A DNA stretch of 64,000 bases from Octopus sinensis (lineage: Eukaryota). The notes beneath the pieces are model-generated. The model saw nothing but the letters and a program-made list of their open reading frames with translations, was not told the origin of the DNA and ran no database searches. Positions 1 through 64,000 of this stretch are shown piece by piece. The number at the start of each line of letters is the position of its first letter. The stretch's first letter is position 1. The DNA is taken from positions 42,098,001-42,162,000 of the forward strand of contig NC_043000.1 of assembly GCF_006345805.1 (NCBI RefSeq), given 5' to 3'. Position numbers and translations under genes: made by a program.

Positions 1-624
1 GACACTGGTGTTTGTCTTGAGAAGGCATCTCATATCAATGTATAGTGTTAGAATACACAGAAATATATCAGTATTGGAAGAAAAGTGTCTAGCACGGGTG
101 GTAGAATTGTATTCCTGATTTTTTTGCAGCATCATCAGTAGCAATCAACCATTAGCAACTGTGTGCTAAGACAAATTTGACAACTACTGATATAGAAAAA
201 GAGTGATTAACGAATCACTGGTGTTGCAATTAGCCAGCAAGCTAAATAAAAATTCTATATTTGTTATGGAAGCAATATTAGTTCAAAATAGCAATCCATA
301 TAACATATTTAAGTCAGATATGCTGTTGATAGCCTGGAAACTTTGGTATTCATCTAGAGTAGGCATCTTCTGTAAGTGTATTGTGTTAGAAAATCACTGA
401 AATGTATCAGAAGCAGGGGACCATGTATTTCTCCAGTGTCTCAGTTTTGGCAAGGTTTCTATAGCTGGATGCCTTTCCTAATGACAGTTACTTTATAGAA
501 TGTGGCAGATGCAATTCTTGTGGAATCAGCACATGCAAAGTTGCCATGTAACTCACAAGACTACAAGGTAACTTTATGCTAGGTATGATAAAAAGAGGAC
601 TAGATTTGTTGATGTAGAGATGAT

Positions 625-1231
625 ACATGGTTACCCCACATTATATAAAAGTAATTGGGGATAGTTGGGATGGAGCTAGAAAGTGAGATAAAGATGATAG
701 TGATGAGGTGTTAGAATGTACAATAAGGTGAATAGAAGTGAGTATGGGATGAAGAAGGGTTGTTGGGTAAAGATTGTAAGAGTGTGGGGAGGTTTGAATG
801 TAGTGAAAGTTGAACAAGGATGAAGGACTGGTCCAAGGTAAATATGAGTTGAGGGAAGAAAGAAATGATGGATGCATGTCATTCAAAATAACTAAGAGGA
901 GAAGTTGTGATGACTAGCAGTTAGAAAGGGTGAACAAGAGCAAAACAATAATAATAATAATAATAATAATTTTTTTTTTTAGACATTCATTAGTACAACA
1001 CCAAAAACTCCCCCCCCCCCCCCAATATATGGCACATTAGGCATAACAACAACATGAACTTCCAACCTGTTGTCTCTTGAGGTCCTTGGGTGAGACTTGG
1101 AGCCAACTTGTACAAATATTCTATTCACCTTATTGTACATTCTAACACCTCATCACTATCATCTTTATCTCACTTTCTAGCTCCATCCCAACTATCCCCA
1201 ATTACTTTTATATAATGTGGGGTAACCATGT
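625..1231. repeat. Perfect 113-bp inverted repeat (625-737 / 1119-1231), 381-bp spacer
   Basis: The reverse complement of 1119-1231 reads identical to 625-737 by eye. Confidence 0.92.
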
Positions 1232-1239
1232 CAAACATA

Positions 1240-1316
<77 letters not shown>

Positions 1317-1407
1317 AGTGGTTAGAGGAAAAATGAGAGATAAGGGAAATGACAAGTGGAATGGATGGACAGAAGATTTCGAGAGTGTGGGGGGAAGGTG
1401 AGAGATG

Positions 1408-2325
1408 TATGAGGTAGTATAAAAAGGTTCATGGACAAGGAATGGTTCATAAAAAATATCTTATTTACCCAAGTTTAACATCATCTCCTTCGAAATAGTC
1501 ACTTTGCGCAGCAATACACCAGTTACAGTGTTTCTGCCATTTTTGGAACCTGACTTGGAAGTTGATTTCTGTAAGTGAGTCAAGGACCTTCTGCGATTCA
1601 CTCTGGATCTTGATAATGATGTTAAAACGGTAATGTTTTAACTGCATTTTCCTCTTGGGAAAGAGATGCAAGTTTGCAGGTGCTAAATCTGATGAATAGA
1701 GTGGGTGCAGAAGTGATAACAAGTTGTTTTTGGTGAGAAACACACGAATGAGGAGAACCTGGTGAGAGGGTACATTGTGGTCATGAAAACTCCAATTCTT
1801 CACAGACATTAGGATTGTCTGCATGGACCCATCCGACAGACCAACCACATCAATGATGCCATTGATTGTCCTCCGACAATCCTCATGCCCAACCAGATGA
1901 ATTTTCTCCTCACTTCCAGGGGTGACGTTCATGGCAAGTCTTCTAGATTGCTCATCATCATCCAGGAATGTTCTTCCGCTTTTGAAGCACCCATGCCACT
2001 CAAAACATTGCATACAACTCATTGTCTCATAGCTACAAGCTTGCTGAAGCATGCTCAATGACTCTGTAGCTGACTTCCTCAGTTTAATGTGAAATTTCAC
2101 ATTTGGTTTCGTTCCAAATTCCTGTCCATGACAAAAACATCACAGACGACAGCATGCATGTTATTTACAGAAACACAAATTTCACAACTTGCGAAGTAAA
2201 CTCAGTGATGTCACTTGGCACACTGCCTCATGAAGGTCACTGCTAGCTCTCACTGCACACGTAACTATGTACTGTCATCTGCCTGTGCACTACAGAACTA
2301 GTCCAGGAGCTTTTTGATACCCATT
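1408..2325 (-). mobile_element. Internally deleted mariner transposon with degenerate TIRs and a 211-codon transposase remnant ORF (1465..2100)
   Basis: N-terminal KF..KL.KSATE....LQQA...CFEWH..FKSGR and C-terminal degenerate HDNAPxH, HPxYSPDLAP and YFEGD; similar ends near 1408-1440 and 2298-2322. Confidence 0.85.
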
Positions 2326-2326
2326 T

Positions 2327-2552
2327 CTTTATTACCCAAAAGGGGCTAAACACAGAGGGGACAAACAAGGATAGACATAGGTATCAAGTCGATTACATCG
2401 ACCGCAGTGCATAACTGGTACTTAATTTATCGACCCCGAAAGGATGAAAGGCAAAGTCGACCTTGGCAGAATTTGAACTCACAACGTAAAGGCAGACGAA
2501 ATACCGCTAAGCATTTCGCCCGGCGTGCTAACGTTTCTGCCAGCTCGCCGCC
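2327..2552 (-). mobile_element. tRNA-derived SINE, family A (Meta-domain-like core), full length
   Basis: A/B-box-like TGGCAGAAACGTTAGC and GTTCAAATTC, with core GCCTTTCATCCTTTCGGGGTCGATAAATTAAGTACC; more than 15 related copies in the window. Confidence 0.8.
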
Positions 2553-2857
2553 TTTGAGCTTTTTGATACCACCTGTATGTGTGTGTGTGTATGTGTGTCT
2601 ATATGCCTTTCTTTGTGTCTGTGTTTGAACCCCACCATCACCTGACAACTGGTGTTGGTTTGTTTATATCCTTGTAACCAAGTGGTTCAGCATAAAAGAC
2701 TGATAGAATAAGCACCAGGCTTAAAAATATAAGAATTGTGGTCTATTTGTTCAACTAAAGGTGTTCGAGGTGGTGCCCTAGCATGGCCACAGTCCAACAA
2801 CTAATACAAGTAAAAAGAAAAAAAAAAGAACAAATGATAAATTGGTTTACATTCTAC

Positions 2858-2974
2858 CTGAATATTGTACTCAATTCCAAGAGAACGTAGAGCACAGACT
2901 ATCTTCAATGCATTATGGAAATATTGTTCTTTTTGAGTTGGGGTTGTGTACACTTTACCAATGTGGCTAGAGAT
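2858..2974 (-). CDS. CFAP47: CFAP47 exon (117 nt, phase 0-0): ISSHIGKVYTTPTQKEQYFHNALKIVCALRSLGIEYNIQ
   Basis: Acceptor ctttatcttcttcacag and donor CAG|gtagaa; continues the CH-like domain. Confidence 0.92.
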
Positions 2975-3230
2975 CTGTGAAGAAGATAAAGAAGAGGCTC
3001 ATTAAAAATACAACAAAATACTGATTAATAGCAGAATAGCTTTAAGATGAAAAGATTTTTGTTTTGCAATGCAAACAGTTTCTGGACACAAAATATTGCT
3101 GTATGAAATTTAAGCAGGTGTCATGAAATAAGAAGGCACTAAAAGAGAATCACTCTCCCTAGAAACAATAAAATATGCTTCAACATACGAATTCACATAA
3201 AGAATCTTGCAAACCAAATACAAAATCAAA

Positions 3231-3270
<40 letters not shown>

Positions 3271-3609
3271 ATAAATATGTGTGTGTGAGTGTGTGTGTGC
3301 ATACATATATATATATACATATGTATGTATGTATGGGTAAATATATCTTGGCTTGGCTTTGTTGACAAAGATTATGAAGGCTGTTGTCCATATTGTTTGT
3401 CTGCATGCTCATTTGTGGTTGATAAGGCTGATGAGGGTGTAATGATGCAGCTGCAGTATTTTTTCACCTCTGACGTTTGTCATTAAGAAAGGCACTGCAA
3501 GAGATCTCAAAGGAGGAAACAGCATTGCTGATGGTATGCACCAAGCAGCACGGTCAGCTGTTAAAGAAAACCACTCACGATAATCATTGTCACAAATGCC
3601 AAGGGACTG

Positions 3610-4005
3610 CTTCAGGCAAATAAAGCATTTAGAAGACTGTATAAATGTGTATGTGGAATAATAAGCATCTTAAAATCAGCACAAAATTCAGAGTCTACAG
3701 GGCCATTGTCCTCACGATGCTCCTATATTGCTCTGAGTCCTGACCCCCTACTGCTGTCATCTCAAACTCCTTGAACGTTTCCACCAACGCTGCCTTGGTA
3801 CCATTCTCAACATCTGGAGTGACTACATTACCAACACTGAGGTCTTCAAGTGAGCAAAGGTCACCAGCCTGGAAGCCATTTTACTTGAGACATGACTAAG
3901 TTGGGCAGGGCGCATTGACAGGATGAAAGACCATCGCCTATCCAAGATCCTCATGTACGGTCAGCTTACCACTGGCCACTTCAACAGGAGGGCACCAAAA
4001 AAGTG
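3610..4005 (+). mobile_element. RTE-clade LINE ORF2 C-terminal fragment, decayed
   Basis: Translates as KFRVYRAIVL.MLLY.SE / LERFHQRCL / WAGRIDRMKDHRLSKILMYGQL. Confidence 0.8.
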
Positions 4006-4475
4006 TATGTATATATATATATATATATATATAAATATACACACACACACATACACCTGCCCATGCCCACCTACACACAAATACATATATAGATACACAC
4101 ACACATATATATATATACATATAGATGTATGTGTATGTGCATGTGTACGCACACACACACATATATATATTGACTGCTTTCTCATGTACAAGCAAAGCAA
4201 TTGCTAGACAGAATCATTGAAATGAGTCATTGAATATGCAATGTGAGGCCCTTATATGACTCTTGAGTCCTGCCAAAGACTTTCTCCTTTTGCTGCATAA
4301 AACATAGTTATGCTGGCTGGCAGAAAGTACAGGTGCCACAGAATGAAGTCTTTTGACATGTCTTTTTAGTTCTCTAACTGAACGGCACTACGTTCCACAG
4401 ATTGCACACATATATATAAGCACATACATATATATACACAAGCATATACATATATCAATATATATGTTCTTATAA

Positions 4476-4690
4476 GTTGGTGAGATGGCAGAAACGTTAG
4501 CACACCGGGCAAAATGCTTAGCGGTATTTCGTCTGTCTTTGTGTTGTGTTCAAATTCTGCCGAGGTCAACTTTGCCTTTCATCCTTTCAGGGTCGATATA
4601 TTAAGTACCAGTTGCGTACTGGCATCGATCTAATTGACCAGCCCCCTCCCCCAAAATTTCGGGCCCTGTGCCTAGATTAGAAAAGCATAT
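4476..4690 (+). mobile_element. SINE family A copy
   Basis: Same head and core as 2327-2552, in the opposite orientation. Confidence 0.8.
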
Positions 4691-5169
4691 ATATGTTCTT
4701 ATGAATGTCTGTGTGAATTTATATAAACATATGCATGAATAGATGTGTGTATGTACATTTTATGTCTACGCCAAAAATAGAATTATTACATTGAACATAA
4801 TGAACAAAAATAGCTTGTAATATTCCATTCTACATCAGTTGCCTATCCTCACACCTAACTGACTTTGCCTTTTATCTCTGATGACAGGCATAAAAAAAGA
4901 ACCAGATAAAACAGAGGAGTTGATTAACTTGATTAAAAACCCAGCATTACTGATGAGTTAATTATTTTTCTTTTATGTCATGAAGAACTATAGAATACAG
5001 GGTATGATGGGTAAATTGTCATTTTTTAAAAATTCCCTGCATGCATATTGTTTGTTTTTGATTTTGTTGACTACACAGTATAGCAGGGTCAGTTGGGTAC
5101 TGTCTATAAGAAAACAGCACCATGATGCAATTCACTCTGCCAGAAATTTGGAAACAACATGCTGTACTG

Positions 5170-5475
5170 CTTGGCACTCACAATGGAAGCTCCAATATGA
5201 ACAGATGGTGAACACACATAACAACCATTGCCTTGCTGTCTCCCCCCAAAAAATCAAACATCCAGTCAACAACATGGTGTTTGGAGTGATCATTAGTGAT
5301 GGAGACATTATGCCTCCATTCATCTTCCCACATGGCCTCAGACTCAACATGGAGGTAGTGCTGCACTGAGTCGAAAAGATGGCTGCTGGAAGACCCTATG
5401 TCTGACAACAGGACTCTGCACCATGCCACACAAGCAGGAGAACCCAGTCATAGCTGTCAGACAATTTCTGCAACC
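5170..5475 (+). mobile_element. Tc1/mariner-superfamily transposase fragment
   Basis: MVFGVIISDGDIMPPFIFPHGLRLN followed by GRPYV.QQDSAPCHTSRRTQ..LSDNF; a C-terminal piece of similar type lies at 48800-48985. Confidence 0.75.
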
Positions 5476-6193
5476 ATTACAAGACAATGTTAGCTCTGGT
5501 AGGGTTAGAACTCACTTCAAAATATGGTGTCAGGTGACTGCCTGAATAATTTATTTTGATTAACATTTTTCTCTCCGGTTATTTATTCCTTATTGTAGGT
5601 ATGTTTTGCTTGAGTTTTGGGTGAGAGTTGTCCTAGGCCCACATTAGAGGGATTGTTGTTGCTGTTGTTGAGATAAATGTGGCTGTTACCTTAATCAAAT
5701 CGTTTACTTGTTAGAAGCTCTTTAATTTTGACTAACAACTACCATGGTCTTTGAAGATTGGTGAAAGATTTAGCTTGAATTTCATAAAATATAAGAGAAA
5801 CAGCAAAAAATAAAATAAAATAAAATAAAATATTACGGAGATGTACTTGCATAGCAAGTGACCTGATCTGAGATCATGTGCTGAAACAAAAACAATTGCA
5901 GTGTGGAAGGTGTTTATAAGTCATTTAAAAACACATAAAAACTGTTAGATTCACTTCAGCATTTGAATTTAATTTGCCAAAATATTTTCGTTGCTTTGAG
6001 ACCGCGACCTGTTCACTGACAAAATTTCGTGCTGCACCGGAATTTTGTCAGTGAACAGATCGCGGTCTCAAAGCGACAAAAATATTTCAATAAATTAAAT
6101 TTAAATGTTGAAGTGAATCTAACGGTTTTTGTGTGTTTTTAAATGGCTTATAAACATCTTGATTACTGCGACTGTTAAAATAAAATACTTTAC

Positions 6194-6291
6194 CATAAAA
6201 GGCAAGTAGGTTCCAATCAGACACGCTAAGACTAGACCATCTTTCAAATCTAAGTCAAAGTTCACAATCCAACGGGCTGCAGGTACAGCAG
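6194..6291 (-). CDS. CFAP47: CFAP47 exon (98 nt, phase 1-0): AVPAARWIVNFDLDLKDGLVLACLIGTYLPFM (calponin-homology-like)
   Basis: Acceptor tttctttttctatttttgtag and donor ATG|gtaaag; CH-domain-type motif NF..DL.DG.VL. Confidence 0.93.
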
Positions 6292-6734
6292 CTACAAAAA
6301 TAGAAAAAGAAATATATACATACATATGCATACACACACACCCACATCAGCATAGACAACAAATGTTAAATGATGACAATGATGATGACTGTGATATATT
6401 ATAGGGTAAAGGGAAAAGACTCTCTTCAGTCATGATTGACCGTGGGATTGCACCTAGACAGTTCCCCTTCAAGGCACAAGTATGGGCAAATTTGTTTATA
6501 GAAGACCAGCTGTGGCAATAAACATTACTTCTCAGTATAGTTACTACGTTCATCACTTACAGAGATTTTCTAACTAGCTACTTTGCTTGTTGTAAAATAT
6601 TTACTTTTTGAAGGATACCAGCGAGAGCAATAGTAATTTCAGACATAAAACAATTAAATTAAATGAGATTTATCTTTTTATCTTTTAGAACCTTTGCACC
6701 ACTCTGAGTATGTATATGACTAAAATGATTTGAC

Positions 6735-9362
6735 TGGTGGTTCTCAAATGGGGTCTGTATGGGCCTTGGGGATCTATATAAGATTTTGTTGCTAAAATTT
6801 ATGTGCAATAAACTGGTTATACTTCAACACACAAAATATTTTGACAAATATTTTTATACAATTCCTAAAAATATTTAATTATAAAAATACTAGCAGGGAT
6901 ACCCGACATAGCTCAGGATTAAAATAGCATAGTTTGTATACAATATATTACAATTATGTTGAAACAAGTGATATGGGAAAGTGCAGCATTGACAACAAAA
7001 TATTTGTGAAGTAAATGATGGGCTAATTTGACTTAGCAACATGCTATGCATCCGTTTGGAGTATTTCAGGCCCTAACCTGTGGGGATTATGAAAATTTTG
7101 AATGCACCGAAAAGCTGTCAGTGGATATACTCTCTTTTGCAGCAGTCGGTGCTGTGTCTAACATGACCCATCATCTGAAATGTTGACACCTCCTTTGGGT
7201 TTGTTGCCCTACATCACTCATAAAGTAAATTTGGAGGAGCTGTGGTTGTTCATTTGTGGGTAGCAGGGAACCAATGAGATGATAGACTTGCCCTTGAAGT
7301 TTGACGTTGGCATAAATTCATGTTTATCTATCTTCTTAGATGCAACAAACGATGACATTTGCAGAGTTGTATTGTCTGATATTGTTCAGAAAATCCTTCG
7401 CTGGATGGAAATGCCTTCTAGAAGATCCATAAGAGGTTGAGAAGGAGCTGGTAGTGCTGGCAATGTTACCTGACCACCTGAGCAGCACATACCATTTGTT
7501 TCATTTGAAAATTTTAAAGCTCTACAGAAAAGATAATTTGTGTTTAGCACACCAATTTGGACAGAGTTATTATTTTTATAAGAATGGGATGGATCATATC
7601 TGAAAACAGCTTCAAGAGTTGTAAAGAGCAAATTAGTCCATAGTCTGTTTCTGAGAGTTATTCTATTGGACCTCTGTCTAATCATTAAAACATTGATTTA
7701 ATGATCCAACATTATGTGGTGCAACATGCATTTGCTGATCTTGAGAAAATCTCATCTAGCTTCTCTCTTCAGATTCTCACCTTTAGTTTTCTACAATCCC
7801 CCTTGCATTATACTAGTTTCTAGAGAGATGACATCTTTTCTTTGGTGGCATATTTTTTTTCAATATTGTGAAAAAAAAAATGAACATAGAAAGAAATTAT
7901 ACATTTAATCCCTATTTTTGTAAGCAGTTGTATGCGTAAAAATTTATTTGAAGAGAGCAGAAACTGAAAGAAGAGAAAGTGAAAAGAACAGAGAAAGAAA
8001 CTGAAAGATGTATGTATGTCTATATGAAATGGATATGTGTGTGTGTGTGAGTGCACGCGTGCATGGGCATGTGTGAGAGAGAGAACGAGGGTGAGAAAGC
8101 AAGATAGAGTGAGTGAGTGAAGGTGTGTGTCGTGATGATTGATGTCTTTTAAGGTACACACACATAGAAAATGTGACGTCATCGTATAAAATGTTTACGA
8201 TAGTTGATTTATGGAAAAGATTATAATGTTAAATTTTTGAAATGCAAATATGTGAATGAAAATTAAGTTTAATTTGTAGCCGAAATAGTACTGAATCTTT
8301 TGATACCCCATACATCAAAATATATAACTCGGTTTTGGAATGCATAAGGAATATATATAGAATAAATTTCTTTCAAACTGAAAGTATTATCTCACATTAC
8401 AATAGAGACATAATACTGAAATAGTGTAAGAGATAAGAGATTGCTCTGGGCTTGCATTAGACAAGAAGTTAGAAATTTTTTGGGCCCATGACACTGCATG
8501 CTTTAAGTATTTATTCTTTGATTTTATGTATATATGTATGTATGAGCCACTGAGGAAGATCTCTATATGGTAGCTAGACCTGGTAGAAATATCAGCCAAA
8601 TCTCCCTCAAAACATCCTACTGTTTTAATCTGACAATTCTACCTATTATGTAGTTTGAATGAGAAACTGTAACTAAAGATTAAGATTATTAACTCAAAAA
8701 TTCTACATGTTTTAATAGCAATCAATTTTTTCTCTTTTTTGCTTAATTAAAATGGTTGCTTTTTCCTCATAGTTTTTCATGTCAGCTGTAAAGGTGAAGA
8801 GAGTTAACTTAGATGGTATTAAGTAGTGGAAATGTTTCATGATTGTATGTGGTGGTTACTTTTGTCTGTTTCTTCTCAATAAGGATAATTGATTGATAAT
8901 GAATCTTAATACAATATATATACAACTTTAAGTGGAATCAGACATCATAAGAAAGACAGAGAGAAGAAAGAAGAGAGACAGCATAGTGACAGTTTTGGCT
9001 GACTGTCATCCTGTACTCCCCTTGTTGCTAGCAAAATGGTATGTGCCAGCTGTCTGAGCAAACTTGTTGCTTTTAATGGCAGAACAAACAGGACAAAAAG
9101 ATTACCAAAATAGTGATTCTCATTTTGAAACTAACAATTTTGAAAATCTTTTTAGATTACGGAATGCCCTATTCTCTCATGTATCCATGTTTAAAATTTC
9201 AGCGTGATTGGATGAACAATACAAGCGCACAAACAGACAGACATAATGGGGTTTATATATTAAGATAAAAAAAGTTTTCAAACATCAAATGGCTATGATG
9301 GTCCATCCAAGTAAAACTGGAATCAATGGGGTTCATAAGTAAAAATTGGTTGAGAACCACTG
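6735..9362. mobile_element. hAT-type MITE split by the Helitron (halves 6735-6889 and 9266-9362)
   Basis: Terminal inverted repeats GTGGTTCTCAA / TTGAGAACCACTG. Confidence 0.75.
6890..9265 (-). mobile_element. Helitron (2376 bp) with RepHel N-terminal remnants
   Basis: The minus strand begins TC at 9265 and ends CTAG at 6890, between A and T. ORF 7386..7685 has YDP..Y....V.IG...C.ALKF..E..GMCC..G.V.LP, and 7200-7330 encodes QGQVYHLIGSLLP...PQLLQIYF. Confidence 0.88.
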
Positions 9363-9567
9363 AACTTATTTTCTTTTCACCTTAACCCTATTCCCCAGAG
9401 GGGATGGATTATGTTGACCTGCCTCTCCCCAACACCAATGTTTGATTGGAATTTGGTATAAACTTGGAATTTCAAATGATGGTAGGCCAAAGCAAGTACC
9501 TTTAGTTTTTGTATTGAATTAGCTACCATGACATCACAGATCCTGCTGACATCAGCATTTAAAAATA

Positions 9568-10200
9568 ATAATAATAATGAAATTATTGTATACAGTGCTC
9601 AGGTGCACCACAACTTGTCAAAAGTACATATAAAGCATATGCAGTAATGTACAAATGTCTGGAAAGTGAACAGTGTATGAGTCAGATACATGCTTGCATG
9701 TGTATAGAGGGGAGAAAATCAGGTGTAGTGTTGGCAAATCTCAGGAAGCATGGAAGTTTTGAAGGATGCAGTGCTCCAACAACTAACAACTGATGCCGGC
9801 AGTTTGTTCCATGCTTCAGTAATTCTCAGCGTGAAAAAATGTTTCCGAAAGTCATGGTAGCTGTGCTGTTTTCTGACTTTGTAAACATGTCCACGGGTGT
9901 CAGACAGATGGAGTTTGAAAAGGTGCTCAGAGTTATTGTTTGTAAGATGGTTAATAATTTTATGGGTGTCTACCAAGTCAGCTGCCAGACGTCAGAGTTT
10001 CAATGTATCCATGCCCAGAGAAGTAAGGCGTTCAGAATATGGCAAATGCCTCTTGGAGAGTATTCTCTTGGTTGCACATCGCTGAACGACTTCTAGACGA
10101 TTAATATCCTGGGCAAGATAGGGGTGCCAGACCGGTGATGCAAATTCCAGGTGAGGTCGCACCATAGCTATATAAAGCCGCAGATAGAATACCTTCTGAA
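9568..10200 (-). mobile_element. CR1-clade LINE 3' end
   Basis: VRPHLEFASPVWHPYL...RGHVYKVRK....RKHFFTLRITEAWNKLP, ending in an (AAT/ATT)n tail. Confidence 0.9.
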
Positions 10201-10933
10201 AATACCAAAACTTGACAGAATTTTATACCTTGTTTATGTGAGTTCTTGAACTGGCCTAAGAATGTTGCATGACACTTGAAAAATGTATTATGAGGTTATT
10301 TACAATATTTACAGTCTAACGTATATGACACCTGTCATAAAAATACAGTTTTTGCAGGAATTGAGGTGCTTTGACAAAAGTGGTAAATGAAATGGAATAT
10401 GATGACAGACTGTTAAAATTTTAAGAATGCATGCATAAACATAGCAAAACTCCCAAAACGTATTAAAACTGAAACTCTCAGTATCACAGGTTTTGCTGCT
10501 TTACAAAAATAAAGCAAAAAAAGAAACACTGATGGATTGTAGTAGTCATATTGACTCCTATCTCTGTGGGTAATAGTGGAGGCACATGGCTTAGTGGTTA
10601 AGGTGTTGGACTCATGATTCTAAAATTATGGTTTCGATTTCTGGAACAGGCAAGGCACAGTATTTCTGAACAAAACACTTAATTTCACATTGGTTATCCA
10701 CTCAGCTAATGAAAATGAGTAATCCTGCAGCAGATTGGCATCCCGTCCAAGGAGGAATATATACACCAGAGAAACTAAGAAACCAACCCTATGCACCTTA
10801 TGGAGGAATGTAGACTAACGTAACCTGTGGGGGATAGGATTTAATTTCAATATCCTTCACTTCATCTTTTTCTACAATGTTAAAACAGGAGATGAAACCC
10901 ATCCACACATGTGAACAAAATTGGTTTACTCAC

Positions 10934-11129
10934 TGTCAGAATGTTCATTCCATACAATTCGACGGTTTTGTTCATAACAACGGTTCATCCAAGCAAGCAA
11001 AATTCTTTCCCCTTCTGTGTAAACATTACTACACAGAGGATTCTTGTTCAGAGTTGGCATCTTCACTTCTCTGTCATCAATGATGAAGCTTTTGAATATT
11101 CTTGGAGTAATTTTGGACACTACAAAACA
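10934..11129 (-). CDS. CFAP47: CFAP47 exon (196 nt, phase 0-1): CFVVSKITPR...SNVYTEGERILLAWMNRCYEQNRRIVWNEHSD
   Basis: Overlaps ORF 10926..11120; acceptor tttctccattttctag and donor GACA|gtgagt. Confidence 0.9.
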
Positions 11130-12339
11130 CTAGAAAATGGAGAAAGGAAGAATTTATGGCAAATTCATGCTGCGACATCCATGTGAGCATGCATGTATGT
11201 GTGAGACAGGGAGGGAGAGAGAGAGAGAGAAAGTTCATGTATGTATGTGTGTCTGTGTGAGAGATGGGGTTCGAGAAAGAGAAGGAGTGACAGAAAATGA
11301 AAGAGAGAGGGAAATAACAAATCAGTGAATGAAAGAGAACAAGAATAAGAGAAAGAGAAATAATGTGTCAGTGTTTAAGTTTACTCTCACTAGGGCCATT
11401 TTGCGAGATGCTACAGAGAATTAACCATTTACAGATCAAAGACAACTGATGTGACTACCCCGAAGACAACAGAATAATTTTCTCCAAAACCAAAGAGGAA
11501 AATTAATTGTGCTATTATTTAGAATTCTGCGAGACAAAAAAAAAAAAAACCTGCATTTCAATAAACAGAGCACATGTATAGACATATGATTAATGAATAT
11601 GCTTCCAAACCAAATGGCTTTGGGTAAAGTCCCACTGCATGGTACCATAGGCAAATGCCATCTACACTAGACCTGAGTAGACCAAAGCCTTGAGGGTGAA
11701 TTTGGAAGATAGAAACTGATGTGTGCATGCATGTATATCTATATGTATTCATGTTCTTTATGTTCTTTTCTGGTTTTTATTACTGAAATTCTTCCTTTGG
11801 AGATGCAAAGTTCCATCTCTGGAATGTTGATAACGAAAACAACATCACATTTTAAAGTGGAGAAAAGTTTTACATAGTTTTACTGTTCCACTTACAGATG
11901 TATTTGTAATATGAGAATCAGTTGGTTGGTTTCTTTTTCTGAAAATCCAAGCTCATCCAGACTGACAGTTAGGCATGCATGCATGAGCGCATGCACACAC
12001 GAGCGCATGCTTGCATGTATGTAAGTATATATCATCATCATCATCATCTAATGTTCACTTTTTCATGCTTGCATGGGCTGGATGCAGTTTATTGAGGAGT
12101 ATCTTCAATAGCTGGATCCCTTCCTGTCACCAAACCTATTTCAGTGTGTATTTATCTCCACTACTACCCTGCCCCCACCACCATTTGACAACTGGTGTTG
12201 GTTTGTTTACATTCCTATAATCTAGTAGTTTGGCATAAGAGGCCAAGAAAATAAGTACCAGATGTAAAAGATAAGTACTAGGATCAATTTGTCAAGGGGA
12301 GAGAGAGAGAGGGGGAGCAATTGAATATTAGAGGCATTA

Positions 12340-12655
12340 ACAAATGCATATATATAAACAACTTATAAATAAGGGCAAACGAAAAAATTTCTAATGCCAA
12401 ATATGCCAAAAATTGGACATATTGTCCATTACCATATAATTTTCACAATACGCACACTACTCGAAAAAAAGCCGACAGAAATTTCTAAAAAATTCCATTA
12501 TTACCATATCGGACCGATTTCAGGGTTAGTTCGTGAGAACCCTCTCTTCGTCAGTGATAAATGTGGCAAAGAAATAAATGAGATACTTACTCATACCCAT
12601 GGAAGAAGACCCATTGATAAAATTTTTTTCAAAAAAAATTTTATCCTACATTAAA
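12340..12655 (-). mobile_element. Probable Penelope-like element terminal-repeat remnant
   Basis: CpG-retaining AT-rich segment centred on a minimal type I hammerhead motif, an arrangement typical of PLE pseudo-LTRs (inference). Confidence 0.5.
12507..12559 (-). ncRNA. Minimal type I hammerhead ribozyme-like motif (canonical CUGACGA core)
   Basis: UAUCA-CUGACGA-AGAG-AGGGUU(10-nt loop)AACCCU-GAAA-UCG-GUC-CGAUA. Confidence 0.6.
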
Positions 12656-12825
12656 TATATATATATACATGCGAGATGACTACACTGATATTGACTTGAG
12701 ATGTGAAGTGGATGATGAATGCTGACTCAAATAAGGCCGTGTGCTTAGCACACAGTGTTGGGTACCTCTTGCAGGGGGAGGACTAAAGAAGACATGGAAA
12801 AGAAAGGGTAAAGTGAAAATGTGTG

Positions 12826-13060
12826 GAGGTGAGTGTGCCTTAGTGGTTAGGGTGTTGGACTCATGATCATAAGACTGTGGTTTCGATTCCTGAACCAGGC
12901 AATGCATTGTGTTCTTGAGCCAAAACACTTCATCTCACATTGCTCCAGTTCACTCAGCTGGCAAAAGGGAGTAATCCTGCAATGGACTGGCGTCCCATCC
13001 AGATGGGGAGTTTATACACCATGGAAACCAGGAAATCAGCCCTTATGAGATGGTATGACC
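12826..13060 (+). mobile_element. tRNA-derived SINE, family D (related copies at 10578-10800 on +, and near 30750-30850 and 49590-49710 on -)
   Basis: Head TTAGTGGTTAGGGTGTTGGACTCATGATC...GGTTTCGATTCC followed by TTGTGTTCTTGAGC-AAAACACTT. Confidence 0.75.
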
Positions 13061-13676
13061 TGAGAAAGTAACTTTACCTTTCTTTTTTTTAAAGTGGAAA
13101 CGTGTGTTGCTGGACTTCACAGAAAAGAGATGATGGAAGACTAAGATGAGTGGCATTATAAAGTGCAGAAGAACCAGTCAGGCTATGCTGGCATTGAAAA
13201 AATAGCAAGACAATGATGATGATGGTGGTGGTGGTGGTGGTGGGGACAGTGGGAATGATGACAGTAATGGTGAAAATAATGGTGGTTATAATGATGGTCA
13301 TGGCAATGATGATGTTTAAGGAGATTGGCAATAGTGGTGATGACGAGGGTTAATAGATGATGACTGCAATGATGGTGATGATGATGATGGTGATGATGAT
13401 GATGACGATGATGGTGATGACGACGATGATCATGATGACTATGATGACAGCTGTGGTGATGGTGACAGTGGTAGTAATGATGGTGATGGGAAGATAATGG
13501 TAATCATGATAATGATGATGATGATGATGATGATGACAACAAGGACAATGATATGTTGGTGGTGGTGGTGGTGGTAACGGCAGTGGTGGTGGCAATGGGA
13601 TGGTGGTTGATGATTATTAAATGGAAAAACAACAAAACAATAATTAAACTGAAAAGAAAAAGGCATGTTGCTTGAC

Positions 13677-13875
13677 CTTGATAATCTGCAGAAGTGTATC
13701 TAGCCATGACTTCTTGGAAACCAGCTCAAAGACTTCTCTTTCCTTCAGGCGTTCATCTTCATCGATATAACCCACAGGTTTTAATGTATGTTTCTTAGTG
13801 TCATTCCATACACAGAATTCTGAATATGTCATTAAATACTCTGGTTTGATTGATGCCACACAGGCTCCTTGAGAT
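13677..13875 (-). CDS. CFAP47: CFAP47 exon (199 nt, phase 2-0): SQGACVASIKPEYLM...VSKKSWLDTLLQIIK
   Basis: Part of ORF 13644..13961; acceptor tattgtctttcag and donor AAG|gtcaag. Confidence 0.9.
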
Positions 13876-14164
13876 CTGAAAAGACAATAATCAGAAAAGT
13901 GATATAATAATAATAATATAATAATAATAATAATGATAATAAAAAAATTTTCAGATTCCATTTCTGTTTTCCTTCTTTTTTGTTGTTCTTAAACAATGAT
14001 TGAAAGAAATTTATTTAGCAACCATGTGATTCCAGATATATTTTATTCCATTGCACTATAACATTTTGGAATATTTTCACCATAGCCTTGAGTCTAGTAA
14101 CTTTTGAGTGGAATTTACGTACAGAAACTATGCAGAATCTCATTGCATATATATATATATATTC

Positions 14165-14332
14165 AGAATCTTGAAATTCATATATGCCTCCTTGGTAATT
14201 CTTCTGTAGCAATCCATAATAATTATATTAATTATCATCATCATCATCATCAATTATGTATAAAATATACATAATTATTATGGATTGCTACAGAAGAATT
14301 ATCAAGGAAGCATATATGAATTTCAAGGTTCT
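14165..14332. repeat. 62-bp inverted repeat (3 mismatches, 44-nt loop); the right arm starts a diverged direct duplication with period ~317 bp, extending to ~14843
   Basis: 14165-14226 is the reverse complement of 14271-14332; 14272-14525 resembles 14592-14843. Confidence 0.88.
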
Positions 14333-14901
14333 CATACAAAAGTGTACTTACCAAAATCAAAAGCAGTAATTTTTAATTTATATTTCAAACAAACACCATT
14401 TTCGCATCTTACTTCATAACTTTTTAAAAAACTACCATTCGTAAAATTATACAAATTTCACATTTGATATTACTGAAGGGAAGAAGAATTATCTATAAAT
14501 GCTTATCAATATAGGATTCCATTATTCTATATTATCCAAGTCTATGAACTATATTTGGAATACAAGACAATATAATGAATTTTACACACAAATATTATGG
14601 ATTATTACAGAAGACTAACCAAGGAAGTATATATTTAAAGACTCTCATACTATAGTGTACATACCAAAATCAAAAGCAGTAAATTTTAATTTTTAATTTA
14701 TATTTCAAACAAACACCATTTTATAGTATTACTTCAAATTTTAAAAAAAGTACCATTCGATATATTATACAAAATCTAAGTTTTATATCTCTTAAGAGCA
14801 GAAGAGTTGTCTATAAATGCTTATCAATGTAGGATTCCATTATAGGGACAGCACTTCTGTGAAATGATTGTAAGATGCTTTAAAAACTTATATATACACA
14901 C

Positions 14902-14932
<31 letters not shown>

Positions 14933-14948
14933 GATATTTATATATACA

Positions 14949-14981
<33 letters not shown>

Positions 14982-16117
14982 CTCGTATTGTAATTTAATT
15001 CTCGTTATGTATTTTCTTGTACATGTATCTTTAATTTTGTATTATTTTTTTCTTATATGTATTTTTTTGTGCAGTTCTTTTTACGTCCCTTTTTGTGTTA
15101 CATTTTTTCTTGCTCGTTTTACCCCTCTACGTGGTTATTTTATTTTAATTCTCTCGTAGGAAGGCCTAGCATGACCATACGTGTTCTGTCTCTGCCTTCG
15201 AAACACGTGTCTGCTAGCGACAGCTGATGGAGGGGATTTTTCCTTGTGCAGCATGTCCTGTACTTCGTTTTTCTGCTGCACATAATTGTTTTTCCCGTTT
15301 TCGTTTTCGTTTCGTCTTGTTCCACGTCTCTGTCCTTCTGTTGTAACAAAATGGCTTTTCCGTTTTCGTTCTGTTGATTTTTACGTCTTCTTCTGATGTC
15401 CTGTACGTATATATATATTTATATATGCATGTATATATACATGTAGATGTTGGTACGTACATATATGTTTGTATGTTTGCATATATTTTATTTATTACAC
15501 TATATATATATATATATATATATACTAGCAGCTAAACCTGGTTTTACCTGATCGGTTTGGATGATGTGGCTATAAAACCTGCTCTGTGTAAGCATTCAAC
15601 TTGTTTGGGTACGTTTACATTAAAAAAAAATTTTAGAATGGCTTTTTGTGTCAAAACACTAAAAATAACTGACCAACAAAATAAAAAGACCAACCAAATT
15701 TCAACCAAATCAAAAAATAAACCCAAATATTAAGCAAACAAAAATAAACCATTCCACTTCCATTGCGAGGACACACACACATACCTCCCTATTACATACA
15801 CACACATATATTCACAGAGAGCTGAAACGCTGTTTGATTTAATTTTTTCAGAGTACAATTTTCATCAGCCCCCTACCAAGTATGACATCACCCTTTCCTT
15901 CCTTATTCATTTATCACCCCTTCTTTTCTCATTCATAAATACAAGAGTATTATTATAGTAGATTATCTCAGTAGCCATGGGAGCTATGCATAAATTACAA
16001 AGCTCAGCATCATCACCGGATCATTCTACACACCTGTGTAATTTTTCATGCAATTCTACCCAGCCGTTTGACTGTGAATCCCAAGACAAGAAAGAATTGC
16101 CCATGTCAAATTGTATG

Positions 16118-16181
<64 letters not shown>

Positions 16182-16194
16182 ATATATATATATA

Positions 16195-16990
16195 TAAGGT
16201 TAATCCAAACAAGAAAACAGAAAAGACAACACAAAGAGGTGGAACAATTAAAGTATTATTATTAGGCACTCAGGAAAAAAGGGAAGAAGGAGGGTATGAC
16301 GTTTCGAGCGGAGCTCTTCATCGGAAACATAAGAGAAAGAAAGATCCCGAGGTGGGAGGACAGAGGGAAAAAAAACGCGACTGGTCTTCACGAGGTAAAC
16401 ATACTGAAAGGCAGGAAGTCGTAGACGAGAGGGGACAGGTTTTCAAGACAGGAGAGCGGAAAAAGAAGGTAGGTAAAAACACAATGAGTGGGAAGAAGAG
16501 GGTGTGTATGTGAGTATGTACGTGTGTGTGTGTGTATGTGTGTGTAAGGCGACAGCTAGTGGCGAGCAGCAGTCGTAACGGTGTGCGAGATAAAAAATGT
16601 GTGTGTCTGTGTTTATATGTGTGTACGTATGTGTATGTGTGCGTGCGCGTGGAGGTATATGTTGGGTGTGTGTATGTGCCGGTGTGCATGTGAATTTGTG
16701 TGTGTTTGTACGTGTGTAAGTGTATTGTATATATATATATGCAAATGTGTGTGTGTGAGTGTGTGGGAGTGAGTGTATGTATGTGTGTGCGTGTGTGTAC
16801 AAAAAGTAGGGGTATTATATGTGTGTGTATATATATGCATGCAAGGAAACAAACTGCAACTGACGGAAAGATGGAAAAATGCTCCCGCGGTGACAGGCGT
16901 AAGAGAAACCCAAGAACACGCTGGCCCCAGATACGAACCCGAGATCTAGTCAGAACCCACGGGCGTGGTGCATGCATGTATGTATGCGTG
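16195..16990 (-). mobile_element. Young Penelope-like terminal-repeat region interleaved with (CA)n
   Basis: 16195-16380 is homologous, in inverted orientation, to 60780-60970. Both carry a hammerhead-like motif and both are CpG-rich. Confidence 0.6.
16294..16328 (-). ncRNA. Minimal hammerhead-like motif, CCGAUGA (U4C) core
   Basis: GUUU-CCGAUGA-A-GAGC(UCC)GCUC-GAAAC-GUC-AUAC. Confidence 0.5.
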
Positions 16991-17765
16991 CGCGAGCGCG
17001 CACATGCATGTATGTGCGGGCGCATGCGAGTGTGTGTGTAAGTATGTGTGTGTGTGTGGATGTGTGAGTGTGTATGTGTGTGTGTATGTGTGTGAGTGTG
17101 TGTGTATGTATGTGTGGAAGTGTGTGTATGTGCATGTGTGTGCGCATGCATGCGAGTGTGTGAGTAAGTGTGTGTGTGTGTATGTATGTGTGAGTGTGTA
17201 TGTGTGTATGTCTGTGTGTATATGTGTCCGTATGAGTGTATGTAAGTATGGGTGTGTGTATGCGTGTATGTGTATGGGTGTATGTATGTATGTATGTGTG
17301 TGTGTATGTGTGTATGTGTGGAAGTGTGTGTGTGTATGCATGTATGTATGTGTGTGTGTATGTATGTATGTGTACGTGAGTGTGTGTGTGTATGCATGTA
17401 TGCGTACATGCGTGTAGGTGTGTGCGTGTGCATGCATGCATGCATGTGCGTATGTATGTGTGTGTGTGTGTGCATGTGTGTAAGTATATATGTATGTGCG
17501 TATATGTGTGTGTATGTGCGTATATGTGTGTGTGTATGTATGTGTGTGTGTGTGAGTGTGTGTATGTGTGTGTGTGTATGTGTGTGTGTGTGTATGTATG
17601 TATGGGTGTGTGTCTGTGTATGTTTGTGTGTGTGTGTGTATGTATGTATGTATGCATGTATGTATGGGTGAGGGTATGTGTGTATGTAAGTGTGTGTGTA
17701 CGTATATATATATATATATTTGAGTGTGTGTATGTGTGTGTGTATGAATGTATGCATGCATGTGT
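16500..17765. repeat. Long compound (TG)n/(TATG)n microsatellite
   Basis: Directly visible; it is the source of the H/T/I and C/V/M pseudo-ORFs. Confidence 0.95.
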
Positions 17766-18067
17766 GTAGGTGTAGCTGTGTGGTAAGAAGCTTTCTTCCC
17801 AACCATATGGTTCTGGGCTCAGTCCCACTGTGTGGTACCTTGGGCAAGTGTCTTCTACTATAGCCTTGAGCTGACCAATTAAAAGAAGTCCAATGTATAG
17901 ATATGGAATTTCCTTGATAACATACAACTACAACAGACAACAACCACAACAGCAGCACAGCCGAAGTGACAGCAAAGCCAAAGAAGCAACAGCAACAGAA
18001 TTAAAATTTAAATGCAGTATGGCTCTGATGGTTTATGGACTGAGAATTCTGTGTAATATGTGCTTAC

Positions 18068-18268
18068 TTTAAAAAGACAAGAAGAAGGTAATGTTGGTTG
18101 TAAATCTGTTTGACACGTTCTGCTGAGTTCGATGATAGAGTTGGGATTAGTATCACTCCAGGTAAAATTTTCCCAGTGAGATATTTTAGCATGTGGTAAA
18201 TGGTCTTTGATTCTTTCTTAACAGAATGTGCTTTTGGTGATTTCCTCTCTTCCAAGGTACCTATAGCA
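18068..18268 (-). CDS. CFAP47: CFAP47 exon (201 nt, phase 2-2): AIGTLEERK...KTIYHMLKYLTGKILPG...QHYLLLVFL
   Basis: Contains most of ORF 18064..18255; acceptor gtttttctcacag and donor TTAAA|gtaagc. Confidence 0.9.
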
Positions 18269-18325
18269 CTGTGAGAAAAACAATAATAAGAACAACAAAA
18301 TAATAATAATGATGATGATAATAAT

Positions 18326-18379
<54 letters not shown>

Positions 18380-18380
<1 letters not shown>

Positions 18381-18470
18381 TCATGCCTCCTCATTGATAT
18401 GATTGTCCCAAGCGATATAAACGTATCTGTCAAGACCTACCAAAAACTGAGCAAATATAAAGATCTGGAG
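18380..18470 (+). mobile_element. R4/Dong-like LINE restriction-like endonuclease fragment next to (TAA)n
   Basis: SCLLIDMIVPSDINVSVKTYQKLSKYKDLE, directly after a (TAA)n tract; Dong elements are known to target TAA repeats. Confidence 0.65.
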
Positions 18471-18589
18471 TTCAGGTCCAAACCAGACCCTGGGCAGTTT
18501 AACTGGTTTGTTGGTCCAGCATCCCATGATGTTACATGATGGCAAAGACCTTCCACTCCAGGTGCCAAGCTGCATGTCCACTAATTTTT

Positions 18590-19185
18590 TTTACATTGAT
18601 CTTAGCCCCTGTCATCAACTCATACTTCTTTACAAAGTTACTGATTGTCTCTACTTCAGTGGCATCTGACTCTATGGCGATGACATCATTCATATACACC
18701 ACACAGTACCCCTAGTCTACTTTGAAAGGGATGCTTCTCAACTGTTCTAGCTTCCACAGTAGTGGCTAAAGAGCCAATTTATACAGGAGAGATGAGAACA
18801 GGAGCCTTGTCAGACTGAGGCAAAATGGTTCTGAGAGGTGGTCATTAACTTTGACTATTGAGTAGGTGCTGTTGTGAATTGTAGTAATCCTACCCCTGAA
18901 AATGTGTCCAAACATGGTTGATTTCTGAATGGATTCTAAGTAACAATGACTGACCTTCTCAAAAAACTTTGACAGATCCAAACTGAATAGGGCTCCACTA
19001 ATGCCGGCACTGTTCCCTCCCCTCACTTTGATGTATCACATAAGGTGGAGGTTGTTGTGGATGGATCTGCTTGGATCACCCATGTTAACACTTCTCTGAC
19101 TACATCACCAATGACAAGTATCAACTTATTTGCCAAAATCTTGGTCCAAATCATAAACTGTAATTAGTAGTCATGGGTTGAAAAT
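18590..19185 (-). mobile_element. L1/Tx1-clade LINE reverse transcriptase fragment, decayed
   Basis: GALFSLDLSKFFEKVSHCYL...FG..FRG.I....S.VKVN.HLSEPF...SSLLY.LAL, a degenerate RT domain. Confidence 0.75.
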
Positions 19186-20131
19186 TGTAGACGGAGTCCT
19201 TTTTCAGCAGAGTTACCACTCCCTGGCTCACTCTGTTAGGAATTTTCCTGTCCTGGTGCAAGTTACAGTAGACATTAGCCAAGTGGTCGCCAAACAAATC
19301 CAACATGAACTTGCAGAATTTTTAGGGCAGACCATCCATACTGGGAGATTTATGCTTCAATTGTCATCATCATCATCATCATTATCATCAGCATGCATTA
19401 TCTGCTCTCAGTGGGTTAAATACCATAGCTTGTCACTTTGCTTTTTCTTGTGTTGTCTTGAATGTATTCACTGTATTTTCAGTCTGTTCAATTCTTGACT
19501 ATTATCCATCCACTAAATTCTTGCTTTCTTTCTGCCTCTTTTCTCATTAATTTTGACTTCTATTAACAGTCTCTTTAAAGCCATATGTTCCAGCAATGAT
19601 CAGTACATCTTCTCCAACTACCAGACAAAATGAATGACTTATAATCCAATATATCTTTATCTGTTATTCCGTAAAGATTTGAGCGAGGTCATTGCCAGTG
19701 CTGCTGGACTGGCTCCTGTGCAGATGGCACGTAAAAAACACCATTTGAGCGTGGCTGTTGCCAGTACTGCCAGACTGGTCCTCGTGCTGGTGGCACATAA
19801 AAGCATCCACTACACTCTCGGAGTGGTTGGCATTAGGAAGGGCATCCAGCTGTAGAAACTCTGCCAGGTCAGATTGGGGCCCGGTGCAGCCATCTGGTTC
19901 GCCAGTCCTCAGTTAAATCATCCATCCTCATGCTAGCATGGAAAGCGGACGTTAAACAATGATGATTATGATGATGATAAATAAAGTATGGTTTTGAGAA
20001 AATTTAGCTGCTATGTTTAGCAGGTTGAACAATTTCGTTGAGTGTACCTTGTCTTTCATTGTTTTCTTTAATTGCTTTACAAACAACAGCTTAAACGAAG
20101 TATCTGTTGAACTGACTTTGTTTTAACTTAC

Positions 20132-20366
20132 CTTCGGAAAGAGTGAGGGACTGTGATTGAAACTGTTCCTCCAGGCCAGCCATTTGCTGAAAACCATCTC
20201 TGTACAGCATACAGAACTGAATAATGGAAAGGACCGATTTGTTTATCATGTTCAGGAAAAATGTTACTTCCAATTTTGCCAAGTTCTTGCAACTTGCTCA
20301 ATACAGTTTCCTCTGATGGTGTAGATGTCCATTCACCATCGTAAATTCCATTGCTATATTTTTGGA
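20132..20366 (-). CDS. CFAP47: CFAP47 exon (235 nt, phase 1-2): QKYSNGIY...YAVQRWFSANGWPGGTVSITVPHSFR
   Basis: Part of ORF 20128..20427; poly-T acceptor ...cattcctcag and donor CGAAG|gtaagt. Confidence 0.92.
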
Positions 20367-20499
20367 CTGAGGAATGAGTAACAATAAAAAAAAAAAAGAA
20401 AGGAAACAGATAAATACATTCAATCAATGGAAAATCTAATTAACTTTTAATAAGCTACTAGGTCTTTATCTGTCACAATGCTGCCAGTAAAAATATCTA

Positions 20500-21066
20500 T
20501 TGGGTTGTCCGGAAAGTTTGTGCTGATTTTTGAAGGAAAGAAAAAGGTCAATAGATACTTGCCATTACATCCTTTAATCAACCAAATATGAACCATTTTG
20601 TTGCACAATGCATCTTCATTTTTCCTTTAACTTGAAAATACCCTCTTCCCAGAAATGAAGTGCTTACATGGCAAAGAATTCATCAAGGTATCTTTTTATG
20701 TCATCCAAGGAATTGAAATTTTTACCATTAAGACTATTCTGCAGAGACCTGAATAAGTGGAAATTTGAAGGAGCAATATCTGGTGAATGTGGAGGATGGG
20801 ATAACACATCCCAGCCAAACTGCAGCAATTTTTGTCTGGTTCCCAAAGCATTAAGTGCCGAAAATGAACTTTTTAATCTTCCATTTTAAAGTGTTACAAA
20901 ATTAAAACAGGTTGTAGGAACATAAACCTTCTTCCACGAAAAGATAGCTTAAACTGTGCTCTAAATGGAGGTGTAGTCAAATCCTATTTTATGGACTCAA
21001 CCATGTTCTAAAATAAGTCGAAAGGTAAGCTACTATAAATCGGCATGGACTTTCCAGACAACCCAA
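20500..21066 (-). mobile_element. Mariner deletion derivative (MITE-like) with intact TIRs and TA target duplications
   Basis: TA|TTGGGTTGTCCGGAAAGT ... ACTTTCCAGACAACCCAA|TA; ORF 20664..20846 WDVLSHPPHSPDIAPSNFHLFRSLQNSL. Confidence 0.9.
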
Positions 21067-21849
21067 TATTAATCATGCAAATACCTTCTTTTAACCCTTT
21101 AGCATTTAAACTAGCCATATCTGGCCCAGATATTCCACCTGTTTTATGTTCAAATTAGTCATATCAGGTTGCTGATGATTATGTTCATGTTTAACAAATT
21201 GAAACTTTTTCTTATTGAGAAAGCAAAGAAGTCTATACAATTTAAACAATTCAATTACTTAATTATGATCATTGCACAACATAAAAAATATATGACATTA
21301 TCCCAGTTGATTTATAAATAATCTTCAACATAATATTTGAAGCACTTAGTAAGAGACCGTCGTAAGCACCACAACTTAAAACAGAAAAATGCAGTCAAAG
21401 TTTCGTGACTTTCAGAATGTGATATCTAAACATCGAGACAAAGAAAATGATATATGAACTGTGAAAATAGCTGGGGTGGCACTTATGACACTCTGTTACT
21501 AAACGCCTCATTTATAGGTATGATAAAAAAAATATTCCAATTTATGTTGTATTTTCTACAATAAATATCTGCAGTATTCGATAATTTCAGTATTAAAGAA
21601 TTAGCTTACTACAAGAGAGGTCAGATATATTCTGGGTGATATACAGCAATGAGTTTTGTATGTCACATCTCATATCATTAGGTTGTACAATGAAAGATGG
21701 CAAGCAGGCAGAATTATTAGCACGTTGGACAAAATGCTTAGTGGCATTTTATCTGGCTGTTTACGTTTTGAGCTCAAATTACACCGAAATCAAATTTGCT
21801 TTTCATCTTTTGAAGTCTATAAGTTAAGAACCAACCAATTACTGAGGTC

Positions 21850-23655
21850 AAAGTTATCGACTTGCATCTACGCCTCAAAACTGGTAGCCTTGTATCAAAA
21901 TTAAGGAGAATTTTGTCGTACAATGATAAGAGCAATTTACTGAAAGGTTTAAAAGGTATGAATTTTAAAAGTTTCAGAAAAAATACCAACAACAAACTCA
22001 TGATTTATACATTCAAAGACTCATATCCACATAATTTCATTTTTAAAATGCGTTAAAAAAGTATCGAGTTAACAAATTCAACTGGGACCAAAGTTCAGTT
22101 ATGGCATTATTGACACTTAGTATTTTGGTTTTTACAACCGTTGCGGACACTCACCAATTTCTATGAATATCCATGGCTATTGGTATTAAAAAAGTACCAA
22201 GAAAAAAAAAAATCCGACAGCGAAAAAGGGGGGTAACAACGTAAGGGACATAATTATGTACATATTGTCTGAGTTAGTTCCCCTGAACATTTTAAATCGA
22301 GCATGTGAACTGCAATTGATAAAATCATAATCATGCCGGACCATGTTAATTACAATGTTTAGCTTAATTGCTTCACGTTCTGTGTTCAAATTACGATATC
22401 AGGGAGCATAGCGTCGATAAGATGAGTACAAACTATGTAATGAACTATATTCCTACGCAAAAATATAAGGCCATTTATTCATGTTAGAAAATTGGAGGCG
22501 AACTGGCAACCGTTAGCACGCTGGACGAAATGTTTAGGGGCATTTCGCTACGTTTCGTTACAGTGTTGCCTATCTAATTGACTAGTCCACCCTCCTTAAA
22601 TGTCTTGCCATGTGTATTAGGTAGAGAATAATGAGGGATGAAGGTGGCAGGCTGGCAGAATAATTATCATGTCGGGCAAAATGCTTAGCATCATTTCGTC
22701 CGTCTTTACGTTTCGAGTTCAATTTCTGCCAAGGTCGACTTTACCTTTCATCCTTTCGGAGTCAATAAAATAAGTACAGGTGGAGCACTGGGGTCGAAAT
22801 AATCGACTTACAGCCTCCAAAATTTGAAACCAATATTATGAGGGATTAGAAGAAGAAGGGTAGAGCGGACAAAATGCTCGGAGCTATGTTATTACTTGCT
22901 TCTTCGTGTTCTGAGTTTAAATCCAGCACAATTCGACGAAAGAATACATGCACAAAAAGGCCATTTATATATAAAGAGAGGGCTATTTGTGGAAATAATG
23001 GAGTATCTATTAACGTATAGACGTAACGACTGAGGTAAAATAAATAAATAAATAAACATACATACATACATACATATCAGGTCAACTAAGTACAAGGATA
23101 CTCGTATATAATACTCATACGTCATCTGAATACACACACACACAAACATAGACGCATACGCGGTGATTGTATTTTGAGAGAAAATCTCTAATGAGAAAAC
23201 TCACTGAAAATGAAACTTAGATTGGTATCTATCAACAAAGCAAATATAAGAGAGAGAAAGATAATAGAAGGTACGGCAGTCATCCAGTTTTATAGATTTA
23301 TCTATTAATCAAAGAAATCGAACATTTTTTTTTTTACAAGATTAAAGAAAAGGACGGAAAAAAAATTGTTAAGGGAGGTAACTCTATAAATGAAATCTCT
23401 AGAGTTACGCCACTTTCTAGATAATGTGGATGAGATCGGAAATGAAAATAAACTGCAGTTTTTCTTTAGGAAAATCGGAAAGGTTGATAGATAGGGCGGA
23501 ATATAAAGGTTTGCGAGTATTTAGTTACGTCCCTTCTATGTTCTGAGCACAGTTTTACTTTTCATCTAATATGGGTTTACATTAAATTTAGCTATCTTTC
23601 AATGAACGTGTATCTGTGGAAGGTTTATCTTTAGTACTGTAAGACTATTACGTGA
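21850..23655. promoter_or_regulatory. Intronic CpG-retaining island, candidate unmethylated promoter or enhancer
   Basis: About 53 CpG in 22021-23640 versus about 5 in 29941-31560 (hand counts); GGGCGG followed by TATAAA near 23494-23507. Confidence 0.45.
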
Positions 23656-23657
23656 AA

Positions 23658-24341
23658 AGGTAAATTGACTATATAATAAACAGAGAGTGAGAAATATCTA
23701 TCAGACGTTAATATCTTACTATATAATATCAGCTAGTACTCCCCTGAGCTAAATACATAGTTTAACATGTGCTTGCTTTTTAATGATCAATATTACATAT
23801 TACAGTCTGTAATATATACTGGTGTCAACGTAATCAACTAAACCTCTTGAAGGGAGTGCTCCAGCATGGCCTCAGTTATATGTCCGAGGCTAGCAATAAT
23901 AATAAAATAATAAAGAAATACTACTTACAGGAATATTGATCATATGGATCTGATTCAAAGGAACATATTGAGCTTTCTTCTATGACTGAAGGTAAATTGA
24001 CAATATGATAAACAGAGAGTGAGAAATATCTATCAGACGGTAATATCTTACTGTGTAATATCAGCTAGTACTCCCCTGAGCTAAATACATAGTTTAACAT
24101 GTGCTTGCTTTTCAATGATCAATATTACTTATTACTGTCTGATATGTAATATCAGTCTGTAATATATACTGGTGTCAATGTAATCAACTAAACCTCTTGA
24201 AGGGAGTGCTCCAGCATGGCCTCAGTTATATGTCCGAGGCTAGCAATAATAATAAAATAATAAAGAAATACTACTTACAGGAATATTGATCATATGGATC
24301 TGATTCAAAAGAATATATTGAGCTTTCTTCTATGACTGAAG
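23658..24341. repeat. Direct tandem duplication (units ~332 and ~350 bp) including the 3' end and donor of a CFAP47 exon
   Basis: 23659-23990 versus 23991-24340 are near-identical; the second copy has an extra internal piece of ~18 bp. Confidence 0.93.
23929..23985 (-). CDS. Candidate novel cassette exon (57 nt, phase 1-1): IEESSICSFESDPYDQYS, a duplicated 3' part of the 24279-24462 exon
   Basis: Duplicated donor TCCT|gtaagt plus a new acceptor tcactctctgtttatcatattgtcaatttaccttcag formed at the duplication junction; in frame with no stop. Use in vivo is unknown. Confidence 0.4.
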
Positions 24342-24462
24342 TCACCACACTGGAACTATTCTCACTGATTGAATTCAATGAGGAGTCACAGGGCACACAA
24401 ATGGCCTCTCCAGCATCAACACTTTCATTTGAACTGCTCTTCGGTCCTTTGAGTGATGTACC
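24279..24462 (-). CDS. CFAP47: CFAP47 exon (184 nt, phase 0-1): GTSLKGPKSSSNESVDAG...SFESDPYDQYS (Ser-rich linker)
   Basis: Part of ORF 24271..24501; acceptor aattcttttctgccag and donor TCCT|gtaagt. Confidence 0.87.
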
Positions 24463-24589
24463 CTGGCAGAAAAGAATTAGGAAATACGTATATATGGGCA
24501 TATTTATGGTGTATATTCATGCGTTTTTATCATGTATGTGTGTGTGTGCACATGTGTGTGTGCACATGTGTGTGTGAACGTATGTATAT

Positions 24590-25090
24590 TATCATCATCA
24601 TCATCATCATCATCATTTAGCGTCCGCTTTCCATGCTAGCATGGGTTGGACGGTTTAACTGGGGTCTGTGAAGCCGGAAGGCTTCATCAGGCCCAGTCAG
24701 ATTTGGCAGTGTTTCTACGGCTGGATGCCCTTCCTAACGCCAACCACTCCGCGAGTGTAGTGGGTGTTTTTTACGTGCCACCTGCACAGGTGCCAGACAG
24801 AGCTGGCGAACGGCCACGAACGGACGATGCTTTTACGTGTCACCTGCACGGGGGCCAGCCGAGGCTGGCTACGAACACGAACGTATGGTGCTTTTACGTG
24901 CCACCGACACGGGGCCAGACAGAGCTGGCAAACGGCCACGAACGGACGGTGCTTTTACGTGTCACCTGCACGGGGGCCAGCCGAGGCTGGCAACGAACAC
25001 GAACGGATGGTGCTTTTACGTGCCACTGACACGGGGCCAGACAGAGCTGGCAAACGGCCACGAACGGACGGTGCTTTTACATGTCAATAT
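24590..25090 (-). mobile_element. Young RTE-LINE 3' tail (family C) with internal 5 x 61-bp A-B-A-B-A repeat
   Basis: (GAT)n tail and conserved GGAGTGGTTGGCGTTAGGAAGGGCATCCAGC core; units start at 24769, 24831, 24892, 24953, 25014 and 25075. Confidence 0.85.
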
Positions 25091-25523
25091 ACATATATAT
25101 ACTCGGTGACTCTGTCACTGCAGGTGCCACTTAAAAGCACCCAGTTCATACTGTAAAGTGGTTGGTATTTGGAAGGGCTGAGTAGTTAGTGTTAGGAAGG
25201 ACATCCAGCTGTAAAAATCCTGCCAAACAGCTACAGAAGTCTGGCGCAAGCTTCTGCCTGGCTGGCTCTTGTCAAACTGCCCTTGTATTTGCAATTGTAT
25301 TCTTTGGTCATAATCTAAGATCCATGACCATAGGTAAGGATAGGCATGAACACAGAACAGAAGATGACAAGTTTGGTTGTTATAAATACCTCCCAATTTC
25401 TGATAACCAAATATCAACACTGGTGCATTACTGCACCAATAATTATGTTCACTGTGATAAGGTAATTATAAATACTGAAGTAAGAAACAAAATGTAAACT
25501 GATTTCTTAATGACATACCTAAT

Positions 25524-25554
<31 letters not shown>

Positions 25555-26427
25555 ATATATATATATATCTGTAGTGTAATGTGTGCATGTATCTATGCAT
25601 GCACAGATATGTGTATGTATACATGTATACCTATATGTATGTCTATGTGTCTATAAGTACATATAAATATGTATTTGTAAGCATACATATATGTACCTAT
25701 AGCTTTCTTTATCTGCAATTATTTGCAAAGCAAGACTACTTATAGAAACTTTACATATTTTCTAACTACGCCTTGAAATACTTTCTATCATAATGAATGC
25801 ATTCTCTTCTGCTTCTTGTCGAAAGGATGTGTTCCAATGGTCAGGCAATCCGTTTGTTGCCAACACCCGTTAAAAGGTCTGGGCATGCCGTGGTTGATGA
25901 TGTGGTTAATGTGGTTAATGTATTACACTAATGAGCATAAGTTGAGATTTCAATTCCTTGACTGGGTGATGTGCTGTGTTCTTGAGCAAAAGACTTTATT
26001 TCACATTCTTCCATTCCATTCTGATGGAAAAAATGAGTAAGCTTATGAAGGACCAGTGTTTGACCAAGGGATGAATATACCTCCAGAGAATCCAGGAATT
26101 TTGCCTTATGAGCGTATGGTTTGGAATGACCTCTGACCCTTCTTTTGAGATGTAGGAAGAACACTTCCATCTTCATGATATGTTACTAGTGAATAAACAT
26201 GTTTTATGTCATGAATGAGCACTGTTATGGAGAACATTATTGGTGATGGTTACAGGAAACTTAAGTGTCCTAACATAATTATATCCTGACAGAAAGAAAT
26301 AGTTATGAATATGAATAACTTTAACCCTGTAGCATTTAAACTGGCCATACCAGGCCAAAATATTTTACCTGTTTTAGATTCATACTGGCCAGATTCAGTC
26401 TATTATACCTACCCTACAATGTCATTT

Positions 26428-26816
26428 AACCATCTTACTAACAATAACGCTGAGCACCTTTTCAAACTCCACCTGTCTAACACCCGTGGACATGTTTACA
26501 AAGTCAGAAAACAGTACAGCTCCCATGACTTTCGGAAACATTTTTTCATGCTAAGAGTTGCTGAAGCATGGAACAAACTGCCGGCATCAGTTGTTAGTTG
26601 CTGGAGCACTGCATCCTTCAAAACTTCCATGCTTCCTGAGAATCACCAACACTACACCTGATTTTCTCCCCTCCATACACACGCAAGCTTGTATCTGACT
26701 CATACACTGTTCGCTTTCCAGACATTTGTACTTTACTGTATATTCTTTATATGCACTTTTGACAAGTTGTGGTGCACCTGAGCACTGTATACAATAATTT
26801 CATTTTTATTATCATT
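26428..26816 (+). mobile_element. CR1-clade LINE 3' end inserted in a MITE (MITE ends ~26322 and ~26912)
   Basis: About 94% identical by eye to the reverse complement of 9568-9955; flanks carry TAACCCTGTAGCATT / AATGCTAAGGGGTCAA inverted ends. Confidence 0.88.
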
Positions 26817-28052
26817 GAAGTCACAAAGTTACAAGATAAAGCATGATTAATTTCAAACACTGTAAATAAACAAGTATTACATTTGACAGAGTAATCTGAA
26901 TGCTAAGGGGTCAAGTATAAATGCCAGTTGCTGTCACTTTTGATGGTGCAGACTCATCAGTGACTTAGTATAATAATAAATGGAAAATCTTTAACAATTA
27001 AACATAGAACTTTTTATTGTTTCAACCTCATTAAAAGATTTAAACAATTTATTTTACATTTTGGATTCAATCCTTCAAAGTATTTTCAATGAAAATTTAA
27101 TTATTCTTACTAGACATGACATATATGGAATATATGTTATGGTTGATGCATTTGTTAAATAACATTTCAGCTTATTGCCTTTAAAATAGCATGATATTTG
27201 ATACTGAGGATATGCTAGAGTGTATATGTATACACACAAGCATAGAGAGACACATGCACTAATTTAACAAGATCCTTTGTTAAACCGTTTTTTTTTTTTA
27301 CCTTTTTCGCTTGTCTTTCATTCATTTGTTCTCATCTTGTGCTCTTTCACTTTCTCACCTACAAACACATATAATACACACGCACATGCGCACACTCACA
27401 CACACACACACACACAGTTCTTTCATAAACAACATCATCAACGAAAATTATGTGGAAACAACTGAATTTTCCCATTTTTTTTGTTTTCAGTTTTGAGCAG
27501 ATGAAAGCTTTCAAAAAAAGAAAGAAAAAAATTACTGTCTGCAAATTGCTTAGAGTCATATCACTTTTGCTTCATCCCCATATTATTCAGGAAGACATCT
27601 AAAGTCTACATTGAAGATAAAATATCTTATTTGATTCATTACTTCTTTAATACATATAAAATTGTACTTAACAAATCAGATATCACAAAGCAAGAAAGCC
27701 CACTTTCTAAAAAGGAAATTGGTGTTGTTAAGCCTCTTATCAGTCGTAATCTGTTGTCACTGTTCTCTTTCTGAAGAAGCCCTCTAAATTTTAAACTGTA
27801 GGTAAAGTAAGTACCATTTTAAAGTCATTGAAAAATATTGAACAAAATCAAATTATCTCTTTTAACTGACTTGCTCCTGCACTCCCCTATATCTCCTCTT
27901 TATCATCATGATTAGACTCATACACAGATACACACACAACCACTCAACTACTTTGTTGAAATTGTGACATGATAATTAAAGACTAATATATATATACGTG
28001 TATGTGTATATGTGTGTGTGTGTGTGTGCATGCACTTATATTACACACACAC

Positions 28053-28103
<51 letters not shown>

Positions 28104-28274
28104 GTAAATGATTGACAAGCGCTCAAGCAAACTGAGTCTTCAACTTGTTCCATTGCCAAAAGGTTTGCAAGGCACCAGCAGACCTCAAGAGATACATTCA
28201 TGTCAATAGAACATGATTAATGCTTTATTTGACTGAACTGTCATTTGTTGTTTATGACATGAGAATCTACCATC

Positions 28275-28665
28275 ATATATATATATATACATGATGGAGT
28301 GGCTGTGTGGTAAGTAGCTTGCTTACCAGCCACATGGTTCTGGGTTCAGTCCCACACTGCGTGGCACCTAGTTGATCAAAGCCCTGTGAGTGGATTTGGT
28401 TGACGGAAACTGAAAGAAGCTCTTTGTATATATGTATATGTATGTATATGTGTGCATGCTTGTGTGTCTGTGCTTGTCTCCCCAACATTGCTTGACAACC
28501 GATGCTGGTGTGTTTATGTCTCTGTGACTTAGTGGTTTGGCAAAAGATACCGATAGAATAAGTACTAGGCTTACAAAGAATAAGTCCTGGGGTCGATTTG
28601 CTCAACTAAAGGTGGTGCTCCAGCATGGCCGCAGTCAAATGACTGAAACAAGTAAAAGAGTAAAG
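28275..28665 (+). mobile_element. tRNA-derived SINE, family B, with central (TA)n/(TG)n (also 49085-49518 -, 51705-52155 +, 52180-52510 -, 61000-61385 -)
   Basis: Head GTGGCTGTGTGGTAAG...GGGTTCAGTCCCAC and tail CAGCATGGCCGCAGTCAAATGACTGAAACAAGTAAAAGAGT, repeated in many copies. Confidence 0.85.
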
Positions 28666-29039
28666 AGTATACATACATGTTGTGCATGTATATACACATG
28701 TATGTAAATATGTAAAAGTGCTTGCATGCATCCATCTCTTTCTCATTATCTCTGTAGACATACATAGAGAGAGAGAAAGAGAGAAATGCATGCTTGTACA
28801 TATGCATATGTGTGTGTGAATGGGTGTGTGTTTGTGTGTGTGTGCATGTGTGTGCATATGTATGAAGGCATGTATCTATATATGAGCTTAACTAAGAATA
28901 TGAGAGCCATCCCTTGGGTGTTTGTTCAAAAGAAAGTTTGTATAAAAGAATCAGGAGCAGTCTTAGGCAGATTGGTATCAAAAGGGTTAAGGCACTATAC
29001 GACATACTTATGTTCGTATTAAAGAATAATGTATTCCTT

Positions 29040-29200
29040 CAGAATCTAGCATGTAATGCAGATCATCTTTGCCTATGCTCTCTCTGATCCCAGCAAAAAC
29101 TGCATTGCGATTCTGATGCGATATTTTCTTTCACTGACTGAACCAGTCTTTTGAGTATGATCTTCAGCATATCCCTATATTCCTTCTTGCTTTTTTTGAT
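29040..29200 (-). mobile_element. RTE-like LINE RT fragment
   Basis: KIILKRL...KENIASESQCSF, a degenerate ILPESQCGFR motif. Confidence 0.55.
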
Positions 29201-29250
29201 ACAAAAAAAAAACAAAAAAAAACACAGAAGATAAAGAAATGAGCACTTAC

Positions 29251-29350
29251 TGGTTGACAAATAATCTTGTAATCCAATTGGTGATGAACCAAGAAAGAAT
29301 AGCAACTTAGAAGGCAGTTGTCTGCGATAGCAACGACAGTCAGCTGGAAA
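29251..29350 (-). CDS. CFAP47: CFAP47 exon (100 nt, phase 2-0): FQLTVVAIADNCLLSCYSFLVHHQLDYKIICQP
   Basis: Donor CCA|gtaagt and acceptor ttttgaattag; matches the recalled motif FxLxVxAxAxNCxL. Confidence 0.9.
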
Positions 29351-29754
29351 CTAATTCAAAATTTCAAAGTATTAAAAACAAACACAATAAAATTTATGAA
29401 CAAAAACATAAAAAACATATTATATATCTGTAACTATATATTTTGATTTTTTAACGTTTGCTCGTTAATTTTCTTCTGTTTATTTTCAATATCTATAAAC
29501 ACATACACACACACACATTTAGTGTTGGCTGTCAGAAGAAAGATTATTCAATATCATGGAAGATGTTGACAATATTTTTATTTTTGGTGAGTCAGTCTCT
29601 TGCTGTGTTGAGTTTCACCTGTGGGTCACAGGCACTTCAAACAAGTTAGGACTGGGAAAACGATGGAGATGGGATTTATTCTAGTGTTTGGATTTTGAGG
29701 GTTTATCTAAGACAATTCTGTTTTGTAGTCTACATGCATACACACAAATGGATA

Positions 29755-29787
<33 letters not shown>

Positions 29788-32347
29788 CATCGTCGTCGTC
29801 GTCGCCGCCGCCACCACCACCACCACCACCACCATCACCATCACCATCATCATCATTATCATCATCTGACATCTCTTTATCCATGTTGGCATGAGTTGGA
29901 TGACAGCATCTTGCCTCTTGCTGCAGTCTTTCATCTACTTATACACCCACTTGCAAAAGATACTGACAATTGTTGTAGTGATTGTGTAATTCTTCTGCTT
30001 CAGGTATTTTATGGCTGGTGACCTTTCCTACTGTCAACCATGTTACAGCATGAACTAGGTACATTTTATCCATCTACTAGCATAGGTACTCTCTACCTAG
30101 ACCAGTTTTACAGATCTTCTAAATAGGTTAATTTCACTACGTGTAGCAAGGTCTATATCTCATATGCTCCTTCTTTTCAGGTATCAAAAATAATTCTTTC
30201 TTTTCTGATGCATACCTATTCTATCACCAACAACTTTACAATGTACACAAGGTGAATGTTTATTATACCATTAATATTATCTTTGTCATGTATATATAGA
30301 GAAGAAGCATATATCATTAATTTGTGGTGGCTGGGAGTAAGGCTCACTCCATGATGCATGTAGAGGAAAGGCATTTAGATCCCTAGGAAACATACCGTAA
30401 TGGTCCAATAACAACAGAGCCTATTGTGAAGACCTAAAGGTGGGTAAAGATCAATGGCATGGCTAAGAGGGTGGATATATTAGTCATTGTCACATATCAC
30501 CAGTCATACTTCTAAAGTATGAGTGGTAATGTAATACCCAATTCCAGGGTAGGCTTATGATTCATCAGTCCAGGAGTTCCTTTCTGTTTGTTTTTTTAGG
30601 CAAAGCCATCATCCATCACCAGCTCACCAGGCCTGTCACAACTTCATGTCTATTTGCTGTTTTAGACAAGGCCATCATCCATTGCCAGCTTGCCAGGCCT
30701 GTCATAAATTTATCATTTTACACATTTTTGTTAGCTGAGTAGACTAGTGCAATGTGAAATATTTTGCTCAAGAACACAACACATCACCTGGTACTGGAAT
30801 TGAAACCACAATCTTACAATCATGAGTTCAACACCCTAACTACTAAACCATATGCCTCCACGACTGGAAATGTAAATGATAAAACTAAAGCTAGTTATTT
30901 CTTATCTTGCTTGAGTCTACTTGGTTTATATCCTTCATATGTGTATGTACAGCAAACATTTCCTAAAAGTATTGGTGCCACAGGTGAATTCAAGTGAAGT
31001 AAATGTGTATTAACCAAACCCTGAAATAAGTGTTGCTGTCTTGACTCACAAAAGATTTTATCATTAAGGTGTTCACCACAGTGTGGCATTATAAGATAGA
31101 TATCACTAAAGAGTGGTGAAGCTGGCTGAGAAAGTAGGACATTGGTAAAAAGTTAATATAGTATTTAGAGTTCATATCCTACAACAGATGGTATTTTTTT
31201 TCACTTCTTATAAATTACGCAGTATCAATATTATCATTATTGATAATACATAAAAGACAGTAATTTGGCAGAATTGTTAGCACACCAGGGAGAAAGCTTA
31301 ATGGAATTTTGCCCATCCTCATCTTCTGAGTTCAAATTTTGCTGAGGTTGACTTCACCTTTCATCCTTTTGAGCTTGATAAAATAGGTAACAGTTGGTTA
31401 CTGGGATTGATGTAATCGATTAACCCCTCCCCCAGGACTGCTGGTCCTGTGCCAAAATTTTAAACCAATAATACATATAAGGTGGTGGGCTACCAGAAAC
31501 ATCAGCACCCTGTTCTGAGTTCAAATTTCACTGAGGTCAATTTTGCCTTACATCCTTTTGGGGGTAATTGAAATAAGTACTAATTGAGAACTGGGGTTAA
31601 CACAATCAATTAACTTCTCAGCCAGGATTGCTGCCCGGTGCCAAAATTTGAAACCAGTAACACAAATAAGGTGGTGAGCTAGCAGAAGTCATTAGCACAC
31701 TCTTCTGAGTTCAAATTCCACTAAAGTTGATTTTTACCTTACATCATTTGGGGATGGGGTGGGGTCTGTGAAATAAGTACTAGTTGAGTATTGGAGGTGG
31801 TCAATGTAATGGACTATCTCCCTCACACCAAATGTCCGACCTTGTGCCTATAGTAGAAAGGATTATTAACAATACATATACAAGTAATATTGTAGGCCTG
31901 ATTAAGGTAGCAGTTATATCCTACCCTTGCTCACCATGGTTATATATAACTGTTACATCCTGTTGCCCCTACTTTTTCGAACCTGATTAAGATAACAGAT
32001 GCACCCTGCCAACTCCAACCTAAGGTAAGAGTTACACACTGTCATACCTACACACCCTTCAAAATTATTGATCTTGTAACTACTATAAACATAGCAATAA
32101 ATTTAGAGATCAAACCTGTATGATAACAATGGTGTTCACGATGATGGTGATGATGGCCATGGTGGTGACGGTGTTGATGGTGATGATAATGATGATGATG
32201 ATAATGATGATGATGATGATGATGATAATGAATGCTGATAAGATTTCGATGATAGCGTTGTCAGTAGTTGTGGTGGGAATGATAGTGATATTGATGATAG
32301 TGATGATGATGATGATAATGATGATGATGATGATTATGATGATGATT

Positions 32348-32386
<39 letters not shown>

Positions 32387-33743
32387 ATGATGATGATAAG
32401 GAGCAATGGAAAGGTCAGATCGTGCTAATCAATTAGTTGTGTCTAATTGGTTACAGAATCAGAATGTTACAAGTAGATGATGCCAAAAAGTACTCATCAT
32501 ATTGATCCACCTAATGCCGCTACTGCTGCCAACAACGGCAACAACAACAACAGCAATGGCACATTTTTACCATCACCTCCTCTCTGTCTCTTTTCCAAGT
32601 GGGGTAGTCAGGTATCTCCTCCAAACCATTTTCTGTCCCTCTATTAAACTTTAATCTCTCACCACCTGGCACAACACCATCTCTCTCAATATAAATCCTT
32701 CCCTCAGTCGAGGTGGGGTGGAGTGCCTTGCCTTGCAAATTACTTTTTGGCCTCTCCGGTGCTGGTGCCACATAAAAAGACACTCAGCATACTCTGTAAA
32801 ATGGTTGAGTATTAAGAAGGACATTCATAGAAGCAGAGAGTGGACCCTGATGCAATCCTATGGTTTACCAGCTCCTATTGAACTGTCCAAACCATGCCAG
32901 CTAGGAAAAACGGAGGTTAAATGATGGTGATAATGATGATGATGATGATGATGATGATGAACGTCATCTTATTTTCCCATCTGGTAGACTAGATTAGCAT
33001 ATTCCACCTTCCATTGTCTCTTATCAATAATGGTCACACAATAGGAGACAAAAAAAATTAATTAATAGCTGCAGGCATGGCTATTTGGTAAGAAGCTTGA
33101 TTCCAAACCACATGGTTAAGGGTTCAGTTCCACAGCATGACATCTAGAGTGAGTGTCTTCTACTATAGCCTTCAGCTAATCAAAGCTTTGTGAGTGGATT
33201 TGGTAGATGGAAACTGAAAGAAGACTGTCATATATATATATATCATCATCATCATCATCATCGTTTAACGTCCGTTTTCCGCGCTAGCACGGGTTGGACG
33301 GTTTCGACCGGGGTCTGGGGAGCTCGGGACTGCCCCAGGCTCCAGTCTAGTCTGGCAGTGTTTCTACAGCTGGATGCCCTTCCTAACGCCAACCACTCCG
33401 CGAGTGTAGTGGGTGTTTTTTTACGTGCCACCTGCACAGGTGCCAGAGGGGTCTGGCATCGGCCACGTTCGGATGGTGCTTTTTATGTGGGGGGGGGTAT
33501 AGAAATATATAGGGGAGCACCAGTGGGGAGGGGTGGTTCAGAGAAATGATGACGGGTTCTAGGCAAGTAGAACGTAGGATATCAAGAGAGGGGTAATGCA
33601 TGGTGAAATAGCGTGTTGAAGAGGGGGGTTCGAAGAGTAGACACCTATAATGGTGGTGGGAGAAGCGACATCCGGTATAGATGGAACAAAAATATAGAGA
33701 TATCCGGTATTGGTGGTGGGGGTGGGCAACGGCGGGTGCACCG

Positions 33744-35556
33744 GGAATATGCGAAGGTTGAACTTTAGAGAAACGGGCGGGAATGGCGATGTTTTTAGGG
33801 TGGCATGTAGAAAGAAAAGGAAAGCAAAGCAGATTGGTGGTTATAAGTTCAAAACATTTAACGGTAGAACAAATGTATGTAGGTATGAAAAAGAAGGGAG
33901 AAATCTTAGCCTGCTCATGGACATCGCTGCAAGTCAGGGGAAGAAATGATAGTGAATGGTGGAGATCGAATTAAAGGAATATGCGAAGGTTGAACTTTAG
34001 AGAAACGGGCGGGAATGGTGATGTTTTTAGGGTGGCATGTAGAAAGAAAAGGAAAGCAAAGCAGATTGGTGGTTATAAGTTCAAAACATTTAAACGGTAG
34101 ACAAATGTATGTAGGTATGAAAAAGAAGGGAGAAATCTTAGCCTGCTCATGGACATCGCTGCAAGTCAGGGGAAGAAATGATAGTGAATGGTGGAGATCG
34201 AATTAAAGGGAATATGCGAAGGTTGAACTTTAGAGAAACGGGCGGGAATGGCGATGTTTTTAGGGTGGCATGTAGAAAGAAAAGGAAAGCAAAGCAGATT
34301 GGTGGTTATAAGTTCAAAACATTTAAACGGTAGACAAATGTATGTAGGTATGAAAAAGAAGGGAGAAATCTTAGCCTGCTCATGGACATCGCTGCAAGTC
34401 AGGGGAAGAAATGATAGTGAATGGTGGAGATCGAATTAAGGGAATATGCGAAGGTTGAACTTTTAGAAACGGGCGGGAATGGCGATGTTTTTTAGGGTGG
34501 CATGTAGAAAGAAAAGGAAAGCAAAGCAGATTGGTGGTTATAAGTTCAAAACATTTAAACGGTAGACAAATGTATGTATGTATGAAAAAGAAGGGAGAAA
34601 TCTTAGCCTGCTCATGGACATCGCTGCAAGTCAGGGGAAGAAATGATAGTGAATGGTGGAGATCGAATTAAAGGGAATATGCGAAGGTTGAACTTTAGAG
34701 AAACGGGTGGGATGGCGATGTTTTTAGGGTGGCATGTAGAAAGAAAAGGAAAGCAAAGCAGATTGGTGGTTATAAGTTCAAAACATTTAAACGGTAGACA
34801 AATGTATGTATGTATGAAAAAGAAGGGAGAAATCTTAGCCTGCTCATGGACATCGCTGCAAGTCAGGGGAAGAATGATAGTGAATGGTGGAGATCGAATT
34901 AAAGGGAATATGCGAAGGTTGAACTTTAGAGAAACGGGCGGGAATGGCGATGTTTTTAGGGTGGCATGTAGAAAGAAAAGGAAAGCAAAGCAGATTGGTG
35001 GTTATAAGTTCAAAACATTTAAACGGTAGACAAATGTATGTATGTATGAAAAAGAAGGGAGAAATCTTAGCCTGCTCATGGACATCGCTGCAAGTCAGGG
35101 GAAGAAATGATAGTGAATGGTGGAGATCGAATTAAAGGGAATATGCAAAGGTTGAACTTTAGAGAAACGGGCGGGAATGGCGATGTTTTTAGGGTGGCAT
35201 GTAGAAAGAAAAGGAAAGCAAAGCAGATTGGTGGTTATAAGTTCAAAACATTTAAACGGTAGACAAATGTATGTATGTATGAAATAGAAGGGAGAAATCT
35301 TAGCCTGCTCATGGACATCGCTGCAAGTCAGGGGAAGAAATGATAGTGAATGGTGGAGATCGAATTAAAGGGAATATGCGAAGGTTGAACTTTAGAGAAA
35401 CGGGCGGGAATGGCGATGTTTTTAGGGTGGCATGTAGAAAGAAAAGGAAAGCAAAGCAGATTGGTGGTTATAAGTTCAAAACATTTAAACGGTAGACAAA
35501 TGTATGTAGGTATGAAATAGAAGAGAGAAATCTTAGCCTGCTCATGGACATCGCTG
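33744..35556. repeat. Tandem array of 7.8 near-identical 231-233-bp units
   Basis: Units start at 33744, 33976, 34209, 34441, 34674, 34905, 35138 and 35371; the last is truncated at 35556. Confidence 0.97.
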
Positions 35557-37559
35557 TGTGTGTGTGTGTGTGTTTTGTCTTTGTGGTTGTTCCCAATATC
35601 ACTTGACAGCTAGTGTTGGTGCGTCTAATCATTGTAACTTAGCAATTTGGCAAAAGAGACTGATAGAAAAAGTACCAGGCTTAACAAAAAGTAAGTAGTG
35701 AAGTCAATTCATTCAACTAAAAATGGAATTCTCCAAAGTGATGCCCCAGCATGGCCACAGTCTAATGAGCGAAACAAGTAAACAATAAAAAATAAAAGAG
35801 AAATGACACTGAAGACGATAACAACTGTAGCCAAAAGCATAAAACAACAACAACAAAAATGACAACAAACAACTCCATCCCCACCCCCACCCCCACCACA
35901 ACCACTATCACAACAAAAAGAAACCAAAAACCATGAAAGCAACAACAACAACAAGAACAACCAGTGACAACAGCAACAACTTCTGCAACAACATGAGCAA
36001 AAGTACAAAGCAACAAAAACCAGCAACAAATGTATCTAAAAAAAAAAAAAGCAACACAAAAATAATACATTAATGACAGCAACAAAGAGGTAAACAATTA
36101 GGTCATTATTAATGTGTGAAAGTGGGAGACGAAATTTATCATGGTGCTTCATAATATTAAAATTTTGATTTCATATTCAGTAAATTAGATGAAAATTAAT
36201 GGAAATAGCCATGTTTTTTTTTTTTATTTTTTAATTATTTTTACCAAGAAAAAAATCTATAAAGCTGGATGATGGCAAGATTGTGATGGATTAATTGTAT
36301 GTGTTTGTACATAAGCGCACACATCTATCTTACTGCTTATCTACTACCCTGTTAACTCACCTGTATAACAACAACAATAATGATTTCAAATTTTTTGGCA
36401 TAAGGCCAGCAATTTTGGAAAAAGGAAAAGTAGGTTACATCAACCTCAAGGTTCATCATCATTATCATCACTTAATGTCCGCTTTCCATACTGGCATGAG
36501 TTGAATGGTTTGACTAAGGACTGGCAAGCCAGAAAGCTGCACCAGGCTCCAATCTGATCTGGCAAAGTTTATACAGCTCGATGCCCTTCCTAATGTCAAC
36601 TGCTCTGAGAGTGTAGTGGGTGCTTTTTACATGCCACTGGCACGAGGGTCAGTCAGGTGGTACTGGCATTGACCATGCTCAAATGGTGCTTTTTATGTGC
36701 AACTAGCATGGCACCAGTCAGGTGTCACTGGCATTGACCATGTTTGTATGGTGCATTTTATGTGCCACTGGCATGGAAGTCAGTCAGGCAGTACTGGCAT
36801 CAGCCACAATAATGATTTCACTTGACTCAACAGGCCTTTTGAAGCACAGTTTATTGCTCAATGATTAAAGTGTACTCTTAAATGGCCCAGTTCATCTGGT
36901 ACTTATTTTATTGAACCTGAAGGTGATGATGATTTATATAAAAGCAAAGTTGACCTTGGTGGAATTTGAACTCAGTATGTAAAGACTGATGAAATGCTGC
37001 TAAGCATTTCACCCAGCATGCTAGCAATTCTTCTAGCTTCCTACGTTAGTAATAATAATAAAAATAATAATAACAATAATAATCCTTTCTATTAAAGGCA
37101 CAAGGGTTGAAATTTGTGGGGTAGGGGCAAAGTTGGTTACATCAACTCCAGTGTCTCACTGGTACGTAATTTATTGATAAAGGCGGTGAGCTGGCAGAAA
37201 CATTAGCATGCCGGGCGATATGCTAAGCGATATTTCGTCTGCTGTTATGTTCTGAGTTCAAATTCCGCCGAGGTCGACTTTGCCTTTCATCCTTTTGGGG
37301 TCGATAAATTAAGTACCAGTTACGCACTGGGATCGATGTAATCGACTTAATACCTATGTCTGTCCTTGTTTGTCCCCTCTATGTTTAGCCCCTTGTGGGT
37401 AATAAAGAAATAGGTACTTAATTTATTGACCCCAAAAGGATGAAAAGCAAAGTTGATTTTGTCGATATTTGAACTCAGAACATAGTGACAGGTGAAATGC
37501 CGCTAAGCATTTCGTCCAGCATGCTAATAATAATAATAATAATGATAATAATAATGATA

Positions 37560-37591
<32 letters not shown>

Positions 37592-37625
37592 GATGATGAT
37601 GAAGATGATGATGATGATGATGATG

Positions 37626-37703
<78 letters not shown>

Positions 37704-37789
37704 GATAGTGCTCATGGGACCTGCTCATATCCTATGCAAAATACTTTCTATGTAATCTCAAGTTTTAAAACAAACATCCTTTTTTTTTT

Positions 37790-37965
37790 TTGACATTCAC
37801 TAGTACAACACTAAATACAAAACCAAATATATGGCACACTAGGCATAACAACATCACGAACTTCCAACCTGTCATCTCTTGAGGTCTCTGGGTGAGACTT
37901 GGAGCCAACTCGTACAAATATAAAGCAAAAGTCAAACATAGAATAATAATAATAATGATAATAAT
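37790..37965 (+). mobile_element. LINE 3' end embedded in (TAA)n (probably R4/Dong-like); a second copy at ~980-1260 is interrupted by the 113-bp inversion
   Basis: Shared CTTCCAACCTGT..TCTCTTGAGGTC..TGGGTGAGACTTGGAGCCAAC...CAAACATAGAATAATAAT. Confidence 0.6.
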
Positions 37966-37992
37966 AATATGGCATGAACTGCTCTCTCACTC

Positions 37993-38027
<35 letters not shown>

Positions 38028-38090
38028 TAATCCTTCCTTATATATTTGACTGATTATCCAAATTAATGATGAAAGAAAATGTTGGTTTAC

Positions 38091-38187
38091 CAGTTCTCAT
38101 ACTGGTCTGTGAATTTGACTAATCCTCGAAATGAGACAGGAATTTCAGACCTGAAACTAAGGCAGCAGATGATATCCTCAGAAGTAT
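38091..38187 (-). CDS. CFAP47: CFAP47 exon (97 nt, phase 1-2): TSEDIICCLSFRSEIPVSFRGLVKFTDQYEN
   Basis: Acceptor tttttttaacgtctccag and donor AACTG|gtaaac; matches the recalled CFAP47 motif CxLSFxSxxPVSF. Confidence 0.9.
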
Positions 38188-39582
38188 CTGGAGACGTTAA
38201 AAAAAAAATCAAAAATGAATAAAAGACAAAAGCATGAAAATGAAAACAAAAAATACAAGATTACAAATCATTTAATGATAACCAGAATGAAATTCCTGAG
38301 CCTCTGTTCATGTTTTGACAGCCAGGTTCAATATCCAGTGCCCTTATTGCAGCAACTATTTCATTTCTGCATCACGGTGATGGTGGTGGTGATGATGGTG
38401 GTGACAAAGACTAGGACATTGGTGATGGAAATGATAATAAAAGGCACCAGTGCTGGTGCCGCATAAAAAGCACCTCAGCTGGTGCTACATAAAATGCACC
38501 CTGTACACTCTGTAAAGTGGTTGATTTTAAGAAGGGTATTTAACCATAGCAACAATGCTAAGAGAAACAATAGGCACCTGGGTATCTCTCCAGCTGGCCA
38601 GCTCCTTTTAAACTGTCTGACCCATGCCAGCATGGAAAATGGGCATTAAGTGAGGATGTGTGCTGATGGCATTAAAAAGCACCATCCGAACTTGGCTGAT
38701 GCTGGTGCCCTCTGACTGGCTCCTGTACCAGTGGTATGTAAAAAGCACTATCTGAACGTGAACGATGCCAGGGCCACCCGACTGGCACCTGTGCCAGTGG
38801 TATGTAAAAAGCCCCTACTACACTCTCGGAGTGGTTGGCATTAGGAAGGGCATCCAGCTGTAGAAACCTTGTTAGATCAGATTAGAGCCTGGTGCAGCCT
38901 TCTGGCTTGCCAGTACTCAGTCAAACTATCAAACCCATGCCAGCACGGAAAACAATGTTAAACAATGCTGATGATGCTGATGATGATGATAATAACAATG
39001 GCAAAACATATTTTCATCAAACTTTTCACCTCTACATGAAAAGGATGAGGATAATGATGATAAGAAAATGGTGGTGGGAATGATGATGATGGTGATGATA
39101 CTGTTGCTGATGATGATAATAACACTGACGATGATGATGATTTATATAAAGTTGGTGAGAATGAGTATGAGAATAATGATGATGATGCTGATGCAGGAAG
39201 AGGAAGTAAAGCAAAACAAAAAGAAAAAAAGAATTGATAGATTAAAAAAAAAAATATGAAATCCTAAAAGAGAACATTAAAGCAATATTTTTTTTGCTGC
39301 TTTTTAAACTATCGCAGATTAAAAGCTTTTTGCATCAGTAGCATCACCACCTTCAACACCATAAAAAAGAAAAAAAACAAAAAATTTTACTAACAATACC
39401 AACACCACCACCACCACCACACCACCGTCAACAACAACAACAGCACTGACATTCAATGACATTTTGTTTTGAAATAATATAGACAACAAAAATTATTACT
39501 TCAATAATTACTGCATTTTGAATTTGTTGTTTTAATTGTTAATGTGTCTGTTATTAGATATGTCATTTATAATTTCATAATC

Positions 39583-40058
39583 AGCCAACCAACCAACCAA
39601 CCAACCATCCAACTAACCAGTGAACCAACTAACCAATCTACCAATCAACCAACTAAACATCCACCTGTCAAAGCAAGCAAGCAAGCAAGCAAACAACCAG
39701 CCAACCATCTAATTATCCAACCAAACAGCCTTCAAACATCCATCCAACCAACCAGCCAACCAGCCAACCAACCAACCAAACAGTCATCCATCCATTCAAC
39801 CCACCAAACAAACAAACCAATCAACCAACCAACCAACCAACCAGCCAATCAACCAACCAACCAACCAACCAACTATCCAACCAAGCAATCATATATCCAT
39901 CCAACCAACCAAACAAACAAACCAACCAAACAACCATCCATCCATCCAACCAACCAACCAACCAACCAACCAACCACCCATTCAACCAACCAACCAACCA
40001 TCAATCCAACCAACCAACCAACCAACCATCAAGCCAACCAACCAACCAACCAACCAGC
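39583..40058. repeat. Degenerate (ACCA)n tetranucleotide tract
   Basis: Directly visible; source of the QPTN pseudo-ORF. Confidence 0.95.
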
Positions 40059-40181
40059 CATTTTGACAGAAGTTTATAAGCCATAAATTAACTTTCACCT
40101 AATATTTGTAATAGATATTCATTATATTCTGTGAACCACATGATTTTGAACAAGAGACAATGATGATGATGATGATGATAG

Positions 40182-40259
<78 letters not shown>

Positions 40260-40687
40260 CATCTGGTTGCACTGTTGATTTACAGCAGTTCCTGTTCCTT
40301 AAAAAACCAACAGTTTATGTTTGTAGAAATATTACTAAATTATGATGGTAGAAACAAATATAGTTTTTCACCTTATTTATTTTGTGGATGTATATGCATA
40401 GGTGGATGTGTGTGCATATATGTATGTGTGTGTGTGTGTGTAATTGTTTATTGTGTCTCTCTGCAAAAAAAAAAAAAAAAAAAAACTAAATCAAATAGCA
40501 GCAACCTGAATTTTATCACTCTAATTACTTCTGGAATATTTTCTTTATTATTTTTTACCACAACCACAACCATCACCTTCATCATCACCCTTATCATCGT
40601 AATTTTCATCCTTTCATTGTTGTGACTATACTACCATCATTCCCATCACTTTTAACACTATCATCATCATCATCATTGTCATCATTG

Positions 40688-40721
<34 letters not shown>

Positions 40722-41860
40722 TATCATCACTATTATTACCATTGTTATCACCATCATTAGCTATCATCATTGCTATCGTGTTTTGCATCACCGTCCTTGT
40801 TATCAGCATCATTGTTATGATCTCCCATTATCATCAATATCATTGTCATCTTTATTAAAATCTATCAGCAATTTTTTTATCATAATTATTATCATTCTTA
40901 TCACTGGCATCCCCACCACCACTATCAATATCACCGCCACCATCATCATCACCACCACCATCATCATTATCATCATGATCATTATCTTTATCACCACCAG
41001 GAATATTTTACGCTTTTGCAATTTTTCCTTCTCTTCTTCCTAACCCAATGTTCACTACCACCACCACCACCACCATCACTACCATCATCATCATCATCAT
41101 CGTTGCAGCTGGCATTAGCCTTAGTTTATCACCCCCAACACTGTCAACAGCATCAACAATGAGCCAAATGAGAGAGAGTCTCTCAATGCCACTGACCGAC
41201 CGTCTACAAATAGCAGCCAAATATCCCTGCCATTACACGCTACATGTTTTTCCAAGGACAAAACTGAATACAACTGGCACCTAAAGAATGTCGAAGATTA
41301 CATCAGCTAAAATATTGAGACTATAGCAGCCAACATGAGGACATTAGTCCTAAGACAATATTGGACTGGATTGCCTATGTTCAATCTACTGCAGGATGAA
41401 TATGTCCTCTCCAGTAACCATGGTCTGATATAGAGGCTGAAATCATACTGGTTTGATGAGCCTACTCTGCCAGACTGGCTTGACATGGTTTGGCAGAGGA
41501 GCACAGTGTTTTGTAGTCTTATCCAGGATTAGTTAAGTTAATTACATCGACCTTGGTGCTCAAATGGTACTTATTTTATCAACCCACAAAGGGATGAAAA
41601 TAAATAAATATTAGACTTTAAATGTTTTAAGGAATGGTATAGTCAGATAACATTGATCTCAGTTTTGTAGAATCATAGGGACTTGCATATGTAGAATAAC
41701 TGGCTAACAAGTTCAATCTTGCTGAGAGATTATGAATGCATATAAAAATTTAAAAAACTATAAAGCAAAAAAAAAAAAAACAAAAAAAAAACTCTACACT
41801 ACCCAACCCCACCATCAAATCATGTTATAATGATTTCAATGAAAGTTTGGTACTTATCAC

Positions 41861-41949
41861 CGTTATCAAGAATAGTTGCTTTGAATGGTTCAATAACTTT
41901 GTTGTCATCACAAGTGACACTAGGACATTCAACTTTCAGTTCAGGAAAC
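41861..41949 (-). CDS. CFAP47: CFAP47 exon (89 nt, phase 2-1): FPELKVECPSVTCDDNKVIEPFKATILDN
   Basis: Strong acceptor tttatttattgttgtag. The donor AACG|gtgata is weak but is the only GT giving the required phase. Confidence 0.75.
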
Positions 41950-42147
41950 CTACAACAATAAATAAATAAACAAATAAAGAAATTAATTAATTAATAAAAA
42001 AATTATGGTAAGTAGCTTGTTTCCCAACGACATGGTTCCAAGTTCAGTCCCACTGTGTGGAACTTTTAGCAAGTGTCTTCTATTATAGCCTTGGGCTGAC
42101 AAAAGCCTTTGTGGGTGGATCTTTTAGATGGAAACTGAAAGGTACCT

Positions 42148-42183
<36 letters not shown>

Positions 42184-42501
42184 TCTTCTATTCTTTTATT
42201 TATTTCAGTTATTTGACTGTGGCCATGCTGGATAACCACCTTTAGTTGAAAAAATCGCCCCCCAGGACTTATTTGTATGCAGTGGGACTGAATCTGGAAC
42301 CATGTGGTTGGTAAGCAGGCTACTTACCATGCATGTATGTGTGTTTGTGTGTGTGTATATATATAGTTGGAATTTACAAAAAAAAAATACAAAAACAAAA
42401 GACGAAGACAGGTGTGTAAACAACAAACAGATATATTAGTTTAACACTTGGGAAGTGAGAAAGTCTTTTACGTTTTGAGCCTACGATCTTTGACAATATA
42501 C

Positions 42502-42534
<33 letters not shown>

Positions 42535-42600
42535 TGTATGTATGTATGTATGTATGTACGTATATATTATAAAAGAAATATATATATATAAATATATACT

Positions 42601-43870
42601 AGACTAGACTACCTGTGACCTGTTGGGTCACCTGGAAAGTCTGAGTTTCTCAGCAACAGAGTTTTGTTTCATGGGTTTTTTTTCTTTTCCATATTATTTC
42701 GCATGCTTTCAATGAATGTGACATTGAAATCATGCATAAATGGCTCCTTACCCTGGAAAAGGAAACATTTGGCTGTTACTTCTTGTGTGACCTGCTACCA
42801 CATAACAGGTATTTTGGGTCAATTATTACAAATAGCTGTTACGTGGTAGCACTCAAATCTTTGGAGCTGAGATATGTTGAATGCACTCCAAAAAAATTTT
42901 GCAATGGTATTTCCTTGGGGTGATCTTTTGCTTTGACTCTCAGACTGTCATCCAGATCAGTTAGTTTTGTTTGTTAATTTCCGTAAAAATATTTTTATCT
43001 ATTCACTTTTGTTTTAGAGTGAAAGATGTATGAACATGTATATGAAATGGATGTGTGAGCGTGTGTGTGTGCGTGTGTGTGCATGTGTGTGTGTGTGAGT
43101 GAGAGAGAGAGAGAGGGAGAGAGAGATAGAGTGCCACTTACACATACATGAGAACACACATTCACTCACTTACTATCCCTCTCTCCCATACACATGTACA
43201 TACAAAAAAGATATACACATATGTATTGATGTATGTATGTATACATGACAACACACCCCTTCATTCATTCTCTCTCTCTTTCACACACACATCCATTTCA
43301 TATACATGTATGTTACATCTTTCATTTTCTCATTTTTTTCATTTTAAAACAAAAGTAAATGAATAAAAATGTTTTACAGAAATTAACGAACTCCGGACAA
43401 CAGTTCTGAGAATCCAAGCAGAAGATCGCCATTCACTTGAAAATAATTAAAAATAGACGTTAAAATAGTTTGTTTAAAGAAAGCTAAAATATAAATACTT
43501 ACTGTACAAGCAACTTACATTTTTTAAAATCACATTCAGTTAAAAATATTTGTGTATGCGTATATGTGTCACAGCTAACGGACTTGTGTTTGTGTTGATT
43601 GACATAACATAGCATTCATTATATGTGTGTGTATTTTGTATGTGTATGTGTGTTGATGCCATGGAAGCCTTTTTTGTCAAGAAATAACAAACCAAAATTG
43701 CGTTTAATCGCTTGCTTTAATAAACAGAGGTCCAAATATTACAAAAATTTGTACTGCACTGCCAAAGGTAAGTATGAAAATATATATGCAAAAAAAAAAA
43801 ATTAAGATAAAATATACTATTTCTGAGATATTTTAGGTACAAACAAACATCTCTAGAGTTTTATTATTAT
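42601..43870 (-). mobile_element. Non-autonomous Helitron-like element
   Basis: CTAG end with subterminal hairpin GTGACC...GGTCAC at 42600-42630; the internal block 43020-43060 resembles 8000-8050 of the other Helitron; the 5' end is unclear. Confidence 0.55.
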
Positions 43871-46133
43871 TAATATATATATATATATATATTTATATAT
43901 ATCATCATCATTGTTTAACGTCCTTTTGTGCTGGATGAAAGTGAGCCAGCAGAATTGTTAGCATGCTGGGCAAAATGCTTAGTGACATTTCAACCATATT
44001 TATGTTTTGAGTTCAAATTCTGCTGAGGTCCACTTTCTCTTTCATTCTTTCAAGGGCGATAAAATAAGTACCAGTTGAGTATTGGGATCAATGTAATTCA
44101 CTTACTCCAGTCCCCTGAAATTTCTGGTCTTGTGCCAAAATTTAAAACTAATATGTCGAGATGGATGAAAGGTGGGATGAGCTAGCAGAATCATTAGCCA
44201 GCCAGGCAAAATGCTAGTCGGCGTTTCGTCCATCTTTACATTATGGGTTCAAATTCTGCCAAGGTTCACTTTGCCTTTTATGCTTTTGGGGTCAATAAAG
44301 TAAGTACCAGTTGAGCACTGGGGTCAATGCAATCAACATACTTCTTACTACAAAATTGCTGGCCTTGTGTTAAAATCTGAAACCAATGTTTTGTGCTGAA
44401 CACAATAAATCAATAAAAAGCATGCAGCAGATTTGAAATCATAACGCTTGAGAAGTAAGAAGGCAGAGTATAAATAACTAATCTATTTAACCATTCATTT
44501 GCTTCTACCAATAAACGATTAAATAAATAAATACACAAATTAAATTAATTACTTAATTACCAACTATTTGAGAACTAGACAGCTGTAGAGGGGTCAGTGA
44601 GCAGGTCACTGATGTGTAATGATAAAAGAACTTTGCTCCAAGCAACTAAATAATTAAATAATAACAAAGTGAATATGAACCACCTCCAGTGCATGTGTTT
44701 GTGGTAATTGATATTGTTGTTGTTGTTTTTTAGCCCCAGGTCAAACATGATCAAGCAAAACTTTGACCAAATGGACTCTGGCAGTGACTTTTTATCTTAT
44801 CTTTTATTTTTAACAACCTAGTGTATTTTGAACTACATTAAACTACGAGTCCTTCATTTTACTTTTTTTTTTGTAAAGAAAATAGAATTTATCTTGAAAT
44901 GAAACTTAGGTATGTTTTCTAGCAATTCAAGCAACCACATAGTATGCATGTGTGTGTGTTTGTGCGTGTACATGTGTGAATGTGCATGTGTATCTTCTTG
45001 TTGTTTACTTCCAGATCATTCTGAATTGAGCAGACCATTCTGTAATTTTTCTTTTGGGTATAATATATACCTAGGACCACATTAACCAATAGGTCTGTCA
45101 CTTTCTAAGATGGTAGCATGTGATTTCACATGGAGCTGGGTACTATTTCTTGGTGTTAGGTTCACCACATAGCAGGTCACTCATTGGTTCATGCATGTTT
45201 TTCTTAAGACCAGAGATGATCTTTTCAAAATAAATATACAGTTTTCCTTAATTAGATGAGTCATATTTGTTGGTAGTGTTGGCATTGAGATTGTCACCTT
45301 TGTCATCATCATTGCCATCGCCATATCCATTTTCTGTGATGGCCACGGTTGGGCAGTTTGACAGGAGCTTCCAAACCAAAGGACTACATCAAGCTCTAAT
45401 GTCTGTTTTATCATGTTTTCTGCAGCTGGGTGCCCATTGTAACACTAGTGATTTTACAGAGGTGTACTGGATGTTTTTTTTATGTAACACCAGCACCAGC
45501 ACCAGTGATGTCACTAAATGATAGGCAGGACAAAACACCACAACTGAGGGGAGAAGTAGTATTGAGAACGGTGACTTTGTGTCAGATGATGTGAACTTGA
45601 AGCATGATGTGAGAGATAGGTATAAGTGACTTACTGTAGGGGAGATACATTGTTGTCCCTCATCGTACATCATTTAACGTCTGCTTTCCATGCTAGCATT
45701 GGTTGGACGATTTGACTGAGGGCTGGCAAAGCAGATGGCTGCACCAGGCTCCAATCTTGATCTGGCAGAGTTTCTGCAGCTGGATGCTCTTCCTAACGCC
45801 AACCACTCTGAGAGTGTAGCAGGTGCTTTTACATGCCCCCGGCACAGGGACCACTCAGGCGGTACTGGCAACGACCTTGCTCAAATCTTTTTACACATGT
45901 CACTGGCACAGGTGCCAGTAAGGCGACGCTGGTAAGGATCCCGCTCGAATGGTGCCTTTTACGTGCCACCGGCATGGAAACCAGTTAGCTGCTCTGGCAA
46001 TGATCATGCTCGGATGGTGCACTTAGCACCCTACTAGCATGGGGCCCAAGTACCAGTAAAGCGACACTATTGTAAAAAAAAAATGAGAGAAGATGGTGAT
46101 GGAGAGGTTAGAGTTAAAGTTAAAATCACTCAC

Positions 46134-46329
46134 GTAAAATAGTCAACTGGCTGCATAAGAACATCGACAGAGTCTTCAATTTGCAATGGAACTCTGAAAT
46201 ACACTGCAGATGGGTTGAACACAATCCAGGAAAGCCTCACAAAAACACTGATCTGAAGATATTTGTGAATTGTTTTGTAGTTTTCATTGAGGTAAATTGG
46301 AATCTGGAAGCTATAGTTGGTGCAGGTTT
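46134..46329 (-). CDS. CFAP47: CFAP47 exon (196 nt, phase 1-2): TCTNYSFQIPIYLNEN...FNPSAVYFRVPLQIEDSVDVLMQPVDYF
   Basis: Part of ORF 46130..46504; donor TTTAC|gtgagt. The acceptor gctgtgcacag was chosen because it is the nearby AG that gives phase 1; other AGs exist at 46304 and 46311. Confidence 0.8.
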
Positions 46330-46709
46330 CTGTGCACAGCAATATTGACAGGTAGAAGATATGAAAAATATATAAAGGTGAGGAAAAAAAAAGTGAATGC
46401 AGAAGAGAATGAGATAAAGTAAAAGACAGAAATGGATAAAAGAATATTAGTAAAAAAAAAGAGAGAAAGTAAAAATGAGAGCAACAAGCATAAAAAAAGA
46501 CCATATCAAAATTGATATATTATCATTGACAGAGGTGTTGCACAGGGTGTTCAAGACTGAGACTTCATGAAACAAACTTCTTAACCATACAACTATGTCA
46601 GGAGCACACACAGACCAAATTTTATTGAGTTTTTGAAAATTCTATTCGGTTTGTCAAACATAGTGCATTACAGTATATACTTGAACTGATATTTATATAT
46701 ATATATATA

Positions 46710-47560
46710 TCATCATCATCATCATCGTTTAAAGTCCACTTTCCATGCTAGTATGGGTTGGACGATTTGACTGAGTACTGGCGAACCAGATGGCTGCACC
46801 AGACTCCAATCAGATCTGGCAGAGCTTCTACAGCTGGATGCCCTTCCTAACGCCAACCACTCCGAGAGTGTAGTGGGTGCTTTTACGTGCCACCAGCATG
46901 AGGGCCAATCAGGTGGTACTGGCAATGGCCATGCTCAAATGGTGTTTTTTACATGCCACCTGCACAGGAGCCAGTCCAGTGGCACTGACAACGACCTCGC
47001 TCAAATTTGTTTTTCATGTGCCACTGGCAGAAGTGCCAGTAAGGCGATGCTGGTAATGATCACACTTGAATGGTGCTTTTTACGTGCCACCAGCATGGAA
47101 GCCAGTCAGCTGCTCTTAGCGCTCCACTAGCACAGATGTCAGTCATTGTATTTGATTTCGATTTCACTTGCCTCAACAGGTCTTTGCAAACAGAGTGAGG
47201 GGCCCTTTGTCACCAGCAGAGGTAAGAGCTCTCTGAACTTTGCCCGGTCTATTCTTATTCTAGCAGCTACACTTTCAGCACACCCTCCCCCGCTACTGAC
47301 TTGGTCACCTAGGTAATGGAAGCTATCAACTACTTCTAGTTTTTCTCCTTGGAATGTGGTGGAAGTTGTTATCCGCACATTTTCAGTGTTTATTGCTCCT
47401 GAGCATCTGCCACATACAAAAACTATCTTCCCAGTTAGCCTTCCTTTGATATTGCTGCACCTCTTATGTGTCCATTGCTTACACTGTGTACATCTTATAG
47501 AGTTTCTACCTACGCCTTTTCTATAGATCGAGCAGGGCCATTTACCTGAAGGGATATGTA
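46710..47560 (-). mobile_element. RTE LINE: ORF2 fragment fused to the family C 3' tail by internal deletion
   Basis: GKWPCSI.RKGVGRNSI.CTQCK.WTHKRCS..., then LEVVDSFHYLGDQVSSGGG...ARIR...KFRELLPLL, then the (GAT)n-tailed repeat. Confidence 0.85.
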
Positions 47561-49838
47561 TTCTGATTAAGGTGACATTTATCTAAACAATTGGTGTTGG
47601 ACCTGACAGAGGCAAAGTCACTGAGCTCTTTTTGAGTGTTGCACCTCACGGAGGTAAAGTGGCTGAGTTCCTTTTGAGTGTTGGGTGTCATGGAGGCAAT
47701 GACCAAGACATTTAGCATTGTTATGCTTGAGAAGAAGACCCATGAAGATGAGCAAAATTGCAGTCTTGGCAGATACCGGTGTCACGCAAATTGGCACCCA
47801 TACCAGTGGCATGTAGACACACCCCGGTGTCACACAAATGATACCTGTGCTAGCGGCCTGTAAAAGCACCCATTACACTCTTGGAGTGGTTGGCGTTAGG
47901 AAGAGCATCAAGTCATACAAAACCATGCCAAATCAGACTAGAGTCTGGTGCAGCCTTCCAATCAAACTGTTCAACCTATGCTAGCATGGACAATGAACGT
48001 TAAATGATGATGAAGCATTGACTGAAAAATGATGAGCTAACTCCAGCTACAAATTGAACCAACAAATCAACACTAACATGGCTCCTTGCACATGTGCTTG
48101 AAAAACAGTATGCAAAAGGACGATAATGATTATATATGTCAAGGAAGTGTCATTATGACAATATTGCTAACACATATTTCATGACTCTCTCTAGACACAA
48201 CAAAATTTGTTTCAATATACGAATTCACAAAAAGAATCTTACAAACCAAATACAAAACAAAGTGTGTGTGTGTGTGTGCATATGAATGTATGTATATCAA
48301 TATCACCATCATAAGGTCCACTTTTCCTTGCTTGTGTGGGTTGGACAGAAATTACTAAGGCAAATCTATTCTCAGGTGCCCTTCCTGTTACCAGCCCTCA
48401 CTTGTTTCCAAGTCAGATAATATTTCCCCACGGTCAAGCATATTTTCAAAATATTGGAAATGAATGACATTGCTTGTATGACTGTGACGCTCATTTACTA
48501 CAATCATATGATATCAAGATACAGTGACACAAAATAAATACACTCACACACAATACACACATACATGTTTATGCGTGCGTAAGTGCATCTATGTAAGTAT
48601 GTATGTATGTATCTATCTATCAATCTATCTATTTATATATATCTATCTGTCTATCTATACACACACACACACACACACACACCACACACAAACAGCTGTA
48701 GTCATAACTGTTTAGTTAAGAACTTCACAACCCAACTATATTGTTTTGGGTTCATTTTCATTTCTACTCTTCAATACCTTAGGCAAGTGTCTTCTATTGA
48801 GGCATTACCCTTCAAATGTAATCACCATGTGTGGGGTGTAATTCAGAAAGACACCAACTATCAGCAATAACAGGGCTGAACTTGTAGACAAGATCAAGGA
48901 GGTGTTTGAAGAACTTCCCAGGGATACAGTGAGGAATGCATACAATATGTTCCAAAGCCATCTTAAGGTTGTGGTGGAACAACAGCCAGGATTGAAATAC
49001 TTTACGTTCATATGCCTGTTAGGTGAAGCTTTAAACTGGCACTCTGTTGGTTATGACAACAAGGGTTCTCTTTGATCATGGAATTAATGTGCAAGTGGTT
49101 GAGTACTCCACAGACATACTCTTTTACTCTTTTACTTGTTTCAGTCATTTGACTGCGGCCATGCTGGAGCACCGCCTTTAGTCGAGCAAATCGACCGCGG
49201 GACTTATTCCTTGTAAGCCCAGTACTTATTCTATCGGTCTCTTTTGCCGATCCGCTAAGTGACGGGGACATAAACACACCAGCATCGGTTGTCAAGCAAT
49301 GCTAGGGGTCAAACACAAACACACACACACACATATATATATATACATATATACGACAGGCTTCTTTCAGTTTTCGTCTACCAAATTCACTCACAAGGCA
49401 TTGGTTGACCCGGGCCTATAGCAGAAGACACTTGCCCAAGATGCCACGCAGTGGGACTGAACCCGGAACCATGTGGTTGGTTAGCAAGCTACTTACCACA
49501 CAGCCACTCCTGCGCCTATGTATACCTTTAATGTAGTTCTCGGTGAGGTTCAGCGTGACACAGGATGTGACAAGGCCAGCTGTGTGAATTACAGGTGGAA
49601 CGTGAAATGAAGTGTCTTGCTCAAGGACATAATGTGCCACTAGTAATCGAACTTACGACCTTCGATTGAGAGCCAAATACCTTAACCACTAAGCCATGCA
49701 CCTTCACAGGTGAAGCTTTAACCAAGGCTAAATAACAATGGCAATCTTAGCTGCAGCAATGTTAATGACAATGAAAATAACAACTAGTGTAATAAAAGCA
49801 ACAATATTCTTCAAAACAATAGTAGAGCTCAAACTCAC

Positions 49839-50043
49839 TTGGAGAGCAAATCACTGATATAACTTCTTTTGAATGTGGTCGAAGATGGTGCCCAATAAAT
49901 CCTTCTTTTGTTAACTCCAGCCCTTCACCTTCTTTATTTACAAACTTGAGAACATCTCTATTGTTGTATGTTTCTAGAATATTCAGGTCAAGATCATATC
50001 GCAGGTTGTGGTTGGTTTTATTTTCGACAACAATCTCTTGAGA
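49839..50043 (-). CDS. CFAP47: CFAP47 exon (205 nt, phase 0-1): SQEIVVENKTNHNLRYDLDL...VISVICSP
   Basis: Acceptor tttatttcttgctttttag and donor CCAA|gtgagt; open frame. Confidence 0.88.
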
Positions 50044-50489
50044 CTAAAAAGCAAGAAATAAAAACCAATGAAATAATAATGGGGAGTGGGGCGGGGAGAA
50101 GGATTGTCTTTTTTTTTTTTTTTCATTTCAGAATGAAGCATTACAATTACAGACAACAAAAAGATGAGGTTCAAATCTTTGTTTTAGTAGCCATTGTAGT
50201 GTAGCGCTGACCTTGGTTGGCCTCGACATGAACAAACCTTTTGCATGGAAGAATCTAATTAAATTAACTAAGAAATCGATATTTCTATGGAAGAAGGCGG
50301 TGAGGTGGCAGAGTTGTTAGCATGCCAGGCCAGGCAAACTGCTTAGCAGTATTTTGTCTGTCTTTATGTTCTGGGTTCAAATTCCACTGAGGTTGACATT
50401 GCCTTTCATCCTTTGAGGAGGCAGGGCGCTAAAGTAAGTGCCAGTTGAGTACTGGGGTCAACATAATTGATATACATGTATGTATGTAT

Positions 50490-50588
50490 ACACACACAAG
50501 CACACATATATATTCATATATATATTTGTATATATATATATATAATATATATATATATATACAAATATATATATATACATATATATAC

Positions 50589-50620
<32 letters not shown>

Positions 50621-50781
50621 TATATATATATATATATACATACATATATATATATATATATACACATATATATATATATATAACACACATATATATATAT
50701 ATATACATACAATATATATATATATATATATATATACATACATATATATATATATATACATACATATATATATATATATAT

Positions 50782-50838
<57 letters not shown>
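50490..50838. repeat. Long (TA)n/(TACA)n microsatellite
   Basis: Directly visible. Confidence 0.95.
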
Positions 50839-50839
<1 letters not shown>

Positions 50840-50844
50840 TGGTG

Positions 50845-51100
50845 CAGGCGCAATGGCCCAACGGTTAGGGCAGCGAACTCGCGGTCGTAGGATCTTGGTT
50901 TCGATTCCCAGACCGGGCGCTGTGAGTGTTTATTAGTGATCCCTGCTGTACACTTTCGCCACAACTTTCTTTCACTCTTTCTTCTGTTGGTCTGCTCACT
51001 TAGCCAGCGGGGTGGCGTCATTTGATGCGAAGCGCATTGTGACCAGCGATGTGTAGCAACATCTGATAGCCTGGTCGGTCACGGTGATCACGGTGATATA
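50845..51100 (+). mobile_element. tRNA-derived SINE, deleted copy (another family)
   Basis: tRNA-like head GGCGCAATGGCCCAACGGTTAGGGCAGCG...GGTTTCGATTCCCAGACC followed by non-tRNA body. Confidence 0.65.
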
Positions 51101-51859
51101 TTGCTGCAACCATGACTGTATGGTTAAGAAGTTGCTTCTCCAGCCATGTAATTTTGGGTTCAGTCCCACTGCTTAGCTAGTTGGACATGTGTCTTCTACT
51201 ATAGACCCCAAGGTGGCTAAAGTCCTGTGTGTGGAATGAAAATATTTCATTGTACACCTTCTGGCTGATCATAGATACACTATTTCACTAGTATGTATCA
51301 AATACACCTTCTCCTCCATTTATGACTGAGTTCTGTTCCAACTGACAGGTCACAAGTCGATCTGGTCGTATGTCGGATTTATATTTTTCAACATTATCTT
51401 CATTCAAGCACAACTGATGCTTGAAAGTGACTGAATGAGACACAGTGACAGGCAGTGGATGGCTGGGTCTGAGGGTGGCCTGGATTGCCAGATGCTGCCA
51501 TAGTTATCATATGCGCACATGCCCAATGTCTGAAAATTTATTTATTTATTTATCTATTTATTGAGGTTGTAAGTGTTGATGGTTGTAAGTCAAGGAGAAG
51601 GTGCAGTTGAAAAGAATAAAGGTCTCTTTTCTCTTTTATTCTTTTATTTGTGTCAGTCATTAGAGTGTGGTCATGCTGGGGCATTGCCTTGAACAATTTT
51701 TAGTCGGCTGTGTGGTAAGTAGCTTGCTTACCAACCACATGGTTCCGGGTTCAGTCCCACTGTGTGGCATCTTGGGCAAGTGTCTTCTGCTATAGCCTCT
51801 GGCCGACCACTGCCTTGTGAGTGGATTTGGTAGACGGAAACTGAAAGAAGCCTGTCGTA

Positions 51860-51923
<64 letters not shown>

Positions 51924-52643
51924 GTATGTGTGTGTATATGTTTGTGTGTCTGTGTTTGTCCCCCCAACATCGTTTGACAACCGATGCTGGTGTGTTTACG
52001 TCCCCGTCACTTAGTGGTTCGGCAAAAGAGACCAATAGAATAAGTACTGGGCTTACAAAGAATAAGTCCTGGGATCGATTTCCTCAACTAAAGGTGGTGC
52101 TCCAGCATGGCCGCAGTCAAATGACTGAAACAAGTAAAAGAGTAAAAGAGTAAGAGAATGAATCAACATTAGTACTTTCTATTTTTAAAACCTGGTACTT
52201 ATTCTATTGATTGCTCTGCCAAACCAATAAGTTATGGGGATGTAAGCACACCAACACTGGTTGTCAAGTGGTGGTGGTGATGGTGATGGGGGACAAACAC
52301 AAACACAAACACAAACACACACAGACACAAAGTCACACACACACGAAGACACACACACACAAGACACACAGACACAAAGTCACGCACATGCATATATATA
52401 TATATAACACATGATGAGCTTCTTTCAGCTTCTGTCTACCAAATCCACTCACAATGCTTTGGTCAGCCCTAGGCTATCGTAGAATACACTTGCCCAAGGT
52501 GCTATGTGGTTGAGAAGAAAACCTCTTATCATACAGGAGTGCTTGCACTTATACGAAAAAAAAAAAAAACTCCCAGAAAAACAAAGAAAAATGAAAACAC
52601 AATTATAATAATAAAAGAAGTAACTATCAATAAAAAGAACTAC

Positions 52644-52916
52644 CTTTTTCTGCTCTGTCATGAGATGCACATTATGGTAACTGAAGACAAAGCTGAATTG
52701 AATTTTGTATGCGGACAGTTCAAAAATAGGCCTCAACCCACTGGCAATTACTCTCCGTCTTGGTGTGACAATCTGAGCAAGGGTGGTACGAGCATTGAGA
52801 TGTCGTTTGGAAGCAGTTGATGTCTCACTGGAATCATGTGGTGAGGAGTGAGGAGGTGGTGCTGGTGCTGCTGTATGGTTGATGAACACTGGCATGAGAA
52901 AGTTGTAAGCAGCAAC
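52644..52916 (-). CDS. CFAP47: CFAP47 exon (273 nt, phase 0-0): VAAYNFLMPVFIN...PRRRVIASGLRPIFELS...MTEQKK
   Basis: Core of ORF 52449..52943; acceptor tatatgtttcag and donor AAG|gtagtt. Confidence 0.9.
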
Positions 52917-53050
52917 CTGAAACATATAAATCACATGGGACAAACTAGATGAGAAAATACAGAATACTCTTTAGAGATTATAAGTATTACTAGCTGACCC
53001 TGTTCCATCATAAATGATGGCTAATTGTAGTATTTTATATATATAAATAA

Positions 53051-53351
53051 CTAGCAGTATCGTCCGGCGTTGCTCGGGTTTGTAAGGGAAATAACTATAT
53101 AAGCATTTTTAGAGAGTTACTTCCCTTATACAACCCAAGCAAAAATCATTAAAAATGTGGAAAAATTATGGTAAATTTTTTTTTAAATCGTAGACTCATC
53201 ATAAACACACGCTAATACCCAGAAGGGCTCGATATGAATCACGACTATAAGATACCCACTTTTGGTTAAACTGCACCGCAAAATGTGGGAGTAGTTAGGA
53301 ATCAAAATCAGAATAGACAGACACACACAACTTTAGTTTTATATATAAAGA
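53051..53351 (-). mobile_element. Short non-autonomous Helitron (~300 bp)
   Basis: The minus strand starts TCTTTATATAT and ends CCCGAGCAACGCCGGACG-ATACTG-CTAG, flanked by A and T. Confidence 0.85.
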
Positions 53352-54371
53352 TTAGATATTAATAATATTTAATTCACTACACTAATTATGATGGTTCTAA
53401 CTCAACCAATAAACAAGCATCACCAATTTATATTGGTTCGGCTTAGAGAAAACAGCTGTGCTCCTGACCCTCCCTATGTTTTATAGGTATAGGTTGATGG
53501 CTGCTGGAAAAACATGGGCAGTGATGGAATTCTTGAAGAATAGTGTTCTGAAGAAGAAGGGCTAGAATTTTGAAGGGTTGGGTACAACATGGCTGATGAG
53601 AGGATGTGAGGCAAATGAGATGGAAGACTTGAGTGGAGTTAGTATGAAACCAGCCAGTTGCTTGGAACAGGCTATAATTGTAGTGGTAGGAAAGGAAAAG
53701 GTGAAGAGAAAGCACACCTTGGCCTAAGCTAGCATTAATTTCACTGTCTGACATAAAAAAATCCTATAAACAATCATAAATCAGCATTTCATTTGACATT
53801 TTCATTGCATTCCAATATAGTTTCAATTTTTATAGTTGCTTTGTGAAAGCATAAAGTACATGTTAGCATTTGATTTTTTTCCCCACTTAACATAAATTTC
53901 TATACTTCTTTTCATTAATTTATCCAAATCTAAAATCACATTATAGGGTAAGAGGCCATCCGTATACACAACTGAAGGAAATTGGTATAAGTATCAATGT
54001 AAGATATTATATCTACATCATAATAAATTGCTTGTCACTTAAAAGGACATGCAGTAAAAAAAAAAAAAAAAAAAAAAATGCAGTGAAAGATCTGTTGTGA
54101 GAACTTAGGCAAATGAGAAAAAATTTCTTCTTTGACTCTGTAACAGAATCATGATTTAGAATATATTTTTTCATAGATTTTATTTTTCACACTGTTCTGT
54201 GCTGTAGAGCACAGCATCCCACGGCAAAAGTTTTTAGATCGTGCTAAAGGAGAAGAGGCTACTAGCTTCTAATCTAACTCTTCCTTATTTCTTCTAGGAA
54301 GTAAGTATTCATATTTCATTTTTGGATTTGGCTTGCAATATTCTTTATATGAGTTCGTGTGTTGAAGCATA

Positions 54372-54639
54372 TTCTGTTGTGTCTGGGGAGAGTCATTTTC
54401 TTTTTGTGCCTTATAATGTAACACACACACTGGTAAAATTTCTGCTTATTTCTTATCTTTATTTTCCTAAAATTTTCGTTGCGTCTTGCAACCTTTTCAA
54501 TAGTCTTGACTATTGAAAAGGTTGCAAGACGCAATGAGACTATTTTAGGAAAATAAAAATAAGAAGTGGAAATTTTACTGGTGAGTGTGTTACACTATAA
54601 GGCACAAAACGAAAATGACTCTCCCCAGACACAACAGAA
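54372..54639. repeat. Near-perfect palindrome, ~134-bp arms, 2-nt loop (54506-54507)
   Basis: The inner 27 bp are perfect and the outer arms align with few mismatches or indels. The arm sequence belongs to a dispersed repeat also seen at 3110-3235 and 48140-48262. Confidence 0.92.
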
Positions 54640-54739
54640 GTATTCATAGACATCCCTAAAATATTTGAGGGGCAATGAGAATACTTTGAACATTCAGAAT
54701 CAAACTTGTGTTTGCATCCTCTAAGCAAATTTCATTCAT

Positions 54740-54920
54740 GCACTTGTGGGAGTGTTGGTAGTCCATCGGTGTCAGACAATGACAAAATCTGTGTTCTCAG
54801 CGATGAGAGTGCATGTGATTCTGCAGACCAAAGCTGGAAGCACACAGGCATCCACAGATGTCACAATGATAGTCTGTGTTCTGGGAGTATTATGAGTAGC
54901 ATAACTAATTCTAATACTAT
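54740..54920 (-). mobile_element. RTE (BovB-like) LINE 3' end
   Basis: C-terminal zinc knuckle CDICGCLCASSFGLQNHMHSH, a stop, and a short 3' UTR. Confidence 0.6.
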
Positions 54921-55387
54921 GAAGCATTTGCCTGATGCTCAACTGATTTTGCTCTGATCACAGTAATTTATGCTCAAAGTCATTCAGATTGAGACCATTT
55001 ATCCTTTACTAGTCAGATATAGTATATCTGGAAGCAGATATTTTATAAAGTGAATGGACATTTTTGAATACATTTTTCTATATCCCTGTAATGATCCCTT
55101 CAACCAACACCTCTGATTGACTCTAAAAAAAATGAAAAGCACGAAGTCGAACTTGGCAGAATTTGATCTCAGAACATGAAGATGAATGAAATGCTGCTAA
55201 GTAATTTGCTCAGTGTGCTACCAATTCTGCCAGCTCACTGCTTTTAATAGTTTCAAATTTTGGCACAAGGCTAGCAGTTTTAGGGGAGAAAGTAAATCAA
55301 TTACATCAAATCCAAAGCTCAACTAGGGTTTATCTTAATGACCCTGAAAGAATGAAAGGCAAAGTCAAGCTTGACAGAATCACTGTC

Positions 55388-55424
<37 letters not shown>

Positions 55425-56337
55425 TAATAATAATAATAATAATAATATGACTGCACATCTTCAATTTGATAGATGCTTACTATTTTATTCTGGTATATTG
55501 TTATAATTATTTATGGCTATCTGCTTATTAATGTCTTTATTGTTGCTGTTTGTGCTATCCTTTTCCCAGAACACTTGGGTTTTAAGTTTTCTCTCACACC
55601 ATGTATCCTCAATTGACACAATGCTGTAATCTTTCACATTAGGTGTAACATCTTGAGATATTTTCACCACTTACTCTTCATTATTTGCATTGAATAGATA
55701 TATACATATTTCTTTATTTTTGTGCTTTGTTTTTTATTCAAATCTGCTATCCGAACATGATCGATGCCAGGGCCTCCTGACTGGCTCCTGTGCTGGTGGC
55801 ATGCAAAAAGTACCCACTACACTCTCGGAGCGGTTGGCACTAGGAAGGAAATCCAGCTTTAGAAACATTGTCAGATCAGATTGGAGCCTGGTGCAGCCAC
55901 TGGCTTTCCAGACCTCAGTCAAACCGCCCAGCACAATCCACTAGTTTTTACTTTTAAATCAAACTATATTTAGTAAAGAATCAGAAATTTCATCTGTGGC
56001 ATGTAAAAAGCACCCACTACACTCGCAGAGTGGTTGGCGTTAGGAAGGGCATCCAGCTGTAGAAATACTGCCAGGTCAGACTGGAGCCTGGCGTAGCCTA
56101 CTAGCTTCCCAGACCCTGGTCGAACTGTCCAACCCATGCTAGCATGGAAACGGACGTTAAATGATGATGATGATGTGTTCAGTGTTTTGAGTAGGATTGT
56201 ATATGTCAGTAGTGTACAAATACATTCAAAAGCTGACTACAGCTGTAGATATAATATTCAGTACTGTAAAATATATTTAAATAATAGTCATATATATGTA
56301 TAAAATAGTTGGTAGTATTAGATATACTTGAATAGTG

Positions 56338-56377
<40 letters not shown>

Positions 56378-56876
56378 CAGATAGATAGATAGATAGATAT
56401 CGGTATGCCTTTAGAATTATTCTTTTGTAGTTGGGTTTAACTGCCCTTTCTAACTTGTAAGGAGTCCTGTCATAGGTCTTCTCTTTGTGTATATACCTAT
56501 ATATTCACTTATATATATATATATTCCGCAAAAAAATCTCAAATTTTATTTAATTTGACTTTCGCGGGAAGGAAAGTTTTATTGAAGTCATGTATCGCCT
56601 TGACCTTCAAAACGTGGAGTAGATGAAACTAAGGCGACTGAAGAAGGGGAATTTTCCTTGTTTTGTATGTCCTGTACTCTATTTTTTTGTTGTTTAAAAG
56701 AAATGTCCATTTCCTTGTTTTTGTGTTTATGTTTTCGTTTCTCATTGTGTTCAACGTTTTTTTGGTGTCCTGTACCCATATATGCATGTATATATACATG
56801 TAGAGGTAGGTACGTACATATATGTATGTATATATGCATATGTTTTATTTATTAATTTATATATATGCATATATAT

Positions 56877-56909
<33 letters not shown>

Positions 56910-56929
56910 CATGTATATATATATGTATA

Positions 56930-56974
<45 letters not shown>

Positions 56975-57224
56975 TATATATATGAGTCAGTACTATGAAA
57001 TAACTTCAAATTCTGACAACATATGTTGAGAAATAGTCATGTGTTGCTTTTTTTTATTCTTTTTTTTTGTTAATATCAGGCCAAATATTTTTTTCTGATT
57101 ATGTAATACACTGGAAAGAAAGTTAGGGTGTGCATTGAATAGATATACATATTTCTTTCTTTTTGTGTGTTTTTTTTAAAATTTTTATTCAAATCTACTT
57201 TCCAAATTAAAATCAGAAAATTAC

Positions 57225-57325
57225 CTCTGTTGGCTCAAACACTAGTTTCCCTTCAACTTTGGTATTTCCATTCGCATGTATAGAATACATGCCAGAAATG
57301 TCACTCTCGTAGAGAACACATTCTT
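57225..57325 (-). CDS. CFAP47: CFAP47 exon (101 nt, phase 1-0): ECVLYESDISGMYSIHANGNTKVEGKLVFEPTE
   Basis: Acceptor tttcgttttctttttcag and donor GAG|gtaatt; open in the required frame. Confidence 0.88.
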
Positions 57326-57894
57326 CTGAAAAAGAAAACGAAAAAAATAAGAGTGAGAGATAAAAAAAATTTAAGAAAGAAAAATCATTTTAAGAAGAAC
57401 ACAAAGTTTCCTTCTGTAACTTAGCCAATGGCATGATCCTTGAACATTCTGCAGATTGATTTCTCTCTTCAAAGTGAATCGCATACAACATTCTGATGAT
57501 TATATATTTCATATCTTGATTTATAACATAGGCACAAAGCCATACGTTTTTATTTTTGGGAGATGGGTAGAGTCACTGTAACTGACTGCATTACTTGACT
57601 GGTACTAATTTTAGCAACATCAGAGCGTAAATGCTTGTGACTAAATACAGCAAGCCATTTTATCTAGTCCCTTACTATTTCTACTACCTATTACCATCTT
57701 AACATCCTGAATATTAAGATAAATTATTGGTAAAATACTGTAAAACTCCATCTATAATACATACGTTTTTCTCACCAGAATCAAGGTTAAATTTAGGAGA
57801 GTATAAAAACGCGGTGTTTAGCTGCAATGTTTCTACCCACCCACTGATTGTTAAGATTAAAAAAAAGAAGACAATACTGTAATAAAACATTATC

Positions 57895-58400
57895 ATCATC
57901 ATCATCGTTTAGTGTCCTCTTTCTATGCTGGCATGGGTTGGACGGTTTGATATGGAGCTGTCCAGACTCCAACTGTCTGTTGTGGCATGATTTCTATGGC
58001 TGGATGCCTTTCCTAATGCCTACCTCATTGCAGAGTTTGTTGGGTGCTTTTTACATGCCACTGGCATGGGTGCTTTTTAAGTGGTGCCAGCACATGAAGG
58101 AACAAGCCTTTATGCGTGGAAGAGAACAATTTTATTTAGCTTGATGCATCTCATCAAGTACTATAAATCCCCACATCTCCTAGCCCCTTGTCATTTTCTT
58201 GGTGAGGCACAGTGTCTGACAATCCTTTCTTACCACTTCATCCCACGTCTTCCTGGGTCAAATCCTTCTACAGATACTCTCTACAATTAGAGCTTGGCAC
58301 TTCTTTATGCAGCTGTTCTCATCCATTCACATCACATGACAAAACCAGTACAGTCTTCTCTCTTGCACACATCTGATGCCACTTATACTCAGTTTTCTTC
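57895..58400 (-). mobile_element. RTE LINE ORF2 C-terminus plus family C tail
   Basis: QERRL.WF.HV..MDE.SCIKKC......RPRKTWDEVVRKD, continuing into the (GAT)n-tailed repeat. Confidence 0.8.
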
Positions 58401-59849
58401 TTAAATCAAATCTTAATTAGCTGAAACTTCTTGAACTGTAACCCTCAGTTTCATATTTGTTGTTGTCATCATATATTGTACACTTCTGCAATTCATTGAT
58501 GACACTACAACAAAACTCTTCCTGATAAAGCACAAATTCTCCCATTGGATGAAACTATAGCATTATTTCATTCTGACATCCTCAGAGTGTTTTCTTCACA
58601 GAGATATTGGTGTTGTTTGCCAGTATGATGGCTATTGGCCCACAAGAAGCTCATCTGCCCTTCTACAGGTCCTGTTTTCAGTCCTGCTAGGTGTCCAGAC
58701 ACCCTCTTCACAAGAGTAATAAATTACTCAAGTGGAGGAGCTGGTTTAGTTGCTGACCACTTGAACATGAAATATGTATATCTCTTTACTACCCACAAGG
58801 GGCTAAACACAGAGGGGACAAACAAGGACAGACAAACGGATTAAGTCGATTATATCGACCCCAATGCGTAACTGGTACTTAATTTATCAACCCCGAAAGG
58901 ATGAAAGGCAAAGTCGACCTCAGCGGAATTTGAACTCAAAACGGTAGTAATAGTTTACATGCTACCAGTAGCAGGCCTCGTTCCTGACCAAACTTCCATG
59001 TTACTAATTATTAAAATAATTAAATCAGTGTGACAAAGCATGTAAGCAGAAATATCCATAAACGCAATGAATACATCAAATCATTAGCATTTGACTGGTT
59101 AAAAAGAAATGTCACACATTCATCTATTCAACTGTCATATGCAGAACATGAGGATATAGCTTCATGTAGTCAATATTACATGAGTAAAACACAAAAGTAA
59201 AGTAGGTGACTGATGTTAATGAAGTTTCAGTGTTCAATTAAATGCTTTTGTATTACGTTATATAAAGGCATAGCTGTGTGGTTAAGAATCTTGCTTTACA
59301 ATCACATGGTTTTGGGTTCAGTCTCACTGCATGGTACTTTGGACAAATGTCATCAACTATAGCCCTTGGCCAACCAGTGTTTTGTGAGTGAATTCAGTTG
59401 ACAGAAAGTGTGTAGAAGCCCATCACATCGATATCTATAATAATAAACACAAAATTCTGTCTGGTCGTCCATCCAGGACCTCTGTATCTCAGTCTATGTT
59501 TTCTCTACATAGACATATTATACCTTTTTAGAATCAAGATGATCCAGGATTGAAAATCTGTTCTTCATTTGTTTCTTGAATATCCAGCGTTGGGATCAGG
59601 TCTGGAAGAGGATTTGTTATATGCTAACAGTTGAAAATTCAAATTTTAAAAGAACTCCAAAAATTTGTGAACTTACAAGTTTTTATTTAAACTGAATTAA
59701 AAGTAATACCATATTGTTAGGGTAGCAATATATGCTTGATTATTATTGCTCACTTTAGCTTTGGGCCACAGGCTCAATTAACCCTCTGCAGGAGCTAGCT
59801 TAAAAGTCCTTGTGGAGTGTAGTCTTTAAGCTAGTATAAATATAAAAGA

Positions 59850-60735
59850 ACTTCAAGTTTAGTTAAAATATGTTTGTGACATTTTAACTTCAAAAGCAAA
59901 TTCACTTCAGTTACCATGGAGAAAAAAATTCTTTCTTATGGTAAAAGGTGTAAAAATACCATATCTTCTAAGCAATTCCTTCTAGTGGATTCCCATGTAC
60001 ACATTTCTGGCTCTTTAGCCTTCCTCAATGGGAAATACCAAACAGAGGTAACCCTGGGCACATTCAAAACCATAGCCTTATCTTAAAACAATCAACATCA
60101 GTGACTTGGTGGCATTCATGGACTGCCTCATTGGAATAAAAATAGCAGTATCAGGGACAAACAGTGATGAAGAATAAATGAACTGTAGGTTAGTTAAACT
60201 ATGGCTAAAGAACTAGAAATGTGCTTCTGAGAATCCACTAAAGGAAAGTACGAGGCATTTTTACACCTTTTACCATAAGAGAATTTCCCCTCCATGGTAA
60301 CTGCACTGAATTTGCCTTTAAAAGTTAAAATATGTCACAAATATATTTTAATTAACTGAAAGTTTGTTTATTCTTCCTCATTGTTTGGCGCTGATGTTGC
60401 TATTCTTATTCCTGCCAGGCAGTCCATGAGCACAACTCAGTCACTGATGTTGACTGTTTCTAGATAAAGCTGCAACTTTGAATCTATCCATGGTTATCTC
60501 TCTTCCGTTTTTCCCATTGTGGAAGGCTAAAGAGTAAGAAATATATGTCTGGAAATCTGCTAGAAAGAAACATTGGATAGATAGTATGATTTTATACATT
60601 TTACCATAAAAGAAAAATTTTTCTCCACAGTAACTGCTGCAAATTTGCCCTTAGAAGTTAAAATATGTCGCAAACATATTTTAACTAACCTAAAGTTTGT
60701 TTATTCTTCATCACTGTTTGATGCTAATTCTGCTA
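59850..60735. repeat. Diverged inverted/tandem multiplication of a ~331-bp unit
   Basis: 59850-60200 matches the reverse complement of 60201-60735; 60260-60400 and 60590-60730 are direct repeats 331 bp apart. Confidence 0.8.
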
Positions 60736-60843
60736 TGTGTATATATATGTATTTCCTTCTGGTCATTCAAAATGTGACCGCGTGTGTACTGTTGGCAATT
60801 TTTTTCCTCTGTCTTCCCTTCTCTGGATCTTTCCTTCTCCTAT

Positions 60844-60878
60844 GTTTCCGACGAAGAGCTCTGCTCGAAACGTTAAAC
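60844..60878 (+). ncRNA. Minimal hammerhead-like motif, CCGACGA (U4C) core, within Penelope-like remnant 60770-60970
   Basis: GUUU-CCGACGA-A-GAGC(UCU)GCUC-GAAAC-GUU-AAAC; stem I GUUU/AAAC is perfect. Confidence 0.55.
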
Positions 60879-60967
60879 CCTCCTTCTTTCCTGAGCGTCC
60901 AATAATACTATATTTGTTCCACGTCCTCGCATTGTTGTGTTTTTTGTGCTTTCTTGTTTGGATTAAC

Positions 60968-60998
<31 letters not shown>

Positions 60999-61991
60999 CG
61001 TTTATCATTTATCTTTTACTTGTTTCAGACGTAATACTGAGGCCACGCTGGGACACCAGCTTGAAGAATTTTTAGTGAAATGAATTGACCGTTTTTAAAA
61101 AAGCTTGGTACTTATCCTACAGGTTTCTTTTCCTGAATCACTAAATTATGGGGACATAAACAAACCAACATCGGTTGTCAGGTGGTGGCCGAGGACAAAC
61201 ACAGACACAAAGAGACATGCACATAAATAGATACAGATATACACATATGACAGGCTTTTTTCAGTTTCCATCCTTTCAAATCTACTCACAAGGCTTTGGT
61301 TGACCCGAGGCTATAGTAGAAGACACTCACCCAAGGTGCCATATTGTGAGACTGAAACCAGAACCATGTGGTTGGGAAGCAAACTTCTTTCTAGACATCT
61401 TTCTGACTGTCAGGCTAAGATAAACCTATGATACATAGAGGGTTACATTATCCAAAGATATTTTTAAAGACTGTAGAATGCATTTTTATGAGGGGTATTT
61501 TGGTTATATTCTTGGTAGGTCAGTTGACCATTTAGAAGCTTCCTTGGTGGCAACTACATTGCAAATATTCATATCAGATCTTCAGCCTAAATATATCAGA
61601 TTTTACTGCTTCTTACTGAAACTAATCGTGGGTCATGGCTTCTCCCAATCTATACTCCATTAATTCCAAGACACTGCAAGTCATGGATACTGCTCTTCTT
61701 TCCTTATTAAAGCCATAAAAAATTTAACCCTTCAAAATTCACATGATATTGTTGAAAGTAATGCCTTTTTTTTTCATATTGTTTTGAATTAATCATGTAT
61801 TATCTTGCAGATATGAGATTTTGATGAGGTAACTGTTAATTCTTTAAAATGATATTGTAGGTTTGACATGAGAATCCAGATTTGGCCAGTTTGAACATAA
61901 AACATGTGGAATATTTTTACTGGATATGGCAAGTTCAAATGCTAAAGGGTAAAACAAAGATGGACAATAAAAAAAAAATACAAATTTTTAC

Positions 61992-62073
61992 CTTCCGTTT
62001 GTGGAACATTGAAGTTAAGTCGGAAGTCTGAGTAGCTTGACAAATCAAAATCCACTTGGGTAAAGTTGTTGTT
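61992..62073 (-). CDS. CFAP47: CFAP47 exon (82 nt, phase 0-1): NNNFTQVDFDLSSYSDFRLNFNVPQTE
   Basis: Acceptor ttttattttaatatttttacag and donor GAAG|gtaaaa; the phase fits the next exon. Confidence 0.88.
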
Positions 62074-63268
62074 CTGTAAAAATATTAAAATAAAATGAAA
62101 TAAGAAAAGACTGATAAATAATATTGGTTTCAAATTTTGGCACAAGGCCAGTAAGTTCAGGGTAGGGGCTTAGTTGATTAAATTGACTCCACTGTTCAAC
62201 TAGTGCTATTTTAATGACTCCAAGAGGCTGAAAGGCAAAGTTGACCTTGGTGAAATTTGAACTTAAAATGTAAAGATGGATGCAATACTGCCAAGCATTT
62301 TGCCTGGTGTGTTGACAATTCTGCCAGATTGATTTCTAAGTCATATGACATGCTGGGATAGTCTACAGTTGACTGCCATAGAATATATGCATATAAAGGT
62401 GTTGCTCAAGCATGGCCTTTATTGTAATCTTTTACTCATCTTAGTCACTAGATTTTAGCCAGTCTGCATTCCTGGGATGATTAAATACAATTTGTAATAT
62501 CCATGGATATGAGATGCTCGGGAGCAATAAACACTGAAAATGTGCAGAGAACAACTTCCGCCACATTCCAGGGAGAAAAAGGCACCATTCGAGTGTGATC
62601 GTTACCAGCATCACCTTACTGGCACTTGAGCCCCATGCTAGTAGGGTGCTAAGAGCACCATCCAAGCATGATCGTTGCCAGAGCGGCTAACTGGGTTCCG
62701 TGCTGGTGGCATGTGTAAAAAGATTCGAGCAAGGTCAAAGCCAGTACTGCCTGACTGGCCCCACTACACTCTCAGAGTGGTTGGCATTAGGAAGGGCATC
62801 CAGCTGTAGAAACTCTGTCAGATCAAGACTGGAGCCTGGTGCAGCCATCTGGTTCGCCAGCCCTCAGTCAAATCGTCCAACCCATGCTAGCATGGAAAGC
62901 GGACATTAAACGATGATGATGATGATGATCCGGTTAGGCTTTATTCATGTGTTCATTTCTTCAGGTGATTATTATTATTATTATTATTACTTGGCGATAT
63001 GCCATGCTTGAGAAGACTCGTCAAGCCAAGTGAAATTCTAGTTGTGGCTGATACCAGTTTCATGTAACTGGCACCCATACTGGTGGTACATAAAAACGTA
63101 CACATTACACTCTTGGAGCAGTTGGTGTTAGGCACAGCACCCAGTCATAGAAACCATGCCAAATCAGACTGGAACTTGGTGCAGATCTCCAGCATACCAG
63201 TTTCAGTCAAACCATTTAACTCATGCCAGCATGGAAAGCAGACTCTAAATGATGATGATTATATATAT

Positions 63269-63470
63269 CAGTGGTTTTCAACCAGGGTTCCGCCAGTACA
63301 GTCCAGGGGTTCCGCAAGAAGTTACAAAACTGCTAAAATCGGCAGTAATTTTTAATTCTCCTGTGCAGATATGTGTGCATAAAACTATTAAATTATTGCA
63401 CAGGGGTTCCTCGAGCCAGTGGAATGTTTCCTTGGGGTTCCGCTCCAGCAAAAAAGTTTGAAAAGCACTG
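63269..63470. mobile_element. hAT (Charlie-like) MITE, 202 bp
   Basis: TIRs CAGTGGTTTTCAA / TTGAAAAGCACTG and 8-bp flanks ATATATAT / ATCTATAT. Confidence 0.85.
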
Positions 63471-64000
63471 ATCTATATCTATATTAATCTATATATATGA
63501 CAGGCTTTAGCAAAAGACATTTGCCCAAGGTACCATATAGTGAACAAAAGCCATGTGGTTGCAAAGTGACCTGCTTCATTACACAGCCATTCCTGAACCT
63601 AATGAATGATAGAGAAAAATAAATGAAATACAAAAAACTCAAAAATATATACTTCAATGTACTGAAATTTTAAGCTACTGCCCTGAATGAATTCAACAGC
63701 AATTTTTAAAAATTGGTAAACAAGGAACAATATAAAAATATGAAAATTAGCAATCATGATCCAGAACAAAAGTGAAAAGCTTCTAAGCCAGAAGTTTTCA
63801 ACCAGAAATGTGGCACAAAAGTGTGTAGCGTATAGTCCACAGAGCTACTGCAAGTTCCTCAGGCAATACAATATGTTTAGAAAATTTGTGCATTTAATGC
63901 ATCACTCAGGTGCAGTTATAATTCTTTCCACCAAAGCGCAATGATGCACTCATCTCTGCTTTAAAACAATTTTAATACTCGTCTTTCATGTGATAAAATT

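What the first reader, a model, noticed from the sequence alone, without database searches (positions are those of the whole stretch)
23658..24341. Exon birth by partial tandem duplication: a ready-made in-frame 57-nt cassette exon
Seen: the duplication copies the last ~62 nt of exon 24279-24462 with its GTAAGT donor. At the junction, copied intronic pyrimidine-rich sequence abuts an exonic AG and forms a good acceptor (tcactctctgtttatcatattgtcaatttaccttcag). The resulting segment 23985-23929 is 57 nt, phase 1-1 and stop-free. Inclusion would give ...YDQYS-F-IEESSICSFESDPYDQYS-F-QKYSN..., a 19-residue repeat in the Ser/acidic linker, with one Y-to-C change. Inference: a snapshot of a new alternatively spliced exon arising with both splice sites and frame intact.
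Basis: partly seen in the sequence, partly recalled or inferred. Interest (0 to 1): 0.75.

Follow-up and report, generated by a model that had tools for sequence, protein, structure and literature searches.

The report
Duplicated exon tail in octopus CFAP47
A 350-base tandem duplication across one exon-intron boundary of an octopus sperm-tail gene (CFAP47) left a second, in-frame 57-base copy of the exon's end in the intron; it could be spliced in, and one public gene model includes it, but no transcript data could be reached and this route to new exons is already known.

Summary
On the minus strand, exon 24462-24279 loses nothing, but its last ~60-63 nt, the GTAAGT donor and ~290 nt of intron are repeated head to tail: copy A is 24341-23992 and copy B is 23991-23660. 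The copies differ by 10 substitutions (3.0%) and one 18-nt indel.

The junction creates ...tcaatttaccttcag|TC. The segment 23985-23929 is 57 nt, stop-free and phase 1-1.

The gene is CFAP47 of an Octopus vulgaris-group genome. It matches PDB CFAP47 at E=1.4e-21, and the 100%-identical public protein is CAI9721780.1.

New here: that O. vulgaris model already contains the cassette (...YDQYSFIEESSICSFESDPYDQYSFQKYS...). It comes from a genome that differs from the window at two residues, so the duplication is real and shared. A ~50%-identical cephalopod-like mRNA has a single copy.

Three cautions apply:
- The public model is unreliable nearby. It skips two conserved exons and truncates a third.
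- The new acceptor is weaker than 13 of 15 authentic acceptors of this gene.
- The exon-derived part has diverged as fast as the intronic part.

Whether the cassette is used remains untested. It is a neat but ordinary case of a known mechanism.

The parts
24279..24462 (-). Parent exon (ex1) of CFAP47, 184 nt, phase 0 to 1. It encodes a Ser/acidic linker: GTSLKGPKSSSNES...SDPYDQYS.
   Evidence: Splice sites and frame. It is 100% present in P0001. Its first 28 aa are 57% identical to the Logan mRNA protein P0013. It is part of a 13-exon stop-free model.
23992..24341 (-). Duplication copy A, 350 nt: the last 60-63 nt of ex1, donor A (GTAAGT at 24278-24273) and ~287 nt of intron.
   Evidence: the repeat finder D2/D3; pairwise alignment; BLAST E=3e-150.
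23660..23991 (-). Duplication copy B, 332 nt, lying wholly inside the intron as defined by donor A. It is followed by CTT (23659-23657), the breakpoint microhomology.
   Evidence: There are 10 substitutions and one 18-nt indel relative to copy A.
23986..24030 (-). New 3' splice region formed at the A/B junction. It has YUNAY branch-point candidates at -35 (ctcAc) and -24 (tttAt), no AG between -45 and the site, an interrupted pyrimidine tract (tcaatttaccttc) and AG at 23987-23986. The AG and the 4 nt before it are exon-derived.
   Evidence: Read from the sequence. PWM score 2.0-2.8 bits, lower than 12-13 of 15 authentic acceptors.
23929..23985 (-). Candidate cassette exon, 57 nt, phase 1 to 1, stop-free. 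It encodes (F)IEESSICSFESDPYDQYS(F) and contains the purine-rich GAAGAA motif.
   Evidence: The peptide is present in the public O. vulgaris protein CAI9721780.1.
23923..23928 (-). Donor B (GTAAGT). It is identical to donor A over the 9-mer and for more than 100 nt downstream.
   Evidence: The donor PWM score is in the top 1.75% of all GTs on this strand.
24136..24153 (-). 18-nt segment (GATATTACATATCAGACA) present only in copy A and flanked by CAGAC direct repeats. It is a slippage deletion in B or an insertion in A.
24200..24267 (-). Old interspersed-repeat (SINE-like) fragment just downstream of the donor, carried along by the duplication. Its copy in B is at 23850-23917.
   Evidence: ~75% matches to 52091-52158, 49122-49178, 35742-35804, 28609-28641 and 2751-2793.
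20132..20366 (-). Next exon (ex2), 235 nt, phase 1 to 2. It carries the conserved motif QRWFSANGWPGG.
   Evidence: Matches residues 1499-1552 of PDB CFAP47 9ijj_4A. 52 library proteins match at E<=1e-3.

Best explanation
A replication-slippage or microhomology-mediated tandem duplication of ~350 bp hit the 3' end of one CFAP47 exon and the start of the following intron. This happened in an ancestor of the Octopus vulgaris group.

Donor A still precedes everything that was added. Splicing from donor A to the old downstream acceptor at 20367 therefore removes copy B together with the intron and gives the unchanged mRNA. That is why the mutation was tolerated.

Copy B is a latent exon. It keeps an authentic donor and exonic enhancer-like sequence. 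The junction placed an intronic branch point and a modest pyrimidine tract in front of an exonic AG, and the 57 nt between the sites keep the frame.

If the spliceosome defines it as an exon, the only effect is a 19-residue repeat in a Ser/acidic linker. That linker varies in length and sequence between species, so inclusion would be nearly neutral.

My estimate is that the cassette is skipped in most transcripts and included in a minority. The duplication, the signals and the frame are shown. The splicing outcome and the neutrality are inferred.
For: - Structure, frame and microhomology.
- Gene identity: PDB CFAP47 at E=1.4e-21 with colinear exons; Pfam CFAP47 and Ig_CFAP47 on the 100%-identical public protein.
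- Real and shared: the cassette peptide, including the Cys, is in CAI9721780.1 from GCA_951406725.2. The window differs from that protein at two internal residues.
- Age: 3.0% divergence between the copies.
- Single copy in an outgroup mRNA, P0013 from SRR27666078.
- Linker variability: the octopus, P0013, Lymnaea (P0028) and P0021 sequences align at the start of ex1 and in ex2, but are unalignable and of different length in between.
- Reading through donor A hits TAG after two codons, so only skipping or clean inclusion keeps the gene working.
- Weak acceptor. In addition, 49 other acceptor-donor pairs in the window have sites at least as strong and an open frame.
Against: - No RNA evidence either way was reachable.
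- The only gene model available includes the cassette, which would fit constitutive inclusion.
- The splice-site PWMs rest on only 15 sites and are noisy.
- The donor is strong and the exon carries GAAGAA, so exon definition could compensate for the weak acceptor and make inclusion the major form.
Confidence: 0.55

Rival explanations
1. Constitutive new exon: the cassette is spliced into essentially all CFAP47 mRNAs, as in the public O. vulgaris model. The species' normal protein then carries the 19-residue tandem repeat.
For: CAI9721780.1 contains the cassette, and no skip isoform sits in its 90% cluster. The annotation pipeline used Iso-Seq and RNA-seq as well as ab initio predictors. The donor is identical to an authentic one. 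The exon exceeds 50 nt and contains a purine-rich motif.
Against: The same model omits conserved, intact exons at 18268-18068 and 46329-46134. It also cuts exon 50043-49839 at an internal GTAAAT. This stretch is therefore unlikely to be supported by full-length transcripts. The acceptor is weaker than 13 of 15 authentic ones.
Confidence: 0.2
2. Silent intronic relic: copy B is never recognised, and its inclusion in the public model is a gene-finder artefact driven by inherited coding potential.
For: The acceptor is weak: 13.5% of all AGs score as high. Dozens of equally good pseudo-exons lie in the same window. The exon-derived part diverged at 2/62, the same rate as the intron at 8/270. The surrounding model is unreliable.
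Against: All core signals are present, and the donor is proven functional in copy A. With only 2 substitutions, absence of constraint cannot be distinguished from constraint.
Confidence: 0.2
3. Assembly artefact or private polymorphism: the tandem copy is a mis-assembly, or it is present in only one individual.
For: Nothing specific. Tandem repeats can in principle be mis-assembled.
Against: The copies differ at 10 positions plus an indel. The identical cassette peptide is encoded in an independent genome, GCA_951406725.2.
Confidence: 0.02
4. Adaptive repeat: the extra SFESDPYDQYS motif was selected because it adds a functional binding or phosphorylation module to the CFAP47 linker.
For: None beyond persistence of the open frame.
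Against: An open frame over 19 codons after 2 substitutions is expected by chance. One of the two changes is non-synonymous (Y>C). The linker is not conserved among molluscs.
Confidence: 0.03

Closest known systems
Tandem exon duplication giving alternative (cassette or mutually exclusive) exons (Kondrashov & Koonin 2001 and Letunic et al. 2002, from my own knowledge; example of duplicated U2AF1 exons in PMC5224494)
   Same: A tandem intragenic duplication supplies a second, homologous, frame-compatible coding segment with a ready-made donor.
   Different: Classical cases duplicate a whole exon with both of its splice sites. Here only the 3' third of an exon was copied, and the acceptor had to be created by the duplication junction. 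Usage of the new segment is unproven.
Intron gain by tandem genomic duplication (Rogers model; potato RdRp case in PMC4974935; Drosophila cases in PMC2891723, read)
   Same: A short tandem duplication (hundreds of bp, with microhomology) is rendered harmless because splice signals on either side of the junction let the extra copy be spliced out. It can leave alternative splice patterns when the size is a multiple of 3.
   Different: Those cases duplicate purely exonic sequence containing an AG|GY proto-splice site and create a new intron. Here the duplication spans an existing donor, so the default outcome needs no new site. If the new acceptor is used, the result is a new 293-nt intron plus a new exon.
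Pseudoexons and de novo exonization from intronic sequence (exon creation in human genes, PMC2592719; new mammalian exons, bioRxiv 10.1101/009282)
   Same: An intronic segment with a moderate acceptor and a good donor may be included at low level. Young exons are typically alternatively spliced and lineage-specific.
   Different: The candidate here did not arise from unique intronic or transposon sequence. It is a copy of coding sequence, so its frame and codon content are exon-like from the start.

Membership tests
Tandem segmental duplication spanning an exon-intron boundary | Two adjacent head-to-tail copies with no spacer, at high identity far above chance | tested here: met
   350 and 332 nt, 97% identity in aligned columns, E=3e-150, only two copies in the window.
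Tandem segmental duplication spanning an exon-intron boundary | The unit contains exon sequence, the donor and intron sequence. Short microhomology at the breakpoints is usual but not required. | tested here: met
   The unit starts 60-63 nt before the donor and ends ~287 nt into the intron. CTT lies at both breakpoints.
Tandem segmental duplication spanning an exon-intron boundary | Present in independent genomes, so not an assembly artefact | tested here: met
   The cassette peptide is in CAI9721780.1 (GCA_951406725.2). The window differs from that protein at 2 internal residues.
Cassette (alternatively spliced) exon | AG acceptor with branch point and pyrimidine tract, plus a GT donor | tested here: met
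   All signals are present. The donor equals an authentic one. The acceptor is weak to moderate at 2.0-2.8 bits against an authentic median of ~8.
Cassette (alternatively spliced) exon | Length a multiple of 3 and no stop in the phase imposed by the neighbouring exons | tested here: met
   57 nt, phase 1-1, open; ex1+cassette+ex2 is open.
Cassette (alternatively spliced) exon | Transcripts showing both inclusion and skipping | not testable with these tools
   No octopus RNA data were reachable. Protein searches returned nothing, and exact-ORF look-ups and a metagenome scan were negative. The only indirect evidence is one public model that includes the cassette.
CFAP47 (CHDC2) orthologue | Colinear sequence similarity to CFAP47, including the calponin-homology region | tested here: met
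   Match to PDB 9ijj_4A CFAP47 at E=1.4e-21. Ex2 aligns to residues 1499-1552, and exons 11129-10934 and 6291-6194 align to residues 1694-1794.
CFAP47 (CHDC2) orthologue | Pfam CFAP47 (PF24529) and Ig_CFAP47 (PF26579) domains | tested here: met
   These are on record for P0001, which is 100% identical over ex1, ex2 and the following exons, and for P0013. They were not scanned directly on the window's partial protein.
Intron gain by tandem duplication (Rogers model) | Duplication of exonic sequence carrying an AG|GT proto-splice site, so that the GT of copy 1 and the AG of copy 2 bound the new intron | tested here: not met
   The GT is the pre-existing donor and most of the unit is intron. The AG lies at the start of the unit, not next to the GT. 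The mechanism is related, but this is not a member of that class.

The most novel reading that the evidence does not exclude
The 57-nt segment is a genuinely young alternatively spliced exon specific to the Octopus vulgaris group. It would have been born in a single mutational step from a duplication across a donor site, with both ancestral (skip) and derived (+19 aa) CFAP47 isoforms expressed in testis. That would make it one of the cleaner natural examples in which the creating mutation, both splice sites and the frame can still be read directly from the genome.
Probability: 0.35. Interest if true: 0.45.

Novelty: new member of a known kind. Interest (0 to 1): 0.3.

Why it matters
If the cassette is used, it documents one-step exon birth from a junction-spanning duplication in a cephalopod. 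The mechanism is still legible: the breakpoint microhomology, the acceptor assembled from intronic and exonic halves, and the inherited donor. It also shows why such mutations are tolerated, because the default splice removes the extra copy.

In practice it flags a stretch of the public O. vulgaris CFAP47 model that needs transcript-based curation. It changes nothing fundamental, because exon and intron birth through tandem duplication is established.

Tried and rejected
- The search for homologous proteins with ex1+ex2 and with a 258-aa stretch including the cassette returned nothing. It did not even return P0001, which is in the collection. These negatives are therefore uninformative, and I did not spend the third search.
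- Exact look-ups of genomic ORFs overlapping ex1 found nothing (76 aa, 81 aa). They were meant to find contigs from other individuals.
- A metagenome scan for a 36-nt exon/donor string found nothing.
- Pfam on ex1+ex2 alone gave no family.
- DNA of the O. vulgaris locus was not available because the gene range of 236 kb is too long.
- I considered that the unit might be a transposable element carrying exon-like sequence. I rejected this because there are only two copies, and only a 68-nt inner piece resembles dispersed repeats.
- I rejected assembly artefact.
- I considered intron gain in the strict Rogers sense and did not file it there (see the membership test).

Full report
**1. What is in the sequence**

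On the minus strand the window carries an exon at 24462-24279. It is 184 nt, with acceptor ttctgccag|GG and donor CCT|gtaagtag.

The repeat finder reports two direct pairs that together form one tandem duplication. One pair is 23803-23991 with 24153-24341 (98%). The other is 23657-23816 with 23989-24148 (93%).

A pairwise alignment gives copy A at 24341-23992 (350 nt) and copy B at 23991-23660 (332 nt). There is no spacer between them. They differ by 10 substitutions (3.0%; 7 transitions, 3 transversions; K2P about 0.031). One 18-nt segment (24153-24136) is present only in A and is flanked by CAGAC repeats.

Self-BLAST gives E=3e-150 and finds no third copy. Only an inner 68-nt piece (24200-24267 and its twin) resembles dispersed repeats, at about 75%.

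Both breakpoints share CTT, so the exon-derived part is 60-63 nt. Such 3-nt microhomology is typical of slippage or microhomology-mediated tandem duplication; that attribution is inference.

**2. The candidate exon**

The junction reads ...ctcactctctgtttatcatattgtcaatttac|cttcag|TCATAGAAGAAAGC.

- The AG (23987-23986) and the four bases before it come from the exon. Everything upstream comes from the intron.
- YUNAY branch-point candidates lie at -35 and -24, and there is no AG between -45 and the site. This is read directly from the sequence.
- The segment 23985-23929 is 57 nt. It enters and leaves in phase 1 and reads (F)IEESSICSFESDPYDQYS(F). It differs from the parent by TAT>TGT (Tyr>Cys) and a silent TCT>TCC.
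- Both ex1+ex2 and ex1+cassette+ex2 are open.
- Reading through donor A into the intron meets TAG after two codons. Only skipping or clean inclusion therefore preserves the protein.

Because the copy is an exon tail, it is read in its native frame whenever its length is a multiple of three. That is a 1-in-3 coincidence, not a remarkable one.

**3. The gene**

- Exon 2 (20366-20132) has CFAP47 (PDB 9ijj chain 4A, 3184 aa) as its best PDB match, at residues 1499-1552.
- A concatenate of candidate exons matches the same chain at E=1.4e-21. Exons 11129-10934 and 6291-6194 fall on residues 1694-1794, the calponin-homology region.
- A full HMMER search of the representative library with the exon 2 peptide found 52 proteins.
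- The best hit, P0001, is 100% identical. It is CAI9721780.1 / UniRef100_A0AA36AT16 of Octopus, encoded on a 176.7-Mb chromosome of GCA_951406725.2. Its gene range is 236 kb, and it carries Pfam CFAP47 and Ig_CFAP47.
- I mapped 15 exons of this gene in the window. A 13-exon model from 52916 to 2858 is open in a single frame with no stop.

**4. New evidence bearing on the interpretation**

(a) P0001 contains the cassette. It reads ...VIEESSIYSFESDPYDQYSFIEESSICSFESDPYDQYSFQKYSNG....

(b) The window is not that assembly. It differs from P0001 at two residues inside exons, I/V in exon 57325-57225 and K/R in exon 41949-41861. The duplication, with the same Cys, is therefore present in at least two genomes. 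Together with the 3% divergence this excludes an assembly artefact and argues for an event that is old and common or fixed. If neutral rates are a few per 10^9 per year it is millions of years old; that dating is inference.

(c) P0013 is a 2709-aa protein from an 8.5-kb Logan RNA contig (SRR27666078), about 50% identical, with the CFAP47 Pfam domains. It has a homologue of ex1: its first 28 aa are 57% identical, and the length up to ex2 is about the same. It has no 19-residue repeat. The repeat is therefore derived.

(d) Across octopus, P0013, Lymnaea (P0028) and P0021, the region between the start of ex1 and the conserved part of ex2 is Ser-rich. It is unalignable and of variable length. A 19-residue insertion there should be tolerated; this is inference.

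**5. How much weight the public model deserves**

The O. vulgaris annotation is an EVidenceModeler consensus. It combines Iso-Seq and RNA-seq assemblies, protein alignments, octopus-trained Augustus and GeneMark-ES (PMC10700109).

Around the cassette the model is clearly imperfect:

- It omits exon 18268-18068. That exon has perfect splice sites and phase 2-2, and it is 72% identical to Argonauta hians GAB1597909.1.
- It omits exon 46329-46134.
- It ends exon 50043-49839 early, at an internal GTAAAT.

All three of these features are conserved in P0013. Full-length transcript support for this stretch is therefore unlikely. Inclusion of the cassette may simply reflect its inherited coding potential plus acceptable sites.

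**6. Strength of the signals**

Donor B is identical to the working donor A over the 9-mer and for more than 100 nt downstream. It ranks in the top 1.75% of all GTs on this strand.

The acceptor is the weak point. In a position weight matrix built from the 15 authentic acceptors of this gene, it scores 2.0 bits (2.8 in a first version with two misplaced sites). The leave-one-out scores of authentic sites range from -5.5 to 11.3 with a median of about 7.7. Only 2 of the 15 score lower than the cassette, and 13.5% of all 3388 AGs on the strand score as high.

Its longest uninterrupted pyrimidine run is 5 nt. Most authentic sites have 6-11 nt, though three have fewer.

In the same window, 49 other acceptor-donor pairs 40-250 nt apart have sites at least as strong and an open frame, and 19 of them have a length that is a multiple of three. 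Site strength alone does not predict use. The matrix is small and noisy.

Three things favour use: the cassette carries GAAGAA, which is a classical purine-rich enhancer motif (established knowledge); it exceeds 50 nt; and the upstream intron it would create is 293 nt.

**7. Constraint**

There are two substitutions in the 62 exon-derived nt and eight in the 270 intronic nt, which is the same rate. One is non-synonymous and one is synonymous. The numbers are too small to show or exclude selection.

**8. Most likely mechanism**

The duplication was tolerated because donor A still lies upstream of everything added. The default splice from donor A to the acceptor at 20367 removes copy B with the intron and restores the ancestral mRNA.

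Copy B is a latent exon. If it is defined, through U1 at donor B and U2AF at the junction acceptor, a 293-nt intron is removed and 19 residues are added to a variable linker.

I estimate that skipping is the major outcome with minority inclusion (confidence 0.55). The rivals are constitutive inclusion as in the public model (0.2), a relic that is never used (0.2), an artefact (0.02) and an adaptive repeat (0.03).

**9. Comparison with known cases**

Exon gain through tandem duplication is established, as is intron gain through tandem duplication (PMC4974935; PMC2891723, read).

This case differs from whole-exon duplication because only an exon tail was copied and the acceptor was assembled at the junction. 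It differs from the Rogers intron-gain model because an existing donor, not an exonic AG|GT proto-splice site, was duplicated.

It is a new member of a known kind.

**10. What could not be done**

No octopus transcript data or other octopus genomes were reachable. DNA of the O. vulgaris locus was withheld because the gene range is too long. The decisive test is junction counting in testis RNA.

Noticed in passing
window 18068-18268 (-): Intact, conserved CFAP47 exon of 201 nt, phase 2-2, acceptor tttttctcacag, donor AAA|gtaagc. It is 72% identical to Argonauta hians GAB1597909.1 and 49% to P0013. It is absent from the public O. vulgaris model CAI9721780.1, which joins ex2 directly to 13875.
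   Followed up: yes
window 46134-46329 (-) and 49839-50043 (-): A second conserved exon (46329-46134) is missing from the public model. That model also ends exon 50043-49839 early at an internal GTAAAT near 49941. With these exons restored, 13 exons from 52916 to 2858 read open without a stop.
   Followed up: yes
window 24769-25086: Tandem array with a 61-nt unit and a 122-nt higher-order period, about 5 copies, in the intron upstream of ex1. Its translation (…LQLDALPNANHSASVVG…) recurs in ORFs at about 33169-33546, 38675-38881 and 55737-56236, so it belongs to a dispersed SINE-like family.
   Followed up: partly
window ~33700-35500: Satellite-like array with a period of about 232 nt. The same 70-aa ORF recurs at 33762, 33994, 34227, 34459 and 34923 in a large CFAP47 intron, and this coincides with strong GC skew (0.28) for 32001-36000.
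   Followed up: no
window 16500-17800: More than 1 kb of TG/CA-rich low-complexity sequence (ORFs reading VCVCVCMYV…) in the intron between exons 18268 and 13875. GC skew is 0.23 for 16001-20000.
   Followed up: no
window 20667-20885 (-) and 1468-2139 (-): Mariner/Tc1-like transposase remnants, judged by eye from …HPPHSPDIAPSNFHLFRSLQN… and …HPLYSSDLAPANLHLFPKRK…. The first lies only about 300 nt upstream of the ex2 acceptor. Reverse-transcriptase-like ORFs lie at about 18535-19035 (-).
   Followed up: no
tool behaviour (against 22, 24): the search for homologous proteins returned no hit for queries that are 100% identical over more than 130 residues to P0001. The listing of cluster members shows that P0001 is in the same collection. 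Negatives from that tool are therefore not informative for this eukaryotic locus.
   Followed up: partly
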